Virus record (IMG/VR): IMGVR_UViG_2541047898_000006
Length of the DNA: 36,610 nucleotides
Reading direction: 5' to 3' (one strand)
Source of the DNA: a virus
Lineage: Duplodnaviria; Heunggongvirae; Uroviricota; Caudoviricetes
In this document: in pieces, positions 1-36,610 of the stretch
Layout: every line of letters begins with the position of its first letter
How positions within the stretch are numbered: the first letter of the stretch is position 1
The notes under the pieces: model-generated
Databases searched by the model: none
Told to the model about the DNA's origin: nothing
What the model saw: only the letters and a program-made list of their open reading frames with translations
Position numbers and translations under genes: made by a program

Positions 1-1053
1 TTACGGGGTAATGCCAACCGCTGCCGCCACTTTGTCGCCACTTGGCAGCGTTGCCAGAGGATTGAAACGGAGCGCCGTTTCCAGATGATCCGGTGCCAGA
101 TGTGCGTAACGCATAGTCATTTTTATATCGTGGTGTCCGAGAATTTTTTGTAAGGCCAGAATGTTTCCACCCGACATCATGAAGTGCGCCGCAAACGTAT
201 GGCGCAGAACGTGTGTGAGTTGACCGCGAGGGAGTACGATAGACGTTTTTTCCATCACGGATAAAAATTGAAAATAGCAGTCTGTGAAGAAATTGAACCC
301 ATCAAGCGCCATGATCTCTTCGTAAAGCTCTTTACTGATAGGGATGCTTCTGTTTTTCTTCCCCTTCGTTCTGACAAAGGTAATTCGGTATTTGGTCACC
401 TGTGAGCGGGTAAGATTTACGGCTTCACGCCAGCGTGCGCCTGTGCTTAAGCATATCTTAACTACCAGTGCCAGAATTGGGTCCTGACGTTTGCAATCAG
501 CCAGCAATTCAACAATCTGCTCATGGGTAAGCCATGCCATCTCTTTTTCTGCGATGGTGAATTTTCGCATGTTCTCCAGTGGGTTCGGATACGACCATTC
601 GCCCAGACGGGATAGTTCGCTAAAAACACTACTTAGATAGCTTTGCTCCAGGTTAATGGTGACCGGGCTTGCTCCTTTCTTCCATTTCTCGCTGAAGTAG
701 ATCTCGCCTGTCAGGCGTTTATCTCGATAGTGGGCAAACATTTTAGAGGTGAGATCGGTTGCAAGAGGATTGCCCAGAGCGTCAACCATCAACAGCAATT
801 TGTCATAGACATGCTGCCCAGCTGTCAGAGATTTACCATGTAGTTTGAACCATAGCTCAACCACGTCTTTCAGTGTTCGACGATCCACTGATTCACCCAG
901 CCAGGGCTTTGCTTCGGTTTCTTCCATCGTGTGGCGCTCAAAAGCCAGTGCTTCGCCTTTGGTGACGAATTGTTTACGCACACGACGCCCACTTCGTCCG
1001 GCGGGGTAACATTCGCAAAGCCATTTCCCAGTGGTGAGTTTTCGTACTGCCAT
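1..1053 (-). CDS. int: Tyrosine integrase (P2/186-like site-specific recombinase)
   Basis: Minus-strand ORF ending with TAA at 1..3. C-terminal region has the HxxR box (VLRHTFAAH) and catalytic Tyr motif (MRYAHL). Likely start is the internal Met (MAVRKLTTGKWLCE..., GGAGGG SD about 8 nt upstream), giving 350 aa; the ORF-track start at 1209 lacks an SD. Position at the prophage end next to the att core matches P2. Confidence 0.88.
   Translation of the reverse strand: MAVRKLTTGKWLCECYPAGRSGRRVRKQFVTKGEALAFERHTMEETEAKPWLGESVDRRTLKDVVELWFKLHGKSLTAGQHVYDKLLLMVDALGNPLATDLTSKMFAHYRDKRLTGEIYFSEKWKKGASPVTINLEQSYLSSVFSELSRLGEWSYPNPLENMRKFTIAEKEMAWLTHEQIVELLADCKRQDPILALVVKICLSTGARWREAVNLTRSQVTKYRITFVRTKGKKNRSIPISKELYEEIMALDGFNFFTDCYFQFLSVMEKTSIVLPRGQLTHVLRHTFAAHFMMSGGNILALQKILGHHDIKMTMRYAHLAPDHLETALRFNPLATLPSGDKVAAAVGITP
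21..40. repeat. Putative attL core (ctgccgccactttgtcgcca), direct repeat of 33758..33777
   Basis: 19/20 nt identical to 33758..33777, with no similarity on either side. One copy lies inside the int 3' end, the other 3 nt past the ogr stop, which are the positions expected for attL and attR of a P2-like prophage. Confidence 0.55.
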
Positions 1054-1241
1054 AAAAAATGCCCTCCAGTAGAGAGCATTTTCACTGTATGTATAACCAG
1101 TGTCAATGTATGAAATCCTACGACCATACATCTCACTGAAGCCATAATTAAGTTGGCTATTCTTTTTGCTATGTGAGCATGTAACTTTTGCGGTTAACCT
1201 GCGGCTCATTTTTATTTTAGACGCAGATATAAAAGCAAAAG

Positions 1242-1433
1242 TTATCGTGAGTTTTTAGTACAGATTTTTTTGGATTTACTAATAGTTCCATCATTGCAAA
1301 CGAATTTGCCATCTGAGGTACAGTGAGAAACACCTCCCTTTTTCCCTGAGCAGGGATAATTTCTAGCATAGGTAGTTAGTGGGTTTAATAACAAAGAACA
1401 TGACAAAACCACAAAAAATACCTTACCAAGCAT
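1242..1433 (-). CDS. Small secreted Cys-containing peptide (hypothetical cargo gene between cI and int)
   Basis: 63-aa ORF with a strong SD (GGGAGG, 5-nt spacer) immediately after the cI stop. N-terminal signal-peptide-like segment ([23 protein letters not shown]) followed by a Lys-rich roughly 40-aa part with four Cys. AT-rich relative to flanking genes. Confidence 0.5.
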
Positions 1434-1448
1434 AGTTTCCTCCCGGTA

Positions 1449-2105
1449 CTATTTAACATACTTGACTGTTAAACTTATAATTTTACCAATTATTTCAATG
1501 TCTTCTATCTTGCATTCGAAGGCTCTGTTTCCACCCTCGACGAAGATTCTTCCACCGGGTAAACGAGTAATGTCACGGATCGTTATTTCGCCATCAATAC
1601 TTATTACCCATTTACCATCACGTATATCATCAAATTCTTTATCACAAATAAATTCAGAATTGTTATCTGTGATGACAAAAGGTTTTTTAAACGTAGAGGG
1701 TAGAAATCCCTTATCAAAAATATAAAAACCGTCTTTCTGCAATGCTCCATCAGACAATAAATATTTTTCTACTTCTATAGTATTTGTATTTGCTGATGCT
1801 TGCTTTGAACCATGCCCTGTTGTTAGCCAATTAAGCGAGGTGCCCGTTTCAAGGGCGCACTGGATTACCCAATCTGCTGGAAAAATATCACGCATATAGC
1901 GCGTTGCCATGGTGCTCTTAGAAACACCTAAATGATCACATAGAGCCTGACGGGTACCGAACCCATATGCTTCAACTAAACGTTCTATGGCTTTCTTACC
2001 GCCGCTATTGAAATCCACAAGTCCTCCAAAGAAATCCAAAATTCGTTGACAGATTCCAAAAGCGATCTTAAAGTTGAACCAGAAGTGTTCTTTTGGAGCC
2101 TTCAC
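1449..2105 (-). CDS. cI: CI-type immunity repressor (186-like)
   Basis: 218-aa ORF transcribed divergently from the cox/apl-like gene and co-oriented with int. Its N-terminal segment (ERLVEAYGFGTRQALCDHLGVSKSTMATRY...ALETGTSLNWLTTG) fits a phage CI-repressor-type helix-turn-helix domain. The exact start is uncertain. Confidence 0.8.
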   Translation of the reverse strand: MKAPKEHFWFNFKIAFGICQRILDFFGGLVDFNSGGKKAIERLVEAYGFGTRQALCDHLGVSKSTMATRYMRDIFPADWVIQCALETGTSLNWLTTGHGSKQASANTNTIEVEKYLLSDGALQKDGFYIFDKGFLPSTFKKPFVITDNNSEFICDKEFDDIRDGKWVISIDGEITIRDITRLPGGRIFVEGGNRAFECKIEDIEIIGKIISLTVKYVK

Positions 2106-2163
2106 TACTAATCACGACAAACAACGGCTCGCCACAAGCCATATCTAGAAGGAATGTTGCCTT

Positions 2164-2367
2164 ATGACACCTAACATTTCAATTACTCTGAATACACCAC
2201 ATGTCACAATCGAACGTTATAGCGAACTGACTGGCCTTTCTATTGATACGATTAACGACATGTTGGCTGATGGCCGACTACCTCGTCATCGTCTTCGTAA
2301 AGACAAAAAACGTGAAAAGGTAATGATTAACATGGCTGCTCTGACTGTTGATGCTTTGTCTGCTTAA
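2164..2367 (+). CDS. Cox/Apl-like excisionase-family DNA-binding protein (lytic side of the immunity switch)
   Basis: 67-aa ORF divergent from cI, the first gene of the early operon. HTH-like segment [24 protein letters not shown] resembles Xis/AlpA-type winged helix proteins. Confidence 0.6.
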
Positions 2368-2422
2368 TAGACGTCTATTTTCGCAATAAGACGCTGAGTT
2401 CGATTTTGCGATAAGTTCGGAG

Positions 2423-2941
2423 TTGAAAACCATGTTTGATTACCAAGTTTCCAAACATCCACATTTTGATGAAGCCTGTCGTGCATTCACACTGCGCCAC
2501 AATCTGGTGCAACTGGCAGAACGTGCGGGCATGAATGTGCAGATTCTGCGGAACAAGCTGAACCCAGCTCAACCTCATTTATTAACCGCACCAGAAATCT
2601 GGCTGCTTACCGATCTGACTGAAGATTCAACGTTGGTAGATGGTTTTCTGGCACAGATTCATTGTCTGCCATGTGTACCGATTAATGAGGTAGCAAAAGA
2701 GAAACTGCCGCATTACGTCATGAGCGCAACTGCAGAGATCGGGCGTGTTGCAGCAGGTGCGGTATCTGGTGATGTAAAAACTAGTGCCGGTCGTCGTGAT
2801 GCTATCAGCAGCATTAACTCTGTAACACGACTGATGGCGCTGGCTGCTGTTTCATTGCAGGCCCGTTTACAGGCTAATCCTGCGATGGCGAGTGCAGTTG
2901 ATACCGTGACTGGCCTCGGTGCTTCATTCGGTTTGCTGTGA
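2423..2941 (+). CDS. CII-like phage regulatory protein
   Basis: 172-aa ORF at the position of 186 cII / P2 B in the early operon. Assignment is mainly by synteny and size. Confidence 0.6.
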
Positions 2942-2948
2942 GGTGCTT

Positions 2949-3245
2949 ATGCTGACGAAAGAACCATCATTTGCATCGCTGCTGGTAAAACAAAGCCCGG
3001 CAATGCACTACGGTCACGGCTGGATCACGGGTGAGGATGGAAAACGCTGGCATCCATGTCATTCACAAGATGAATTGCTGTCTGAATTGACCACGAGGAA
3101 ACGGAGAAAGTCCAAATGTATGCGGCAGAAAGTGAAGTGGTTTATCAGTTTCGTTACAGAGGGGAGAGTTATTCAGTACCTGAAGATGATTTGCTCTGTT
3201 GCTATCCGTCATTGTCGGGCGATGGCAGTTACTTTTTCACGTTAA
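2949..3245 (+). CDS. Hypothetical early protein; 3' part may be out-of-frame read-through
   Basis: ATG at 2949 with GAGGTG SD. The N-terminal roughly 55 aa look protein-like; the remainder is Cys/Arg-rich and overlaps the next ORF by about 130 nt in another frame. Confidence 0.4.
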   Translation: MLTKEPSFASLLVKQSPAMHYGHGWITGEDGKRWHPCHSQDELLSELTTRKRRKSKCMRQKVKWFISFVTEGRVIQYLKMICSVAIRHCRAMAVTFSR

Positions 3246-3340
3246 AGGATGGGACGTTTTTACGGGGAGAGCAGGTTAAAGAGACGATACGAAAAAATGT
3301 ATCTCCTCTTGAGCGTTACCGTAAGAACAAAGAACGATAG
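3116..3340 (+). CDS. Hypothetical early protein
   Basis: 74-aa acidic ORF (MYAAESEVVYQFRYRGESYSVPEDDLL...); GGAG about 9 nt upstream. Its frame is open from 3086. Confidence 0.5.
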   Translation: MYAAESEVVYQFRYRGESYSVPEDDLLCCYPSLSGDGSYFFTLKDGTFLRGEQVKETIRKNVSPLERYRKNKER

Positions 3341-3362
3341 CTGCGTTTGGGGGATATGAAGT

Positions 3363-3704
3363 ATGGCAATTAATGGCGCTGCAGCAACTGTTCCATTAAG
3401 CCCCGGTGAACGCCTGAATGGACTTAATCACATTGCAGAGTTAAGGGCGAAAGTTTTTGGCCTGAATATTGAGTCAGAGCTTGAGCGGTTTATTAAAGAT
3501 ATGCGTGATCCACGGGATATCAATAATGAACAAAATAAACGGGCACTGGCTGCCATATTCTTTATGGCAAAAATTCCAGCTGAACGTCATAGCATCAGCA
3601 TTAATGAGCTGACCACTGACGAAAAGCGGGAGCTGATTAAAGCAATGAATCATTTTCGTGCAGTGGTGAGCTTATTTCCCAGACGGCTAACCATGCCGAA
3701 TTAA
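3363..3704 (+). CDS. Hypothetical phage early protein
   Basis: 113-aa ORF in the early operon, co-oriented; no recognisable motif. Confidence 0.55.
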   Translation: MAINGAAATVPLSPGERLNGLNHIAELRAKVFGLNIESELERFIKDMRDPRDINNEQNKRALAAIFFMAKIPAERHSISINELTTDEKRELIKAMNHFRAVVSLFPRRLTMPN

Positions 3705-3771
3705 CCAACTAATGAAATCAATGGCGTAAACCCGCCGGGCATCCCTTTATCTAAATTCAGGAGAATTGATT

Positions 3772-4005
3772 ATGCGTAATATTGAAACCCTCACGACTAA
3801 AACCGGACCGGATGACGCAGGGCTTAATATTTTACTGACAGAGGCTCGTCTGGAAGAACGCCGGGCAAGGGCTGAAGCAATGGCTGCTCGCCTTGATAGC
3901 CTGGCGTGTCATATCACATCCCGCCAGCTAACCCACGTGGAAGCGGCAGAACTGCTGCGCGTGACTGCTGAAGCAATCCAGAACGAAGCGCAGGAGATCC
4001 ACTAA
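3772..4005 (+). CDS. Small acidic helical early protein (hypothetical)
   Basis: ATG at 3772 with CAGGAG SD 8 nt upstream; its stop overlaps the next start (TAATG). Confidence 0.55.
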   Translation: MRNIETLTTKTGPDDAGLNILLTEARLEERRARAEAMAARLDSLACHITSRQLTHVEAAELLRVTAEAIQNEAQEIH

Positions 4006-4232
4006 TGGCTGATGCAATGGATCTCGTACAGCAGCGCGTTGAAGAAGAACGCCAGCGCCATATCCGTGCAGCCCGTGCCAAATCACCGGGCGTGTCACGC
4101 GTACTTTGCATTGAATGTGAAGCGCCAATTCCGCCAGCACGACGCCGCGCCATTCCGGGAGTGCAGCTTTGCATTACCTGTCAGGAAATCGCAGAACTGA
4201 AAGGCAAACATTACAACGGAGGTGCTGTATGA
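4005..4232 (+). CDS. TraR/DksA-family C4 zinc-finger protein
   Basis: CIECEAPIPPARRRAIPGVQLCITCQ is a CxxC-N17-CxxC motif typical of the phage TraR/DksA family; translationally coupled to neighbours. Confidence 0.8.
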   Translation: MADAMDLVQQRVEEERQRHIRAARAKSPGVSRVLCIECEAPIPPARRRAIPGVQLCITCQEIAELKGKHYNGGAV

Positions 4233-5086
4233 GCACCATCCTGAAATGGGCGGGAAATAAAACCGCCATTATGCCAGAACTGAAAAAATACCTTCCTGCT
4301 GGCCCGCGACTGGTTGAACCTTTCGCGGGTTCCTGTGCTGTGATGATGGAAACGGATTATCCCAGCTATCTGGTTGCGGATATTAATCCTGATTTAATCA
4401 ACCTCTATAAAAAGGTTGCCGCTGATTGTGAATCGTTTATATCTCGCGCCAGAGTTTTATTTGAGATCGCAAACAGGGAGGTGGCTTATTACAACATAAG
4501 GCAGGAGTTTAACTGCTCAACTGAAATTACTGATTTCATGAAAGCGGTATATTTCCTGTATCTTAATCGTCACGGTTACCGTGGTTTATGTCGCTATAAC
4601 AAGAGCGGGCATTTCAACATCCCCTACGGTAATTATAAAAATCCGTATTTCCCTGAAAAAGAACTTCGCACATTTGCAGAAAAAGCCCAGCGAGCAACGT
4701 TTATCTGCGCCAGCTTTGATGAAACGCTGGCGATGTTGAAGGCGGGAGATGTGGTGTATTGCGATCCGCCGTATGACGGTACGTTTTCCGGCTATCACAC
4801 TGATGGTTTCACTGAAGATGACCAGTATCACCTGGCATCCGTTCTTGAACATCGGTCATCAGAAGGACATCCAGTCATTGTTTCTAACAGTGACACATCC
4901 CTGATCCGTTCGCTGTATCGCAATTTTACTCACCACTATATCAAGGTAAAACGCAGCATCGGTGTGGCAGCTGGCGAGGGTAAATCAGCAACAGAAATCA
5001 TTGCTGTTTCCGGGCCGCGCTGCTGGATGGGATTTGATTATTCGCGTGGCGTGGATAGTTCTGCCGTGTACGGAGTACGTGCATGA
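4229..5086 (+). CDS. dam: DNA adenine methyltransferase (Dam family, GATC-type)
   Basis: Motifs [32 protein letters not shown] and VVYCDPPY closely parallel E. coli Dam. Start at the ATG overlapping the upstream stop, with GGAGG 6 nt upstream. Confidence 0.9.
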
Positions 5087-7497
5087 GTCATGCCGATATG
5101 AACAACTGCTGCGGCTTTAACGAGGCTGCTGCAGCATTCTCATGGAACAGCCCGAAAAAGGCCATTAACCCTTATCTGGACCCGGCGGAAGTTGCGCCGG
5201 TTTCTACGCTTTCAAACCTGATCACTCTGTACGCTGCCGATAACGAGCAGGAACAGTTGCGCCGCGAGGCACTGAGTGATCAGGTCTGGGAGCGTTATTT
5301 CTTTAATGAATCACGTGATCCTGTCCAGCGCGAAATGGAGCAGGATAAGCTCATTAGCCGGGCAAAGCTGGCGCATGAGCAGCAGCGTTTTAATTCAGAC
5401 ATGGTCATTCTGGCGGACGTCAACGCCCAGCCTTCCCATATCAGCAAGCCGCTGATGCAACGTATTGAATACTTCAGCAGCCTGGGCAGGCCAAAGGCTT
5501 ATTCCCGCTATTTACGTGAGACGATTAAGCCATGTCTGGAACGACTGGAGCATGTACGCGACAGTCAGCTATCTGCATCTTTTCGCTTTATGGCAAGCCA
5601 TGAAGGGCTGGACGGCCTGCTGATCCTGCCTGAAATGAGTCAGGATCAGGTGAAACGCCTGTCCACCCTGGTAGCTGCGCATATGAGTATGTGCCTTGAT
5701 GCAGCTTGTGGTGATTTGTATGCCACCGATGACGTTAAGCCAGAAGAAATCCGCAAGACATGGGAAAAGGTGGCAGCGGAAACCCTGCGTCTGGATGTCA
5801 TCCCACCTGCGTTTGAGCAACTCCGTCGGAAAAGAAACCGCCGTAAACCCGTGCCCTATGAACTCATTCCGGGTTCGTTGGCGCGTATGTTGTGTGCCGA
5901 CTGGTGGTATCGGAAATTATGGAAGATGCGTTGTGAATGGCGGGAAGAGCAGTTGCGTGCTGTCTGCCTGGTCAGCAAAAAAGCATCCCCCTATGTCAGC
6001 TATGAAGCAGTGATGCATAAACGTGAGCAGCGCCGTAAGTCGCTGGAGTTTTTCCGTTCTCATGAACTGGTGAACGAAGACGGCGACACGCTGGATATGG
6101 AAGATGTGGTAAACGCCAGCAGCAGCAACCCGGCGCATCGCCGCAATGAGATGATGGCCTGTGTTAAAGGTCTGGAGCTTATCGCGGAAATGCGCAGTGA
6201 CTGCGCCGTTTTCTACACTATCACCTGTCCGTCGCGTTTCCATTCCACGCTCAATAACGGCAGACCCAACCCGACCTGGACAAACTCGACGGTAAGACAA
6301 AGCAGCGACTATCTGGTCGGCATGTTTGCTGCATTTCGTAAGGCGATGCACAAAGCCGGATTGCGCTGGTATGGCGTGCGGGTGGCTGAGCCGCATCATG
6401 ACGGTACAGTTCACTGGCACCTGTTGTGTTTTATGCGCAAAAAAGACCGCCGCGCCATCACTGCATTACTGCGTAAGTTTGCCATCCGTGAAGACCGCGA
6501 GGAGCTGGGCAATAACACTGGGCCGCGCTTTAAGTCTGAGTTGATTAACCCGCGCAAAGGAACGCCGACAAGCTACATCGCGAAATATATCAGTAAGAAC
6601 ATTGACGGGCGTGGTCTGGCTGGCGAGATCAGCAAGGAAACGGGTAAATCTCTGCGTGATAACGCTGAATACGTTAATGTCTGGGCGTCTCTGCATCGTG
6701 TTCAGCAATTCCGCTTCTTTGGCATTCCGGGGCGTCAGGCTTACCGTGAACTGCGATTGCTGGCTGGTCAGGCGGCAAGGCAACAGGGTGACAAAAAAGC
6801 AGGTGCTCCGGTACTGGATAACCCGCGCCTTGATGCCATTCTGGCTGCTGCTGATGCTGGCTGTTTTGCCACCTACATTATGAAGCAGGGCGGCGTGTTG
6901 GTTCCCCGCAAATATCACTTGATCAGAACCGCTTATGAAATCAACGAAGAGCCGACAGCCTATGGCGATCACGGCATTCGTATTTATGGCATCTGGTCAC
7001 CCATTGCAGAGGGCAAGATCTGCACTCATGCAGTGAAGTGGAAAATGGTTCGTAAGGCCGTTGACGTTCAGGAGGCGGCAGCCGACCAGGGCGCTTGCGC
7101 CCCTTGGACTCGTGGCAATAACTGTCCCCTTGCTGAAAATTTGTACCAACAAGGGAAAGACAAATCAGCTGATGGAGATACCAGAACGGATATCACTCGC
7201 ATGGATGACAAGGAGTTGCACGATTACCTGCACAGTATGAGCAAAAAAGAGCGCCGGGAACTGGCAGCAAGGTTACGCCTGGTGAAACCGAAACGGCGTA
7301 AAGACTACAAACAGCGAATTACAGACCATCAGCGACTGCAGCTCGTGTATGAACTGAAGTCCAGAGGATTTGATGGCAGCGAGAAAGAGGTCGATTTGCT
7401 CCTTCGCGGTGGCAGTATTCCGTCAGGAGCAGGCCTGCGTATCTTCTATCGGAACCAGCGTTTGCAGGAAGATGATAAGTGGCGGAACCTGTATTAA
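5083..7497 (+). CDS. A: Replication initiation protein A (rolling-circle nickase, P2 gpA-like)
   Basis: 804-aa ORF at the gpA position with a YIAKYISKN-type active-site Tyr motif; translationally coupled to dam. Confidence 0.9.
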
Positions 7498-7588
7498 TCA
7501 CGTGGGTTAACAATTCGTGCTCTTAATAATACCAGGCATATCAGGCTGATGAACGTAAAAAACGTTTTACATCAGTAAGATTATTATA

Positions 7589-7608
7589 TACTGTAAATAT
7601 AAACAGTG
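7589..7608 (+). promoter_or_regulatory. LexA (SOS) box TACTGTAAATATAAACAGTG overlapping a sigma70-like promoter
   Basis: CTGT-N8-ACAG with an AT-rich spacer, close to the consensus TACTGT(AT)4ACAGTA. A -35-like TTTACA (7566..7571) sits 17 bp upstream of TACTGT (7589..7594), so the box overlaps the -10. Confidence 0.6.
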
Positions 7609-7649
7609 GTTGTGCATACAGTGTTGCTTGTGGTGTCATAGGAGGAAAG

Positions 7650-7820
7650 ATGCAGGACTATTTTTTGGAGTCTTTGAAGCTCCAGCGCATTGATTTTTTT
7701 CTTAAGCTTGTAGCGGCTAGTGAGTGTAGTGATGAAGAGAAGGGGCTGGCTCTGCAGTGGGTTTCTGAGTTGACTGATGAGCTGATGGCGAGAATTCGCG
7801 CTCATGAATACAACCACTAG
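7650..7820 (+). CDS. Small SOS-controlled protein (56 aa), candidate Tum-like antirepressor
   Basis: ATG at 7650 preceded by AGGAGG (7640..7645), about 40 nt downstream of the LexA-box promoter. Translation MQDYFLESLKLQRIDFFLKLVAASECSDEEKGLALQWVSELTDELMARIRAHEYNH; too short to appear in the ORF track. Confidence 0.45.
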   Translation: MQDYFLESLKLQRIDFFLKLVAASECSDEEKGLALQWVSELTDELMARIRAHEYNH

Positions 7821-7993
7821 ATGGATCTTCCCAGTAGTTTTTCGAAACTGAAAACAACCGAGTGAAAGTTACGACACTTGAGATTTTCACTTGGGTTATA
7901 ATCAGAATACTTGTTTTCGTCCACAAATGTACATGCCATGCATTAATGTGGTGATAGCTTTCAATTTTTACTAAATGGTTTCAATTGCTTCTT

Positions 7994-8539
7994 ATGAATC
8001 ATGTAATGTTAGATATAGAAACATTGGATGTTGAAAAAACAGCTTATATCCTTTCAGTTGGTGCGGCTTTTTTCGTGCCGGAGACTGGCGAGATTGGTCC
8101 GGGTTTCTATCAAGTTATTTCGCTTGATCATGAACAAGCAGGCAGAACCATTGCCCCCTCTACTGTAAAGTGGTGGATGAATCAAAGTACTGAAGCTAAA
8201 AACGAAAATTTTGATGGCACTAAGGACCTTTTAGAGGTTCTGAATGAATTTGTGGCATTTATTCATCATAATCGTACTGGCCGAGTAAAAGTGTGGGGAA
8301 ACGGGAAAGAGTTTGACTGCACGATCATGCATCATGCCCTGTTACAGGCGGGTCTGGATTGCCCATGGTCATTCAGAGATACTCTTGACGTTAGAACCAT
8401 CTTAGCACTTGGTGAAAGCAAAGGAATTTTTTCTCATGCTGATAAAAATTTCACTGGCATTAGGCACACAGCATTCGATGATGTTTTATTTCAGATCGCA
8501 CAGGTTTCTCACATCTATATGAATTTAAATAAAAAATAA
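7994..8539 (+). CDS. DEDDh-type 3'-5' exonuclease (DnaQ-like)
   Basis: N-terminal DIETLD (Exo I motif) and C-terminal HTAFDD (H-x4-D) motifs. AT-rich. Start ambiguous (TTG 7985, ATG 7994 or ATG 8006). Confidence 0.7.
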   Translation: MNHVMLDIETLDVEKTAYILSVGAAFFVPETGEIGPGFYQVISLDHEQAGRTIAPSTVKWWMNQSTEAKNENFDGTKDLLEVLNEFVAFIHHNRTGRVKVWGNGKEFDCTIMHHALLQAGLDCPWSFRDTLDVRTILALGESKGIFSHADKNFTGIRHTAFDDVLFQIAQVSHIYMNLNKK

Positions 8540-8554
8540 ATATAGGACTTAGCT

Positions 8555-9466
8555 ATGGATTGCTTAGATGTAACCTATTGGACTGAGCTAGATGTTTTCG
8601 CACAGTATCCTGTTGGTGCTCGCTCTAAGGCATTGGTTATTTCCCCTGATGTTGCCCCCCATGGTATCAAAGCATCGTGGCCGTATCTTTTTAAGAGAAG
8701 TATTAAAAAATACCCAGATCAATTTTGGTGTGAGATCGTTGCCTACAGGATTGGATTGCAGCTTGGTTTTAATGTCCCCAAAGCAGTTCCTTCGTTAAAG
8801 ACTAATGATTTGGGGCATACGTTTTGCGGGGCCCTCATTGAGTGGTTTCATCATAAAGATTATGAGAAATTTGCTCCCGCTGGTGATTACTTTGTTCGAA
8901 GAGATCCAAATTTTGATCGTGAGAAAGGAGCTAAGCATTCCATTGAAGGGCTGAGGATTATCGCGAAAGCTCTTAAAGTTGACTATGTTGAGTGGTTGGA
9001 GAATATGGCTCTCTTTGACGCAGTAATAGGTAATACAGATAGACATCAAGAAAACTGGGGGTTTATCTTCTCACCTTTAACCAGCGAGTGTCAGCTTGCA
9101 CCATTTTTCGATAATGGTACGAGCTTATGCTACGAACGTTTTCCGGAACATGTTGCTGATTGGACCGATCATAGACTCAGGGAGCATGTTAGCCGGGGAA
9201 AGCATCATTTGCGTAAGACTCTGGGCAAAGATGAGTATCAGAGATTAGGTCATTTAGAGTTAATCAAAGAACTTTGTGATAAAAAAGAAGAATTAAAACA
9301 GCGGGTAGCTGAAAGACTGGCTCGTTTGAACCATGACTTTTGGGACTCAACTTTTGCGGAGTTGACGGAAATAAACTGCCCTGTTCCGCTGACTAGAGAA
9401 CGTGCTGCATGGATTGTTCGTGTAACAAACATGCGTATTGAACTGATTAAAGGTGTTACTTCATGA
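8555..9466 (+). CDS. HipA-like Ser/Thr kinase core (HipT-like, lacks the HipA N-terminal subdomain)
   Basis: Aligns by eye to E. coli HipA motifs: ATP-binding loop PVGARSKAL (HipA VAGAQEKTA), EIVAYRIGLQLGFNVPKA (HipA LLLAKELGLNVPDA), catalytic loop IGNTDRHQENWGF (HipA IGATDGHAKNFS), Mg-binding LAPFFDNG (HipA LTPFYDII). AGGA SD; 15 nt after the exonuclease stop. Confidence 0.7.
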   Translation: MDCLDVTYWTELDVFAQYPVGARSKALVISPDVAPHGIKASWPYLFKRSIKKYPDQFWCEIVAYRIGLQLGFNVPKAVPSLKTNDLGHTFCGALIEWFHHKDYEKFAPAGDYFVRRDPNFDREKGAKHSIEGLRIIAKALKVDYVEWLENMALFDAVIGNTDRHQENWGFIFSPLTSECQLAPFFDNGTSLCYERFPEHVADWTDHRLREHVSRGKHHLRKTLGKDEYQRLGHLELIKELCDKKEELKQRVAERLARLNHDFWDSTFAELTEINCPVPLTRERAAWIVRVTNMRIELIKGVTS

Positions 9467-10167
9467 CTATCTTAATAGAAAAAATTCCCATGCCAAGTAG
9501 GCTCTTACTGACATGGCAACCGACCGACGGCGGCTCTCGCTATGTCGTTGGTGAACTTCTTCAAGATGAGTCTGAAGGCTACGAGTTTAATTATCTTACG
9601 GATAGCAAAGATTTTGCTAAAGCTGTGGATAAAGGCTTTCACGGTTTTCCTGCTTTTGACATAAAAGTTACGACTCATCGCAAAGACGTTATGCAAACCT
9701 TTTCAAGAAGGTTACCCTCTAGGAAAAGAGAAGATTTTGCCGATTACTTGCTGACGTTTCGTCTTCCTGCTGATTTTAGAGAGAATGACTTCGTTTTGCT
9801 CGCTTGTACTGGCGGAAAAGTGGCTAGTGATGGTTTTTATTTTGTCCCAGACTTGTCTTCTATTCGGCCACCTTTTGATTATGTCATGGAGGTCGCCGGA
9901 ACGAGACACATGATTAAGGAAGGGCGTCTAGCTCTTGACGAGATATCAATTGGTGATGAAGTCATATTGCGCAATGAAGATACCAATACTGTTGATCCGC
10001 TGGCCATATTAGTAACGAAAAACGACAATCATCTAGGATATGTCAACAAGGCATTGTGCGCCGCATTACGAGATCTTGGTAAAAACCATGATATCAGTGG
10101 AGTGGTCGTACGTAAAAATGGCTCTTCGGATAGGCCTTTGATTTATGCAAAAGTATCTGTTAGATGA
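9463..10167 (+). CDS. Two-domain protein: HipA N-terminal-like (HipS-like) domain fused to a C-terminal HIRAN domain
   Basis: Start overlaps the kinase stop (ATGA). N-terminus LLLTWQPTDGGSRYVVGELLQDESEGYEFNY and FSRRLPSRKRED parallel the HipA N-terminus (LVTWMNNQRVGELTKLANGAHTFKY; FDNLLPDSPIVRDR). C-terminus GDEVILRNEDTNTVDPLAILV...LGYVNKALCAALRDLG...GVVV matches the HIRAN pattern (E-V-L-R-x-P-x-N-x-x-D-x-N-A-I-x-V ... G-[YH]-[VL]-x-K-x-L-A-x-x-L). Confidence 0.55.
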   Translation: MTILIEKIPMPSRLLLTWQPTDGGSRYVVGELLQDESEGYEFNYLTDSKDFAKAVDKGFHGFPAFDIKVTTHRKDVMQTFSRRLPSRKREDFADYLLTFRLPADFRENDFVLLACTGGKVASDGFYFVPDLSSIRPPFDYVMEVAGTRHMIKEGRLALDEISIGDEVILRNEDTNTVDPLAILVTKNDNHLGYVNKALCAALRDLGKNHDISGVVVRKNGSSDRPLIYAKVSVR

Positions 10168-10475
10168 TGCATGTTTATTCATGCTTGCTAGTGATGCTGC
10201 ATTTATAGAGTCTGTCAACTATGGAGATTTTTTCGTCTCATGCAACTACATTAAATTACCATTAAGTGGGTTGACGTTGCGGGGGAAGCATTACACGTCA
10301 GTATTGGTGCGTCTGAAGTGTCATGCCGAAAAGGTATGAAAAAGCCGCTTGGTAACATAACTATTCGCAATGATGTTGTAGGAAGCGAACTGGAAATGAT
10401 AGCAATGGATGCTGTTGATGTAGTGTATGTCTATGCTGCATGAGTTTGCATGAACGTTTGAGGCTCGTTTTTGTT

Positions 10476-10502
10476 AAGGCCCGCCAGAACTGGCGGGCTT
10501 TT
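10476..10502 (+). terminator. Rho-independent terminator ending the cargo operon
   Basis: GC-rich hairpin GCCCGCCAG / CTGGCGGGC followed by TTTT on the plus strand. Confidence 0.6.
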
Positions 10503-10547
10503 GCTCATGTCATGCAGGTGCATGAAAACCACTTCATAAAGCGGGCA

Positions 10548-10566
10548 GGCGTGGCGGGGATACGAG
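10548..10566. other. Putative cos (cohesive end) site GGCGTGGCGGGGATACGAG
   Basis: The first 13 nt match what I recall as the conserved start of P2/186 cohesive ends (GGCG[A/T]GGCGGGGAAAGCA.). It lies between the hotspot operon and the portal gene and is flanked by GGGGATACG direct repeats (10556..10564 and 10578..10586). Confidence 0.4.
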
Positions 10567-10653
10567 CGCGCGCTGATGGGGATACGGTGTTTTTAGTAAG
10601 GTTATGAGGTAGAATTTGACGCGGTTTTTTTAAGCATATTGAGGTGTAAATAG

Positions 10654-11199
10654 ATGGATGCTATTACTGGATTATTGGATTTTTTTAGAAAGATTCCAAC
10701 GGCACTTCTTGTAGCTATTACATGTGGTTTAAGTTTGATCCTTTTTTTGCCAGAATCTTTAGCTTCTAAAGTTGCGGTTGATGGTTTCCGTAAAGAATAT
10801 AGAAATTTCATAGGACCAGCATTTTTACTGGCTGTCTCTTTTTTAGTTGCAAGAGTATATCAGTTTTTTCATGACCTATATGGCGATAGACAAAGGCACA
10901 AAGTACGTATCTCTTATTTGGAGAAGCTAACTCCTGAGGAGAAGGGATACCTCTGGTCTTATATAATTGATGGCGAAAACTCACTAATGTGTGGTCCTGA
11001 AGATGGTGTTATGGGGGGGTTGGTTGCTAAGCGCATAACCTATAGAGCTGCAAACGTGGGCAGTATGATTGACGGATTCGCTTTCAATTTGCAGCCGTGG
11101 GCTCGCGAGCATTTACAGAACAACACTCATTTATTAGAAGGAGCGGTCGGTAGGGCAATGACACCGGGTGAGAAACTAGGATTCAGGCGTAGATTTTAA
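10654..11199 (+). CDS. Membrane protein (two N-terminal TM helices plus cytoplasmic domain); possible superinfection-exclusion-type cargo
   Basis: 181-aa ORF with GAGGTG SD. Hydrophobic segments TALLVAITCGLSLILFL and GPAFLLAVSFLVARVY. Sits between the putative cos and the portal stop, where P2 has only about 100 bp. Confidence 0.55.
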   Translation: MDAITGLLDFFRKIPTALLVAITCGLSLILFLPESLASKVAVDGFRKEYRNFIGPAFLLAVSFLVARVYQFFHDLYGDRQRHKVRISYLEKLTPEEKGYLWSYIIDGENSLMCGPEDGVMGGLVAKRITYRAANVGSMIDGFAFNLQPWAREHLQNNTHLLEGAVGRAMTPGEKLGFRRRF

Positions 11200-11243
11200 C
11201 CAGTCGCACACAGGCGATGCTTGACTGGTTAGACAGGGATAAT

Positions 11244-12281
11244 CTATTCAGCGTTCAACTGGTAGGGGTCAAAAGATATTATTGGCTCATTTAACCATTC
11301 GTTAAGTTCTTCAAGTCGCTTTTGTAAAGGAATTAACTCATTTCGCACAAAAACGCGGCTGGCCTTTTCCACATCCCCAAAACCTCCAACATTATTTGGC
11401 ATAATCCCCATCATTTGCGGCGGCACGCGGTGCGCCGCCATCATGTCATCCCGGCTCACGTTCTTGATGTTTAGAAACTCATCCTTTGCTGCGACCTCTG
11501 ACAACGGGATGATCTGAAGCCCATCCTTTTTGCCGTTAGGCGAGTACATAAACAGGTTGCGGAAGTTGCCCGGACCTTTGGCGCTTTTCATCGCGTTGCG
11601 GAGGTTGTTCACGTCCTCCTGGTTCTGCGCAGCATCGGTCATGTACATGATGAAGCCTGCATGACTGCCGTTAATGTAATACTTGCGGCGGAACAGCGTG
11701 GCGGACTCGTTGAGCAGGGCTGACGGAATGGCAGAAAGATAACCGGGCAGGCCGTAGATCTCCTGGTTAATGTCCGGTTCCATCAGATGAAAAATGCTTC
11801 CTTTCGTGAACTGATACGGCTGGGTTGTCATACCGTATTGCACAAACCAGTAGGTATCCAGGTCTAACCCGCGTCGGGTGTATTTTGCTAGTGCAGGCTC
11901 AAGGGCGATAACTTCACCGAAGCGGTTCGTGCGTTTCTCCAGGTAGGCGTTACCAAATACCAGATAGTCCTGCACAAAACGCGAAAAAGCTTGCTGGCTG
12001 AGCAGAGGATGAGGGATATAGGTACTGGTCAGAATGTTGCACTTTACTGCAATCGGGGAACTGTGATGCACGGCAGCGCGGAAGGTGCGCGCCAGTCCGT
12101 CAAAGCTGACGGGCGGCTCATACCAACGGTCCATCTGTACGCATTCCACATAGTCCAGTAATTCTCGGCGGTCCAGAACAGGAACGGGATCGCCGAAGCT
12201 GAATGCTTCGGCTGAAGTCTGGCTTTTATGCTGGTTCTGGTTCGTCGACGCAGTGCGGTTTTTCTTACTCTTTCCCATCAA
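11244..12281 (-). CDS. Q: Portal protein (gpQ)
   Basis: 345 aa on the minus strand, size and position as P2 gpQ, overlapping the terminase gene. Confidence 0.88.
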   Translation of the reverse strand: MMGKSKKNRTASTNQNQHKSQTSAEAFSFGDPVPVLDRRELLDYVECVQMDRWYEPPVSFDGLARTFRAAVHHSSPIAVKCNILTSTYIPHPLLSQQAFSRFVQDYLVFGNAYLEKRTNRFGEVIALEPALAKYTRRGLDLDTYWFVQYGMTTQPYQFTKGSIFHLMEPDINQEIYGLPGYLSAIPSALLNESATLFRRKYYINGSHAGFIMYMTDAAQNQEDVNNLRNAMKSAKGPGNFRNLFMYSPNGKKDGLQIIPLSEVAAKDEFLNIKNVSRDDMMAAHRVPPQMMGIMPNNVGGFGDVEKASRVFVRNELIPLQKRLEELNEWLNEPIISFDPYQLNAE

Positions 12282-14044
12282 AAAATCTCCACAATATTGC
12301 TGGTATTGGCGGACTCGCCCTGCAGCGGTTCGTTAAACAGTGCGTGCATCGTTGCCCAGGCCAGATCGGCGTGGCTGGCTTCTTCGCTGCGGCTGGCTTC
12401 ATAGGTTGGGCGGTTGCCACTGGCGGTGGTTGCGCGACGGATTGCCATGAATGACTGCGCAATGTCGGTGTGCCCGGCGTCAAACTCCAGACGGCGGTGG
12501 CTGATAATGTCGTAGGCCTTGAGTACCAGGGCATTTTTAACATTGGGGTTGTAGACAAACTCCCGGACGGCAGGAAAGAACGCTTTCACGTTCTCATAAA
12601 CCCCGTGACCAACGCCGGTTGAGTCGATACCGATATAGGTCACGTTGTACTGTTCGGTCAGTTTTTTGATGGCGTCAGCCTGGGCGCGGAAGTCCATCCC
12701 GCGCCACTGGTGACGCTCAAGAATGCGGAACTTACCGCCCGGCACGGCTGGCGGTGCCACCACCACGCATCCGGCGCTGTCGCCGTTCTGCGTACCTTTT
12801 GCCGGGTCATAACCGATCCACACTTCGCGCCAGCCAAACGGGCGCAGGGCCAGTGCATGAAAGTCGGTCCATACTTCCCAGCTGTCCACCATGCACGCCT
12901 GCAGTTCGCTGAGCGGGAACACGGACGCGAGATCGTCCACGAACTCGCACATCAGCAGGTTCTGGTATTCGTCCGGGCTGTACTCCATGCGCAGCTGGTC
13001 GAGGTCGAACAGGTTACAGCCGCCGCGCACCGCATCTTCCACGGTGACTATCTGGCGGTATTGCCCGTCTGCGCACAGCAGGCCGGGGGCCAGATTGCTG
13101 TGGGACAGGTCGATGTCCACCTTGTCAGCTTTGTTGCGTCCACGGTTGAACAGCGCACCGGACCAGAACGGATAAGCACTGTGGGTCAGGCTGGATGGTG
13201 TGGAAAAATAGGTCTGTCGCCATTTCTTGTGAATAGCCATACCGGAAGCCACTTTGCGTAGCTCCTGAAATTTCGGTATCCAGAAATATTCATCCAGATA
13301 CAGGTTGCCGTGATAACTCTGGGCAGTGCGGGCATTGGTGCCGAGGAAGTAAAGTGTGGCCCCGTTAGGAAGCACCATCGGATCGCCTTTCAGCTCCACC
13401 TCCACTTCTTTGGCGAAGTCGATGATGTACTGCTTAAAGACGTGGGCCTGTGCCTTACTGGCGGAAAGAAAAATCTGGTTACGTCCGGTAAGCAGAGCGT
13501 CAATCAGGGCTTCACGGGCAAAGTAAAAGGTCGCGCCGATCTGGCGTGACTTCAGCAGGTTGCGGATGCGGTTGGTTTTTCCGGCTTCCCACCAGTGGCG
13601 CTGGTAGTTGAACATGGAGGAATGGAAGATTTCTTCCAGCTTCTCAATCTGTTCATCGGTGAAGACATTCTTTTCCGGTTGACGGCGCGGGCCTTTGTTG
13701 CGGTTGGCGACGTTAGGGTTTAAGTCGGCTTCGTTGCCGCCATTGTTAAACTTGCCGATCCGCGCGTGGCGCTCCGACTGGCGCGCCAGCAGGTCAATTT
13801 CTTTAAAGTCTTTCCCTTCTTTGTGCTCCTTCATAATGAGCTGGCAGTAGCGTGCGGCGGTGGTGAGCTGCATCTGATCCAGCGGCCCATAGTCACCCCA
13901 CTTGTCGCGTTTTTTCCAGCTGTGAACGGTTGCAACTTTCTCGCCCAACATTTCAGCAATGCGGGCGACGCGGTATCCCTGAAAGTACAGCAGCATGGCC
14001 TGCCGACGGGGATCGAGATCTGCGGGTGTCAGTGTGGTGTTCAT
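12278..14044 (-). CDS. P: Terminase large (ATPase) subunit (gpP)
   Basis: 588 aa, divergent from the capsid operon; size and synteny as P2 gpP. Confidence 0.88.
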   Translation of the reverse strand: MNTTLTPADLDPRRQAMLLYFQGYRVARIAEMLGEKVATVHSWKKRDKWGDYGPLDQMQLTTAARYCQLIMKEHKEGKDFKEIDLLARQSERHARIGKFNNGGNEADLNPNVANRNKGPRRQPEKNVFTDEQIEKLEEIFHSSMFNYQRHWWEAGKTNRIRNLLKSRQIGATFYFAREALIDALLTGRNQIFLSASKAQAHVFKQYIIDFAKEVEVELKGDPMVLPNGATLYFLGTNARTAQSYHGNLYLDEYFWIPKFQELRKVASGMAIHKKWRQTYFSTPSSLTHSAYPFWSGALFNRGRNKADKVDIDLSHSNLAPGLLCADGQYRQIVTVEDAVRGGCNLFDLDQLRMEYSPDEYQNLLMCEFVDDLASVFPLSELQACMVDSWEVWTDFHALALRPFGWREVWIGYDPAKGTQNGDSAGCVVVAPPAVPGGKFRILERHQWRGMDFRAQADAIKKLTEQYNVTYIGIDSTGVGHGVYENVKAFFPAVREFVYNPNVKNALVLKAYDIISHRRLEFDAGHTDIAQSFMAIRRATTASGNRPTYEASRSEEASHADLAWATMHALFNEPLQGESANTSNIVEIF

Positions 14045-14090
14045 GGCACAAACCTACAGCCTTGAATGAAGGCTTTCCCCGCCTGCGGTT

Positions 14091-14108
14091 TGTGTGGTTG
14101 TCGGTACA
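14091..14108 (+). promoter_or_regulatory. TGT-N12-ACA dyad, candidate Ogr-dependent late promoter element (PO)
   Basis: TGTgtggttgtcggtACA lies about 80-95 bp upstream of the O start codon, in the P/O divergent intergenic region. Confidence 0.4.
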
Positions 14109-14186
14109 AATACCGCGCATTGTTTCACTACCCCCATCACCGCAACCATAAGGCTCCAGTAAGTTATTTCTAACGGAGCACGGCTC

Positions 14187-15020
14187 ATGACAGTGAAAGC
14201 AAAGCGTTTTCGCATCGGGGTGGAAGGTGCCACCACCGACGGACGCGAAATCCAGCGTGAATGGCTGGAACAGATGGCAGCCAGCTACAACCCGGCGGTG
14301 TATACCGCGCTGATTAACCTTGAGCACATCAAGTCTTATCTGCCGGACAGCACCTTTAACCGCTACGGCAAGGTGACTGCGCTGTTTGCTGAAGAAATCA
14401 CGGAAGGCCCGCTGGCAGGCAAGATGGCGCTGTATGCCGACGTTGAGCCAACGGAGTCCCTGGTGGAACTGGTGAAAAAAGGCCAGAAATTATTCACCTC
14501 TATGGAAGTCAGCCCGAAGTTTGCTGATACGGGCAAAGCCTACCTGGTCGGCCTGGCTGCCACTGATGATCCCGCCAGTCTGGGTACGGAAATGCTGACA
14601 TTCAGCGCCAGTGCAGCCCATAACCCGCTGGCAAACCGCAAGCAGAATCCTGCCAATCTCTTTACCGCTGCAGAGGAAACGGTGATCGAACTGGAAGAAA
14701 TCCAGGATGACAAACCGTCCCTGTTTGCCCGCGTCACGGCGCTGTTCACCAAAAAAGAGCAGTCCGATGATGCCCGATTCTCTGATGTGCATAAGGCCGT
14801 GGAGCTGGTCGCCACTGAGGAGCAAAACCTGAGCATGCGCACCGAAAAATCCCTGTCTGAGCAGGAAGAACGCCTGTCTGAGCTGGAGACTGCCCTGCAG
14901 GCACAGCAGACCGCCTTTAACGAACTGGTGAATAAGCTGAGTCAAGAAGACAGCCGCCAGGACTACCGCCAGCGTGCAACAGGCGGTAACGCCCCCGCTG
15001 ACACTCTGACCAATTGCTGA
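14187..15020 (+). CDS. O: Capsid scaffolding protein (gpO)
   Basis: 277 aa, first gene of the rightward capsid operon; size and synteny as P2 gpO. Confidence 0.85.
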   Translation: MTVKAKRFRIGVEGATTDGREIQREWLEQMAASYNPAVYTALINLEHIKSYLPDSTFNRYGKVTALFAEEITEGPLAGKMALYADVEPTESLVELVKKGQKLFTSMEVSPKFADTGKAYLVGLAATDDPASLGTEMLTFSASAAHNPLANRKQNPANLFTAAEETVIELEEIQDDKPSLFARVTALFTKKEQSDDARFSDVHKAVELVATEEQNLSMRTEKSLSEQEERLSELETALQAQQTAFNELVNKLSQEDSRQDYRQRATGGNAPADTLTNC

Positions 15021-15036
15021 TGGAGCACAAAACCTG

Positions 15037-16095
15037 ATGAAGAAGAATACCCGCTTTGCTTTTAACGCTTACCTGCAGCAGCTGGCGCGTCTGAACGGTG
15101 TGGCAGTTGAAGAGCTGTCCAGCAAGTTCACCGTGGAGCCGTCCGTGCAGCAGACGCTGGAAGACCAGATCCAGCAGTCCGCCGCTTTCCTGACGCTGAT
15201 TAACGTCACGCCAGTGACTGAGCAGTCCGGTCAGCTGCTGGGGTTGGGTGTTGGCAGCACCATTGCCGGAACCACTGACACCACCGCGAAAGAGCGTGAA
15301 CCTGTCGATCCGACGCTGATGGTCGATGTGGAATACAAATGCGAGCAGACCAACTTTGACACGGTACTGACCTACGCGAAGCTGGACCTGTGGGCGAAGT
15401 TTCAGGATTTCCAGGTGCGTATCCGTGACGCCATCGTGAAACGTCAGGCACTGGACCGCATCATGATCGGCTTTAACGGCGTGAAGCGTGCGAAAACCTC
15501 CAACCGTAGCGAAAACCCGCTGCTGCAGGATGTGAACAAAGGCTGGTTACAGAAAATCCGTGAGGATGCACCGGATCACGTCATAGGCAGCACCACCACG
15601 GGCGGTGAAACCACACCGGGTGCGGTGAAAGTCGGGAAAGGGGGCGAATATGCCAACCTGGACGCCGTGGTGATGGATGCCGTCAATGAGCTTATCGACG
15701 TTGTCTACCAGGACGATGACGATCTGGTGGTGATTTGCGGTCGTGAACTGCTGTCTGACAAGTATTTCCCGCTGGTCAACAAAGAGCAGGAAAACAGTGA
15801 AAAACTGGCTGCCGATATGATCATCAGCCAGAAACGCATGGGTGGCCTGCAGGCCGTGCGTGCGCCGTTCTTCCCGCCGAATGCGCTGCTGATCACCCGT
15901 CTGGATAACCTGTCCATCTACTGGCAGGAAGACACCCGCCGCCGTTCAGTTATCGACAACCCGAAACGTGACCGGATTGAAAACTTTGAATCCGTTAACG
16001 AAGCCTATGTGGTTGAGGACTACCGCTGCGCCGCACTGGTGGAAAACATCCAGATTGGCGATTTCAGCGCCGCTGCAGCAGAAGCCGGAGCGTAA
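15037..16095 (+). CDS. N: Major capsid protein (gpN)
   Basis: 352 aa following the scaffold gene; size and synteny as P2 gpN. Confidence 0.88.
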   Translation: MKKNTRFAFNAYLQQLARLNGVAVEELSSKFTVEPSVQQTLEDQIQQSAAFLTLINVTPVTEQSGQLLGLGVGSTIAGTTDTTAKEREPVDPTLMVDVEYKCEQTNFDTVLTYAKLDLWAKFQDFQVRIRDAIVKRQALDRIMIGFNGVKRAKTSNRSENPLLQDVNKGWLQKIREDAPDHVIGSTTTGGETTPGAVKVGKGGEYANLDAVVMDAVNELIDVVYQDDDDLVVICGRELLSDKYFPLVNKEQENSEKLAADMIISQKRMGGLQAVRAPFFPPNALLITRLDNLSIYWQEDTRRRSVIDNPKRDRIENFESVNEAYVVEDYRCAALVENIQIGDFSAAAAEAGA

Positions 16096-16098
16096 CCC

Positions 16099-16749
16099 AT
16101 GAGCCTGAGTCCCGCACGGCAGCATCGCCTGCGCGTTCAGGCTGAACAGGCCGCCCGCGAGGGCGGCAGCGTTCGCCACGCGTCGGGCTATGACCTGATG
16201 CTGCTGCAACTGGCGGAAGACCGCCGCCGTCTCAAGGGCGTTCAGTCCACGGTCAAAAAAGCGGAAATTAAGGTGGAACTGCTGCCGAAGTACGCCGCCT
16301 GGGCAGAGGGTGTCCTGACTGCCGGAGGCGCACAGCAGGATGACGTGCTGATGTACGTGATGCTGTGGCGCATTGATGCCGGAGATTATGCCGGGGCGCT
16401 GGAGATCGGGCGTCACGCCCTGCGTCATGGCTGGGTGATGCCGTTGGGTAACCGCAACGTGCAGACCGTGCTGGCAGAGGAAATGGCAGATGCAGCCCAG
16501 AGCGCAATGCTTGCCGCCACCGGCTTTGATGCCGATCTGTTGCTGCAGACGCTGGAGCTGACAGACGGTCTGGATATGCCAGACCAGTCACGGGCGCGTC
16601 TGCATAAAGCGATTGGCGCTGTCCTGAGTGAAAGCAATCCGGCTTCCGCCCTTAATCATCTCAACCATGCGTTACAGCTCGATCCCCGCTGTGGCGTGAA
16701 AAAAGACAAACAGCAGCTGGAGCGCAGACTGCGCAATGACAGCCGCTGA
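16099..16749 (+). CDS. M: Terminase small (endonuclease) subunit (gpM)
   Basis: 216 aa following N; synteny with P2 gpM. Confidence 0.8.
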   Translation: MSLSPARQHRLRVQAEQAAREGGSVRHASGYDLMLLQLAEDRRRLKGVQSTVKKAEIKVELLPKYAAWAEGVLTAGGAQQDDVLMYVMLWRIDAGDYAGALEIGRHALRHGWVMPLGNRNVQTVLAEEMADAAQSAMLAATGFDADLLLQTLELTDGLDMPDQSRARLHKAIGAVLSESNPASALNHLNHALQLDPRCGVKKDKQQLERRLRNDSR

Positions 16750-16844
16750 CAGAACGTGCCCCCGCGCACGGGCGGCACGGGGTGGCGAAAGGCACAGCCA
16801 CATCAAAACTCCGTCCACCGCCCTCTATTTCAGGAGAAAGCAGC

Positions 16845-17309
16845 ATGAAGTTTGTTGCGCCAGAACAGGCACCGGAACAGGCGGAAATCATCAGAAATAC
16901 GCCGTTCTGGCCTGATGTGGACCTGTCGGAGTTTCGCAGTGTGATGCGCACTGACGGCACGGTGACGCAGCCGCGTTTAAAGCAGGTTGCGCTGTCGGCA
17001 ATTTCGGAGGTCAACGCAGAGCTGTATGAGTTTCGCAGACGCCAGCAGATGCTGGGGTATGCCTCGCTGGCAGAGGTTCCGGCGGAACAGCTGGACGGCA
17101 AAAGTGAGCGCATTCAGCACTATTTCAACGCGGTTTACTGCTGGGCACGCGCCATGCTCAACGAACGTTACCAGGACTATGACGCCACGGCGTCCGGTGT
17201 GAAGCGGGGCGAGGAACTGGCGGAAGCAAGCGGTGATTTGTGGCGTGACGCCCGCTGGGCCATCAGCCGGGTGCAGGATGCGCCGCACTGCACAGTGGAG
17301 CTTATCTGA
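16845..17309 (+). CDS. L: Head completion/stabilisation protein (gpL)
   Basis: Start at the internal ATG (MKFVAPEQ...) with AGGAGA SD; the ORF-track start at 16782 overlaps the M stop region without an SD. Confidence 0.8.
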   Translation: MKFVAPEQAPEQAEIIRNTPFWPDVDLSEFRSVMRTDGTVTQPRLKQVALSAISEVNAELYEFRRRQQMLGYASLAEVPAEQLDGKSERIQHYFNAVYCWARAMLNERYQDYDATASGVKRGEELAEASGDLWRDARWAISRVQDAPHCTVELI

Positions 17310-17512
17310 TGAAAGTGCGTGCGCATCAGTATGACACGGTGGACGCGCTTTGCTGGCGTCATTACGGGCGCACGCAGGGTGTCACGGAGCAGGTACTGAA
17401 GGCAAATCCGGGGCTTGCCGAATACGGCCCCTTTTTACCTCACGGGCTGCAGGTGGAGCTGCCGGACATTCCGACCACCACCACCGTGCAGACCGTCCAG
17501 CTATGGGACTGA
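17309..17512 (+). CDS. X: Tail protein X (gpX)
   Basis: 67 aa, identical in length to P2 gpX; coupled to L. Confidence 0.8.
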   Translation: MKVRAHQYDTVDALCWRHYGRTQGVTEQVLKANPGLAEYGPFLPHGLQVELPDIPTTTTVQTVQLWD

Positions 17513-17515
17513 ATT

Positions 17516-17731
17516 ATGACGCTTGAGCGAATCAGCGCCTTTATCACGTATTGTATCGCCGTCGTGCTGGCCTGGCTGGGCGATTTGTCCATCAAGGATG
17601 CCTCAACGCTGGGCGGCCTGATGATTGGTGTGCTGATGCTGGCTATCAACTGGTACTACAAACACAAAGCCTACCAGCTTCTGCGCGACGGGCAGATCTC
17701 GCGGGAGGACTATGAATCCATCAATCGTTAA
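17516..17731 (+). CDS. Holin (small two-TM, pinholin-like)
   Basis: 71 aa with two hydrophobic helices (ISAFITYCIAVVLAWLG; LGGLMIGVLMLAINWYY) and a charged C-terminus; directly upstream of and overlapping the endolysin gene. Confidence 0.65.
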   Translation: MTLERISAFITYCIAVVLAWLGDLSIKDASTLGGLMIGVLMLAINWYYKHKAYQLLRDGQISREDYESINR

Positions 17732-18224
17732 ACGCTGCCTTGTCGGGGCCGTGCTGGCTATTGCTGCCACGCTGCCGGGTTTTCAGCAGCTTCACACCTC
17801 CGTGGAAGGGCTGAAACTGATTGCCGATTACGAAGGTTGTCGTCTGCAGCCGTATCAGTGCAGCGCGGGTATCTGGACCGACGGCATTGGTAATACGTCG
17901 GGCGTCATTCCCGGCAAAACCATTACGGAGCGACAGGCAGCAGAAGGGCTGATCTCCAACGTGCTGCGTGTGGAGCGAGCGCTGGAAAGGTGTGTGAAGC
18001 AACAGCCGCCGCAGAAGGTGTATGACGCTGCGGTGTCGTTTGCCTTCAACGTGGGTACGGGCAATGCCTGCAGTTCCACGCTGGTGAAATTGCTCAATCA
18101 GCGGCGCTGGGCGGATGCGTGCCGACAGTTGCCGCGCTGGGTTTATGTGAAAGGTGTTTTTAATCAGGGGCTGGATAACCGCCGTGCGCGGGAGATGGCC
18201 TGGTGCTTACAGGGAGCAAACTGA
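17712..18224 (+). CDS. K: Endolysin, GH24-type lysozyme with N-terminal SAR-like segment
   Basis: Catalytic E-D-T signature in YEGCRLQPYQCSAGIWTDGIGNT (T4-lysozyme-like). N-terminal weakly hydrophobic Gly/Ala-rich stretch CLVGAVLAIAATLPGF suggests a signal-anchor-release domain. Confidence 0.85.
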   Translation: MNPSIVKRCLVGAVLAIAATLPGFQQLHTSVEGLKLIADYEGCRLQPYQCSAGIWTDGIGNTSGVIPGKTITERQAAEGLISNVLRVERALERCVKQQPPQKVYDAAVSFAFNVGTGNACSSTLVKLLNQRRWADACRQLPRWVYVKGVFNQGLDNRRAREMAWCLQGAN

Positions 18225-18225
18225 A

Positions 18226-18603
18226 ATGAAAAAGAAGTTAATCAGCGGACTGTTTCTGATGTTATGGATGGCGCTGTTAATCGCAGCAATGGTGTATCCG
18301 CAGGGGATTTTTCCGGTACTGGCAGCATCCGGCGTTTGGGTAGCCTGTCTGCTGACATGGGTGGCAATTCCGTTATCACTGGCTGCGTTAATTAAGAACG
18401 GCCCGCTCTGGCAGGAGTTGAGGGCATCTTTGCTGAAGACAATTACCCGAAAAGAAAACGTATTTATCAGCTGGATGATGCGATTGCTGATTGTCGTCAG
18501 TCTCGCCTGGACGGGGTGGGCTATTACCCTGGTCTTTTATCTACTGACCGTTATTGCCTTCTGGATCACCCGTAATCAGATGGCGCAACAGGTAGCAGCA
18601 TGA
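18226..18603 (+). CDS. lysA: LysA-like membrane protein (lysis accessory)
   Basis: Start at ATG 18226 (AGGGAG SD) just after the endolysin stop; 125 aa with several TM helices. Confidence 0.6.
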   Translation: MKKKLISGLFLMLWMALLIAAMVYPQGIFPVLAASGVWVACLLTWVAIPLSLAALIKNGPLWQELRASLLKTITRKENVFISWMMRLLIVVSLAWTGWAITLVFYLLTVIAFWITRNQMAQQVAA

Positions 18604-19028
18604 ACCGGTTGCTGCTGGTTGTGCTGGCGTTATTACTGGCGGCGCTGGGCTGGCAGACGTGGCGGCTGGCTGATGCCAGTCAGACCATCAGCACGCAGGC
18701 AGACGAGCTGCAGAGCAAAAGCCAGGCACTGGCAAAGAGCAACAGCCAGCTTATCAGCCTGTCCATTCTGGCTGAAACCAACAACCGGGAGCAGGCGCGG
18801 CTCTACGCCGAAGCAGAACAGACCAGCGCACTGCTGAGACAACGACAACGCCGGATCGAGGAACTGAAACGTGAGAACGAGGATTTACGCCGCTGGGCTG
18901 ATACTCCTTTGCCTGCTGACATTATCCGGCTGCGGGAACGCCCCACGCTCACCGGAGGTGCAGCTTACCGTCAGTGGTTGTCCGCGAGTGACGCCGTGTC
19001 GGCTGGATCAGGCAGCGCCGCGCACTAA
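18600..19028 (+). CDS. lysB: LysB, Rz-like inner-membrane spanin
   Basis: 142 aa, N-terminal TM (LLLVVLALLLAALGW) followed by a coiled-coil-like, charged periplasmic part. Confidence 0.75.
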   Translation: MNRLLLVVLALLLAALGWQTWRLADASQTISTQADELQSKSQALAKSNSQLISLSILAETNNREQARLYAEAEQTSALLRQRQRRIEELKRENEDLRRWADTPLPADIIRLRERPTLTGGAAYRQWLSASDAVSAGSGSAAH

Positions 19029-19161
19029 CGGTGATCTGAACGCGTTGCTGGATGAAACGGAGGCCGCCTGGGCGGTCTGCGCAGACAAAGTGGACATGAT
19101 TATTGCGTGTCAGGAGCGAAACAGTGAACAAACCACAATCCCTGCGCCACGCCCTCAATAA
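18871..19161 (+). CDS. lysC: LysC, Rz1-like outer-membrane lipoprotein spanin
   Basis: 96-aa ORF in another frame overlapping the 3' end of lysB; lipobox LTLSGC; same length as P2 LysC. Confidence 0.7.
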   Translation: MRTRIYAAGLILLCLLTLSGCGNAPRSPEVQLTVSGCPRVTPCRLDQAAPRTNGDLNALLDETEAAWAVCADKVDMIIACQERNSEQTTIPAPRPQ

Positions 19162-19555
19162 AGCGGTGCCTTATGTCCGCAATAACCCGGACAAACTGCA
19201 TCTGTTTGTGGATAACGGTTCGCTGGTTGCCACGGGGGCCAGCTCCATGTCGTGGGAGTACCGTTACACCCTGAACGCGGTGATTGAGGATTTCAGCGGC
19301 GACCAGAATCTGCTGATGGCCCCGGTTTTGCTGTGGCTGAGGGATAACCAGCCCGATGCCATCAATAACCCGGCGTTACGGGAAAAACTATTCACCTTTG
19401 AGGTGGATATTCTGCGCAACGATGTCTGTGATATCAGCTTGAACCTGCAACTGACGGAACGTGTGCTGGTCAGCACTGACGGCAGTGTGTCGAGCGTTGA
19501 GGCTGTAGCGGAACCCGATGAATCTGAAGAAATGTGGACGGTGAAACGTGGCTGA
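19124..19555 (+). CDS. R: Tail completion protein R (gpR)
   Basis: Likely GTG start at 19124 with AGGAG 7 nt upstream; synteny with P2 R. Confidence 0.8.
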   Translation: MNKPQSLRHALNKAVPYVRNNPDKLHLFVDNGSLVATGASSMSWEYRYTLNAVIEDFSGDQNLLMAPVLLWLRDNQPDAINNPALREKLFTFEVDILRNDVCDISLNLQLTERVLVSTDGSVSSVEAVAEPDESEEMWTVKRG

Positions 19556-19997
19556 ACTGCAGAAAGTGGACGACTGGCTGAGTGCTTTGTTGGCGAATCT
19601 GGAACCAGCCGCCAGAAGCCGCATGATGCGCCAGCTGGCGCAGGAACTGCGCCGGACACAGCAGCAGAATATCAGGATGCAGCGCAACCCTGACGGCAGC
19701 AGCTATGAACCGCGACGGGTAACAGCACGCAGTAAAAAGGGGCGTATCAAACGTCAGATGTTTGCAAAGCTGCGCACCACAAAATATCTGAAAACTGCAG
19801 CCAGCGCCGATTCTGCCAGCGTACAGTTTGAAGGTAAGGTGCAGCGCATTGCCCGCGTTCATCACTACGGCCTGCGCGATCGTGTCAGTCGTAAGGGACC
19901 GAAGGTCCGTTACGCAGAGCGTCGCCTGCTGGGTGTAAATGATGATGTTGAAGCAAATATTCGTGATATTTTGCTACGTTGGCTAAGCCAATATTAA
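19548..19997 (+). CDS. S: Tail completion protein S (gpS)
   Basis: 149 aa, overlapping R; size and synteny as P2 gpS. Confidence 0.85.
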   Translation: MAELQKVDDWLSALLANLEPAARSRMMRQLAQELRRTQQQNIRMQRNPDGSSYEPRRVTARSKKGRIKRQMFAKLRTTKYLKTAASADSASVQFEGKVQRIARVHHYGLRDRVSRKGPKVRYAERRLLGVNDDVEANIRDILLRWLSQY

Positions 19998-19998
19998 T

Positions 19999-20694
19999 TC
20001 ATGTCAAATATTGATAACTTTTATCAATTTCAAGTTTGTGAAATTTGGTTATCTTTGAATCAATGTATAAATCTATGAACATTGCTATCCCTATCATAAA
20101 TATAAATAGAATGCTTAAATAAATAATGGGGGTGGCAATCATAATTGTAAATTTGTTCTTGTCTGTCGTTTTTGCTAACTCTTCTTTCTTTTCAGGAATT
20201 AGCAAGTAGCTACAAATGAAATCTTTTGTGGCTTGTTGGATTGAAGTGATCTTATCAAGCTGTGACTTGTCAACACATACATCTGGTGTGATATTCCATT
20301 CAGGTGTGTATGGTATGTTTTGTGCGTGTTCTGGTTTCATCCAAAAGGAATCTTTTGTTTCTCTATGTGTGATTTCAATCCAATTTACGGGTTCTTTGGC
20401 GATGAAATAGGTAAATTTATAAAAACAAAGTGCTGAGGTCATAATGACTGCAATTCCAAATGAGACGATAAATATTTTATGTTTTTTAATATGGGGTTTT
20501 GTGCTTAACTTATATTTGCAAAGACTAAGTCTAATAATTGGCTTTGATATTCCAATCTTTGATATCAAAAAGTCTTCTTCTGGATAGGATGTGTTTAACC
20601 ATGACCAAAAAGCCGAGATGCCACCTATAAGCCATTTAAATATAAGACCACCAATGGCCGTAGCTAAAAATGTATTTATTTTATCAATTTCCAT
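19999..20694 (-). CDS. AT-rich membrane protein of unknown function (cargo in the S-V slot)
   Basis: 231-aa minus-strand ORF inside the otherwise plus-strand late region. GGGGA SD 5 nt upstream. Three hydrophobic helices, at the N-terminus, near residue 80 and near the C-terminus. Visibly lower GC than neighbours. Confidence 0.65.
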   Translation of the reverse strand: MEIDKINTFLATAIGGLIFKWLIGGISAFWSWLNTSYPEEDFLISKIGISKPIIRLSLCKYKLSTKPHIKKHKIFIVSFGIAVIMTSALCFYKFTYFIAKEPVNWIEITHRETKDSFWMKPEHAQNIPYTPEWNITPDVCVDKSQLDKITSIQQATKDFICSYLLIPEKKEELAKTTDKNKFTIMIATPIIYLSILFIFMIGIAMFIDLYIDSKITKFHKLEIDKSYQYLT

Positions 20695-20730
20695 ATAGAT
20701 CCCCTTTGGGTTGAGCTATCTGGGATTATA

Positions 20731-20748
20731 TGTATGAGAGACAGAACA
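20731..20748 (+). promoter_or_regulatory. TGT-N12-ACA dyad, candidate late promoter element upstream of V
   Basis: TGTatgagagacagaACA in the S-V intergenic region; it sits closer to the V start codon than expected for a -55 site. Confidence 0.3.
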
Positions 20749-20794
20749 ATGAAGCGAGGTTCGTTAAAATAGGAATCACGGGCATTCTTTCTTC

Positions 20795-21373
20795 ATGAAC
20801 GCACAATTAACCGAAATCATGCGCCTTATCACCAACCTGATCCGCACTGGTGTAGTCACCGAAGTGGACCGGGAAAACTGGCTTTGCCGGGTGAAAACGG
20901 GCGACCTTGAAACCAACTGGATTAACTGGCTGACGCTGCGCGCGGGAAATGCCCGCACATGGTGGAAACCATCGGAAGGTGAGCAGGTGGTGCTGCTGAG
21001 TCTGGGCGGTAATCTGGAAACCGCCTTTGCGCTGCCCGCTGTCTATTCGAATCAGTTCGCGCCACCGTCGACGTCGGCAGACGCCTGCGTGACAGAACAT
21101 CCTGACGGCGGCTGGTTTGAATACGAACCCGCCACCGGGCGCTGGTATGTCAGGGGCATCAAATCAATGGTCATTGAGGCCGCTGACAACATCACCATGA
21201 AAACCAGTGAGTTTGTGCTGGAGGCTGACCGCACGCGTATTAACAGCGAAGTGGTGATCAATGGTGGCGTTACCCAGGGCGGCGGTGCAATGAGTTCCAG
21301 GGGGATCGTGGTTGATGCGCATCAGCATACTGGCGTCCTGAAAGGCGGCGATACAACCGGAGGCCCGGTATGA
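20795..21373 (+). CDS. V: Baseplate assembly protein V (spike)
   Basis: 192 aa; N-terminal region parallels P2 gpV (…RTGVVTEVD…CRVKTGDLETNWINWL…RTWWKPSEGEQVVLL…). Confidence 0.88.
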   Translation: MNAQLTEIMRLITNLIRTGVVTEVDRENWLCRVKTGDLETNWINWLTLRAGNARTWWKPSEGEQVVLLSLGGNLETAFALPAVYSNQFAPPSTSADACVTEHPDGGWFEYEPATGRWYVRGIKSMVIEAADNITMKTSEFVLEADRTRINSEVVINGGVTQGGGAMSSRGIVVDAHQHTGVLKGGDTTGGPV

Positions 21374-21729
21374 CGCTTTATAGCGGGATGAACAATACCA
21401 GCGGCAAAGCCATTACTGATATTGACCATCTGCGCCAGTCGGTGCGGGACATTCTGCTGACGCCACAGGGTAGCCGCATTGCCCGTCGTGAATATGGTTC
21501 CCTGCTGTGGGCACTGATAGACCAGCCACAAAATCCGGCATTACGCCTGCAGGTCATGTCGGCAGTGTATGTGGCGCTCAGTCGCTGGGAGCCACGGCTG
21601 ACGCTGGATTCCATCACTATCAACAGCAACTTTGACGGTTCTATGGTGGTGGAGCTGACCGGACGGCGGAATAACGGTGTGCCTGTGTCCCTTTCCGTAT
21701 CAACAGGAGCAGAGAATGGCAGTGATTGA
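21370..21729 (+). CDS. W: Baseplate protein W (gp25-like)
   Basis: 119 aa, coupled to V and J; size and synteny as P2 gpW. Confidence 0.85.
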   Translation: MTLYSGMNNTSGKAITDIDHLRQSVRDILLTPQGSRIARREYGSLLWALIDQPQNPALRLQVMSAVYVALSRWEPRLTLDSITINSNFDGSMVVELTGRRNNGVPVSLSVSTGAENGSD

Positions 21730-22624
21730 CCTTTCGCAGTTGCCTGCACCGCAGATTGTGGATGTGCCGGACTTTGAGACGCTGCTTGCCGAACGCAAGG
21801 CAGAATTTGTGGCGCTTCATCCGAAAGATGAGCAGGAAGCAGTGATCCGCACGCTGGAACTGGAATCTGAACCCGTCACCAAATTGTTGCAGGAGAACGC
21901 TTACCGTGAATTGCTTCTGCGCCAGCGCATTAACGAAGCCGCGCAGGCGGTGATGGTGGCTTACGCGATGGGCGGCGATCTTGACCAGCTCGCTGCCAAC
22001 TACAACGTGAAACGCCTGACGGTGACGCCTGCTGATAATGACGCTGTGCCGCCCGTTGCGGCAGTGATGGAAAGTGATGAAGCGTTACGCCTGCGTGTGC
22101 CTGCAGCCTTTGAAGGGCTTTCAGTTGCGGGGCCAACTGCCGCTTATGAATTTCATGCCCGAAGCGCCGACGGTCGGGTGGCGGATGCCAGTGCAACCAG
22201 TCCGGCGCCTGCAGAGGTGGTGCTGACGGTCCTGAGTCGTGAAGGCGACGGAACAGCAGAAAAAGACCTGCTGGATGTGGTGGAAAAAGCACTGAACAGT
22301 GAGAACGTCCGCCCGGTGGCTGACCGTCTGACGGTTCGCAGCGCGGAAATCATCCCGTACCGCGTGGAAGCCACCATTTTTCTCTACCCGGGGCCGGAAG
22401 CAGAGCCGGTAATGGCAGCGGCAAAAGCCAGCCTGCAGAAGTACATCGCCAGTCAGACGCGTCTTGGTCGGGATATTCGCCGTAGTGCCATTTTTGCCGC
22501 GCTGCATGTTGAGGGGGTTCAACGTGTAGAACTGGCTTCTCCGCTGGCGGATGTGGTCCTGAACAAAACACAGGCGGCATCATGTACGGAGTGGAGCGTA
22601 ACCAACGGAGGAACGGATGAATAG
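21716..22624 (+). CDS. J: Baseplate protein J
   Basis: Start at ATG 21716 (AGGAG SD) gives 302 aa, the same length as P2 gpJ. Confidence 0.88.
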   Translation: MAVIDLSQLPAPQIVDVPDFETLLAERKAEFVALHPKDEQEAVIRTLELESEPVTKLLQENAYRELLLRQRINEAAQAVMVAYAMGGDLDQLAANYNVKRLTVTPADNDAVPPVAAVMESDEALRLRVPAAFEGLSVAGPTAAYEFHARSADGRVADASATSPAPAEVVLTVLSREGDGTAEKDLLDVVEKALNSENVRPVADRLTVRSAEIIPYRVEATIFLYPGPEAEPVMAAAKASLQKYIASQTRLGRDIRRSAIFAALHVEGVQRVELASPLADVVLNKTQAASCTEWSVTNGGTDE

Positions 22625-23222
22625 TCTGCTGCCACCGGGTTCAACGCCACTGGAGCGCCGACTGGCACAAGCGTGCAGCGGGATTTCTGATCTGCAGGTG
22701 CCGCTGCGTGACTTGTGGAATCCGGCAACCTGTCCGGTCAGTTTCCTGCCTTATCTTGCCTGGGCGTTCTCTGTGGATCGCTGGGACGAGAGCTGGACAG
22801 AAAGCGTCAAACGCCAGGTGGTAAAGGATGCTTTTTATATTCATCAGCATAAAGGAACCACCAGTGCCGTGCGGCGGGTGGTGGAACCGTTCGGCTTTCT
22901 GATCCGCATTATTGAGTGGTGGCAGACCGGAGAGACACCGGGCACGTTTCGTCTGGATATCGGCGTGCAGGACCAGGGCATCACTGAAGATACCTATCTG
23001 GAACTTGAGCGGTTGATAAGCGATGCCAAACCATGTAGCCGTCACATGATCGGCATGTCCATCAATCTGCAGAGCAGTGGCCCGCATTGGGTGGGGGCCG
23101 CCAGTTATCTTGGCGAAGAAATCACGATCTATCCGTATATCAACGAAACAATTATTTCCGGCGGCACCGCGCATGAAGGCGGGGCGGTCCATGTTATTGA
23201 CACAATGAGAGTGAATCCATGA
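22617..23222 (+). CDS. I: Tail protein I
   Basis: 201 aa, overlapping J and H; synteny with P2 gpI. Confidence 0.85.
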   Translation: MNSLLPPGSTPLERRLAQACSGISDLQVPLRDLWNPATCPVSFLPYLAWAFSVDRWDESWTESVKRQVVKDAFYIHQHKGTTSAVRRVVEPFGFLIRIIEWWQTGETPGTFRLDIGVQDQGITEDTYLELERLISDAKPCSRHMIGMSINLQSSGPHWVGAASYLGEEITIYPYINETIISGGTAHEGGAVHVIDTMRVNP

Positions 23223-24646
23223 GCACAAAATTTTATACCCTGCTGACGGATATTGGCGCGGCGAAACTTGCCAGCGCCGCCGCGCTCGGTGTGCCTTTAA
23301 AAATTACCCATATGGCGGTCGGCGATGGCGGCGGAACATTGCCAACGCCGGACGCAAAGCAGACAGCATTGGTAAATGAGAAACGCCGGGCTGCGCTGAA
23401 TATGCTCTATATCGACCCGCAGAACAGCAGCCAGATTATTGCCGAACAGGTGATCCCAGAAAACGAGGGCGGTTGGTGGATACGTGAAGTGGGCCTGTTT
23501 GATGAGTCCGGGGCATTGATTGCCGTAGGAAACTGCCCGGAAAGCTATAAGCCGCAACTGGCTGAAGGCAGCGGGCGTACCCAGACCGTACGGATGGTGC
23601 TGATTACCAGCAGTACCGATAATATCACACTGAAAATTGACCCTTCAGTGGTACTGGCAACCCGCAAGTATGTGGATGACAAGGTGCTTGAGCTTAAGGT
23701 GTATGTGGATGACCTGATGGCAAAGCATCTTGCTGCTGCAGATCCTCATACGCAGTATGCGCCCAAAGACAGCCCAACATTGACTGGCACGCCGAAAACG
23801 CCAACAGCACCGGCGGGAACTAACACGACTCAGATTGCTAGCACGGCATTTGTGCAGGCGGTGGTCACTGCGCTAAATAACGCACTGGCGTTGAAAGCTC
23901 CACTGGCAAGTCCGGCCCTGACCGGAACGCCGACGGCTCCGACTGCAGCGCAGACGGCGAACAATACGCAGATTGCCACCACGGCATTTGTGAAAGCGGC
24001 AGTTGCCGAGATGGTCGGTTCATCGCCGGAGGCGCTGGATACGTTAAATGAATTGGCTGCTGCGCTGGGGAATGATCCTAACTTTGCGACAACAGTAATG
24101 AGTGCGCTGGCGGGAAAAATGAACAAAGCAGCTAATGGCGCTGATATTGCCGATGTTTCTGCTTTTCTAAAAAACCTTCATCTTGGGGAGGGCAGTGCGT
24201 TGCCAGTCGGTGTTCCTGTTCCGTGGCCTACTGCAATACCGCCGGAAGGTTGGTTGAAGTGTAATGGAGCATCATTCAGTTCCTCGCAATATCCGAAACT
24301 GGCGCAGGTTTATCCGTCATTAAAATTACCAGATCTACGCAGTGAGTTTATTCGCGGCTGGGACGATGGGCGTGGCGTAGACGCTGGACGTCAGGTTCTA
24401 ACGTCTCAGACTGATGCTATGCAGCCGATTATCGGCTCCATTGGCTATGGTACAAACGGTATGTTTACTTATGCTGATGGAGCTTTTACGGGTATAGATC
24501 GTGAAAGCGGAGACGGTATTGTTACACAGGCAACAAGCATCTCACAATATAAACAGGCTCACTTAGATTCAAGTACGATAACACGAACAGCGGCAGAAAC
24601 ACGTCCACGGAATATTTCATTTAATTACATTGTGAGAGCAGCATAA
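23219..24646 (+). CDS. H: Tail fibre protein H
   Basis: 475 aa. Conserved N-terminus (MSTKFYTLLTDIGAAKLA...), internal repeated PxLTGTP(K/T)xPTA...NxTQIA(S/T)TAFV motif, and a C-terminal collar-type domain (PVPWP...GWLKCNG...YPKL). Confidence 0.85.
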   Translation: MSTKFYTLLTDIGAAKLASAAALGVPLKITHMAVGDGGGTLPTPDAKQTALVNEKRRAALNMLYIDPQNSSQIIAEQVIPENEGGWWIREVGLFDESGALIAVGNCPESYKPQLAEGSGRTQTVRMVLITSSTDNITLKIDPSVVLATRKYVDDKVLELKVYVDDLMAKHLAAADPHTQYAPKDSPTLTGTPKTPTAPAGTNTTQIASTAFVQAVVTALNNALALKAPLASPALTGTPTAPTAAQTANNTQIATTAFVKAAVAEMVGSSPEALDTLNELAAALGNDPNFATTVMSALAGKMNKAANGADIADVSAFLKNLHLGEGSALPVGVPVPWPTAIPPEGWLKCNGASFSSSQYPKLAQVYPSLKLPDLRSEFIRGWDDGRGVDAGRQVLTSQTDAMQPIIGSIGYGTNGMFTYADGAFTGIDRESGDGIVTQATSISQYKQAHLDSSTITRTAAETRPRNISFNYIVRAA

Positions 24647-25242
24647 TGACAGAAGCGAAACTAAATAATGAGTTTATAGCTGTGGAATCTGGCAATATAA
24701 CGGTGTTTAACTTTGATATTGAAACTCGTGAATATCTTTCTTCTAGTGTTGAATTTCTTGCTGTAGGGGTTGGGATTCCTGCTAATTCATGCATTGATAT
24801 GCCGGGTAAAAGTAAAAAAGGGTTAACCATTTGCCGGACTAAGGATCTTACCGCGTGGGAATATATTGCTGATCATCGAGGTGAGACTGTTTATAGCACC
24901 GAAACTGGCAAAAAAATAGCTGTAACAGTGCTCGGCGATTACCCAGAAAAAACTACGAAACTACCTCCTGCTACACCATACGATAAGTGGAACGGTAGTG
25001 CATGGGTGACAGATACCGAGATGCAGCACGAGGTTGACGTGGAAACTGCTGATCAGAAGAAAGCGGAGCTTCTGGCAAAGGCTCAGCTAACAATCAATCT
25101 ATGGCAGACAGAACTACAATTAGGAATTATCAGTGATGAAGATAAAGTCAGACTAATCACCTGGATGAATTACATCAAAGCGGTGCAGTTGGTAGACACG
25201 TCAACTGCGCCAGATATAACGTGGCCGAGGAAGCCCGAGTGA
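24646..25242 (+). CDS. G: Tail fibre assembly chaperone (gpG)
   Basis: 198 aa, coupled to H; size and synteny as P2 gpG. Confidence 0.8.
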   Translation: MTEAKLNNEFIAVESGNITVFNFDIETREYLSSSVEFLAVGVGIPANSCIDMPGKSKKGLTICRTKDLTAWEYIADHRGETVYSTETGKKIAVTVLGDYPEKTTKLPPATPYDKWNGSAWVTDTEMQHEVDVETADQKKAELLAKAQLTINLWQTELQLGIISDEDKVRLITWMNYIKAVQLVDTSTAPDITWPRKPE

Positions 25243-25369
25243 CTGAGAATTAAATGGTTAGTATCATCCTCCCCCACACTGCCTATATGGTATGAATACG
25301 AGGGGGAGGCTGTTTGTTGTCTGTTTCTGTGATAATATTAGATTCTCGTTTTTTAATAAAAAAATCAAT

Positions 25370-26380
25370 ATGAAAGAGAATAAAATACGTTCTGCCGATG
25401 GCGTGAGAGGTTTCGCTTTGATGATTGTTGTGGTGATGCATGCTACGGGACTATTCTTTCCCTCACTTCATGATCATCTCGGAGGTACGGGGCAGCCCGG
25501 TGTTTGGTTGTTTTTTGTTCTTAGCGCCTTTTTGTTGACACATAAATTTATTAATTCTGGTTTTTCGTTTTTGAATGTGTTGAGTTATCTTTTAGGGCGA
25601 ACAATAAGGATATTACCGATTTTTTATATTGCAGTATTAATTTATTACCTTATGGGATTTTATGATTTAGAGAAAATGAAATCGATAATTTCATTTGATA
25701 GTACTTACATCCATCTCTGGACTATTCCGATAGAATTCAAGTTTTACTTTTTGTTGCCGATTGTGGTTTATCTCGCATCTAGTATCCAGAAAGTTGCAGG
25801 TAGAAAATATTCTTTGTTATTTTTGATATTGTTAACCTTAGCGTTCGCTTTTATATACCCTTATACGGATGACGAAATCAACGGTAGGCTACCGTATTAC
25901 ATTCCTGTTTTTATGTATGGAATTATAATTGCGTTTATGTATAACTATTTTCAAATTAAAATATCATCTCTCGTTAGTGATGGGGTGTCAATTGCGATTA
26001 TATTAATATTTATAATGTTGACCCCTCCTTTTCAGGGGGCTAATGGTTGGTTGGGTAATAAATTTGTGGTATTAGGGCCATTTATTGCTCTCTTTGTATA
26101 TCTGCAAGTAAATTCCAGTGGGTATGTAAGCGCGGTTTTATCTTCAAAAATCATGGCGGATTTGGGGAAATATAGTTTTTCAATTTATTTGTTTCATATA
26201 ATGATAATTTTTATTGTTTATCCTAAATTTTTGGATAATGTTACTGCATACTTAGTTACTATAGCTTTATGTATTGGCGGTGGGGCTATTGCCTATCATT
26301 GCATTGAATCTCCCTTGGAATCGTTCAGACATAAGCTTATGAAAAGAATAACGCAGGCTTATCAGAATCAAAATATTTAA
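25370..26380 (+). CDS. Acyltransferase-3 family integral membrane protein (probable O-antigen/LPS O-acetyltransferase, lysogenic conversion cargo)
   Basis: Start at internal ATG 25370 (MKENKIRSADGVRGFALMIVVVMHA: R-x10-H motif of the acyltransferase-3 family). Roughly 10 hydrophobic helices. Strongly AT-rich. Sits in the G-FI slot where P2 carries Z/fun. Confidence 0.8.
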   Translation: MKENKIRSADGVRGFALMIVVVMHATGLFFPSLHDHLGGTGQPGVWLFFVLSAFLLTHKFINSGFSFLNVLSYLLGRTIRILPIFYIAVLIYYLMGFYDLEKMKSIISFDSTYIHLWTIPIEFKFYFLLPIVVYLASSIQKVAGRKYSLLFLILLTLAFAFIYPYTDDEINGRLPYYIPVFMYGIIIAFMYNYFQIKISSLVSDGVSIAIILIFIMLTPPFQGANGWLGNKFVVLGPFIALFVYLQVNSSGYVSAVLSSKIMADLGKYSFSIYLFHIMIIFIVYPKFLDNVTAYLVTIALCIGGGAIAYHCIESPLESFRHKLMKRITQAYQNQNI

Positions 26381-26514
26381 GTAAAAGCAAAAAAGGCTCT
26401 CGTCAACCGACGAAGCCTTTTAAAACGAGTATTAATTCCCGTCCTGTAAAGTGCCCCCTATCCCAGAACAACGTTTTTAGTTATCAACGCCGTTCCGAAA
26501 ATTTCCTGCGACGT

Positions 26515-26532
26515 TGTGTGATTAACCGTACA
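26515..26532 (+). promoter_or_regulatory. TGT-N12-ACA dyad, candidate Ogr-dependent late promoter element (PF)
   Basis: TGTgtgattaaccgtACA lies about 80-95 bp upstream of the FI start codon. Confidence 0.4.
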
Positions 26533-26608
26533 ACGCACATCAGCTGTCTGCATGGCGTAATCAATACAACATAGGGCGAAGCCTAAACCAATCAGGAGGT
26601 TCGCCACT

Positions 26609-27781
26609 ATGGCTCAGGATTACCACCACGGGGTGCGCGTTGTTGAAGTCAACGAAGGCACCCGATCCATTACCACGGTGAGCACCGCTATCGTGGGTAT
26701 GGTCTGCACGGGCGATGATGCCGATGCAAAAATGTTTCCTCTTAATAAACCCGTGCTGATCACTGATGTGCTGACTGCCAGCGGTAAAGCGGGTGAGTCC
26801 GGTACTCTGGCCCGTTCGCTGGATGCCATCGCTGACCAGGCAAAACCCGTGACCGTTGTTGTGCGTGTGCCGCAGGGTGAAACGGAAGAAGAAACCACGA
26901 CCAATATCATCGGTGCAGTGACCGCTGAAGGTAAAAAAACAGGCATGAAAGCCCTGTTATCTGCCCAGACACTGCTCGGCGTTAAACCGCGCATTCTCGG
27001 CGTGCCAGGTCACGATAACAAAGCCGTTGCTACTGAGTTGCTGAGTGTGGCGCAAAGCCTGCGTGGGTTTGCCTACCTGTCAGCGTATGGTTGCAAGACG
27101 GTACAGGAGGCGATCACTTACCGTGAAAACTTCAGCCAGCGCGAAGGGATGCTGATCTGGCCTGACTTTACTGGCTGGGACACGGTGCTGAACGCCGAAG
27201 CAACGGCATATGCCACCGCCCGTGCGCTTGGTCTGCGCGCCAAAATTGATGAGCAGACCGGGTGGCACAAAAGCCTGTCCAACGTGGGCGTGAACGGTGT
27301 CACCGGAATTTCTGCTGATGTGTTCTGGGATCTGCAGGACCCGGCAACCGATGCAGGTCTGCTGAACCAGAACGACGTCACCACGCTTGTGCGTAAAGAC
27401 GGTTTCTGCTTCTGGGGTTCCCGCTGCCTGAGTGATGACCCGCTCTTTGCCTTCGAAAACTACACCCGCACGGCGCAGGTGCTGACGGACACAATGGCAG
27501 AAGCGCATATGTGGGCAGTGGATAAACAGCTTAACCCGTCGCTGGCCCGCGACATTATCGAAGGTATCCGCGCCAAAATGCGCAGCCTGGTCAGTCAGGG
27601 CTATCTCATTGGTGGTGATTGCTGGCTGGATGAGTCGGTGAACGACAAAGACACGCTGAAAGCCGGAAAACTCACCATCGACTATGACTACACGCCAGTG
27701 CCGCCACTTGAAAATCTGATGCTGCGCCAGCGCATCACCGATCAGTACCTGGTGAATTTCGCCAGCCAGGTCAGCGCGTAA
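26609..27781 (+). CDS. FI: Tail sheath protein (gpFI)
   Basis: 390 aa, AGGAGG SD; size and synteny as P2 FI. Confidence 0.9.
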
Positions 27782-27790
27782 GGGGACAAC

Positions 27791-28306
27791 ATGGCTTTAC
27801 CACGCAAATTAAAACATCTGAACTTGTTTAACGACGGGAACAACTGGCAGGGGATCGTTGAGTCGCTGACGCTGCCGAAATTCACCCGCAAATATGAGAA
27901 GTATCGCGGCGGCGGTATGCCGGGGGCGGTGGATGTGGATCTGGGACTGGATGACAGTGCACTGGATACAGAATTTTCCATTGGTGGTACTGAACTGCTG
28001 CTGTTTAAGCAGATGGGCAAATCCACAGTGGACGGCATCCAGCTGCGCTTTACCGGCTCTATCCAGCGTGACGATACCGGGGAAGTGCAGGCCGTGGAGC
28101 TTGTCGTGCGTGGACGTCACAAAGAAGTGGATTCCGGCGAGTGGAAGACGGGCGAAAGCAACACCACCAAAGTGACCAGTACCAACAGCTACGCGAAGCT
28201 GACCATCAATGGTGAGGTGCTCTATGAAGTGGACCTTATCAACATGGTGGAAATTGTGGACGGTGTGGACCTGATGGAAGCGCACCGCAACGCCCTCGGC
28301 CTCTGA
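27791..28306 (+). CDS. FII: Tail tube protein (gpFII)
   Basis: 171 aa following the sheath gene; size and synteny as P2 FII. Confidence 0.9.
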   Translation: MALPRKLKHLNLFNDGNNWQGIVESLTLPKFTRKYEKYRGGGMPGAVDVDLGLDDSALDTEFSIGGTELLLFKQMGKSTVDGIQLRFTGSIQRDDTGEVQAVELVVRGRHKEVDSGEWKTGESNTTKVTSTNSYAKLTINGEVLYEVDLINMVEIVDGVDLMEAHRNALGL

Positions 28307-28360
28307 TGTATCTGAACGGCGCGGAATGCCGCGCCAGAACCTAATTTACAGGACAACAAA

Positions 28361-28663
28361 ATGAGCGATAAACAGACTGAAAAGACCATTCAACTGGATA
28401 CCCCCATCATGCGCGGTAAAACAGAAATTACCGAAATTGTGTTGCGTAAACCGCAGTCTGGTGCGCTGCGCGGCACACGCCTGCAGGCCATTATGGATAT
28501 GGATGTGAACGCGATGATGACCGTGATCCCCCGCATCTCCAGTCCGGCACTGACTGCACAGGAAATCGCAGAGATGGACCCGGCAGATCTCACAGCCATG
28601 TCGGTTGAGGTTGTCACTTTTTTGTTGAAGAAGTCGGTGCTTGCCGGTTTACCGACAGCCTGA
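28361..28663 (+). CDS. E: Tail assembly chaperone E
   Basis: 100-aa ORF immediately upstream of the tape measure gene and containing the slippery TTTTTTG. Confidence 0.85.
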   Translation: MSDKQTEKTIQLDTPIMRGKTEITEIVLRKPQSGALRGTRLQAIMDMDVNAMMTVIPRISSPALTAQEIAEMDPADLTAMSVEVVTFLLKKSVLAGLPTA

Positions 28664-28797
28664 CGGTTGACGATCTGGTGGCAGATATCGCCACCATTTT
28701 TCACTGGCCGCCATCCGTTACTGACGTTATGCCGCTGACCGAAGTGCTGGAATGGCGGTATAAAGCGATTCAGAGAAGCGGGGCCAACGATGAGTGA
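28361..28797 (+). CDS. E': Tail assembly chaperone E+E' (-1 programmed frameshift product)
   Basis: A -1 slip at T_TTT_TTG (28618..28624) opens a frame that continues to TGA at 28795..28797, overlapping the T start. This is the conserved chaperone frameshift arrangement upstream of tape measure genes. Confidence 0.6.
28618..28624 (+). other. Slippery heptamer TTTTTTG for the E/E' -1 ribosomal frameshift
   Basis: X_XXY_YYZ heptamer in frame with E, 13 codons before the E stop. Confidence 0.6.
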
Positions 28798-31700
28798 TAA
28801 TAACCTGCGGCTGCAGGTCATTCTTAATGCGGTTGACAAACTCACCCGCCCATTCCGTGCTGCACAGGCCAGTTCGAAAGAGCTGGCTGGCGCAATCAGA
28901 AACTCCCGTGACGCATTAAAGCAACTCAATCAGGCGGGTAACAGCCTGGAAAAATTTCGCAAGCTGCAGGCCGATAACAAGAAGTTAGGCGATAGGCTGA
29001 ACTATGCCAGACAGAAGGCTAATTTGCTTAGCTCTGAGCTGGAGGCGATGGAACAACCATCACAACGGCACCTTGTGGCTTTAGGTCGACAAACGCTGGC
29101 AGTCCAACGCCTGGAAGAACAACAAAAATATTTGCAGAAGCAAACGGCGCTTGTGCGTGCAGAACTGTACCGGGCGGGAATTTCTGCGAAAGATGATGCG
29201 GGAGCAACTGCCCGTTTAGCCCGTGAAACATCACGTTATAACCAGGAATTGTCGAAACAGGAGGCGCGGCTGAAGCGACTGGGTGAAGCTCAGCGCAGGA
29301 TGAATGCGGCGCGTGCCAGTTATGCCCGTTCGCTGGAGGTGCGCGATCGTATTGCAGGAGCCGGAGCCACTACCACGGCTGCAGGGCTGGCAATGGGGAC
29401 GCCAGTGATGGCGGCAGTAAAAAGCTATACCAGCATGGAAGATGCCATGAAAGGTGTGGCAAAGCAGGTCAATGGTCTGCGTGACGATAATGGCAACCGC
29501 ACTGCACGTTTTTATGAAATGCAGGATGCCATCAAGGCTGCCAGCGAACAGTTGCCGATGGAAAACGGTGCGGTGGACTTCGCTGCACTGGTTGAAGGTG
29601 GTGCGCGCATGAACGTCGCAAACCCTGACGACAGCTGGGAAGACCAGAAACGTGATCTGCTGGCCTTCGCCAGCACGGCAGCAAAGGCGGCAACAGCCTT
29701 TGAGCTGCCAGCGGATGAACTGTCAGAAAGTCTGGGGAAAATCGCCCAGCTCTACAAAATCCCTACCCGCAATATTGAACAGCTCGGCGATGCGCTGAAC
29801 TATCTGGATGATAACGCCATGTCGAAAGGGGCAGACATCATTGATGTCATGCAACGCTTGGGCGGTGTGGCTGATCGTCTGGATTATCGTAAAGCGGCGG
29901 CTCTGGGCTCCACCTTCCTGACATTGGGCGCTGCGCCAGAGGTTGCAGCCAGTGCAGCAAACGCGATGGTGCGTGAATTGTCCATTGCCACCATGCAAAG
30001 CAAGAGTTTCTTTGAAGGGATGAATCTGCTGAAACTCAATCCTGAAGTGATTGAAAAGCAGATGACGAAGGATGCGATGGGAACCATCCAGCGCGTGCTG
30101 GAGAAGGTGAACGCACTGCCGCAGGACAAGCGTCTGTCTGCCATGACCATGTTGTTTGGTAAAGAGTTTGGTGATGACGCGGCGAAACTGGCAAACAACC
30201 TGCCGGAACTGCAGCGCCAGCTAAAACTGACAGCGGGCAATGATGCGCTCGGTTCCATGCAGAAAGAATCCGACATCAACAAAGACTCACTTTCTGCTCA
30301 GTGGTTGCTGGTCAAAACCGGAGCGCAGAACACCTTCAGCAGCCTGGGCGAAACGCTGCGCCAGCCGCTGATGGATATTCTGTACACGGTGAAAAGCATC
30401 ACGGGGGCGTTGCGCCGCTGGGTGGAAGCTAACCCGGAACTGACAGGCACACTGATGAAAGTAGCGGCTGTTGTGGCTGCGGTTACCGTAGGCCTCGGCA
30501 CCTTAGCGGTGGCGCTGGCTGCAGTTCTGGGGCCGCTGGCAGTGATCCGTCTGGGATTCTCTGTGCTGGGTATCAAAACGTTACCTTCCGTTACGGTAGC
30601 AGTAACTCGAACCAGCAGCGCGTTGTCCTGGCTGGCTGGCGCACCACTGGCACTGCTGCGACGCGGGCTTGCTTCATCGGGCAACGCCGCAGGTTTACTT
30701 ACTGCGCCGTTGTCGTCTTTGCGCCGTACGGCATCACTGACGGGAAATGTCCTGAAAACTGTAGCAGGTGCGCCGGTTGCACTATTGCGGTCTGGATTAT
30801 CCGCTTTACGTGCTGTTGCTGTGATGTTTATTAATCCTCTGGCGGTACTGCGCGGTGGACTGGCTGCCGTAGGCGCGGTGCTTCGTGTGCTTGCATCTGG
30901 TCCGCTGGCGATGCTGCGCGTTGCCCTGTATGCCATATCTGGTCTGTTAGGTGCTCTGCTCAGTCCGATAGGTCTTGTGGTTACTGCACTGGCGGGTGTG
31001 GCACTGGTTGTCTGGAAATACTGGCAACCCATCACCGCATTTCTCGGTGGCGTGGTGGAAGGATTCAAAGCAGCGGCTGGTCCCATCAGTGCTGCATTCG
31101 AACCGCTTATGCCCGTGTTTCAGTGGATTGGCGACAAAGTGCAGGCGCTGTGGGGCTGGTTTACTGATCTGCTGGCGCCCGTTAAGTCGACCTCTGCCGA
31201 ACTACAGATCGCAGCGGCAATGGGGCGACGATTCGGGGAGGCTCTGGCGGAAGGGCTGAATATGGTCATGCATCCGCTGGACTCCCTGAAATCCGGCGTT
31301 TCCTGGTTGCTGGAGAAACTTGGCATTGTCAGTAAAGAGGCCGCAAAGGCAAAACTGCCGGAAAGCGTGACGCGTCAGCCACCTGTAACGGTGAATGCAG
31401 ACGGTAAAGTGATGATGCCATCGGGTGGTTTTCCGTCATGGGGATATGGCTTTGCGGGGTTGTATGACAGCGGCGGGTATATCCCGCGCGGGCAGTTCGG
31501 CATTGTCGGTGAAAACGGGCCTGAAATTGTCAACGGTCCGGCAAACGTGACCAGCCGGAGAAATACCGCTGCACTGGCTGCGGTTGTCGCCGGAATGATG
31601 GGAGTTGCTGCCGCGCCAGCAGAGCTTCCACCGTTACATCCTTTGGCGCTTCCCGCGAAAGGCGGTAAAGCGATGGTGAGTCGCGCAGCTGCTGTGCCGC

Positions 31701-31867
31701 CCGTTCACCGGATTGAGGCACCGACGCAGATCATCATCCAGACGCAGCCAGGACAAAGTGCGCAGGATATTGCGCGGGAGGTGGCACGCCAGCTTGATGA
31801 ACGTGAACGCAGGCTGAAGGCAAAAGCCAGGAGTAACTACAGCGATCAGGGGGGATACGACGCATGA
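28790..31867 (+). CDS. T: Tail tape measure protein (gpT)
   Basis: 1025 aa, N-terminal coiled-coil-rich region, central hydrophobic repeats, position after E/E'. Confidence 0.9.
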   Translation: MSDNNLRLQVILNAVDKLTRPFRAAQASSKELAGAIRNSRDALKQLNQAGNSLEKFRKLQADNKKLGDRLNYARQKANLLSSELEAMEQPSQRHLVALGRQTLAVQRLEEQQKYLQKQTALVRAELYRAGISAKDDAGATARLARETSRYNQELSKQEARLKRLGEAQRRMNAARASYARSLEVRDRIAGAGATTTAAGLAMGTPVMAAVKSYTSMEDAMKGVAKQVNGLRDDNGNRTARFYEMQDAIKAASEQLPMENGAVDFAALVEGGARMNVANPDDSWEDQKRDLLAFASTAAKAATAFELPADELSESLGKIAQLYKIPTRNIEQLGDALNYLDDNAMSKGADIIDVMQRLGGVADRLDYRKAAALGSTFLTLGAAPEVAASAANAMVRELSIATMQSKSFFEGMNLLKLNPEVIEKQMTKDAMGTIQRVLEKVNALPQDKRLSAMTMLFGKEFGDDAAKLANNLPELQRQLKLTAGNDALGSMQKESDINKDSLSAQWLLVKTGAQNTFSSLGETLRQPLMDILYTVKSITGALRRWVEANPELTGTLMKVAAVVAAVTVGLGTLAVALAAVLGPLAVIRLGFSVLGIKTLPSVTVAVTRTSSALSWLAGAPLALLRRGLASSGNAAGLLTAPLSSLRRTASLTGNVLKTVAGAPVALLRSGLSALRAVAVMFINPLAVLRGGLAAVGAVLRVLASGPLAMLRVALYAISGLLGALLSPIGLVVTALAGVALVVWKYWQPITAFLGGVVEGFKAAAGPISAAFEPLMPVFQWIGDKVQALWGWFTDLLAPVKSTSAELQIAAAMGRRFGEALAEGLNMVMHPLDSLKSGVSWLLEKLGIVSKEAAKAKLPESVTRQPPVTVNADGKVMMPSGGFPSWGYGFAGLYDSGGYIPRGQFGIVGENGPEIVNGPANVTSRRNTAALAAVVAGMMGVAAAPAELPPLHPLALPAKGGKAMVSRAAAVPPVHRIEAPTQIIIQTQPGQSAQDIAREVARQLDERERRLKAKARSNYSDQGGYDA
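30529..30935 (+). repeat. Degenerate tandem coding repeats within the tape measure gene (PLA[VL]LRxGL units)
   Basis: At least five copies of a motif encoding (G/A/N)PLA(V/L/M)(I/L)R(x)GL in the translated sequence. Confidence 0.5.
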
Positions 31868-32349
31868 TGATGGTGCTGGGATTGTACGTGTTTATGCTGC
31901 GCACCGTTCCGTATCAGGAACTGCAGTATCAACGCAGCTGGCGACATGCGGCAAACAGCCGGGTAAACCGTCGTCCGTCCACGCAGTTTCTGGGACCGGA
32001 CAACGACATGCTGACGCTTTCCGGTGTTCTTATGCCGGAGATAACGGGCGGCAGGCTGTCGTTGCTGGCTCTGGAGCAGATGGCAGAACAGGGAAAAGCA
32101 TGGCCCCTGATTGAAGGCAGCGGCACGATTTACGGCATGTATGTGATTGAGGGACTGAATCAGACTAAAACGGAGTTCTTCCGCGACGGTATGCCGCGCA
32201 GGATTGAGTTCACCCTGTCGCTAAAACGCGTGGATGAATCCCTGTCCGATATGTTCGGTGATCTCAGTGCGCAACTGAATAATCTGCAGGGAACGGCAAC
32301 ATCTGCCTTAAGCGATATCAGTAAAACGGTGGGAGGGCTGCTGTCGTGA
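31864..32349 (+). CDS. U: Tail protein U
   Basis: 161 aa, coupled to T and D; size and synteny as P2 gpU. Confidence 0.85.
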   Translation: MMMVLGLYVFMLRTVPYQELQYQRSWRHAANSRVNRRPSTQFLGPDNDMLTLSGVLMPEITGGRLSLLALEQMAEQGKAWPLIEGSGTIYGMYVIEGLNQTKTEFFRDGMPRRIEFTLSLKRVDESLSDMFGDLSAQLNNLQGTATSALSDISKTVGGLLS

Positions 32350-33446
32350 ATTTCAGCTCTGAACTGCTTAACAAAGGCAACAAAACTCCGGCATTCAGCA
32401 TCAGTATTGAAGGCAGGGATATCACCACTGTGCTGGACAACCGCCTGATGGGGCTGACGCTGACGGATAACCGGGGCTTTGAAGCGGACCAGCTTGATCT
32501 GGAGCTGGACGACGCCGATGGAAAAATCGTGCTGCCGCGCCGTGGTGCGGTCATTACGCTGGCGCTGGGCTGGAAGGGGCAGCCGCTTTTCCCGAAAGGG
32601 GCATTCACGGTGGACGAGATTGAACACACTGGCGCACCGGACCGCCTGACTATCCGGGCGCGAAGTGCTGATTTTCGTGAAACGCTGAATACCCGTCGTG
32701 AAAAGTCGTGGCACAAGACCACCGTTGGGGAAGTGGTGAAGGAAATAGCTGCGCGGCACAAACTGAAGATGGCACTGGGTAAAGACCTGTCAGATAAACC
32801 CGTGGAACATATAGACCAGACCAATGAGAGTGACGGCAGTTTTCTGATGCGGCTGGCGCGACAGTACGGTGCCATCGCGTCGGTGAAAAATGGCAATCTG
32901 TTATTCATCCGGCAGGGACAGGGCAAAAGCGCCACTGGTAAACCACTGCCGGTGATCACTATCACACGCAAGGACGGCGACAGTCACCGCTTTACCCTGG
33001 CAGATCGCGGAGCCTACACGGGCGTAATTGCCAGCTGGTTGCATACCCGCGAACCTGCGAAGAAAGAAAGCACCACGGTGAAGCGTAAGCGCAGGACCAA
33101 GAAGCAGAAGAAAGAGCCGGAAGCGAAGCAGGGCGATTACCTGGTGGGTACGGATGAAAACGTGCTGGTACTTAATCGCACTTATGCCAACCGGAGCAAC
33201 GCCGAACGGGCGGCGAAAATGCAGTGGGAACGCCTGCAACGCGGCGTTGCGTCATTCTCGCTACAACTGGCGGAAGGACGGGCAGATCTCTACACGGAAA
33301 TGCCAGTGAAAGTCAGTGGCTTTAAACAGCCGATAGATGATGCGGAATGGACTATTACCACCCTGACGCATACTGTCAGCCCGGATAACGGTTTTACGAC
33401 GAGTCTGGAGCTTGAAGTGAAGATTGATGATTTCGAAATGGAATGA
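32346..33446 (+). CDS. D: Tail protein D (late gene D)
   Basis: 366 aa, last tail gene before ogr; synteny with P2 gpD. Confidence 0.88.
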   Translation: MNFSSELLNKGNKTPAFSISIEGRDITTVLDNRLMGLTLTDNRGFEADQLDLELDDADGKIVLPRRGAVITLALGWKGQPLFPKGAFTVDEIEHTGAPDRLTIRARSADFRETLNTRREKSWHKTTVGEVVKEIAARHKLKMALGKDLSDKPVEHIDQTNESDGSFLMRLARQYGAIASVKNGNLLFIRQGQGKSATGKPLPVITITRKDGDSHRFTLADRGAYTGVIASWLHTREPAKKESTTVKRKRRTKKQKKEPEAKQGDYLVGTDENVLVLNRTYANRSNAERAAKMQWERLQRGVASFSLQLAEGRADLYTEMPVKVSGFKQPIDDAEWTITTLTHTVSPDNGFTTSLELEVKIDDFEME

Positions 33447-33536
33447 TTCTTCGCAATGGAGAACTTTTAAGTTTTCAAAATGGAATAATGCGGTATCATT
33501 ATTGTGAATTTAGCAAAAATGGGGAGAACTCGAAAA

Positions 33537-33755
33537 ATGATGATTTGCCCACTGTGTGGAAGTGCCGCCCATACTCGCAGCAGTTTTCAGGTATCTTCAT
33601 TGACCAAAGAGCGTTACAACCAGTGCCAGAACATTAACTGCAGCCATACTTTTGTTACCCATGAAACTTTTGTTCGTTCGATTGCAACGCCAAAAGAGTC
33701 AAATCCGGTTCAGCCGCATCCAATGAAATCAGGACAGGTGGCGCTCTCTCTTTGA
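33537..33755 (+). CDS. ogr: Ogr-type zinc-finger late transcription activator
   Basis: Start at ATG 33537 gives 72 aa, the same length as P2 Ogr. Motif CPLCGSAAHTRSS...KERYNQCQNINCSHTF parallels P2 Ogr (CPLCQHAAHARTS...KERYHQCQNVNCSATF). Confidence 0.88.
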   Translation: MMICPLCGSAAHTRSSFQVSSLTKERYNQCQNINCSHTFVTHETFVRSIATPKESNPVQPHPMKSGQVALSL

Positions 33756-33757
33756 GT

Positions 33758-33777
33758 CTGCCGCCAATTTGTCGCCA
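33758..33777. repeat. Putative attR core (ctgccgccaatttgtcgcca), direct repeat of 21..40
   Basis: 19/20 identity with 21..40; located 3 nt after the ogr stop at the prophage/host junction. Confidence 0.55.
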
Positions 33778-33841
33778 TCATTAAAAAATAGTGCTTCTAA
33801 CATCATGATTTTAAAAGGCATAAATTTCAGGCAACAAAAAA

Positions 33842-33878
33842 CCCATCAACCTTGAACCGAAATGGCGGGGTTGATGGG
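33842..33878 (-). terminator. Rho-independent terminator (minus strand), probably for host ybjL
   Basis: Perfect 10-bp inverted repeat CCCATCAACC / GGTTGATGGG with a 17-nt loop, followed on the minus strand by TTTTTT (plus-strand AAAAAA at 33836..33841). Confidence 0.5.
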
Positions 33879-33990
33879 CTCCACAAAATGGGGACATCAA
33901 AGAAAAGCAGTGGCACTAATTAAGACTGATGCCCTGCGGAAAAGTTCTGCGGTTGTGCAAAAAAATTTCATTTTCAGGGCAACTTCAGTT

Positions 33991-35676
33991 TTATCCTAAT
34001 CCTGGCCATACCATGACGATGATTGTCCCTGCCAGCGTCAGCAGGACGTTGGCGATTGCATAGGTGCCCGCATAGCCCAGCGCCGGGATGTTACTGCGAG
34101 CTGTATCACTGATGATCTCCATTGCCGGCGCGCAGGTACGTGCGCCCATCATTGCGCCGAACAACAGCGCGCGGTTCATTCGCAATACATAAGCACCGAA
34201 CAAGAAACAGATAACCACGGGCACCAGACTGACAATCAATCCGGCAATCAACATCTGACCGCCAATCGCGCCCAGGCCGTTATTAATACCGCTACCGGCG
34301 CTCAGACCAACGCCTGCCATAAACACCATCAAGCCGAACTCTTTCACCATGCTTAATGCACCCTGCGGAATGTAACCGAAGGTCGGGTGGTTAGCACGCA
34401 TAAAGCCCAGCATAATTCCGGCGAATAACAACCCGGCAGCGTTCCCCATGCCGAAACTGAATGTGCTGAACTGGAAGGTGATCATCCCGATCATCAGCCC
34501 AATAACAAAGAAGGCGCAGAATGCCAGCAGGTCAGTGACCTGGCTGTGAATCGAGATAAAGCCGATGCGATCGGCGATGGTTTTTACGCGGCGGGCATCG
34601 CCGCTGACTTGTAAAACGTCACCTTTGTTAAGCACGACGTTGTCATCTATCGGCATCTCAATCTGGCTACGAATGACGCGGTTAAGGAAGCAACCGTGAT
34701 CGGTCAACTTCAGTTGTGCGAGACGTTTACCTACAGCGTTATGGTTTTTAACGACCACTTCTTCAGTGACGATACGCATGTCGAGAAGGTCACGATCGAA
34801 AACTTCTTTACCGTTACGGAAGCTGGGATCGAGTCGGGCATGGGCGTCGGGATAGCCTACCAACGCTATTTCATCGCCCATTTGTAGCACGGCATCACCG
34901 TCTGGATTTGCCAGAATCCCGTTACGTCGAATACGTTCAATGTAGCAGCCGGTTTGTCGATAAATACCCAGTTCACGCAGATTTTTGCCGTCGGTCCAGG
35001 CCACCAGTTCCGGGCCGACGCGATAGGCGCGGATCACCGGTAAATAAACCTTACGGTTGGCATCAGTGTCCAGGCCACGTTCGCGGGCGATTTGCTGGGC
35101 GCTGGTCTGTAAGTCCTGATGCTGCAATTTCGGCAAGTAACGCGCACCAACAATCAAACTCACCAGACCGATTAAATAGGTTAAGGCATACCCGAGGCTC
35201 AGATTATCCAGTGCCAGTGAGAGCTGCCTGCTTTCCATGCCGGAATGACGCAGTGTATCGCCAGCACCGACCAGAACCGGTGTCGACGTCATAGAGCCTG
35301 CTAACATACCGGCCGTCAGGCCAATATCCCAGCCAAACAGCTTACCTAACCCTAAGGCGATCACCAGCGCACTGCCAACCATCACCAGTGCTAACATTAG
35401 GTAATTTTTCCCATCGCGAAAAAAAATGGAAAAAAAGTTCGGTCCGGCTTCGACCCCGACGCAGAAAATAAACAGCATAAAGCCAAGATTAAGCGCATCG
35501 GTGTTAATGCTGAAATGTTGTTGGCCTAATAACAGCGATACGACTAAAACGCCAATGGAATTACCCAGTTGGATCGAACCAAGTCGTAACTTTCCGAGAC
35601 ATAGCCCAAGCGCGAGGACCACAAATAATAACAGAATGTAATTCCCATTTAACAATTCGGCGACGTTTATATTCAC
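33991..35676 (-). CDS. ybjL: Putative transport protein YbjL (host)
   Basis: 561 aa with hydrophobic N- and C-terminal transporter halves and a central soluble region; N-terminus [28 protein letters not shown]; size and neighbourhood match E. coli ybjL. Confidence 0.85.
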
Positions 35677-35945
35677 GGAGGCTAACTTCTTGTTTACTAG
35701 TAAGCTGTTGAAAGAAATGGTAATTTACGATAATGTTTTTTACCAGAATTCAGGGCGCAGATTCATTCAGCGCACCTAAACGATAGTAAAGTAACAATAT
35801 ATTTTACTAGTGTAATCACATTAGGTATCAACGGCTATATGAATTGCGTTGGCCTATATTAGCATGGAATGCGAAGCGGCTTTATCTTACTGAACGCCAC
35901 ACTGGCGAAAAATGTGTTCGATAGACGCAGTGTCAGGAGGAACGA

Positions 35946-36323
35946 GTGAAACATAAACAACGTTGGGCGGGGGCAATCTGCTGTTTTGTCCTCTTCATTG
36001 TGGTGTGCCTTTTTCTGGCGACGCACATGAAAGGCGCTTTTCGGGCTGCCGGGCATCCTGAAATCGGCTTGCTATTTTTCATTCTTCCTGGAGCAGTCGC
36101 CAGCTTCTTTTCACAGCGTAGAGAAGTCCTGAAACCTCTGTTTGGCGCAATGCTGGCGGCACCCTGTTCGATGCTCATTATGCGGCTGTTTTTTTCACCG
36201 ACGCGCTCATTCTGGCAAGAGCTGGCATGGTTACTAAGCGCGGTGTTCTGGTGTGCGCTGGGGGCACTGTGTTTCTTATTTATCAGTAGTTTGTTTAAAC
36301 CACAGCACAGAAAAAATCAGTAA
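35946..36323 (+). CDS. ybjM: Inner membrane protein YbjM (host)
   Basis: 125-aa polytopic membrane protein with GTG start and AGGAGG SD; lies between ybjL and grxA as in E. coli. Confidence 0.8.
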   Translation: MKHKQRWAGAICCFVLFIVVCLFLATHMKGAFRAAGHPEIGLLFFILPGAVASFFSQRREVLKPLFGAMLAAPCSMLIMRLFFSPTRSFWQELAWLLSAVFWCALGALCFLFISSLFKPQHRKNQ

Positions 36324-36343
36324 AGCCCTCAACGCGAGGGCTT
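36323..36343 (-). terminator. Hairpin between convergent ybjM and grxA, probable grxA terminator
   Basis: 8-bp stem AAGCCCTC / GAGGGCTT with a 5-nt loop; on the minus strand a T-run follows about 6 nt after the stem. Confidence 0.4.
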
Positions 36344-36352
36344 GTCAGACGA

Positions 36353-36610
36353 TCAGGCGTCCAGATTTTCTTTCACCCATGCAGCAAAATCGGTATAGCC
36401 GCCGATATGTTGCTGATCGACAAAAATCTGCGGCACGGTTTCTACGGGTTTACCTGCCTTTTGTTGTAGATCTTCTTTAGTGATCCCTTCCGCACGAATA
36501 TCTACATACTGATACTGAAAATCATCGCGTTCATTGCTCAATTTCTCAGCCAGATCTTTTGCACGCACACAGTAAGGGCAACCCGAACGACCAAAAATAA
36601 CGGTTTGCAT
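36353..36610 (-). CDS. grxA: Glutaredoxin 1 (host)
   Basis: 85 aa with CPYC active site (MQTVIFGRSGCPYCVRAKDLAEKL...); matches E. coli GrxA as recalled. The start codon is the last 3 nt of the window. Confidence 0.95.
   Translation of the reverse strand: MQTVIFGRSGCPYCVRAKDLAEKLSNERDDFQYQYVDIRAEGITKEDLQQKAGKPVETVPQIFVDQQHIGGYTDFAAWVKENLDA

Follow-up and report, generated by a model that had tools for sequence, protein, structure and literature searches.

Why does a temperate phage carry a very small gene between its immunity repressor gene cI and its integrase gene int, two genes that lie next to each other in well-studied relatives? In phage 186 the stop codon of cI overlaps the start of int, and in phage P2 the 115 bp from C to int contain no gene, whereas the DNA analysed here has an open reading frame (ORF) of 63 codons at this position. 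This DNA, which we refer to as the window, is a stretch of 36,610 nucleotides from a virus of the Caudoviricetes (IMG/VR record IMGVR_UViG_2541047898_000006). A preliminary description, made from the letters alone, had pointed out the ORF with its strong GGGAGG Shine-Dalgarno (SD) sequence between cI and int, had noted that P2 and 186 have no such gene in this slot, and had suggested that the product is a secreted or periplasmic factor for lysogenic conversion or exclusion. The position and the SD sequence are borne out by our own reading of the sequence, and the position also by the PGAP annotation of identical DNA, which lists int, a YdcA family protein and CI and agrees on the start of the ORF, and the absence from P2 and 186 holds in the comparison with both phages. 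The earlier range of 1210..1448 takes in 32 nt of 3' spacer beyond the ORF; the coordinates used here are collected in Table 1.

Table 1. Features of the lysogeny region of the window (strand or orientation as given; a point marks features without strand).
Feature	Coordinates	Strand	Basis or remark
P2-like tyrosine integrase, 350 aa, last gene of the lysogeny operon	1..1053	-	Pfam Int_N + Phage_integrase; PGAP
AT-rich island	1051..1800	.	GC 0.34-0.37 vs 0.44-0.53 in the flanks; covers the ORF and the 3' two-thirds of cI
Spacer between ORF and int, 188 nt, highly structured as RNA	1054..1241	-	MFE -55.9 kcal/mol
YdcA-family gene, 63 codons + stop	1242..1433	-	ORF listing; identical to RefSeq WP_000900883.1
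Predicted mature peptide, 40 aa	1245..1364	-	basic, four conserved Cys
Predicted Sec signal peptide, residues 1-23, cut after Ala23	1365..1433	-	heuristics + family alignment
Shine-Dalgarno GGGAGG	1439..1444	-	5 nt ahead of the ATG; direct sequence reading
cI stop TAG	1449..1451	-	15 nt upstream of the ORF ATG
186-type immunity repressor cI	1449..2018	-	Pfam Phage_CI_repr (PF07022) 3.3e-31 + Phage_CI_C (PF16452) 4.7e-29; PGAP coordinates
Switch region, cI to apl/cox-like gene	2019..2163	.	face-to-face pR + pL expected by 186 analogy
Cox/Apl-like gene	2164..2367	divergent from cI	PHROG 575
CII/CP76 gene	2432..2941	divergent from cI	Pfam / PHROG searches

By its gene order, the cI region of the window is laid out like the lysis-lysogeny switch of coliphage 186. 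The start of cI was set by PGAP to a GTG at 2018, giving a protein of 189 aa, and the open frame as such reaches 2105. The window opens at the stop codon of the integrase, for which a frame of 402 aa (1..1209) can be read, but this extends the gene too far upstream, and the PGAP protein from identical DNA has 350 aa. In the mRNA, the sequence that leads from cI into the ORF reads TAG(cI stop)-TACC-GGGAGG-AAACT-ATG. When the minus strand was scanned for consensus signals, neither a promoter-like nor a terminator-like site turned up in the gap after cI or directly past the ORF. As the ORF thus is the second cistron of an operon cI - ydcA-like - int, with its own SD sequence and without a promoter- or terminator-like site after cI, the 63-aa protein should be made whenever cI is made. 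The switch region contains a plus-strand TTGACA-17-TAAAGT site at 2046..2074, and no pL-like promoter was detected by the consensus scan, which is why pL is inferred here. In phage 186, the pL transcript covers cI and int and ends at a distal terminator, and by this precedent the ORF would be constitutively expressed from pL in the lysogen, and also from the establishment promoter after infection.

Downstream of the ORF, this transcript would enter a spacer that folds far better than its shuffled versions (z = -5.25 for 1054..1241). The last hairpin of this spacer (1055..1083) pairs the SD sequence of int (1062..1067) and finishes in a U-run at the int ATG. The scan for consensus terminators had no call on the minus strand, and Rfam gave only a sub-threshold chance match for spacer and operon. 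The structured spacer, with the int SD paired in its last hairpin, may hold the expression of int low.

Is the ORF a real gene, and is it a new one? The 63-aa protein scores 115.8 bits with the NCBIfam model NF007463 (PRK10040.1-2), for which the curated cut-off is 93 bits, it matches PHROG 6000 (unknown function) with E = 1.9e-34, and Pfam PF27300 is precomputed for the 90% cluster that holds it. The gene is not new, because RefSeq has already assigned the sequence to a family and calls the identical protein “YdcA family protein”. Identical copies are found on >1000 contigs under the names “hypothetical protein”, “YdcA family protein” and, in UniRef, “Conjugal transfer protein”, of which the last is not supported by any profile search. 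The local copy of Pfam contained no model for the ORF, and its sole match (0.075) is a chance match. With the equivalog model of the chromosomal YdcA of E. coli K-12 (NF007462, cut-off 118 bits), the window protein reaches 68.5 bits and thus stays below the cut-off, while K-12 YdcA itself reaches 147.3 bits. By these profile scores, the window protein is a paralogous YdcA subtype (NF007463) and not a ydcA orthologue. Both the family and the chromosomal paralogue had been missed in the preliminary description, which had named a homology search as a check.

The selection data rule out that the ORF arose by chance and has no function. The module of cI and ORF occurs in 709 of 5426 complete E. coli genomes (~13%), in 625 of them with at least 80% coverage. 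Among 82 near-identical loci there are nine alleles with 17 variant sites, of which 15 are synonymous, and the two nonsynonymous variants are T20A, which falls into the signal peptide, and R24K, a conservative change, so that residues 25-63 are free of any replacement. Two or fewer nonsynonymous changes out of 17 would be expected under neutrality with a probability of 1.9e-8, and the two most diverged alleles differ by a dS of 0.31 and a dN of 0.007 (dN/dS 0.022). Profile searches recovered 444 clusters at 50% identity among 1.84 billion representatives, and a word-indexed search recovered 1607 clusters at 90% identity; the members come from Gamma-, Beta- and Alphaproteobacteria and reside on chromosomes, prophages and plasmids. 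A lack of conservation in related prophages would have spoken against the earlier reading, but the gene is kept, is under purifying selection, and recurs behind repressors, as described below.

In megablast searches, only int and the adjoining 78 bp (1..1131) match phage genomes, at 96-97.5% identity, with 97% nucleotide identity to Escherichia phage vB_EcoM-813R9 and Klebsiella phage 4LV2017, and a mosaic breakpoint is thus located near 1131. On the basis of these matches, the segment with cI and the ORF is a module distinct from the int segment. The phages that share the integrase have other genes in the slot between cI and int: in Klebsiella phage 4LV2017 it holds a hypothetical protein of 350 aa, and in vB_EcoM-813R9 a protein of 558 aa that matches the PADLOC defence model PD-Lambda-1 with 400 bits. 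The interval between integrase and primase of P2-like prophages has been described as a minor defence hotspot that contains 8% of the P2 systems (PMC13586616). The ORF therefore behaves as expected for a cargo gene, being located between conserved genes, absent in 186 and P2, and replaced in phages with the same integrase. It forms part of the cI operon and does not have the own promoter and terminator of an autonomous moron. The AT-rich variable slot, together with the absence from 186 and P2, gives the ORF the status of a passenger gene, and as far as sequence comparison can tell, it is a genuine passenger gene of a 186/P2-like E. coli prophage that belongs to the catalogued, uncharacterised YdcA family.

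The protein itself has sequence features that suggest a small exported protein. Its signal peptide has a positively charged MLGK start, a hydrophobic core (KD(10) = 2.73) and a polar end NPLTTYA that obeys the -3/-1 rule with the pair T..A, and these heuristics place the cleavage site at T-Y-A|R. The Ala at position -1 (Ala23) is kept in at least 90% of the family, whereas the region preceding it is variable, and homologues have classical A-x-A sites in the same alignment column. The n-, h- and c-regions and this family-conserved Ala thus support the earlier suggestion of a cleavable signal peptide. The pre-protein would be exported by the Sec system and cut after Ala23, which would give a 40-aa peptide with a pI of 9.70 and a mass of 4.3 kDa that contains seven Lys and two Arg. 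Of the five Cys, C12 belongs to the signal peptide, and C28, C38, C46 and C58 are found in the mature part. The Lys-rich mature peptide with four Cys had already been recognised in the preliminary description, and it now turns out that these Cys are conserved in the family.

In an alignment of 38 diverse mature domains, the invariant columns are P, C, S, K, G, G, C, F, C, G, S, S and C. They can be summarised in the motif P-C-S-G-x-K-G-G-x-x-x-C ... F-x-C-x-D-G-x-x-S-x-S-K-x-x-C, and the window protein has all of them. In the periplasm, the four invariant Cys are probably paired in two disulfides. In the AlphaFold2 model, which was calculated with an alignment of 47 sequences, the signal peptide is helical and a small beta hairpin is formed, and the pLDDT is 83-91 for residues 31-60. 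Expression in the lysogen together with cI, Sec export, cleavage after Ala23 and the two disulfides are well-supported predictions, and we regard the part of the scheme that covers the cistron, its expression and its export as highly probable.

Two other readings of the exported product can be judged at this point. As the residues 8-12 (VVLSC) match a relaxed PROSITE-like lipobox, the protein could be regarded as a lipoprotein with Cys12 as the lipobox cysteine. However, the strict lipobox L-[AS]-[GA]-C is absent, Cys12 is preceded by just 11 residues and is missing from most homologues, and homologues have A-x-A sites for signal peptidase I that align with Ala23. With the strict lipobox missing and a non-conserved Cys that is too near to the N-terminus, this reading is rejected as extremely improbable. 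The peptide could also be a secreted, cationic, Cys-stabilised antimicrobial or bacteriocin-like agent against competitors, since a basic peptide of 40 aa with four Cys is superficially defensin-like, and the family is found on mobile elements that include plasmids of 4-5 kb. This is very unlikely, as neither an immunity gene nor an export gene is adjacent, a Sec signal leads to the periplasm only, E. coli has a paralogue as a stable gene on its chromosome, and no bacteriocin family was matched. A soluble peptide that stays in the periplasm of the lysogen is thus the reading with which we continue.

In which genetic contexts do phages keep such genes? The Haemophilus phages HP2 and S2 contain an unannotated homologue of 60 aa, which we found by tblastn (NC_003315, complement of 2487..2669). 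It is located between cI and orf1(S)-int, inside the annotated pL operon, and translational coupling of this homologue to cI is suggested because its ATG overlaps the cI stop codon (…AAA ATG TAATG…). As in the window, a YdcA-family gene is thus positioned directly behind a cI of the 186/HP1 type in a P2-like phage and upstream of int, with the difference that in HP2 and S2 a further gene for a secreted protein, orf1(S), separates the homologue from int.

To what extent this arrangement is general can be seen from two sets of loci. Among 80 loci from species-representative genomes, 19 have a repressor-like gene upstream, and at about three quarters none was found. A 186-type cI lies upstream on the same strand at six of the 80, immediately so at five and at a distance of ~0.4 kb in Buttiauxella. 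Two of these six represent the phage of the window and three are Yersinia prophages; the Yersinia and Buttiauxella prophages have the same gene order with cI proteins that are only ~30-36% identical, and an int that is 48% identical in case of the Yersinia ones. At 12 further loci, an HTH_3 repressor, often with a Peptidase_S24 domain, is encoded upstream on the same strand. These belong to P2-like prophages of beta- and gammaproteobacteria (Comamonas, Iodobacter, Oceanisphaera, Kingella, Hydrogenophaga, Moraxellaceae and others), a gene for a lipoprotein or a secreted protein often intervenes between the repressor gene and the YdcA-family gene, and at several loci the P2 genes for gpD, gpU and the tape-measure protein follow downstream on the opposite strand. 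In a second set of 80 viral contigs, which were picked for diversity, half (40) show the family gene preceded on the same strand by a repressor-like gene, 16 of the 186/HP type and 24 of the HTH_3 type; for the 186/HP type, the gaps are 18-84 nt, with one of 422 nt. A Pfam search of the 120 distinct upstream ORFs of this viral set gave 18 matches to Phage_CI_repr, 15 to Phage_CI_C and 14 to HTH_3. In phages, YdcA-family genes thus are preferentially positioned behind an immunity repressor, in a slot that can also hold a validated defence gene. When the neighbours of all 80 loci were clustered, a conserved operon partner was not found, as there were only lineage-restricted neighbours and none of these beside the window gene.

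The family occurs in other contexts as well. A second phage context is the position after the tape-measure gene of siphovirus-type tails (11 ORFs), and in Moraxella Mcat phages and Acinetobacter phages the family gene is found among the genes of the late region. There are 58 plasmid records, including mobilisable plasmids of 4.1 kb and 5.4 kb. On chromosomes the synteny is stable, with the order cybB-ydcA-trg in Escherichia and ydcA-like-DUF2946-PepSY in Citrobacter and Atlantibacter.

In the searchable literature, we found nothing on a linkage of the family to phage repressor operons, nor on the unannotated copy in HP2 and S2. This repressor linkage and the HP2/S2 copy are what is new here, and the gene as such had already been catalogued.

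What could the predicted periplasmic peptide do for the lysogen? The context suggests that, as the last step of the scheme, the mini-domain would serve the lysogen by binding a conserved target in the periplasm, which would be anionic or part of the envelope. An exclusion of superinfecting phages or of foreign DNA is our best guess for its purpose, which is drawn from the context and must be seen as tentative. For the whole explanation, from the second cistron to a beneficial periplasmic binding event, we consider the chances of being right or wrong to be balanced. With respect to known systems, the 63-aa protein matched none of the PADLOC defence models, and it had no match above threshold to known exclusion families (Pfam, SieB etc.).

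Another reading follows from the chromosomal paralogue of the protein. K-12 YdcA (b1419; NF007462 / PRK10040) is 57% identical to the window protein over the whole length, the mature parts are closely similar, and the architecture is alike, with a signal peptide that is followed by ~35 aa with the pattern PCSG.KGG.SHC...KFVCNDG.IS.SKK.C. The K-12 gene differs in being a chromosomal gene between cybB and trg that has its own equivalog, whereas the window gene is repressor-coupled prophage cargo. K-12 YdcA has been described as a protein of 57 aa with a signal sequence, predicted to be periplasmic and of unknown function (PMC11340327). A deletion of ydcA sensitises E. coli W to 300 mM 3-hydroxypropionate, and ydcA is cited as being acid-induced under YdcI (PMC7642389). 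The literature on YdcA in combination with DsbA, on the “YdcA family” and on WP_000900883 contained no functional information. The Bacillus “ydcA” of the literature is a different gene that encodes a rhomboid protease, and the “ydcA” on plasmid pS88 and on a gonococcal island are probably unrelated ORFs of the same name.

These reports could mean that the prophage gene brings about lysogenic conversion, in that an additional, repressor-coupled YdcA activity would aid the tolerance of acid, organic acids or envelope stress without being directed against phages. The 3-hydroxypropionate sensitivity and the acid induction are the sole reported phenotypes of K-12/W ydcA, and none of them concerns phages; the similarity of the mature parts of prophage and K-12 proteins and the many chromosomal members with stable synteny fit to such a role as well. 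On the other hand, the host already has its own ydcA, NCBIfam sets the prophage subtype NF007463 apart from the chromosomal NF007462, and the bias to the post-repressor position, like the presence of a defence gene at this place in a sibling phage, agrees better with a conflict between phages. Taken together, we hold a contribution to stress tolerance to be rather unlikely, and exclusion remains our tentative choice for the purpose of the peptide.

The consequences of either role are easily named. As the module of cI and ORF is present in about one in eight complete E. coli genomes, the system is a common one, and the post-repressor placement makes a lysogen-specific periplasmic role, be it exclusion or envelope conversion, cheaply testable. 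If such a role is true, it would provide a function for E. coli ydcA as well as for PHROG 6000 / PF27300, and a very small secreted protein would join the protection factors that are encoded by prophages. If no role is found, the gene will remain an ordinary uncharacterised passenger.

Further clues to the mode of action may come from larger proteins that contain the module. Family forms of ~105 aa add a PBCV basic-adaptor module (PF08789), and rare long forms have a signal peptide and a YdcA module that are followed by an SNase domain (cluster P0126) or by Endonuclease_NS (clusters P0176, P0196, P0202). In other rare fusions the partner is of the PLD type (P0200) or is a T6SS VasL domain (P0118), so that three secreted nuclease folds (SNase, Endonuclease_NS, PLD) that are unrelated to each other are represented, and there is one triple tandem; the fusion clusters have 1-3 members each and are mostly metagenomic. 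Together with the basic peptide with its invariant Lys and with a resemblance to the Legionella protein Dis2, which is discussed below, these fusions are weak clues to a basic, disulfide-locked periplasmic binding module, which could recognise anionic polymers such as DNA, LPS or lipid head groups, or else an envelope site. One may carry this further and speculate that YdcA mini-proteins are widespread, so far unrecognised periplasmic exclusion factors of temperate phages and plasmids that are coupled to repressors, in which the basic, disulfide-locked domain of 35-40 aa binds incoming nucleic acid or its entry site in the envelope, and which have been recruited as targeting modules by secreted nucleases and by T4SS/T6SS components. 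We consider this generalisation to be a doubtful one.

Among proteins of known structure, Dis2 (Lpg0823; 7MUC/7MUD) comes closest. It is the top PDB match by Foldseek (7muc_AN, E 0.36, 38-44% identity), and in hmmsearch it is the only PDB match with E < 0.001 (3.3e-4), with the shared motif CS-K-GG-I-x-x-C ... VCN[DN]G..S. With a profile of the mature part only, the E-value for Dis2 is 0.11 and thus no better than that of an LDL-receptor repeat that matched by chance. As the significance is lost without the signal peptide, homology to Dis2 is not claimed, and the match is kept only as a lead. C-type lysozyme and LDL-receptor repeats were also matched weakly in the PDB (E 0.05-0.65), which we attribute to chance similarity among Cys-rich proteins. 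In the Dot/Icm cap, Dis2 is a two-lobed protein that is pinned by disulfides and positioned near the outer membrane (PMC8486379).

This lead raises the alternative that the peptide is an adaptor or docking module near the inner face of the outer membrane, which modulates a secretion, conjugation or injection apparatus, be it of the host or an incoming one, or which tethers partners there. That Dis2 is the best PDB match by both Foldseek and hmmsearch, that Dis2 has the build and the location just described, that one member is fused to a T6SS VasL domain, and that a weakly conserved membrane protein is encoded next to the family gene on two small plasmids and in one prophage would all be in line with an adaptor function, but the match does not hold with the mature-only profile (E = 0.11), and the window ORF is without a partner gene. 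An adaptor function is therefore improbable. In comparison to the window peptide, Dis2 is alike in being a small, disulfide-pinned module that bears a signal peptide and has a similar Cys/Gly motif, and it differs by its two lobes, its five disulfides and its role as a stoichiometric T4SS component. For the tentatively preferred exclusion role, the comparison has to be made with proteins and genes of other phages.

Sim of phage P1 and Spackle of phage T4 are small signal-peptide proteins of resident phages that act in the periplasm against incoming phages, and their likeness to the window peptide is a functional analogy only, no relationship in sequence or fold having been found. With respect to the genetic arrangement, the window gene is best compared with old, tin, fun(Z) and PD-Lambda-1, which P2-like phages carry as morons or for defence, and which likewise are variable genes in a fixed slot and presumably are expressed in the lysogen. 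The window gene showed no homology to any known defence protein in PADLOC, and its product differs in kind, as it is not a cytoplasmic enzyme, but a predicted exported peptide of 40 aa.

The 188-nt spacer that separates the ydcA-like gene, i.e. the ORF for the 63-aa YdcA-family protein, from int is strongly structured, with a minimum free energy of -55.9 kcal/mol and a z-score of -5.25 when its folding is compared with that of shuffles. Its final hairpin (window 1055..1083) holds the int Shine-Dalgarno (1062..1067) in a base-paired state and is closed by a U-run at the int ATG. With cI and the ydcA-like gene ahead of it, this hairpin may attenuate transcription or mask the translation of int, and it belongs to a segment that the sibling phages of Klebsiella and E. 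coli share at 97%. At the 3' end of cI, a promoter-like site points rightward, antisense to cI; it could be an antisense promoter or a coincidental match in AT-rich sequence.

At its right end (33833..36323) the window consists of host DNA that includes rybB, and in complete genomes rcdA adjoins int. The prophage is located between rcdA and rybB, and its attachment site is probably the 3' end of rybB or a position close to it. This E. coli prophage segment with the ORF and int is also contained in a 3057-bp contig (JAEWTL010000113.1) that was binned as a "Bacillota bacterium" MAG, with an ORF 100% identical and an int 99% identical to those of the window; the assignment most likely results from mis-binning or contamination.

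YdcA-family genes are also found on the plasmids pGFJ6 and pA40P1, both very small and with only five or six genes; pA40P1 has MobA/MobL, yet is typed as non-mobilisable. On both plasmids, the adjoining gene encodes a weakly conserved membrane protein, and in a Comamonas prophage the YdcA-family gene lies beside this same membrane protein. In several metagenomic or genomic proteins (P0126, P0176, P0196, P0202, P0200, P0118), the YdcA module, a small four-Cys domain predicted to be exported, follows a signal peptide and is fused to further domains. The partners comprise three unrelated nuclease folds, namely SNase, Endonuclease_NS and PLD-like, as well as a T6SS VasL domain, and forms of about 105 aa carry an extra PBCV basic-adaptor module.

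Features of the prophage, its flanking host DNA and compared loci
Feature	Position	Strand	Remarks
Structured spacer, 188 nt	window 1054..1241	-	upstream of int; RNA folding vs shuffles
Sigma-70 promoter-like site	window 1453..1481	+	near-consensus, TTAACA-17-TATAAT, 11/12 matches
Rv2179c-like 3'-5' exoribonuclease gene	window 7985..8539	+	gpA-gpQ hotspot
HipA_C-like kinase gene	window 8555..9466	+	gpA-gpQ hotspot; PADLOC match
HIRAN-domain protein gene	window 9463..10167	+	gpA-gpQ hotspot; PADLOC match
SieB-family superinfection-exclusion homologue	window 10654..11199	+	PF14163, 2.2e-22
DUF6216 gene	window 19999..20694	-	opposite strand, among presumed late genes
Acyl_transf_3 acyltransferase gene	window 25292..26380	+	downstream of presumed tail-fibre genes
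RybB sRNA	window 33833..33911		105 bits
ybjL-type Asp-Al_Ex transporter gene	window 33991..35676		host DNA
YbjM gene	window 35946..36323		host DNA
PD-Lambda-1 match (vB_EcoM-813R9)	L005 1791..3467 = ON470620.1 27790..29466		E = 3e-120
YdcA-family gene, plasmid pGFJ6	L169 640..816		4.1 kb, mobilisable
YdcA-family gene, plasmid pA40P1	L170 2267..2440		5.4 kb

The acyltransferase, which possibly modifies surface polysaccharide, and the DUF6216 gene are further cargo of the prophage; by position, we take the genes upstream of the former to be tail-fibre genes and those around the latter to be late genes. The gpA-gpQ hotspot (window 7985..10167, plus strand) holds three neighbouring genes in the order exoribonuclease, kinase and HIRAN protein, the latter two of which match the PADLOC candidate defence system PDC-M03A/B (123 and 125 bits). 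The SieB homologue directly precedes the portal gene, and at least one recognisable exclusion gene is therefore already present elsewhere in the prophage. In the sibling Escherichia phage vB_EcoM-813R9, the cI-int slot is occupied by a gene annotated as "chromosome segregation ATPase" that matches the model of the PD-Lambda-1 defence system.

What the first reader, a model, noticed from the sequence alone, without database searches (positions are those of the whole stretch)
7560..7820. LexA-box promoter driving a small ORF at the head of the cargo operon (candidate SOS antirepressor)
A near-consensus SOS box (TACTGTAAATATAAACAGTG, 7589..7608) overlaps the -10 of a sigma70-like promoter (TTTACA, 17 bp, TACTGT) and is followed by a 56-aa ORF with a strong AGGAGG SD. 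The prophage carries a long 186-type CI, which in phage 186 is not RecA-cleaved but inactivated by the LexA-controlled antirepressor Tum, encoded downstream of the replication gene. This small protein is therefore a candidate Tum-like antirepressor. If transcription reads through, the exonuclease and kinase/HIRAN genes would also be SOS-inducible.
Basis: partly seen in the sequence, partly recalled or inferred. Interest (0 to 1): 0.6.

Follow-up and report, generated by a model that had tools for sequence, protein, structure and literature searches.

The report
Known SOS-controlled prophage antirepressor gene tumA
This is the DNA-damage switch of a P2/186-like prophage: a LexA-repressed promoter drives a small protein (TumA) that inactivates the phage repressor. 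Deleting the near-identical gene in a sister prophage of E. coli HS is already published to abolish induction, so the finding is correct but ordinary.

Summary
TACTGTAAATATAAACAGTG (7589-7608) is a strong LexA box that overlaps the -10 of a TTTACA-17-TACTGT promoter. An AGGAGG site (7640-7645) and a 56-aa ORF (7650-7820) follow.

The ORF is 95% identical to Fels-2 STM2728 and to the 62-aa tum gene of the E. coli HS prophage DuoHS. Published primers show that this small ORF is the gene whose deletion abolishes mitomycin C induction; lexA(Ind-) does the same. The ORF is a distant homolog of the N-terminal half of 186 Tum and corresponds to PSP3 tumA. The promoter layout copies 186 p95. The window prophage is colinear with DuoHS at 94-97% identity.

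- A second, weaker LexA box (7604-7623) overlaps the first in the same way as in colicin operators. This dual arrangement occurs in 26 of 38 related loci.
- This allele has a premature stop and lacks the last 6 residues.
- The usual DinI-like partner gene (tumB) is absent, replaced by an exonuclease/kinase/HIRAN cargo.
- Read-through into the cargo is plausible but unproven.
- A second strong LexA box sits in the int promoter.

Novelty: already known. Interest is low.

The parts
7557..7562 (+). A-tract just upstream of the -35 (possible UP-like element)
   Evidence: The sequence is. The column majority is 0.9 or more in 26 related loci, while neighbouring columns are 0.4-0.6.
7566..7571 (+). 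-35 hexamer TTTACA of the p95-like SOS promoter
   Evidence: It is conserved (0.9-1.0) in 26 loci. It is analogous to the TTCACA annotated as the -35 of 186 p95.
7589..7594 (+). -10 hexamer TACTGT (17-nt spacer), which is also the left arm of LexA box 1
   Evidence: The 186 record annotates the same hexamer as the -10 of p95. TATACT at 7587-7592, with a 15-nt spacer, is an alternative reading.
7589..7608 (.). LexA box 1, TACTGTAAATATAAACAGTG (strong)
   Evidence: HI is 4.15, and 0 of 100 shuffles reach 6 or lower. The box is identical in Fels-2, E. coli HS, DS26-1 and phage 500465-1.
7604..7623 (.). LexA box 2, CAGTGGTTGTGCATACAGTG. Its 16-mer core shares one base with the core of box 1, as in colicin dual operators. 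It is weak in this allele.
   Evidence: HI is 12.9 here, against 7.4 in E. coli HS and 9.6 in Fels-2. CTG-N10-CAG-N12-CAG is present in 26 of 38 loci. Box 2 columns average 0.88 against 0.54 for the downstream flank. The Fels-2 box 2 is identical to box 2 of ColE1 cea.
7640..7645 (+). Shine-Dalgarno AGGAGG, 4 nt before the ATG
   Evidence: AGGAGG or GGAGGG is conserved in nearly all loci.
7650..7820 (+). tumA: a 56-aa antirepressor gene, a truncated allele of the canonical 62-aa protein
   Evidence: It is 95% identical to Fels-2 STM2728 and to E. coli HS tum. PHROG cross-hits link it to 186 Tum, and hhalign gives E=5e-4. It shows a coding signature. The AF2 model is a two-helix hairpin with pLDDT 89.9. 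The protein is 62 aa in 31 of 36 loci. The stop replaces the Ser57 codon.
7827..7835 (.). End of the backbone shared with DuoHS and Fels-2, and start of the variable cargo region
   Evidence: Matches in phages and E. coli end at window 7826-7830. Colinearity with E. coli HS stops at 7826. The tail resembles the '...SMDLPG' allele class of L012, L026 and L040.
7858..7894 (+). 13-bp hairpin without a U-tract, between tumA and the cargo. It is not a canonical terminator.
   Evidence: RNA fold centroid. The terminator scan finds nothing on the + strand.
7897..7902 (+). Perfect TATAAT with no good -35; a possible separate promoter for the cargo
   Evidence: Sequence. The scanner did not call it.
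7985..10167 (+). Cargo downstream of tumA: an Rv2179c-like 3'-5' exonuclease, a HipA_C-like kinase and a HIRAN protein. Possibly co-transcribed with tumA.
   Evidence: Pfam. PADLOC PDC-M03A (4e-36) and PDC-M03B (9.5e-37). Among the loci held, the cargo is present only in DS26-1-type genomes.
1449..2015 (-). cI: the 186-type immunity repressor and presumed target of TumA
   Evidence: PF07022 plus PF16452. It is 87% identical to E. coli HS DuoHS CI, with an identical C-terminal half, and 33% identical to 186 CI.

Best explanation
The region is the SOS induction module of a Fels-2/DuoHS-type, 186-like (P2 family) prophage.

In the lysogen, host LexA occupies a strong operator (7589-7608) that covers the -10 of a TTTACA-17-TACTGT promoter. 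It probably also occupies a second, overlapping weak operator (7604-7623) that covers the transcription start. This keeps tumA silent.

DNA damage activates RecA, and LexA cleaves itself. The promoter then fires and the small two-helix protein TumA (7650-7820) is made. By analogy with 186 Tum, TumA binds the 186-type CI repressor non-covalently and stops it binding its operators. The early lytic promoter is then released and the prophage is induced.

What is shown here: the sequence anatomy, conservation, homology and orthology. What is taken from published genetics on the ortholog: the requirement for tum and for cleavable LexA. What is inferred: LexA occupancy of this copy, TumA-CI binding, the function of box 2, the activity of this 56-aa allele, and read-through into the cargo.
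For: 1. Anatomy and statistics of the operator and promoter. The architecture is identical to the annotated 186 p95, LexA site and tum.

2. The ORF is a real gene. It has 452 homologs at E<=0.01 and is found in 66 phage records. The block 7400-7830 matches in 1103 of 5426 complete E. coli genomes.

3. Homology to the N-terminal half of 186 Tum rests on shared PHROG families and on hhalign at E=5e-4. PSP3 annotates the equivalent gene as tumA, 'UV induction of prophage'. Lemire et al. 2011 (PMC3121763) state that Fels-2 and PSP3 have tum split in two, and that the upstream half is the antirepressor in PSP3.

4. The ORF is 95% identical to E. coli HS ECHS_RS04495. Published primers fuse exactly that ORF's ATG to its stop codon. 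The resulting delta-tum and lexA(Ind-) both abolish mitomycin C induction of DuoHS (PMC12055606).

5. The window prophage is colinear with DuoHS at 94-97% identity. Its CI is 87% identical, with an identical C-terminal half.

6. The Fels-2 operon STM2726-27-28, which has an identical box 1, is induced 5.5-14.8 fold (STM2727) by the mutagen MX (PMC2225428).

7. The dual operator is present in 26 of 38 loci from many genera and is conserved above its flanks. It has the same geometry as the ColE1 cea operator. Colicin operators of this kind bind two LexA dimers and give very tight repression (PMC2994835).
Against: - Nothing was measured on this copy.
- This allele carries a stop at codon 57 and lacks the moderately conserved tail R-S-M-D-V-x-S. 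The protein is 62 aa in 31 of 36 loci, so its activity could be reduced.
- Box 2 is at its weakest here (HI 12.9). On its own it would not be called a LexA site.
- Identity to 186 Tum is only about 20%, and BLASTP finds nothing.
- Direct TumA-CI binding has been shown only for 186 Tum. I know this from Shearwin et al. 1998, which I could not read here.
- The heterology-index matrix was built from operators recalled from memory. Only the ColE1 sequence was verified.
- The 26 loci were selected by a pattern that requires the CAG trinucleotides, so their 100% conservation is by construction. Only the other columns carry information.
Confidence: 0.85

Rival explanations
1. This particular tumA allele is crippled. 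The nonsense codon at position 57, together with loss of tumB, leaves a prophage that is poorly inducible or non-inducible by SOS. The promoter then mainly serves whatever lies downstream.
For: The canonical length is 62 aa in 31 of 36 loci, and the tail R-S-M-D is fairly conserved. The allele with this cargo is rare: 5 of about 1100 E. coli matches. Box 2 is also degraded relative to E. coli HS and Fels-2. The DS26-1 copy carries an IS66 element in the same hotspot.
Against: The 23 invariant and 9 nearly invariant residues of the family all lie within residues 1-54. The AF2 hairpin ends at residue 55. The tail is the most variable part (...DVIS...DLPG...NQAE), and a Pantoea locus also ends at 56 aa. 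In 186 the equivalent stretch is a linker to the DinI domain. The rest of the prophage is colinear and intact relative to DuoHS. About a third of the related loci also lack tumB.
Confidence: 0.2
2. In this window the main role of the promoter is SOS-dependent expression of the downstream exonuclease/kinase/HIRAN cargo, a defence-like module. TumA is merely the first gene of that operon.
For: There is no canonical terminator between 7820 and 7985. 186 p95 also transcribes a downstream gene, orf97, which blocks 186 infection when expressed from a plasmid. Fels-2 STM2726-28 behaves as one damage-induced operon. The kinase and HIRAN proteins match the PADLOC candidate system PDC-M03.
Against: The promoter-tumA block is conserved regardless of what follows it, so it did not evolve for this cargo. 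A 13-bp hairpin (7858-7894) and a perfect TATAAT (7897-7902) lie between tumA and the cargo, which suggests partly independent expression. A defence system normally has to be expressed in the uninduced lysogen.
Confidence: 0.1
3. The small protein is not an antirepressor. Instead it modulates the SOS response itself (RecA or LexA), as DinI or 186 Tum72 do.
For: Database annotations label 186 Tum and its PHROG family as 'RecA filament binding protein DinI'.
Against: That label comes from the C-terminal DinI-like half of 186 Tum, which this ORF lacks. The ORF aligns only to Tum residues 1 to about 50. There is no DinI homolog anywhere in the window. In E. coli HS the delta-tum strain still shows SOS reporter activity after mitomycin C, yet it cannot induce the phage.
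Confidence: 0.03
4. The LexA-like palindrome is a chance AT-rich inverted repeat with no regulatory role.
For: The core CTGT-N8-ACAG occurs by chance in 39 of 100 shuffled windows. The promoter was not called by the consensus scan.
Against: The full 20-mer score was never reached in shuffles. The box is conserved across genera while its flanks diverge. It occupies the same position as the LexA site of 186 p95. lexA(Ind-) blocks induction of the sister prophage.
Confidence: 0.02

Closest known systems
tum of E. coli HS prophage DuoHS (ECHS_RS04495 / EcHS_A0919) and Fels-2 STM2728
   Same: The proteins are 95% identical. LexA box 1, the -35, the SD and the position after gene A are all identical, and DuoHS uses the same attachment site (ybjJ/rcdA...ybjL). 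The whole prophage is colinear with DuoHS at 94-97% identity. delta-tum and lexA(Ind-) abolish DuoHS induction.
   Different: The protein is 56 aa here instead of 62 aa because of a premature stop. The box 2 spacer carries G/C substitutions. The DinI-like gene that follows in E. coli HS and Fels-2 is replaced here by an exonuclease/kinase/HIRAN cargo. The N-terminal half of CI differs (87% identity overall).
Tum of coliphage 186 (p95 SOS operon)
   Same: A LexA box forms the -10 (TACTGT) of a promoter placed after replication gene A. The N-terminal 50 aa or so are homologous (PHROG cross-hits; hhalign E=5e-4). The partner is a 186-type CI that is not a RecA substrate. Downstream genes belong to the same SOS operon.
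   Different: 186 Tum is a 146-aa fusion with a C-terminal DinI-like domain and has internal starts. 186 has a single LexA box and a shorter leader (38 nt against 61 nt from the start of the box to the start codon). Identity is about 20%. A partial terminator, t95a, follows tum.
TumA/TumB of phage PSP3
   Same: The arrangement is split: a roughly 60-aa tumA ('UV induction of prophage') stands as a separate gene behind a LexA box after gene A. It is reported as the antirepressor half (PMC3121763).
   Different: PSP3 TumA is only about 21% identical (hhalign E=0.079). PSP3 has a single LexA box and keeps tumB (DinI), which this window lacks.
Dual overlapping SOS boxes of colicin operons (for example ColE1 cea)
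   Same: Both have two LexA 16-mers that share one base, CTGT-N8-ACAG followed by GTGG-N8-ACAG, overlapping the -10 and the start site. The Fels-2 box 2 is identical in sequence to cea box 2.
   Different: The controlled gene is a phage antirepressor, not a colicin. LexA binding to box 2 is untested here, and this window's box 2 is the weakest of its group.
LexA-controlled small antirepressors of Gifsy prophages (GfoA/GftA) and N15 AntC
   Same: The logic is the same: LexA represses a small antirepressor that inactivates a non-cleavable repressor by binding it (PMC3121763).
   Different: No sequence relationship was detected in the family scans. The gene order differs (dinI comes first in the Gifsy prophages), and so do the repressor families.

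Membership tests
Tum/TumA antirepressors of 186-like Peduoviridae | Homology to the N-terminal ~50 residues of 186 Tum | tested here: met
   The ORF and 186 Tum residues 1-50 hit the same PHROG families: phrog_698 (1.6e-33 / 2.7e-6), phrog_8554 (2e-8 / 1.7e-12) and phrog_1993 (0.003 / 1.3e-19). hhalign gives E=5e-4 and is colinear. The ORF is 95% identical to the Fels-2 and E. coli HS tum genes. Pairwise BLASTP alone finds nothing.
Tum/TumA antirepressors of 186-like Peduoviridae | LexA operator overlapping the promoter immediately upstream | tested here: met
   This holds at the sequence level. Box 1 has HI 4.15 and is never reached in shuffles. It overlaps the -10 exactly as in the annotated 186 p95 and is conserved across genera. 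Physical LexA binding cannot be tested here.
Tum/TumA antirepressors of 186-like Peduoviridae | Location between replication gene A and the portal/terminase genes of a P2/186-like genome | tested here: met
   Gene A lies at 5083-7497 (PF05840). The portal and terminase genes lie at 11244-14044 on the minus strand. The order is the same as in 186, PSP3, Fels-2 and E. coli HS.
Tum/TumA antirepressors of 186-like Peduoviridae | Cognate 186-type CI repressor that lacks RecA-dependent autocleavage machinery | tested here: met
   CI matches PF07022 and PF16452. The Peptidase_S24 match is below threshold (16 bits against a cutoff of 23.3). CI is 33% identical to 186 CI and 87% identical to DuoHS CI. 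The absence of cleavage itself was not tested.
Tum/TumA antirepressors of 186-like Peduoviridae | Binds CI and relieves repression; required for SOS induction | not testable with these tools
   This has been shown genetically for the 95%-identical E. coli HS ortholog (PMC12055606). It has been shown biochemically for 186 Tum (Shearwin et al. 1998, cited from my own knowledge and through PMC3121763).
Tum/TumA antirepressors of 186-like Peduoviridae | Full-length product (62 aa in the Fels-2/DuoHS subgroup) | tested here: not met
   The product is 56 aa, with TAG in place of the Ser57 codon. It is 62 aa in 31 of 36 loci. All invariant residues are retained.
DinI family (C-terminal half of 186 Tum / TumB) | DinI-like domain in the protein, or a DinI gene immediately downstream | tested here: not met
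   The ORF aligns only to the N-terminal part of Tum. tblastn with Fels-2 TumB finds nothing in the whole window (best E=1.1). It does find tumB in 24 of the other 37 loci.
Colicin-type dual overlapping SOS operator | Two LexA 16-mer cores that share one base, with the second one having a degenerate left arm (GTGG) | tested here: met
   The cores are 7591-7606 (CTGTAAATATAAACAG) and 7606-7621 (GTGGTTGTGCATACAG). The geometry matches the ColE1 cea operator verified in NC_001371. The arrangement is present in 26 of 38 loci.
Colicin-type dual overlapping SOS operator | Binding of two LexA dimers, giving very tight repression and late induction | not testable with these tools
   This is a property of colicin operators according to PMC2994835. 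Here it is inference only, and box 2 of this allele is weak (HI 12.9).

The most novel reading that the evidence does not exclude
Fels-2/DuoHS-type prophages may have built a high-threshold commitment circuit out of SOS parts. A colicin-style double LexA operator on tumA would mean that only deep, sustained LexA depletion fires it. A separate strong LexA box inside a consensus promoter directly upstream of int (window 1083-1102) would make integrase supply damage-inducible as well. The same SOS promoter would feed whatever cargo occupies the hotspot behind tumA, here a PDC-M03-like kinase/HIRAN pair with an exonuclease.
Probability: 0.35. Interest if true: 0.35.

Novelty: already known. Interest (0 to 1): 0.15.

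Why it matters
The finding matters mainly for annotation. This small gene is labelled 'hypothetical protein', or even 'levan regulatory protein', in about a fifth of complete E. coli genomes and in many Klebsiella and Salmonella prophages. It is in fact the tumA induction switch, and it can be named with confidence. It predicts that these prophages are induced by DNA-damaging antibiotics through LexA rather than by repressor cleavage. The secondary observations (dual operator, SOS-boxed int promoter, cargo behind an SOS promoter) could refine models of how 186-like prophages set their induction threshold. They could also show whether hotspot defence genes are boosted during the SOS response. 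All of these are incremental.

Tried and rejected
- Pairwise BLASTP of the ORF against 186 Tum found no alignment. Profile methods were needed.
- Pfam has no family for the ORF, and PADLOC has none either.
- The consensus promoter scan called nothing in 7300-8200, and the only terminator-like site is on the minus strand inside the exonuclease gene.
It was repeated with Fels-2 TumA alone.
It was repeated with database proteins.
- Foldseek of the two-helix model against BFVD gave 367 hits, none at E<=0.001. A helical hairpin is too generic to be informative.
- Rfam (gathering thresholds, whole window) found no RNA family in or near the region, so an sRNA explanation has no support.
- The RNA fold of 7810-8010 is not significantly stable (z = -1.44).
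- A literature search on tumA, STM2728 and TumB returned only unrelated papers.
- Bunny et al. 2002 (PMC151935) is not held.
- The antisense ORF 7584-7817 was considered as the real gene and rejected.
- A DinI-like function was considered and rejected.

Full report
**What is there**

- an A-tract at 7557-7562;
- TTTACA at 7566-7571;
- a 17-nt spacer, then TACTGT at 7589-7594;
- the palindromic 20-mer TACTGTAAATATAAACAGTG at 7589-7608;
- AGGAGG at 7640-7645;
- an ATG at 7650 opening a 56-codon ORF that stops at 7818-7820.

The minimal core CTGT-N8-ACAG is not rarer than chance in a window of this size: 0.49 matches are expected, and 39 of 100 shuffles contain one. The full 20-mer is rarer than chance. 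I built a heterology-index matrix from 21 E. coli LexA operators recalled from memory, of which only the ColE1 operator was later verified in a database. With this matrix the site scores 4.15, comparable to recA and sulA. No shuffled window reached 6 or lower.

The generic promoter scanner did not call the promoter, because TACTGT is a poor -10. However, the curated record of phage 186 annotates exactly this hexamer, which is the left arm of the LexA box, as the -10 of the SOS promoter p95.

**Genomic context**

The window is a P2/186-like prophage, with these genes:
- int at about 1-1053 on the minus strand;
- a 186-type CI at 1449-2015 on the minus strand (PF07022 plus PF16452, no significant S24 peptidase match);
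- apl/cox-like, cII, fil and dam genes;
- replication gene A at 5083-7497;
- the module under study;
- a variable cargo;
- portal and terminase genes on the minus strand.

The prophage is colinear with prophage DuoHS of E. coli HS at 94-97% identity, except at 7827-11332, 19957-20794 and 23683-26513. It sits at the same chromosomal site; the host sRNA gene rybB is at 33833-33911.

The block 7400 to about 7830 recurs at roughly 94% identity in 1103 of 5426 complete E. coli genomes and in 59 phage records, mostly Klebsiella P2-like phages. Only five E. coli genomes share the sequence beyond 7830.

**The ORF is a real gene**

- 452 database proteins match at E<=0.01.
- Across 35 distinct sequences from many enterobacterial genera, column entropy by codon position is 0.30/0.15/0.88.
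- The overlapping antisense ORF (7584-7817) is interrupted by stops in 24 of 36 loci.
- AlphaFold2 predicts a confident two-helix hairpin, with helices at 2-23 and 28-55 and pLDDT 89.9. A fold search was uninformative.

**The ORF is tumA**

Pairwise BLASTP against 186 Tum finds nothing, but profile methods do.
- The ORF hits phrog_698 (1.6e-33), phrog_8554 (2.1e-8) and phrog_1993 (0.003).
- The first 50 residues of 186 Tum hit the same three families (2.7e-6, 1.7e-12, 1.3e-19).
- hhalign of a 17-sequence alignment against 186 Tum gives E=5e-4, colinear from residue 1.

The ORF therefore corresponds to the N-terminal, non-DinI half of Tum. PSP3 annotates the equivalent separate gene as tumA ('similar to 5' end 186 tum; UV induction of prophage'), followed by tumB (DinI). 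Lemire et al. 2011 state that Fels-2 and PSP3 have tum split in two, and that the upstream gene carries the antirepressor activity in PSP3 (PMC3121763).

The window ORF is 95% identical to Fels-2 STM2728 and to E. coli HS ECHS_RS04495.

The decisive link is the Phollow study (PMC12055606). In E. coli HS, an in-frame delta-tum and a lexA(Ind-) allele each abolish mitomycin C induction of DuoHS. The published primers place the deletion exactly.
- The reverse complement of NHR24 is GTGGTGTCATAGGAGGAAAGATG followed by TGA.
- NHR28 continues into the start of the DinI-like gene.
- The deletion therefore runs from the ATG to the stop of the 62-aa ORF ECHS_RS04495.
- The same 23-mer occurs at window 7630-7652.

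In addition, the Fels-2 operon STM2726-27-28, whose box 1 is identical to the window's, is induced by the mutagen MX. STM2727 rises 5.5 to 14.8 fold (PMC2225428).

**Mechanism**

Shown here: the anatomy, conservation, homology and orthology.

Taken from the literature on orthologs: dependence of induction on tum and on cleavable LexA. Non-covalent inactivation of CI by 186 Tum comes from Shearwin et al. 1998, which I cite from my own knowledge and through.

Inferred for this copy:
1. LexA bound at 7589-7608 occludes the -10.
2. After DNA damage LexA is cleaved and TumA is made.
3. TumA binds the 186-type CI.
4. The early lytic promoter is released and the prophage is induced.

The window CI is 87% identical to DuoHS CI and has an identical C-terminal half.

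A second LexA-like 20-mer, CAGTGGTTGTGCATACAGTG (7604-7623), overlaps the first. The two 16-mer cores share one base. This is the geometry of the dual SOS operators of colicin genes.

I confirmed the ColE1 cea operator TGCTGTATATAAAACCAGTGGTTATATGTACAGTA in NC_001371, 52 nt (centre to ATG) upstream of the colicin E1 start codon. The Fels-2 box 2 is identical to cea box 2. Colicin dual boxes bind two LexA dimers and give very tight repression (PMC2994835).

Among 38 related loci (33 from a scan of species-representative genomes, plus phage and E. coli loci), 26 carry CTG-N10-CAG-N12-CAG upstream of tumA.
- Within those 26, box 1 columns average 0.92 majority frequency and box 2 columns 0.88.
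- The flanks average 0.54-0.65.
- The trinucleotides themselves were part of the selection pattern, so their conservation is by construction.
- Phages 186 and PSP3 and the Pantoea, Erwinia and Tatumella loci have a single box, and all but the two Tatumella loci a shorter leader.

In this window box 2 is the weakest of its group, with HI 12.9 against 7.4 in E. coli HS.

**Peculiarities of this copy**

- The canonical protein is 62 aa in 31 of 36 loci. Here a TAG replaces the Ser57 codon and removes the tail (R)SMDVIS/N.
- All invariant residues lie within 1-54, the tail is the most variable part, and one Pantoea locus also ends at 56 aa. I therefore think the protein is probably still active, but this is untested.
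- There is no DinI/tumB gene anywhere in the window. About a third of the related loci also lack it.
- Homology to DuoHS ends at about 7827.

**Cargo and read-through**

The cargo begins after the junction at about 7827. It comprises an Rv2179c-like 3'-5' exonuclease, a HipA_C-like kinase and a HIRAN protein. The kinase and HIRAN proteins match the PADLOC candidate defence system PDC-M03A/B.

Between tumA and the cargo there is no canonical terminator. There is a 13-bp hairpin without a U-tract (7858-7894) and a perfect TATAAT (7897-7902). Read-through from the SOS promoter is therefore plausible, and it has precedent in 186 (tum-orf97) and in Fels-2. It is not demonstrated, and the cargo may also have its own promoter.

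**Verdict**

The module is already known: it is the tumA/tum SOS switch of 186-like phages, tested experimentally in a near-isogenic prophage. Interest is low.

The residual novelty lies in three points:
- the colicin-type dual operator;
- the LexA-boxed int promoter noted in passing;
- the possibility that hotspot cargo is SOS-boosted.

Noticed in passing
window 1083-1102 (promoter on the minus strand, about 1040-1115): A second strong LexA box, CACTGGTTATACATACAGTG (HI 5.3-6.1), lies inside a near-consensus promoter (TTGACA, 17 nt, GAAAAT) directly upstream of the integrase start codon (about 1053, minus strand). It is conserved in E. coli HS, DS26-1 and Klebsiella phage 4LV2017-like genomes, even where the upstream sequence differs. 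This suggests SOS-inducible int expression. The part of the 186 record examined (22000-30624) has no equivalent site.
   Followed up: partly
window 7985-10167: The cargo behind tumA has three genes: an Rv2179c-like 3'-5' exo(ribo)nuclease (PF16473, 1e-50), a HipA_C-like kinase and a HIRAN-domain protein. The last two match the PADLOC candidate defence system PDC-M03A/B (4e-36 and 9.5e-37). The exonuclease has no PADLOC match. The cargo is found with this tumA allele in only 5 complete E. coli genomes.
   Followed up: partly
window 10654-11199: An ORF of 181 aa with a SieB superinfection-exclusion domain (PF14163, 2e-22) lies in the same hotspot, before the portal gene. In strain DS26-1 an IS66 element is inserted in this region.
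   Followed up: no
window 1242-1433 (minus strand): A small ORF of 63 aa lies between cI and int. It has a signal-peptide-like N-terminus and six cysteines ([16 protein letters not shown]...). It is 98% identical in E. coli HS, is annotated as hypothetical, and has no Pfam match.
   Followed up: no
window 33833-33911 (minus strand): [quoted passage not shown] By colinearity with E. coli HS the prophage occupies the site between rcdA and ybjL.
   Followed up: no
L038 (Siccibacter turicensis) and L025 (Enterobacter MAG), upstream of 2501: These are examples of decay. In L038 both LexA boxes are degenerate and tumA is cut to 20 codons. In L025 only box 2 has lost its ACAG arm. Such cases could serve as natural controls for operator function.
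   Followed up: no
window 1449-2105 compared with L007 4701-5270: The window CI and the DuoHS CI have identical C-terminal halves. They differ at 24 positions in the N-terminal DNA-binding half and linker. TumA is nearly identical in the two prophages. This is compatible with TumA targeting a conserved part of CI while immunity specificity diverges.
   Followed up: no

Follow-up and report, generated by a model that had tools for sequence, protein, structure and literature searches.

The gene at positions 7994-8539 of the window (the whole stretch of DNA that was analysed, 36,610 nucleotides) encodes a predicted 3'-5' exonuclease and probably belongs, as an accessory third component, to the form of hipIN found in phages. 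It stands first in a three-gene cassette whose other members encode a HipA-family kinase and a HIRAN-domain protein. With high confidence, the gene is cargo of this cassette and not part of the phage backbone. Comparisons across related loci further suggest, on balance, that the exonuclease is functionally coupled to the kinase/HIRAN pair in some way.

The exonuclease reading frame lies on the plus strand between the ATG at 7994 and the TAA at 8537-8539 and gives a protein of 181 amino acids. The protein is a member of the PF16473 (Rv2179c-like/DexA-like) DEDDh family, with a Pfam match that covers profile positions 1-176 of 177 (E=1.2e-50, 172 bits, cut-off 27), a weak second match to RNase_T and a match to PHROG 255 'exonuclease' (E=6e-61). 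Alignments of 13 and of 20 homologues show no substitution of the DEDDh residues D7, E9, D108, H158 and D163. The AF2 model (pLDDT 92.4) has T4 DexA (8KEL) as its top structural match in Foldseek (E=1e-11, TMq 0.81) followed by RNase T, while Orn-type dinucleases are distant fold matches only, and a profile comparison matches the DexA chains 8KEL/8KEN (E=1.5e-16). The DEDDh 3'-5' exonuclease named in the preliminary description is thus recovered by family profile, catalytic residues and fold. DexA and RNase T are 3'-end trimming enzymes; as a family member the window protein would be a Mg2+-dependent 3'-5' exonuclease. Other possible starts are a TTG at 7985 and an ATG at 8006, the latter being the RefSeq choice for an identical gene, but the start at 7994 is supported because homologues in every clade begin with MNH/MNN-x-M-L/I-D-x-E-T. 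NCBIfam had no informative model for this protein, the kinase or the HIRAN protein.

The second gene (8555-9466, plus strand) encodes a HipA-family Ser/Thr kinase of HipI type with 303 amino acids, which matches HipA_C in Pfam (E=3.6e-10) and the PADLOC model PDC-M03A (E=4e-36) and has a catalytic-loop motif GNTDRHQENWG and a DNGTS motif that are invariant in 21 homologues. The third (9463-10167, plus strand) encodes a HipN-type protein of 234 amino acids in which a HIRAN domain at residues 140-218 is the sole Pfam domain found (E=2.3e-7, 31 bits, cut-off 24.7); it also matches PDC-M03B (E=9.5e-37) and PHROG 8026 (E=4e-80). A HipS-like N-terminal domain that would neutralise the kinase has been described for this kind of protein (Gerdes 2021). 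Judged by sequence, the pair corresponds to hipIN (Gerdes 2021), which is the same as the PADLOC candidate system PDC-M03, a widespread module predicted to act as a toxin-antitoxin or anti-phage system. The literature searched contained no experimental report on hipIN, hipL or PDC-M03, including any link to defence, and mentioned Rv2179c-like enzymes in phage defence only in the paper on DexA and EcD. Two apparent precedents were discarded: 'HIRAN' in Millman 2022 is a text match to the author name Hirano, and the HipA system of DefensePredictor is a different pair, HipAD.

The arrangement of the three genes is that of one transcription unit. The exonuclease and the kinase are separated by a spacer of 15 nt at 8540-8554 on the plus strand (atatAGGActtagct), read directly from the sequence, which contains a Shine-Dalgarno-like AGGA 7 nt 5' of the kinase ATG at 8555. 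The kinase stop and the HIRAN start overlap by 4 nt (ATGA, 9463-9466), and in a scan of 7400-11300 terminator-like matches within the three genes were at the level of chance (5 observed and 3.6 expected over the scanned region). An 11-bp GC-rich hairpin at 10476-10501, followed by a U-run (UUUUGCUC), closes the unit; the 61-nt stretch that contains it folds at -22.6 kcal/mol, and the simple terminator scan missed it because the T-run is short. The 15-nt gap, the three-gene operon layout and the closing terminator, all proposed from the sequence at the outset, agree with these results. Upstream, the backbone ends, ahead of the variable region, with a small orf91-like gene outside the cassette (7650-7820, plus strand; PHROG 698, E=1.6e-33). 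The region between this gene and the exonuclease includes a 5' leader and putative promoter region (7835-7993, plus strand) that travels with the three genes, as seen from similarity to the P2-like phage locus L084. A TATAAT/TACAAT element with a poor -35 is conserved at 7897-7902, and a sigma-70 promoter scan found no canonical -35/-10 pair upstream of the exonuclease, the matches in the region being at or below chance.

The limits of the cassette are set by comparison with prophages that carry something else. Sister prophages with gpA 96-98% identical and the same insertion site have other cargo and no exonuclease, and their nucleotide homology to the window ends at 7826-7830 and resumes at 10421. 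In L084, whose gpA is only 32% identical, 7835-10292 is shared at 85% nucleotide identity. The 3' untranslated tail of the cassette (10168-10420, plus strand) is defined by these two comparisons, and behind it a conserved P2 hotspot junction element of about 150 bp (10421-10574, plus strand), which holds the terminator hairpin and is 86-88% identical in sister prophages with unrelated cargo, closes cargo slot 1. Two loci (L105 and L107) have gpA 85% identical to that of the window, yet their versions of all three proteins are at 40% identity. On this sequence evidence the cassette, from about 7835 to 10292-10420, moves as one unit between P2-like prophages and fills a variable slot between gpA plus orf91 and the terminator-bearing junction. 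Even genes with no functional coupling could stay adjacent if the whole slot is exchanged through homology of its flanks. Among isolated phages only phage 899 and Yersinia phage GMG73, which are identical, had the module, and a tblastn search of PLSDB with the kinase gave no plasmid-borne match.

The linkage of exonuclease and kinase is close and old. Immediate adjacency, with the exonuclease gene first, was observed in 4 of 80 genome loci, 26 of 63 viral loci and 12 of 80 metagenome loci. This order, seen in about 40 loci, is kept down to about 40% identity in all three proteins. Measurement of the gap in 36 loci gave 3-19 nt throughout, and one further locus has a 17-nt overlap instead. Pairwise identities of the exonuclease follow those of the kinase (r=0.95) and the HIRAN protein (r=0.96) but not those of gpA (r=0.12) or the portal (r=0.16), and in a Mantel test none of 2,000 permutations reached the observed exonuclease-kinase value. 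Within clade B alone the corresponding values are 0.92 for the kinase, 0.92 for the HIRAN protein and 0.23 for gpA, and the exonuclease and kinase trees are largely congruent in topology. The linkage is also kept across a fusion or fission of kinase and HIRAN protein; a sister clade encodes both as a single fusion protein of HipL type with about 547 amino acids. It is present in a non-P2 locus of Shewanella, with groESL and an IS3 element as neighbours, and in a decayed Kluyvera prophage without gpA. When loci were sampled from the exonuclease side, relatives 81-93% identical to the window protein were all followed by kinase/HIRAN, as were relatives 85, 58, 53 and 51% identical to the protein of the 899 type.

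The same association is found in a census of 5,426 E. coli genomes. The gpA of the window was detected, with at least 80% coverage, in 1,221 genomes, and the exonuclease in six, which are exactly the six genomes with kinase/HIRAN. The preliminary description allowed the gene to be either independent accessory cargo of the phage or a third part of the kinase/HIRAN system. It proposed a co-occurrence analysis and counted as refuting evidence an exonuclease found throughout most P2-like prophages irrespective of cargo. The exonuclease was instead confined to 6 of the 1,221 genomes with this gpA, and in the roughly 40 loci it diverges with the kinase and the HIRAN protein and not with the backbone. 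The third component is therefore favoured over the independent gene.

The most serious competitor, although a rather unlikely one, is that two independent systems share a slot and a transcript after slot-wise recombination: a stand-alone nuclease of DexA/EcD type ('HREX') directed against modified phage DNA, and an unrelated hipIN beside it. T4 DexA is the closest solved relative of the exonuclease, the E. coli DexA homologue EcD alone is reported to confer protection from T4 (Kang 2025, PMC12153337), and defence genes are known to accumulate side by side in P2 hotspots (PMC9122126). The exonuclease family also occurs without the kinase in 78 of 80 sampled viral loci and alone in hundreds of prophages; it is common in lambdoid phages, in the early-left accessory region, and is found as chromosomal singletons in Serratia and Gibbsiella, while most hipIN pairs for their part have no exonuclease. 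However, unlinked hotspot neighbours are reshuffled fast, as in cargo slot 2 (SieB in the window), which varies even between cassettes that are 99% identical. The adjacency of exonuclease and kinase has outlasted divergence to about 40% identity with its short gap, its strong correlation and the fusion or fission of the neighbouring genes, and it is kept in the non-P2 locus and the decayed prophage. In none of the sampled P2-like loci was the exonuclease seen with other cargo in the cassette slot.

A housekeeping or counter-defence gene, serving replication, recombination or anti-defence of the P2-like phage and located at the edge of the hotspot by chance, is improbable. Some P2-like prophages do have an Rv2179c-like exonuclease in the early operon, between Fil and Dam/gpA, together with unrelated hotspot cargo, which is in line with such a role, as is the early-left position in lambdoid phages. 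The scan of 7400-11300 showed no terminator from gpA/orf91 to the exonuclease, and transcription from the early promoter could therefore read through into the gene. Nevertheless, the exonuclease is missing from more than 99% of the E. coli prophages with this gpA, is located past the homology breakpoint within the exchangeable segment, diverges without correlation to gpA and portal, and stays with the kinase where replication genes have been lost or were never present. The status of a P2-like backbone gene was rejected on the same grounds (6/1,221, a position outside the homology blocks and r=0.12 with gpA).

The hipIN module itself is usually complete without the exonuclease, which is absent from about 90% of the pairs, and this makes the exonuclease an accessory part and not a core part. 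Among the upstream neighbours of hipIN in diverse Proteobacteria, 4 of 73 were Rv2179c-like in a Pfam scan and 10 were type I restriction-modification specificity subunits; the 25 most frequent upstream-neighbour families listed, which include families with a single neighbour, contained no other DEDD family. A role as a general component of hipIN/PDC-M03 was rejected on these 4 of 73 and on the restriction of the gene to kinases of two related clades. Ten neighbours of distant viral hipIN loci were lysis genes, regulatory genes or genes with no Pfam match, and none belonged to a nuclease family. One P2-like locus (L121) has hipIN and no exonuclease. A relaxed tblastn search upstream of 106 exonuclease-less kinases gave no credible remnant of the gene, and repeated recent loss is thus not supported. 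In neighbour-joining trees, which have no branch support, the exonuclease-linked kinases form two groups with exonuclease-less kinases between them, and two exonuclease groups are each found beside different unlinked relatives; because branch support is lacking, neither one gain nor two is claimed.

The cassette can be compared with several described systems. Gerdes, Baerentsen and Brodersen (2021, mBio) described hipIN as bicistronic, with the same layout as here, a kinase of about 300 amino acids followed by the HIRAN protein, and hipL as monocistronic, but an upstream exonuclease and a prophage context are not mentioned. The PADLOC PDC-M03 model likewise consists of two genes, whereas P2-like prophages keep a third gene with the pair. 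DexA (8KEL/8KEN) and EcD belong to the same PF16473 family, have the same DEDDh site and are also small phage-associated 3'-5' exonucleases. They are, however, described as stand-alone genes, while the window exonuclease is fixed upstream of the kinase/HIRAN module. It is about 20% identical to DexA and shorter (181 amino acids compared with 227), and in a rough pairwise alignment limited to DexA residues 1-192 it appears to be without several DexA loops, including the D169 region, the D169 stretch falling in a gap and the D90 region aligning unreliably. The loop around D169 is said to read 5hmC in DexA, and conserved Trp/Asp residues for 5hmC recognition and loss of the D90 tetramer contact of DexA are given as features of HREX/EcD (Kang 2025, PMC12153337).

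A similar gene neighbourhood exists in Gram-positive bacteria. The deoxydinucleotide-specific DEDD nucleases of NrnC type (diDNases) from Actinomycetes and Clostridia adjoin HipA and HIRAN genes in roughly a third of instances, and these diDNase-HipA-HIRAN clusters are located on mobile elements, with the functional link left open by the authors (Mortensen 2025, NAR, PMC11706625). The diDNases are NrnC-like with a C-terminal tyrosine and the Exo II motif HHAxFD(L/I)xF, whereas the window protein is of the Rv2179c/DexA type with H158, belongs to PF16473 and reads WGNGKEFDCTI in the Exo II region, for which reasons an identity as an NrnC-like diDNase was rejected. The hosts also differ, being Gram-positive for the diDNases and gamma-proteobacterial P2-like phages for the cassette. 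The resemblance is a parallel gene neighbourhood and not homology.

Two further systems share single features with the cassette. Cap18 of CBASS (7T2S) is likewise a DEDDh 3'-5' exonuclease and an accessory gene of a defence operon, but its fold similarity to the window protein (TMq 0.66) is below that of DexA and RNase T, and the window has no CBASS cyclase or effector. The old/tin locus of P2 occupies the same site, from gpA/orf91 to the portal gene, with swappable defence cargo (Rousset et al. 2022). Its genes are unrelated to the cassette, Old being another type of nuclease, and the main text of that study does not mention the cassette.

What the exonuclease does for the pair can be proposed only tentatively; setting of an activation threshold or clearing of a ligand is the suggested role, and it is considerably less certain than the coupling itself. 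In the published HipN model the HIRAN protein keeps the kinase inactive. [quoted passage not shown] A co-expressed exonuclease could trim 3' single-stranded tails or clear short 3'-OH oligodeoxynucleotides and in this way set the activation threshold of the kinase, which would then not be triggered by the lysogenic state or by the prophage's own rolling-circle replication from the gpA nick. The exonuclease may thus act on DNA ends together with the HIRAN protein, as first suggested in the preliminary description. Ligand clearing is favoured as the role shared with the Gram-positive clusters because the NrnC-type enzyme destroys only very short DNA. A broader and still more speculative idea is that HIRAN-coupled HipA kinases that read short 3'-OH DNA fragments or ends as a sign of danger have recruited a signal-erasing DEDD nuclease at least twice independently, once as an NrnC-type deoxydinucleotidase among Gram-positives and once as a DexA/Rv2179c-type enzyme among the P2-like phages of gamma-proteobacteria. 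The present results are compatible with either direction of the exonuclease effect, dampening or generation of the signal.

The opposite arrangement, in which the exonuclease is a positive part that makes the HIRAN-sensed DNA by resecting invading ends or serves as an effector nuclease under kinase control, has the co-inheritance evidence equally on its side and is consistent with the degradation of single- and double-stranded DNA from 3' ends by DexA-like enzymes (PMC12153337) and with DEDDh exonucleases such as Cap18 as accessory genes in other defence operons, but it is improbable since the sensing and effector steps cannot in general depend on a nuclease that about 90% of hipIN loci do without, and since the Gram-positive counterpart cleaves dinucleotides only (PMC11706625) and so can neither resect genomes nor be an effector.

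The favoured reading, an accessory exonuclease that belongs to the phage-borne module, has consequences for annotation and for the study of hipIN. It suggests that a phage-borne hipIN lineage retains a 3'-5' exonuclease as a previously unrecognised third part. Defence-system models for PDC-M03 should permit an optional third gene, and the labels 'hypothetical' and 'exodeoxyribonuclease VIII' in P2-like prophages can be corrected. The exonuclease linkage and the Gram-positive DEDD pairing both point to 3'-OH DNA ends or short oligodeoxynucleotides as the HIRAN ligand, and deletion or inactivation of the exonuclease would be a simple genetic handle on that question. If the exonuclease does erase the signal, the cassette would contain its own off switch or threshold setter, with a logic like that of the ring nucleases in type III CRISPR, and a prophage with rolling-circle replication could carry a suicide kinase triggered by DNA ends without killing itself on induction. 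An exonuclease that shields its carrier prophage would illustrate clearly how abortive-infection cargo can be rendered harmless to the temperate phage that bears it.

The window is a complete P2/186-like prophage with an integrase gene (1-1209), CI and CII genes, a Dam methylase gene and gpA (5083-7497). After gpA comes an orf91-like gene (7650-7820, PHROG 698) and next the exonuclease ORF (7994-8539, 181 aa), which opens a cargo cassette of three genes. Its stop codon (8537-8539) is followed by 15 nt containing AGGA and then by the ATG (8555) of a HipA-family kinase of 303 aa, whose stop overlaps the start of the gene for a HIRAN-domain protein (9463-10167, 234 aa). A GC-rich hairpin of 11 bp with a U-run lies downstream at 10476-10501. 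The DEDDh 3'-5' exonuclease, its close spacing to the kinase and the hairpin after the third gene had been proposed in the preliminary description, and all three hold. Their close spacing and the absence of terminators within the unit make co-transcription of the three genes probable.

The exonuclease matches Pfam PF16473 (Rv2179c-like 3'-5' exoribonuclease domain, E=1.2e-50) over the whole profile and PHROG 255 'exonuclease' (E=6e-61), and alignments of 13 and of 20 homologues show no variation at the DEDDh residues D7, E9, D108, H158 and D163. The AlphaFold2 model is confident (pLDDT 92.4), and its top structural neighbour is T4 DexA (8KEL, TMq 0.81), followed by RNase T, ERI/3'hExo, TREX1-like proteins and CBASS Cap18. 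DexA is also the closest solved structure by sequence (E=1.5e-16). The protein belongs to the Rv2179c/DexA-like DEDDh family; an identity as an NrnC-type diDNase was rejected. RefSeq starts the identical gene of E. coli DS26-1 (8452-8985 in that locus) at an internal ATG, window 8006, giving 177 aa. The ATG at 7994 is favoured because homologues from all clades conserve the four residues before the 8006 ATG (MNHV/MNNL).

In PADLOC, the kinase and the HIRAN protein hit the two profiles of candidate system PDC-M03 (each E about 1e-36), and the pair is a member of hipIN/PDC-M03. In the original description a small HipA-family kinase, HipI, is paired with HipN, a putative antitoxin that combines a HipS-like domain with a HIRAN domain presumed to bind DNA ends; hipIN is bicistronic, the fused HipL is monocistronic, and neither an exonuclease nor a prophage is mentioned (Gerdes et al. 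2021). The cassette differs from these published modules in having an exonuclease upstream. No experimental studies on hipIN, hipL or PDC-M03 were found in the literature searched. Viral contigs of another phage type (L130-L146) carry a distant hipIN, about 25% identical to the window pair, directly after an Amidase_2 lysis gene and with no nuclease beside it.

Nucleotide comparison with sister prophages places the cassette in a hotspot. Sequence likeness ends at 7826-7830, directly 3' of orf91, restarts in an element of about 150 bp containing the terminator hairpin (10421-10574) and then ends again until the portal gene (11244-12281, minus strand), beyond which lies the terminase gene (12278-14044, minus strand). 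The element is 86-88% identical in sister prophages with unrelated cargo, and the breakpoints on either side of it imply that the gpA-portal hotspot has two slots, which seem to be independently exchangeable. Slot 1 holds the exonuclease, kinase and HIRAN genes and slot 2 a SieB-like superinfection-exclusion gene (10654-11199; PF14163, E=2e-22). E. coli DS26-1 has the three cassette genes at 99-100% identity followed by different slot-2 content, with an IS66 element and other genes at the SieB position. Likely cargo is also seen in the late region: a DUF6216 protein (19999-20694, minus strand) oriented opposite to the flanking late genes, and an Acyl_transf_3 acyltransferase (25292-26380, plus strand) just 3' of the gene for tail-fibre assembly; the acyltransferase may serve in surface-modifying conversion.

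That the exonuclease might occur in most P2-like prophages whatever their cargo is not what is seen. Of 5,426 complete E. coli genomes, 1,221 contain the window gpA (coverage ≥80%, identity mostly 90-99%), but only six contain the exonuclease (megablast and sensitive blastn agree), the same six that have the kinase/HIRAN pair. Integrated at the same site, two sister prophages with a gpA 96-98% identical carry unrelated cargo without the exonuclease. A metagenomic P2-like phage with a gpA only 32% identical shares 85% nucleotide identity over 7835-10292, a stretch that takes in 160 nt 5' of the exonuclease; conversely, prophages with an 85% identical gpA have only about 40% identical versions of all three proteins.

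Kinase homologues were aligned and three collections then scanned: species-representative genomes, viral contigs and metagenome contigs. Among the species-representative genomes the HIRAN gene follows the kinase in nearly all 80 loci kept, and an Rv2179c-like gene is found in only four, always immediately upstream of the kinase. Pfam assignments for 73 upstream neighbours include 10 type I R-M specificity subunits, 4 Rv2179c-like proteins and 3 N6 methylases, and no other DEDD family is among those listed. The frequent position of hipIN directly 3' of type I R-M genes in these diverse Proteobacteria (Methylase_S in 10/73, N6_Mtase in 3/73) is consistent with a defence-island context. Among the viral contigs the exonuclease is present in 26 of 63 loci, all flanked by P2-type gpA and/or portal genes, and among the metagenome contigs in 12 of 80, 11 of them P2-like. 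One P2-like locus (L121) has a hipIN of a different kinase clade without the exonuclease.

Where the exonuclease is linked to the kinase, the linkage is tight. Measured in 36 linked loci, the distance from its stop to the kinase start ranges from 3 to 19 nt, and an additional locus, from Serratia, has the two genes overlapping by 17 nt. Across 17 representative loci the exonuclease diverges in step with the kinase (r=0.95 between pairwise identities) and the HIRAN protein (0.96), but not with gpA (0.12) or portal (0.16), and none of 2,000 permutations in a Mantel test reach the observed exonuclease-kinase value.

One large clade, including Escherichia phage 899, has the kinase and HIRAN domains in a single HipL-type protein of 546-554 aa. 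The fused gene (6562-8205 in phage 899, PV533660; also in L011, L013, L015, L318-L325 and L333) begins 3-12 nt after the exonuclease stop. In GenBank the phage 899 CDS is 28 codons too short and labelled 'hypothetical protein'. The fused form occurs in 61 E. coli genomes, the exonuclease and fused-gene queries each matching 61, and among the matches listed the exonuclease is immediately 5' of the fused gene. Split and fused forms in one kinase clade imply that a fusion or fission took place. When only the fused clade is considered, the correlations are 0.92 with the kinase, 0.92 with HIRAN and 0.23 with gpA, and kinase and exonuclease branch in largely the same order in neighbour-joining trees. 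The trees would be compatible with either one gain or two gains of the exonuclease. Sampling from the exonuclease side, relatives 81-93% identical to the window protein are linked, as seen in the one neighbourhood checked, and a fused gene follows each of the relatives with 85, 58, 53 and 51% identity to the 899-type protein. Kinase linkage is absent in a 51% relative (Neisseriaceae) and a 49% relative (Citrobacter).

The exonuclease does not belong to hipIN in general: it is missing from about 90% of the pairs, and no remnants of it were found upstream of these. Members of its family are also common on their own; among 80 viral loci sampled for the exonuclease, 78 lack a kinase. In some P2-like prophages whose hotspot cargo is unrelated, the early operon includes a relative ahead of Dam and gpA; this Rv2179c-like gene lies between Fil and Dam/gpA at 6013-6588 in E. 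coli LZSFT34 and Z1323PEC0010, where the cargo is a HEPN protein, and at 2396-3145 in L232. The unlinked relatives nearest to the window protein (46-50% identity) are chromosomal singletons in Gibbsiella and Serratia at a conserved site adjoining dadX/dadA, with phage genes absent nearby; the phage gene could derive from them, or they could be its domesticated form. Protection against T4 has been reported for an E. coli DexA homologue acting alone (PMC12153337). Moreover, slot-wise recombination among P2-like phages could preserve neighbours without any joint function, and our confidence in joint function is lowered because of this. However, such recombination is held insufficient for an exonuclease-kinase adjacency that is kept down to 40% identity, survives a fusion or fission event and is found outside the P2 slot. 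In Shewanella the three genes lie beside groESL and an IS3 element with no P2 context, and a decayed 186-like prophage of Kluyvera intermedia has lost gpA, portal and terminase and retained the exonuclease and the fused gene. The order in the latter is CI, CII, Fil and DinI genes, then exonuclease, fused gene and capsid gene.

Going by the literature, the HIRAN protein would hold the kinase back and read DNA ends with a free 3'-OH, and release would let the kinase block translation. We suggest that the DexA/RNase T-like exonuclease may strip single-stranded tails from 3' ends or clear short oligodeoxynucleotides with a 3'-OH, and that their removal would set the trigger threshold of the kinase. 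P2 replication starts from a 3'-OH nick made by gpA, and threshold setting would therefore matter most in such a carrier phage. The clearing direction is favoured mainly because a different DEDD nuclease, which cleaves only deoxydinucleotides, directly adjoins HipA and HIRAN genes in Actinomycetes and Clostridia in about a third of cases (PMC11706625). Such an enzyme can remove a small ligand but cannot attack the genome or create ends. That nuclease belongs to the NrnC-type diDNase family, unlike the Rv2179c/DexA-like enzyme of the window. Within the literature searched, the stable association of the three genes in P2-like prophages from Enterobacterales and their relatives appears to be new, as does a second case, from a different family, of a DEDD nuclease paired with HipA/HIRAN. 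The function of the cassette, once established, would inform what HIRAN-coupled kinases sense.

Follow-up and report, generated by a model that had tools for sequence, protein, structure and literature searches.

A P2-family cos site and a SieB-family gene in the cos-adjacent cargo slot of a Fels-2-like prophage

The stretch of DNA analysed here (36,610 nt in length, hereafter the window) represents a prophage of the Peduoviridae, Fels-2/P2-like in type, and our reading of the region next to its portal gene—to which we give a probability of about three in four—is that a P2-family cos site is followed by the left-arm half of the gpA–gpQ hotspot, holding a sieB module. The accessory region lies to one side of the cos site and the portal gene to the other, and the portal and terminase genes are adjacent (Table 1). 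Such an arrangement of cos and SieB is already known, and the finding is real but ordinary, because the cargo slot is an anti-phage hotspot that has already been documented.

Table 1. Features of the cos region and its surroundings, in window coordinates.
Feature	Position	Strand	Remarks
gpA	5083..7497
Right-arm cargo	7985..10167	+	Same hotspot; GC ~0.40 vs 0.52–0.57 in backbone
Rv2179c-like 3'-5' exonuclease	7985–8539	+
HipA_C-like kinase	8555–9466	+	Overlaps HIRAN gene
HIRAN-domain protein	9463–10167	+
Right-arm flank of cos	10419..10547	+	Conserved; backbone, not cargo
TGCAT motifs	10437–10441, 10447–10451, 10519–10523	+
Rho-independent terminator-like hairpin	10476..10505	+	GGCCCGCCAG..CTGGCGGGC followed by UUUUGCU
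ATGCA (inverted TGCAT)	10512–10516
cos cohesive-end 19-mer	10548..10566	+	GGCGTGGCGGGGATACGAG; predicted 5' overhang, left end of virion genome
CGCGCGC	10567..10573	+	Sole left-arm bases conserved after cos; cargo junction directly after
Second GGGGATACG copy	10578..10586	+	Exact repeat; part of sieB cargo module
Candidate sieB promoter element	10601..10617	+	GTTATGAGGTAGAATTT; -10-like TAGAAT at 10610–10615
Shine–Dalgarno (SD) sequence GAGGTG	10641..10646	+	7 nt ahead of ATG
sieB-family gene	10654..11199	+	181 aa; PF14163; between cos and portal gene
Hairpin	11195..11233	.	In 44-nt spacer between convergent sieB and portal genes; without T-run
Portal gene (P2 gpQ homologue)	11244..12281	-	PF04860; right boundary of cargo slot
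Large terminase gene	12278..14044	-	Scaffold and capsid genes beyond it

For comparison, we took the reference genomes of P2 and 186, in which the cohesive ends are annotated, joined the right end of each to its left end and aligned the junctions gap-free to the window. We also surveyed 160 loci anchored on portal homologues (80 from species genomes and 80 from IMG/VR contigs), which represent the closest portal relatives in the two collections and not a random sample. Their portals share 60–97% identity with that of the window, and the cos core could be located, at ≤2 mismatches, in 135 of the 160.

The 19-mer agrees with the cohesive ends of P2 at 14 of 19 positions and with those of 186 at 15 of 19, its initial 13 nt being those of 186, and the flanks are collinear. 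On the right arm (-40..-1) the window matches P2 at 29/40 and 186 at 31/40 positions, and on the left arm (+1..+12) at 10/12 and 7/12; from +13 on, similarity to both phages is at background (10/29 with each over +13..+41). The resemblance to P2 and 186 cohesive ends that had been suggested by a sequence-only reading is thus borne out, and the assignment gains further strength from the mapped cos sites of P2, 186 and P4, with which the region is collinear. As in these sites, the 19-nt element starts with GGCGWGGCGGGGA, is preceded by a common right-arm flank (AAAACC..AAGYGGGC), is followed by (T/C)GCGCGC on the left arm and has the same placement relative to the accessory region and the portal gene; the final bases of the overhang differ, reading ATACGAG in the window against AAAGCAC in P2 and AAAGCAT in 186. 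The core of the P2, 186 and P4 sites was reportedly described by Ziermann & Calendar in 1990, and P4 is packaged by the P2 terminase.

An identical 19-mer was present in 105 of the 135 portal-anchored loci. It is also the ‘cos site’ published for the Salmonella phage SEN8 (Felsduovirus), whose GenBank record begins there and whose authors put the site down through annotation, not end-mapping. As a predicted P2-family cos, 10548..10566 is very well supported by homology. That the cos-like sequence is an uncleaved relic in a defective element is very improbable, given that the plaque-forming phages RE-2010 and SEN8 have the same 19-mer and flanks and that long, apparently unbroken ORFs encode terminase, portal, scaffold, capsid and the tail module.

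Around the overhang, 10419..10574 is the only DNA of this region common to other P2-like phages, with a per-position conservation of 0.8–1.0 from about -145 to +7 in 136 loci. Its right-arm part is dense in TGCAT (4–6 sites per 140 nt against ~0.27 expected), and the motifs stand at the same offsets from the first cos base in the window, P2, 186 and P4 (-111, -101 and -29, with an inverted copy at -36); several to many relatives have a further copy at -124. Among 107 distinct right arms, the motif was found at -29 in 99, at -36 in 94 and at -124 in 87, and none of the left arms examined had one in its first 140 nt. These motifs are better candidates for terminase recognition than the GGGGATACG repeats discussed below, and a statement of TGCAT as a fixed-offset recognition repeat was not found in the literature examined. 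The same flank contains a terminator-like hairpin, an inverted repeat conserved across loci with an RNA fold of -21.5 kcal/mol (z -4.3), which our promoter and terminator scan passed over. It would close right-arm transcription ahead of cos, and so strong a hairpin in the conserved right arm makes read-through from upstream cargo unlikely. We envisage a packaging signal made up of a conserved right-arm block of ~125 nt (the TGCAT motifs, the terminator hairpin and AAAACC..AAGCGGGCA), the 19-mer itself and CGCGCGC alone on the left arm, with terminase making staggered nicks at 10548..10566.

Across 111 non-redundant cargo starts, information content is 1.1–1.9 bits at +1..+7 and no more than about 0.5 bits from +8, and CGCGCGC is found in P2, 186 and P4 as well. 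Backbone conservation stops 7 nt past the cohesive end, so that cargo begins right beside the nick site, which is consistent with the idea of cos-end recombination raised in passages of Rousset et al. 2022 (PMC9122126). A G-run at +11..+14, considered as a conserved cos element, was rejected: its information content is ≤0.2 bits and the ancestral empty spacer begins in the same way, so that residual backbone is the likelier origin.

Empty cos–portal spacers of 148–159 nt were seen in loci L011, L020, L025, L030 and L136; these have a common sequence, CGCGCGCAACGGGGTGAAATGG..., and a bulged GC-rich hairpin with a T-run beside the portal stop. They probably represent the ancestral state. The window is without their terminator, from which it follows that the sieB module replaced the whole spacer. 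A count of portal-proximal terminators made with a detector for hairpins plus T-runs was dropped, as bulged stems in known empty slots had been missed.

Between the 19-mer and the portal stop the window has 677 nt, and over the 135 loci this interval ranges from 104 to 3499 nt (median 1657). In P2 and 186 it is 167 and 176 nt, somewhat longer than the figure of about 100 bp that the sequence-only reading gave for P2. P2-sized spacing (≤260 nt) is confined to 11 loci, the remaining 124 of the 135 having larger intervals with cargo, so that the position can hardly be called unusual, as had been proposed. The slot is low in GC and highly variable: there were 133 distinct sequences among 136 loci, and their ORFs fell into 121 clusters, nearly all pointing from cos towards portal. 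Representative proteins matched defence families, either known or candidate ones (retron RT II-A, AbiU/AIPR, bSEFIR, ShosA, PDC-M03A/B, PD-T7-4 and PDC-S49), and SEN8 has two genes in the slot. Where gpA could also be placed (111 loci), the cos-to-portal arm was occupied in 105 (95%) and the gpA-to-cos arm in 74 (67%), with cargo on both arms in 69; Fels-2-like phages carry cargo preferentially on the left arm of cos.

The published record describes the same position. Passages of Rousset et al. 2022 place a defence hotspot of P2, gpA–gpQ, adjacent to cos, note that it holds non-defence genes such as partition systems, and list in Table S5 ‘hypothetical + SieB + DinI’ arrangements with the protein WP_021548667 (PMC9122126). 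This is the protein annotated in our E. coli locus L169, between DinI/cos and portal. Extracts of Askora 2017 describe a cosL–gpQ hotspot in phiRSY1, report from Dodd & Egan 1996 that retrons Ec67 and Ec86 replace the DNA from cos to a terminator in a 186-related prophage, and also cite Nakayama 1999 (PMC5694545). The cargo position is documented by these three studies (Rousset 2022, Askora 2017, Dodd & Egan 1996), and the slot surveyed here is like their hotspot in having variable cargo that abuts cos and in carrying diverse defence systems. We take 10574..11243 (about +8 to the portal stop) to be, in all likelihood, the left-arm half of the gpA–gpQ accessory and defence hotspot, whose published definition in these passages does not separate the two arms. 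P2 carries its cargo (old, tin) on the other arm of cos, whereas the window has cargo on both arms. The Salmonella phage RE-2010 has an AIPR gene in exactly the same cos–portal slot, behind an identical cos. P2 Old/Tin and RE-2010 AIPR/AbiU are prophage-encoded exclusion genes beside cos, as the window gene is predicted to be; their proteins and mechanisms are unrelated to SieB.

Two exact copies of GGGGATACG lie in the cos region, 22 nt apart, at 10556..10564 and 10578..10586 (a third is at 31851). The sequence-only reading had taken them for direct repeats flanking cos and possible terminase recognition elements, neither of which holds. The pair does not flank cos, since the 19-mer itself contains the first copy; the second lies 11 nt downstream of the 19-mer. 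Among the 111 non-redundant cargo starts, the second copy was found in the window-type allele only: a divergent sieB allele in the same slot (~75% DNA identity) has GGGGGGCGC in its place, RE-2010 has an identical cos and diverges directly after CGCGCGCTGAT, and both RE-2010 and SEN8 are without the copy. Since information content beyond +7 is no higher than ~0.5 bits, GGGGATACG is no conserved recognition element, and its second copy is probably either fortuitous or residual backbone. These results bear on an alternative account, in which the cos–portal interval is an exceptional cargo site and the GGGGATACG repeats are terminase elements framing cos. The presence of two exact 9-mers so close together might suggest it, as might the short non-coding intervals of P2 and 186. 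Against this, most related loci have more than 260 nt there, the left arm is occupied oftener than the right, the position is described in the literature, one copy falls within the overhang, the other has no conserved counterpart in the divergent sieB allele, RE-2010 or other cargos, and conservation stops at +7. We regard this account as very improbable, its claim of an unusual position being already refuted, and retain a P2-family cos next to a hotspot.

The 181-aa product of the gene in the slot matches the Pfam SieB model (PF14163) almost end to end at 79.7 bits (E 2.2e-22, cut-off 26); lambda SieB and P22 SieB score 103.5 and 101.4 bits against the same model, and all 185 homologues of the 181-aa protein fall in PF14163. 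Its homology to characterised SieB rests on this profile, because pairwise comparisons are weak: BLASTP against lambda SieB gave E = 2, which is not significant, and hhalign against P22 SieB gave E 0.002 at 13% probability, with LTPEEKGYL opposite LTLGERAYL of P22, so that an LTxxExxYL motif aligns. There was no PADLOC, PHROG or NCBIfam match to the protein, and in a set of 50,697 phage records the only tblastn matches were to SPbeta YopH and to an Akkermansia phage.

Like the P22 and lambda proteins, the window SieB is ~180–190 aa long with N-terminal membrane segments and is encoded by a lone prophage gene that converges with essential genes or lies next to them. Unlike them, it is encoded in another type of phage and at another locus, not in the pL operon, and it falls into a distinct subfamily that is highly conserved and has DDGVMxGL and GFAFNLQPWAREYL among its invariant motifs, together with LTPEEKGYL. 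Members of this ~180-aa subfamily are 50–60% identical across Vibrio, Pseudomonas, Halomonas and others, and it has 411 representative clusters at E ≤ 1e-10; at E ≤ 1e-3 there are 1,097. P22 has an in-frame internal start whose product, Esc, is a self-antagonist; this is specific to P22 and does not define the family. The window gene has no Esc-like internal start, there being no ATG in codons 2–111 and no SD sequence for the TTG codons at 8, 28 and 32.

In the cos–portal slot itself, sieB was present in 24 of 5,426 complete E. coli genomes, as two alleles, and the E. coli copies at this position are annotated by PGAP as ‘super-infection exclusion protein B’; a 70%-identity allele occupies the same slot in a Citrobacter-type prophage. 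More remote members occur as single genes within small islands, where their neighbours are HipA, an SLFN-like helicase, CcdAB or ResIII helicases, and no conserved partner gene was found among the islands examined.

The gene had been described as encoding a protein with two transmembrane segments and its own SD sequence. The ORF and the SD stand, and of the two segments one is strong (residues 14–33, mean Kyte–Doolittle hydropathy 2.4) and the other marginal (52–70, ~1.59). The topology prediction that had been called for gave, in an AF2 model built on a 113-sequence alignment (mean pLDDT 86.8), predicted helices at residues 16–31 and 43–90, so that both hydrophobic segments are helical and the second membrane helix reaches about residue 90. 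The predicted architecture is of an N-terminal helix, two membrane helices and then a compact cytoplasmic alpha/beta domain; an earlier model from 28 sequences had left the C-terminal domain at pLDDT 40–60, which the 113 sequences resolved.

Expression signals were sought on either side of the gene. Two sieB alleles with ~75% identity in their flanks have the 17-nt element GTTATGAGGTAGAATTT in identical form, and the 70%-identity allele has a similar TTATGAAGTACACTT. The element has no consensus -35, and a scan for sigma-70 promoters gave no call on the + strand; judged from its conservation, the TAGAAT element is a probable promoter of sieB's own. Downstream, the hairpin in the spacer to the portal gene folds at -15.6 kcal/mol on the + strand and -16.5 on the - strand (z ~-3.4), keeps its stem CCAGTC/GACTGG in both sieB alleles and is a possible bidirectional terminator. 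No known antisense RNA or other RNA family was found in the region.

The slot would then hold a one-gene module: a probable promoter of its own, an SD sequence, a SieB-family inner-membrane protein of 181 aa and a hairpin. Extracts of PMC10883804 describe SieB as a prophage-expressed agent of abortive infection against heterologous phages, in which macromolecular synthesis stops mid-cycle. By analogy with P22 and lambda, the lysogen most likely makes the SieB-family protein, which would abort lytic development when heterologous phages superinfect and so protect the lysogen population, a picture drawn from family membership and genomic context. We consider an abortive-infection or exclusion role somewhat better than an even bet. 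The guess of such a function in the sequence-only reading therefore stands at the level of the family, through a Pfam model common to lambda and P22 SieB; the molecular mechanism and the targets of the 181-aa protein can presently be suggested from the family only.

Another reading would give the protein no anti-phage function here and make it a membrane-associated factor in the control of prophage lysis or induction, a means of self-protection or a neutral passenger. It could appeal to the subfamily's absence from PADLOC, to the non-defence genes known from the hotspot and to the fact that no experimental record for any member of the ~180-aa subfamily was found in the literature examined. We nevertheless judge it unlikely: the family is common to two characterised SieB proteins, defence systems dominate the slot, distant homologues lie in islands beside the HipA, CcdAB and helicase genes listed above, and the identity maintained across Vibrio, Pseudomonas and Halomonas indicates strong purifying conservation. 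An exclusion function thus remains our preferred interpretation of the gene.

The other arm of cos carries low-GC cargo of the same hotspot, within which the kinase and HIRAN pair matches the PADLOC candidate system PDC-M03A/B. That pair occupies the left-arm slot in loci L146 and L018, from which we conclude that modules move between the arms of cos. At the right end of the window, host DNA contains a full-length RybB sRNA gene (33833–33911, - strand; Rfam RF00110, 105 bits), and the prophage is therefore apparently integrated next to rybB; no tRNA was found in the window.

Two further ideas, which we advance jointly and only tentatively, as rather doubtful in combination, are that the P2-family packaging signal is strongly asymmetric and that the SieB subfamily is a membrane-anchored Abi effector. 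The right-arm TGCAT motifs (-124, -111, -101, -36, -29) may be terminase elements, with 7 bp needed on the left. Were this true, it would account for the replacement of cargo as far as the nick itself, and the asymmetry would fit cos-end-initiated recombination as the mechanism of cargo exchange. The ~180-aa subfamily, for its part, may act as a single-gene effector that senses a phage product through its cytoplasmic winged-helix-like domain. Neither idea was found stated in the literature examined.

The value of the finding lies mainly in correct annotation, which sets the genome ends for such prophages. Modest gains beyond this are the preference of cargo for the left arm (95% vs 67%), the stop in conservation at +7 and the fixed-offset TGCAT motifs, and the cos-side results may be of use in the design of a minimal cos cassette and of cargo-swapping vectors. 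The SieB subfamily to which the 181-aa protein belongs is a worthwhile target for defence assays, and a gene that looked odd in this position is one of the usual residents of the defence hotspot next to cos in P2-like phages.

What the first reader, a model, noticed from the sequence alone, without database searches (positions are those of the whole stretch)
19999..20694. AT-rich, opposite-strand membrane protein inserted between tail genes S and V
A 231-aa ORF with three predicted TM helices and a good SD is transcribed against the late operon and is clearly more AT-rich than its neighbours, which marks it as horizontally acquired cargo. Function is unknown; membrane proteins at this position in P2-like phages are plausible exclusion or abortive-infection factors.
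Basis: partly seen in the sequence, partly recalled or inferred. Interest (0 to 1): 0.5.

Follow-up and report, generated by a model that had tools for sequence, protein, structure and literature searches.

The report
Unstudied membrane-protein cargo in P2-like prophage
A real but never-studied three-pass membrane protein gene (Pfam DUF6216) sits in the known variable "orf30" gap between two tail operons of a P2-like E. coli prophage; close relatives carry known anti-phage systems at that spot, so it is a reasonable but untested candidate for a prophage-encoded phage-exclusion protein.

Summary
Window 19999..20694 (-) is a 231-aa ORF at 31.6% GC between gpS (54%) and gpV (57%), with a Shine-Dalgarno sequence and three hydrophobic helices. 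It is a real gene: it passes the Pfam DUF6216 threshold, has about 45 relatives at 50%-identity clustering, and shows dN/dS of 0.07-0.33.

It occupies the classical "orf30" variable locus of P2-like phages, the gap between the late O and V operons. The closest phages have only 68 bp there. Others carry PARIS (AriA/AriB), a TIR protein, an FRG protein (PADLOC candidate PDC-S15), a second DUF6216 subfamily (E. coli B, REL606, BL21-AI) or unrelated ORFs.

The 231-aa subfamily sits at this site, antisense and about 100 bp from V, in every P2-like prophage locus recovered, even at 31-42% identity. Distant members lie next to BREX/AbiE, Mrr/MmeI/SymE, a methyltransferase and Fic genes. The inferred topology is N-out/C-in, with an ~83-residue periplasmic domain that has exactly two Cys in 35/35 sequences. 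P2 Orf30 has the same layout and is possibly a remote homologue (hhalign 47.5%).

Function is untested. My best guess is a lysogen-expressed inner-membrane exclusion protein (about 0.4). No known Sie, Abi or PADLOC family matches. This is modestly interesting: a candidate, not a discovery.

The parts
19999..20694 (-). CDS of the 231-aa DUF6216-family membrane protein (stop codon at 19999-20001)
   Evidence: ORF list; Pfam PF19723 E 2.4e-11, 43.8 bits vs cutoff 27.3; annotated 'DUF6216 family protein' in five E. coli genomes at 98.7-99.7% identity; dN/dS 0.07-0.33
20599..20673 (-). TM1 (about residues 8-32). With the N-terminus it is the best-conserved part of the P2-linked subfamily (mean pairwise identity 0.85) and contains small-xxx-small motifs (AIGGLIF, GGIS)
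   Evidence: Hydropathy; AF2 helix 3-34; alignment A1; regional identity
20479..20598 (-). Cytoplasmic loop (about residues 33-72), rich in Lys/Arg, with two short predicted helices
   Evidence: 9 K+R against 3 D+E in the window protein; net positive in 34/35 family members; AF2 helices 38-47 and 51-56
20401..20478 (-). TM2 (about residues 73-98), the most variable segment (identity 0.52)
20152..20400 (-). Predicted periplasmic alpha/beta domain (about residues 99-181) with family-invariant W133, C140 and C161 (a putative disulfide)
   Evidence: Invariant columns in the 35-sequence family alignment; exactly two Cys in this domain in 35/35 sequences and net charge near zero; three strands plus short helices in AF2
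20002..20151 (-). TM3 (residues 182-210) continuing into a basic cytoplasmic C-terminal helix that ends in the conserved SYQYLT motif
20701..20706 (-). Shine-Dalgarno sequence AAGGGG, 6 nt upstream of the ATG
   Evidence: Read directly from the sequence; a purine-rich GGA/GAGG block is conserved at this place in the other loci
20725..20753 (-). Putative sigma-70 promoter of the cargo gene: -35 TTCATT (20753-20748), 17-nt spacer, -10 TATAAT (20730-20725), about 33 nt upstream of the ATG. INFERRED and weak
   Evidence: Read. A -10-like hexamer (TATAAT, TATACT or AATACT) is kept at this position in 13 loci. The automatic scan missed it because the -35 matches only 3 of 6. Caveat: TTCATT-TGT also precedes the activator box upstream of P2 orf30, so its conservation may belong to the V promoter
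20731..20748 (+). TGT-N12-ACA box, the P2-type late (Ogr) activator site of the V-operon promoter. It forms the spacer of the putative leftward promoter
   Evidence: Sequence; conserved across loci; P2 annotates the equivalent 'activator binding site; activation of pV promoter' between orf30 and V
19548..19997 (+). gpS tail-completion gene and left border of the locus. Its last ~13 codons differ from the empty-site relative and are AT-richer; its stop codon lies 1 nt from the cargo gene's stop, with no recognisable terminator between them
20795..21373 (+). gpV baseplate spike gene, right border and first gene of the V operon

Best explanation
SHOWN: this is a functional gene for a small three-pass inner-membrane protein of the uncharacterised family DUF6216. 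It sits as single-gene, antisense, AT-rich cargo in the 'orf30' gap between the late O operon (ending in S) and the V operon of a P2-like (Peduoviridae) E. coli prophage. That gap is a cargo hotspot which in close relatives is empty or holds known or candidate anti-phage systems.

INFERRED topology: N-terminus out, a basic loop in the cytoplasm, an ~83-residue periplasmic alpha/beta domain locked by a conserved Cys140-Cys161 disulfide with invariant Trp133, and a basic C-terminal helix in the cytoplasm.

INFERRED function (my commitment): the gene is transcribed in the lysogen from its own weak sigma-70 promoter, which straddles the Ogr box. During late lytic growth that promoter would be occluded or opposed by antisense transcription. 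The protein acts at the envelope as a superinfection-exclusion factor. Its periplasmic domain would meet an incoming phage's tail-tip, tape-measure or ejection proteins, or the host inner-membrane protein they use, and block genome passage across the inner membrane. This is the way the three-TM inner-membrane protein SieA of P22 works. The conserved TM1 and cytoplasmic parts would mediate oligomerisation or docking to a host membrane partner.
For: Real gene and family.

Hotspot: the junction is empty in phage 500465-1 and Klebsiella phage 4LV2017. PARIS AriA/AriB occupies the same site in vB_EcoM-813R9. A TIR protein, an FRG/PDC-S15 protein, a second DUF6216 type and other ORFs occupy it in E. 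coli prophages. In a spread sample of 48 junctions, about 29 were empty and about 19 occupied. The literature names orf30 as one of three variable regions.

Fixed association with the site: in every P2-like prophage locus recovered, the 231-aa subfamily lies antisense between S and V, 100-101 bp from the V start in most and 96-111 bp in all. This holds at 31-62% protein identity while S and V stay at 64-93%, so the gene evolves fast and is swapped as alleles.

Retention after prophage decay: in the Enterobacter cloacae complex the ORF is intact next to ybjL, with only a ~40-nt relic of the V 5' end upstream. It is still under purifying selection (dN/dS 0.06-0.10 against the prophage copies).

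Defence neighbourhoods of distant members: AbiEi/AbiEii with BREX PglZ/BrxL; Mrr_cat, MmeI-type RM, T5orf172 and SymE; an N6 methyltransferase; Fic.

Topology: the first loop is net +4.8, the tail net +2.9, and the central domain is neutral with exactly 2 Cys in 35/35 sequences; the AF2 model has pLDDT 82.7.

Analogue: P22 SieA is a 162/164-aa inner-membrane protein predicted to have three TM domains. [quoted passage not shown]

Against: The promoter is read by eye and its -35 is poor. Its conservation may reflect the overlapping V promoter.

E. coli B, REL606 and BL21-AI carry the other DUF6216 subfamily at this site. From general knowledge, E. coli B is the classical permissive host for T1-T7, so any protection from that allele is not broad, or the allele is silent.

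Neither allele occurs in 50,697 deposited phage genomes.

Within the subfamily the cytoplasm-facing parts are more conserved than the periplasmic domain. That fits, but does not prove, a variable phage-facing surface.
Confidence: 0.4

Rival explanations
1. Abortive-infection membrane effector. The protein senses infection, for example envelope perturbation through its periplasmic domain, and oligomerises through TM1 to depolarise or permeabilise the inner membrane. The infected lysogen dies before the invader replicates (RexB-like or holin-like logic in a single gene).
For: The defence context is the same as for the best explanation. TM1 is highly conserved and carries GxxxG-like motifs that favour helix packing. 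The same hotspot carries PARIS, which the literature describes as an abortive-infection system.
Against: There is no partner sensor gene and no recognisable pore, effector or enzymatic domain. The gene is stably kept, even as the only survivor of a decayed prophage, which argues against appreciable toxicity. No RexB, AbiZ or other Abi family was hit.
Confidence: 0.2
2. Lysogenic-conversion or host-fitness factor unrelated to phage defence. Possibilities are an orphan immunity protein against a membrane- or periplasm-acting bacteriocin, tailocin or T6SS effector, or an envelope-stress or surface-modification accessory.
For: It is an inner-membrane protein with a small disulfide-bonded periplasmic domain. 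From general knowledge, this is an architecture also seen in immunity proteins against pore-forming colicins and periplasmic effectors. One distant member lies next to a PAAR-motif gene, though divergently transcribed. The gene is retained in Enterobacter after prophage loss, so it benefits the host. The same prophage carries a surface-modifying acyltransferase in another cargo slot.
Against: No toxin or effector gene accompanies it in the P2 context. The PAAR gene in L033 already has its own small downstream ORF. Known occupants of the S-V slot are anti-phage systems. No immunity-protein family matched.
Confidence: 0.2
3. An accessory of the phage's own life cycle, for example modulation of lysis timing, of its own DNA entry or exit, or of tail assembly at the membrane.
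For: The position and spacing relative to the V promoter are constant (100-101 bp in most loci, 96-111 bp in all) across divergent P2-like phages. The possible relationship with P2 Orf30 suggests a long shared history with this phage group.
Against: The closest phage relatives lack any gene there and are deposited as phage genomes. P2 orf30 is annotated as nonessential. The gene is antisense to the late operons and is replaceable by PARIS, TIR or FRG genes. Family members also occur outside phages in defence islands.
Confidence: 0.07
4. Not a functional gene: a chance or decaying ORF in AT-rich junk.
For: None beyond the absence of functional data.
Against: The Pfam hit is above threshold. Length is conserved at 231 aa without indels across homologues down to 45% identity. 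dN/dS is 0.07-0.33. The Shine-Dalgarno sequence is conserved.
Confidence: 0.01

Closest known systems
Pfam DUF6216 (PF19723), including the 268-aa allele of E. coli B / REL606 / BL21-AI (WP_000115390.1)
   Same: The window protein passes the family threshold. It shares the three-TM layout, invariant W133 and the Cys pair. The E. coli B allele occupies the same S-V slot on the same strand.
   Different: The window protein matches only profile positions 94-251 of 270. It is 24% identical to the E. coli B allele and belongs to a distinct 231-aa subfamily seen so far only in Enterobacterales. The family has no known function.
Bacteriophage P2 Orf30 (NP_046770.1), the nonessential AT-rich ORF between S and V
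   Same: Same locus, same antisense orientation and similar GC (0.34), lying between the O-operon terminator and the pV activator site. It has the same predicted layout: TM1, cytoplasmic helices, TM2, a small beta-sheet, two helices each bearing one Cys, then a long helix formed by TM3 and a basic tail. The profile-profile alignment covers 111 columns with both Cys aligned.
   Different: There is no pairwise sequence similarity (BLASTP E 1.4). hhalign probability is only 47.5%. Orf30 does not hit the DUF6216 HMM and has a longer cytoplasmic loop. Homology is therefore possible but not shown. Orf30's function is also unknown.
P22 SieA superinfection-exclusion protein (PMC10883804)
   Same: Both are small prophage-borne single-gene proteins predicted to have three TM domains. 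[quoted passage not shown] This is the working model for how the window protein may act.
   Different: No sequence or fold relationship was detected. SieA is 162/164 aa, against 231 aa for the window protein, whose central extracytoplasmic domain of about 83 residues carries a Cys pair. SieA's function (a block of DNA injection, with escape mutations in ejection proteins gp16 and gp20) is demonstrated, whereas nothing is demonstrated here.
Defence hotspots of P2-like phages: old/tin (TO region) and Z/fun (Rousset 2022 PMC9122126; Vassallo 2022 PMC9519451; iLund4u preprint 10.1101/2024.10.15.618418)
   Same: A small locus between conserved phage genes with high cargo turnover and AT-rich genes, including bona fide systems (PARIS).
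   Different: Those papers describe the gpA-portal hotspot, the Z/fun hotspot and a tail-cI hotspot. The passages I retrieved by term search do not treat the S-V (orf30) gap as a defence hotspot; I did not read the papers in full. Cargo here is mostly a single gene, and about 60% of the sampled junctions are empty.
SNIPE, a membrane-anchored nuclease that cleaves phage DNA during injection (PMC13190303)
   Same: It establishes the idea of an inner-membrane defence that acts at the site of genome entry.
   Different: [quoted passage not shown] The window protein has no enzymatic domain at all.

Membership tests
Pfam DUF6216 (PF19723) | HMM score above the curated gathering threshold | tested here: met
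   43.8 bits against a 27.3 cutoff, E 2.4e-11, residues 40-203 to profile positions 94-251 of 270. RefSeq names the identical gene 'DUF6216 family protein'.
Pfam DUF6216 (PF19723) | Shared architecture: about 225-270 aa, three TM helices, a central domain with invariant Trp and two Cys, and a basic C-terminal helix often ending in YLT | tested here: met
   Family alignment A3: W133, C140 and C161 are invariant, and there are exactly two Cys in the central domain in 35/35 sequences. Hydropathy and the AF2 model agree.
P2 Orf30 family | Detectable sequence homology to P2 Orf30 | tested here: inconclusive
   BLASTP E 1.4. hhalign of the family profile against the single sequence gives probability 13%. 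Profile against profile gives probability 47.5%, E 1.9e-4, 111 columns, with both Cys aligned.
P2 Orf30 family | Same genomic slot, orientation and predicted order of secondary-structure elements | tested here: met
   Both lie between S and V on the minus strand, upstream of the pV activator box. TM positions and the Cys pair agree. The AF2 element order matches (the Orf30 model has only pLDDT 72).
Known superinfection-exclusion families (P22 SieA-like, SieB PF14163, T4 Imm and others in Pfam/PHROGs) | Sequence membership in a described Sie family | tested here: not met
   A Pfam scan at E<=1 returned only DUF6216, and PHROGs returned nothing. By contrast the window's ORF 10654-11199 does hit SieB.
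Known superinfection-exclusion families (functional class) | Expressed from the prophage, located in the inner membrane, blocks DNA entry of a superinfecting phage | not testable with these tools
   Only the predicted topology and a putative promoter are available.
Known or candidate anti-phage systems in PADLOC-DB v2 | HMM match to any component | tested here: not met
   0 families at E<=1 for the window protein, and 0 for the E. coli B allele and P2 Orf30.
Cargo of a phage defence/diversity hotspot (sensu Rousset et al. 2022) | Small locus between two conserved phage genes, with high turnover of unrelated genes that include validated defence systems | tested here: met
   The S and V anchors are conserved at 90-98% identity while the content varies: empty, DUF6216 (two types), PARIS, TIR, FRG/PDC-S15, and ORFs of 253, 288 and 384 aa.

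The most novel reading that the evidence does not exclude
DUF6216 proteins, with P2 Orf30 as a far-diverged member, would be a previously unrecognised family of single-gene, envelope-level anti-phage (superinfection-exclusion) proteins. The S-V 'orf30' gap would be a further defence hotspot of P2-like phages beyond those described in the hotspot papers I consulted. This would give a function to P2 orf30, which is still listed as unknown or hypothetical in the sources I read, and to an unannotated gene in E. coli B, BL21-AI and REL606.
Probability: 0.3. Interest if true: 0.6.

Novelty: new member of a known kind. Interest (0 to 1): 0.42.

Why it matters
If the protein is an exclusion or defence factor, it adds a new single-gene family that acts at the cell envelope. 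Few E. coli systems are understood at that stage of infection. It would also show that the orf30 gap of P2-like prophages, present in about 1 in 5 complete E. coli genomes, is another reservoir of anti-phage genes (PARIS, TIR, FRG, DUF6216). A homologue in E. coli B, REL606 and BL21-AI makes the question cheap to test in standard laboratory strains. If the protein has no anti-phage role, it is still a widely conserved prophage membrane protein kept by hosts after prophage decay, but then it is of ordinary interest.

Tried and rejected
- Searching the cargo gene in 50,697 phage records (megablast and tblastn) and in 72,556 plasmids found nothing, for either DUF6216 allele.
- PADLOC, PHROGs and NCBIfam scans returned nothing meaningful.
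- A PDB sequence-profile search returned nothing.
- The automatic promoter/terminator scan gave no site upstream of the gene and no terminator between S and the gene; the counts were no higher than in shuffles.
- Literature searches for DUF6216, PF19723 and the two WP accessions found no study; the single mention of DUF6216 is in an unrelated wastewater paper.
- The search for related loci with the distant-member alignment failed because no stretch was conserved enough. Three distant single proteins had no relatives in IMG/VR, which fits a chromosomal rather than phage location.
- The unrelated 253-aa S-V cargo protein (L039) showed no relationship to DUF6216 in hhalign (probability 0.2%).
- I considered and rejected a role for the adjacent PAAR gene in L033: it is divergent and has its own downstream small ORF.
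- I considered Ogr-dependent activation of the cargo gene and rejected it. The box centre is only about 45 nt from the ATG, which is too close for the -55 geometry of P2 late promoters (inference and the P2 annotation).
Full report
**1. The observation**

The window holds a complete P2-like (Peduoviridae) prophage of E. coli. A near-identical prophage, 97.6% identical over the S-to-V stretch, lies beside ybjL in strain FORC_081.

Its GC content is 0.316, roughly equal at all three codon positions. The flanking genes have 0.54 (gpS, 19548-19997) and 0.57 (gpV, 20795-21373). Both flanks were identified with PHROGs.

A Shine-Dalgarno sequence (AAGGGG) lies 6 nt before the ATG. Hydropathy gives three membrane-spanning segments, about residues 8-29, 73-98 and 182-212. 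An AlphaFold2 model with mean pLDDT 82.7 puts long helices at those places.

The ORF is not a chance frame:
- It passes the curated threshold of Pfam DUF6216.
- It has full-length homologues of exactly 231 aa, without indels, down to 45% identity.
- Pairwise dN/dS among alleles is 0.07-0.33.

**2. What the locus is**

In P2 itself the same gap holds orf30. That gap lies between the terminator of the O operon after S and the Ogr-dependent promoter of the V operon. P2 orf30 is a nonessential 261-aa ORF on the minus strand. The P2 literature lists orf30, together with the TO (old/tin) and Z/fun regions, as the three places where P2-like phages carry foreign genes (PMC3091744; another example in PMC6823313).

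The closest sequenced phages to this window have only 68 bp between S and V. These are Escherichia phage 500465-1 and Klebsiella phage 4LV2017, at 95-96% identity.

Phage vB_EcoM-813R9, equally close, carries a two-gene cassette there on the minus strand. The cassette matches PARIS AriA and AriB.

This type of S-V region occurs in 1053 of 5426 complete E. coli genomes. In an evenly spaced sample of 48 junctions the contents were as follows:
- about 29 were empty;
- 1 had the window's gene;
- 7 had a second DUF6216 subfamily (268 aa, 24% identical);
- 2 had a TIR-domain protein;
- 1 had an FRG-domain protein matching the PADLOC candidate system PDC-S15;
- 8 had other unannotated ORFs.

The second DUF6216 subfamily is present in 111 genomes, including E. 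coli B, REL606 and BL21-AI.

The slot is therefore a genuine cargo hotspot whose identifiable occupants are anti-phage systems. In the hotspot papers I consulted, the passages retrieved by term search describe other P2 hotspots and do not treat this gap as one.

**3. How the gene relates to the slot**

Alignment with the empty-site phage shows where similarity is lost and regained. It is lost within the last ~13 codons of S, which are AT-richer in the window, and it returns at the V start codon. The cassette therefore travels with the S 3' end and the V promoter region. I infer that it is exchanged by recombination within the flanking genes.

I collected loci encoding the 231-aa subfamily from GTDB genomes, IMG/VR and metagenomes. 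In every P2-like prophage locus the gene lies between S and V on the opposite strand. Its start is 100-101 bp from the V start in most loci, and 96-111 bp in all. This holds when the protein is only 31-62% identical to the window's while S and V remain 64-93% identical.

The gene is thus an old, fast-evolving, allelically replaced resident of this slot, not a one-off insertion.

Two derived cases are informative. In Kosakonia the gene survives next to V in a prophage disrupted by IS elements. In the Enterobacter cloacae complex it survives intact beside ybjL, with only a ~40-nt relic of the V 5' end and no V start codon upstream. ybjL is also the gene next to which the related prophage sits in E. 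coli FORC_081. Retention of an intact gene under purifying selection after the phage has decayed suggests that the gene benefits the host.

**4. The protein**

An exhaustive profile search of 1.84 billion cluster representatives found only 45 relatives at E<=0.001. The full-length ones are 225-246 aa. In a 35-sequence family alignment the only invariant residues are W133, C140 and C161, all in the segment between TM2 and TM3.

Charge counts across the family support a consistent topology:
- The first loop is net +4.8, positive in 34 of 35 sequences.
- The C-terminal tail is net +2.9.
- The short N-terminus is slightly acidic.
- The central ~83-residue domain is neutral and has exactly two Cys in 35 of 35 sequences.

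By the positive-inside rule, and because conserved Cys pairs are typical of oxidised compartments (established knowledge), this gives the following topology. The N-terminus is out, the first loop is in, the central domain is periplasmic and disulfide-bonded, and the C-tail is in.

The AF2 model shows, in order: TM1, two short loop helices, TM2, three short strands, short helices bearing the two Cys, and one long helix that forms TM3 plus the tail.

Within the P2-linked subfamily the N-terminus with TM1 is most conserved (mean identity 0.85, with GxxxG-like motifs). It is followed by the C-tail (0.75) and the cytoplasmic loop (0.72). The periplasmic domain (0.61) and TM2 (0.52) vary most.

No enzymatic or otherwise known domain, no PDB sequence match and no specific fold neighbour were found.

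**5. Relationship to P2 Orf30**

Orf30 shows no pairwise similarity to the window protein. It does have the same layout: TM segments at 4-31, 106-132 and 219-241, two Cys in the central domain, and a basic tail.

A profile-profile comparison of the DUF6216 family with five Orf30 homologues aligns 111 columns, from the periplasmic domain to the tail. Both Cys are in register, with probability 47.5% and E 1.9e-4.

An AF2 model of Orf30 (pLDDT 72) gives the same order of elements: TM2, a small sheet, a helix with Cys1, a helix with Cys2, then a long TM3-tail helix.

I regard remote homology as somewhat more likely than not, but it is not shown.

**6. Neighbourhoods outside phages**

Distant DUF6216 members are single genes in chromosomal islands. 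Their neighbours are:
- AbiEi/AbiEii and a BREX cluster (PglZ, BrxL, PLD) in Escherichia whittamii;
- an Mrr-type endonuclease, in some cases also an MmeI-type RM enzyme, a DEAD-box helicase and a T5orf172 protein, with a SymE toxin a few genes away, in four related islands;
- an N6-methyltransferase;
- a Fic protein.

All eight contexts outside intact prophages that I could inspect contain defence, restriction or toxin-antitoxin genes. This count includes the Enterobacter copy, which sits beside a GIY-YIG protein. It is suggestive, but it is not a statistical test.

**7. Expression (inferred)**

The 100-nt spacer between the gene and V contains the TGT-N12-ACA late-activator box of the V promoter (window 20731-20748). 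That box is conserved in all loci and is annotated at the equivalent place in P2.

On the cargo strand a perfect TATAAT (20730-20725) follows the box directly, and TTCATT (20753-20748) precedes it with a 17-nt spacing. A -10-like hexamer is kept at that place in the other alleles.

If this is the promoter, Ogr and RNA polymerase bound at pV would occlude it. Read-through from the O operon would also be antisense to the gene, because no terminator lies between the S stop and the ORF stop, which are 1 nt apart. Expression would then be confined to the lysogen.

This inference is weak for three reasons. The -35 is poor, so the automatic scan missed the site. The TTCATT-TGT motif also occurs upstream of P2 orf30, where the geometry cannot give a promoter. 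There are no transcript data.

**8. Mechanism**

I commit to a lysogen-expressed inner-membrane superinfection-exclusion protein. Its periplasmic domain would interfere with genome delivery across the inner membrane. The functional analogue is P22 SieA, a single prophage gene for an inner-membrane protein predicted to have three TM domains. SieA blocks DNA injection and occurs as very divergent sequence types (PMC10883804).

Several observations fit this model:
- the hotspot and defence-island contexts;
- single-gene autonomy with no enzymatic domain;
- a structurally fixed but sequence-variable extracytoplasmic domain;
- rapid allelic turnover;
- retention by hosts after prophage decay.

My confidence is about 0.4, and about 0.6 for any anti-phage role. 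The rivals are an abortive-infection membrane effector (0.2), a non-defence host-fitness or immunity function (0.2), and a role in the phage's own cycle (0.07).

One caution applies. From general knowledge, E. coli B plates T1-T7 well, yet it carries the other subfamily at this site. Any protection from that allele must be narrow, perhaps against other temperate or P2-like phages, or the gene is silent there.

**9. Novelty and verdict**

The 'cargo' interpretation is confirmed and made more precise. The 'exclusion/abortive-infection' idea is supported by context only.

The object belongs to a catalogued but unstudied Pfam family and sits in a classically known variable locus, so it is not categorically new. 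Three points appear to be new in the sources I read:
- the S-V gap behaves as a defence hotspot (PARIS, TIR, FRG/PDC-S15);
- DUF6216 is its recurrent occupant in two subfamilies, including in the common laboratory B strains;
- P2 Orf30 may be a far-diverged relative.

I rate interest at about 0.4. This is a well-motivated, cheaply testable candidate rather than a surprise.

Noticed in passing
window 7985-11199: The old/tin (TO) hotspot of this prophage is filled with other AT-rich cargo (GC about 0.41): an Rv2179c-like 3'-5' exoribonuclease (7985-8539), a HipA_C-like kinase (8555-9466) with a HIRAN-domain protein (9463-10167) that together match the PADLOC candidate system PDC-M03A/B, and a SieB-family superinfection-exclusion protein (10654-11199).
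   Followed up: partly
window 25292-26380: The Z/fun hotspot downstream of the tail-fibre assembly gene carries a 362-aa Acyl_transf_3 membrane acyltransferase at GC about 0.38, a likely surface-polysaccharide-modifying lysogenic-conversion gene. All three classical P2 cargo slots of this prophage are therefore occupied.
   Followed up: partly
window 19955-20001: The last ~13 codons of gpS are recoded and AT-richer than in the empty-site phage (NIRDILLRWLSQY against MTRDMILQWLAG). The S stop codon is 1 nt from the stop of the convergent cargo gene, and no terminator is recognisable, unlike P2, where a terminator follows S.
   Followed up: partly
L036 689-1495 (E. coli B); L042 (REL606, ECB_RS04445): E. 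coli B, REL606 and BL21-AI carry a 268-aa DUF6216 protein of a different subfamily (24% identity) in the same S-V slot. Its 3' end overlaps the end of gpS by 59 nt. It occurs in 111 of 5426 complete E. coli genomes.
   Followed up: partly
L001 1921-4024 (phage vB_EcoM-813R9): A PARIS-like AriA/AriB pair (AAA_15/AAA_21 ATPase plus DUF4435) sits in the S-V gap of a cultured P2-like phage that is about 95% identical to the window in the flanks. It is annotated only as 'putative enzyme with ATPase activity' and 'hypothetical protein'.
   Followed up: yes
L004 3855-4696 (Enterobacter cloacae complex, beside ybjL): An intact DUF6216 gene is preceded by a ~40-nt relic of the gpV 5' end with the V start codon destroyed. 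It is flanked by a GIY_YIG_2 protein and an arsRBC operon. This is a fully decayed P2-like prophage beside ybjL, the gene next to which the related prophage sits in E. coli FORC_081, and only the cargo gene was kept.
   Followed up: yes
L037 863-1663; L038 765-1700; L039-L041: Other single-gene occupants of the same slot in E. coli prophages are a 266-aa TIR-domain protein (on the plus strand, unlike the others), a 311-aa FRG protein (PADLOC PDC-S15), and unannotated 253-aa (two N-terminal TM helices), 288-aa and 384-aa proteins, all at GC 0.31-0.37.
   Followed up: partly
L033, L034, L043, L044: A recurring island module, Mrr_cat(DUF8426) - DUF6216 - SAM methyltransferase - 337-aa protein ... 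SymE, is found at the edge of integrative elements (AlpA, DUF4942, CbtA/CbeA, anti-restriction genes). From memory it resembles the E. coli 'immigration control region', but I did not analyse this.
   Followed up: no
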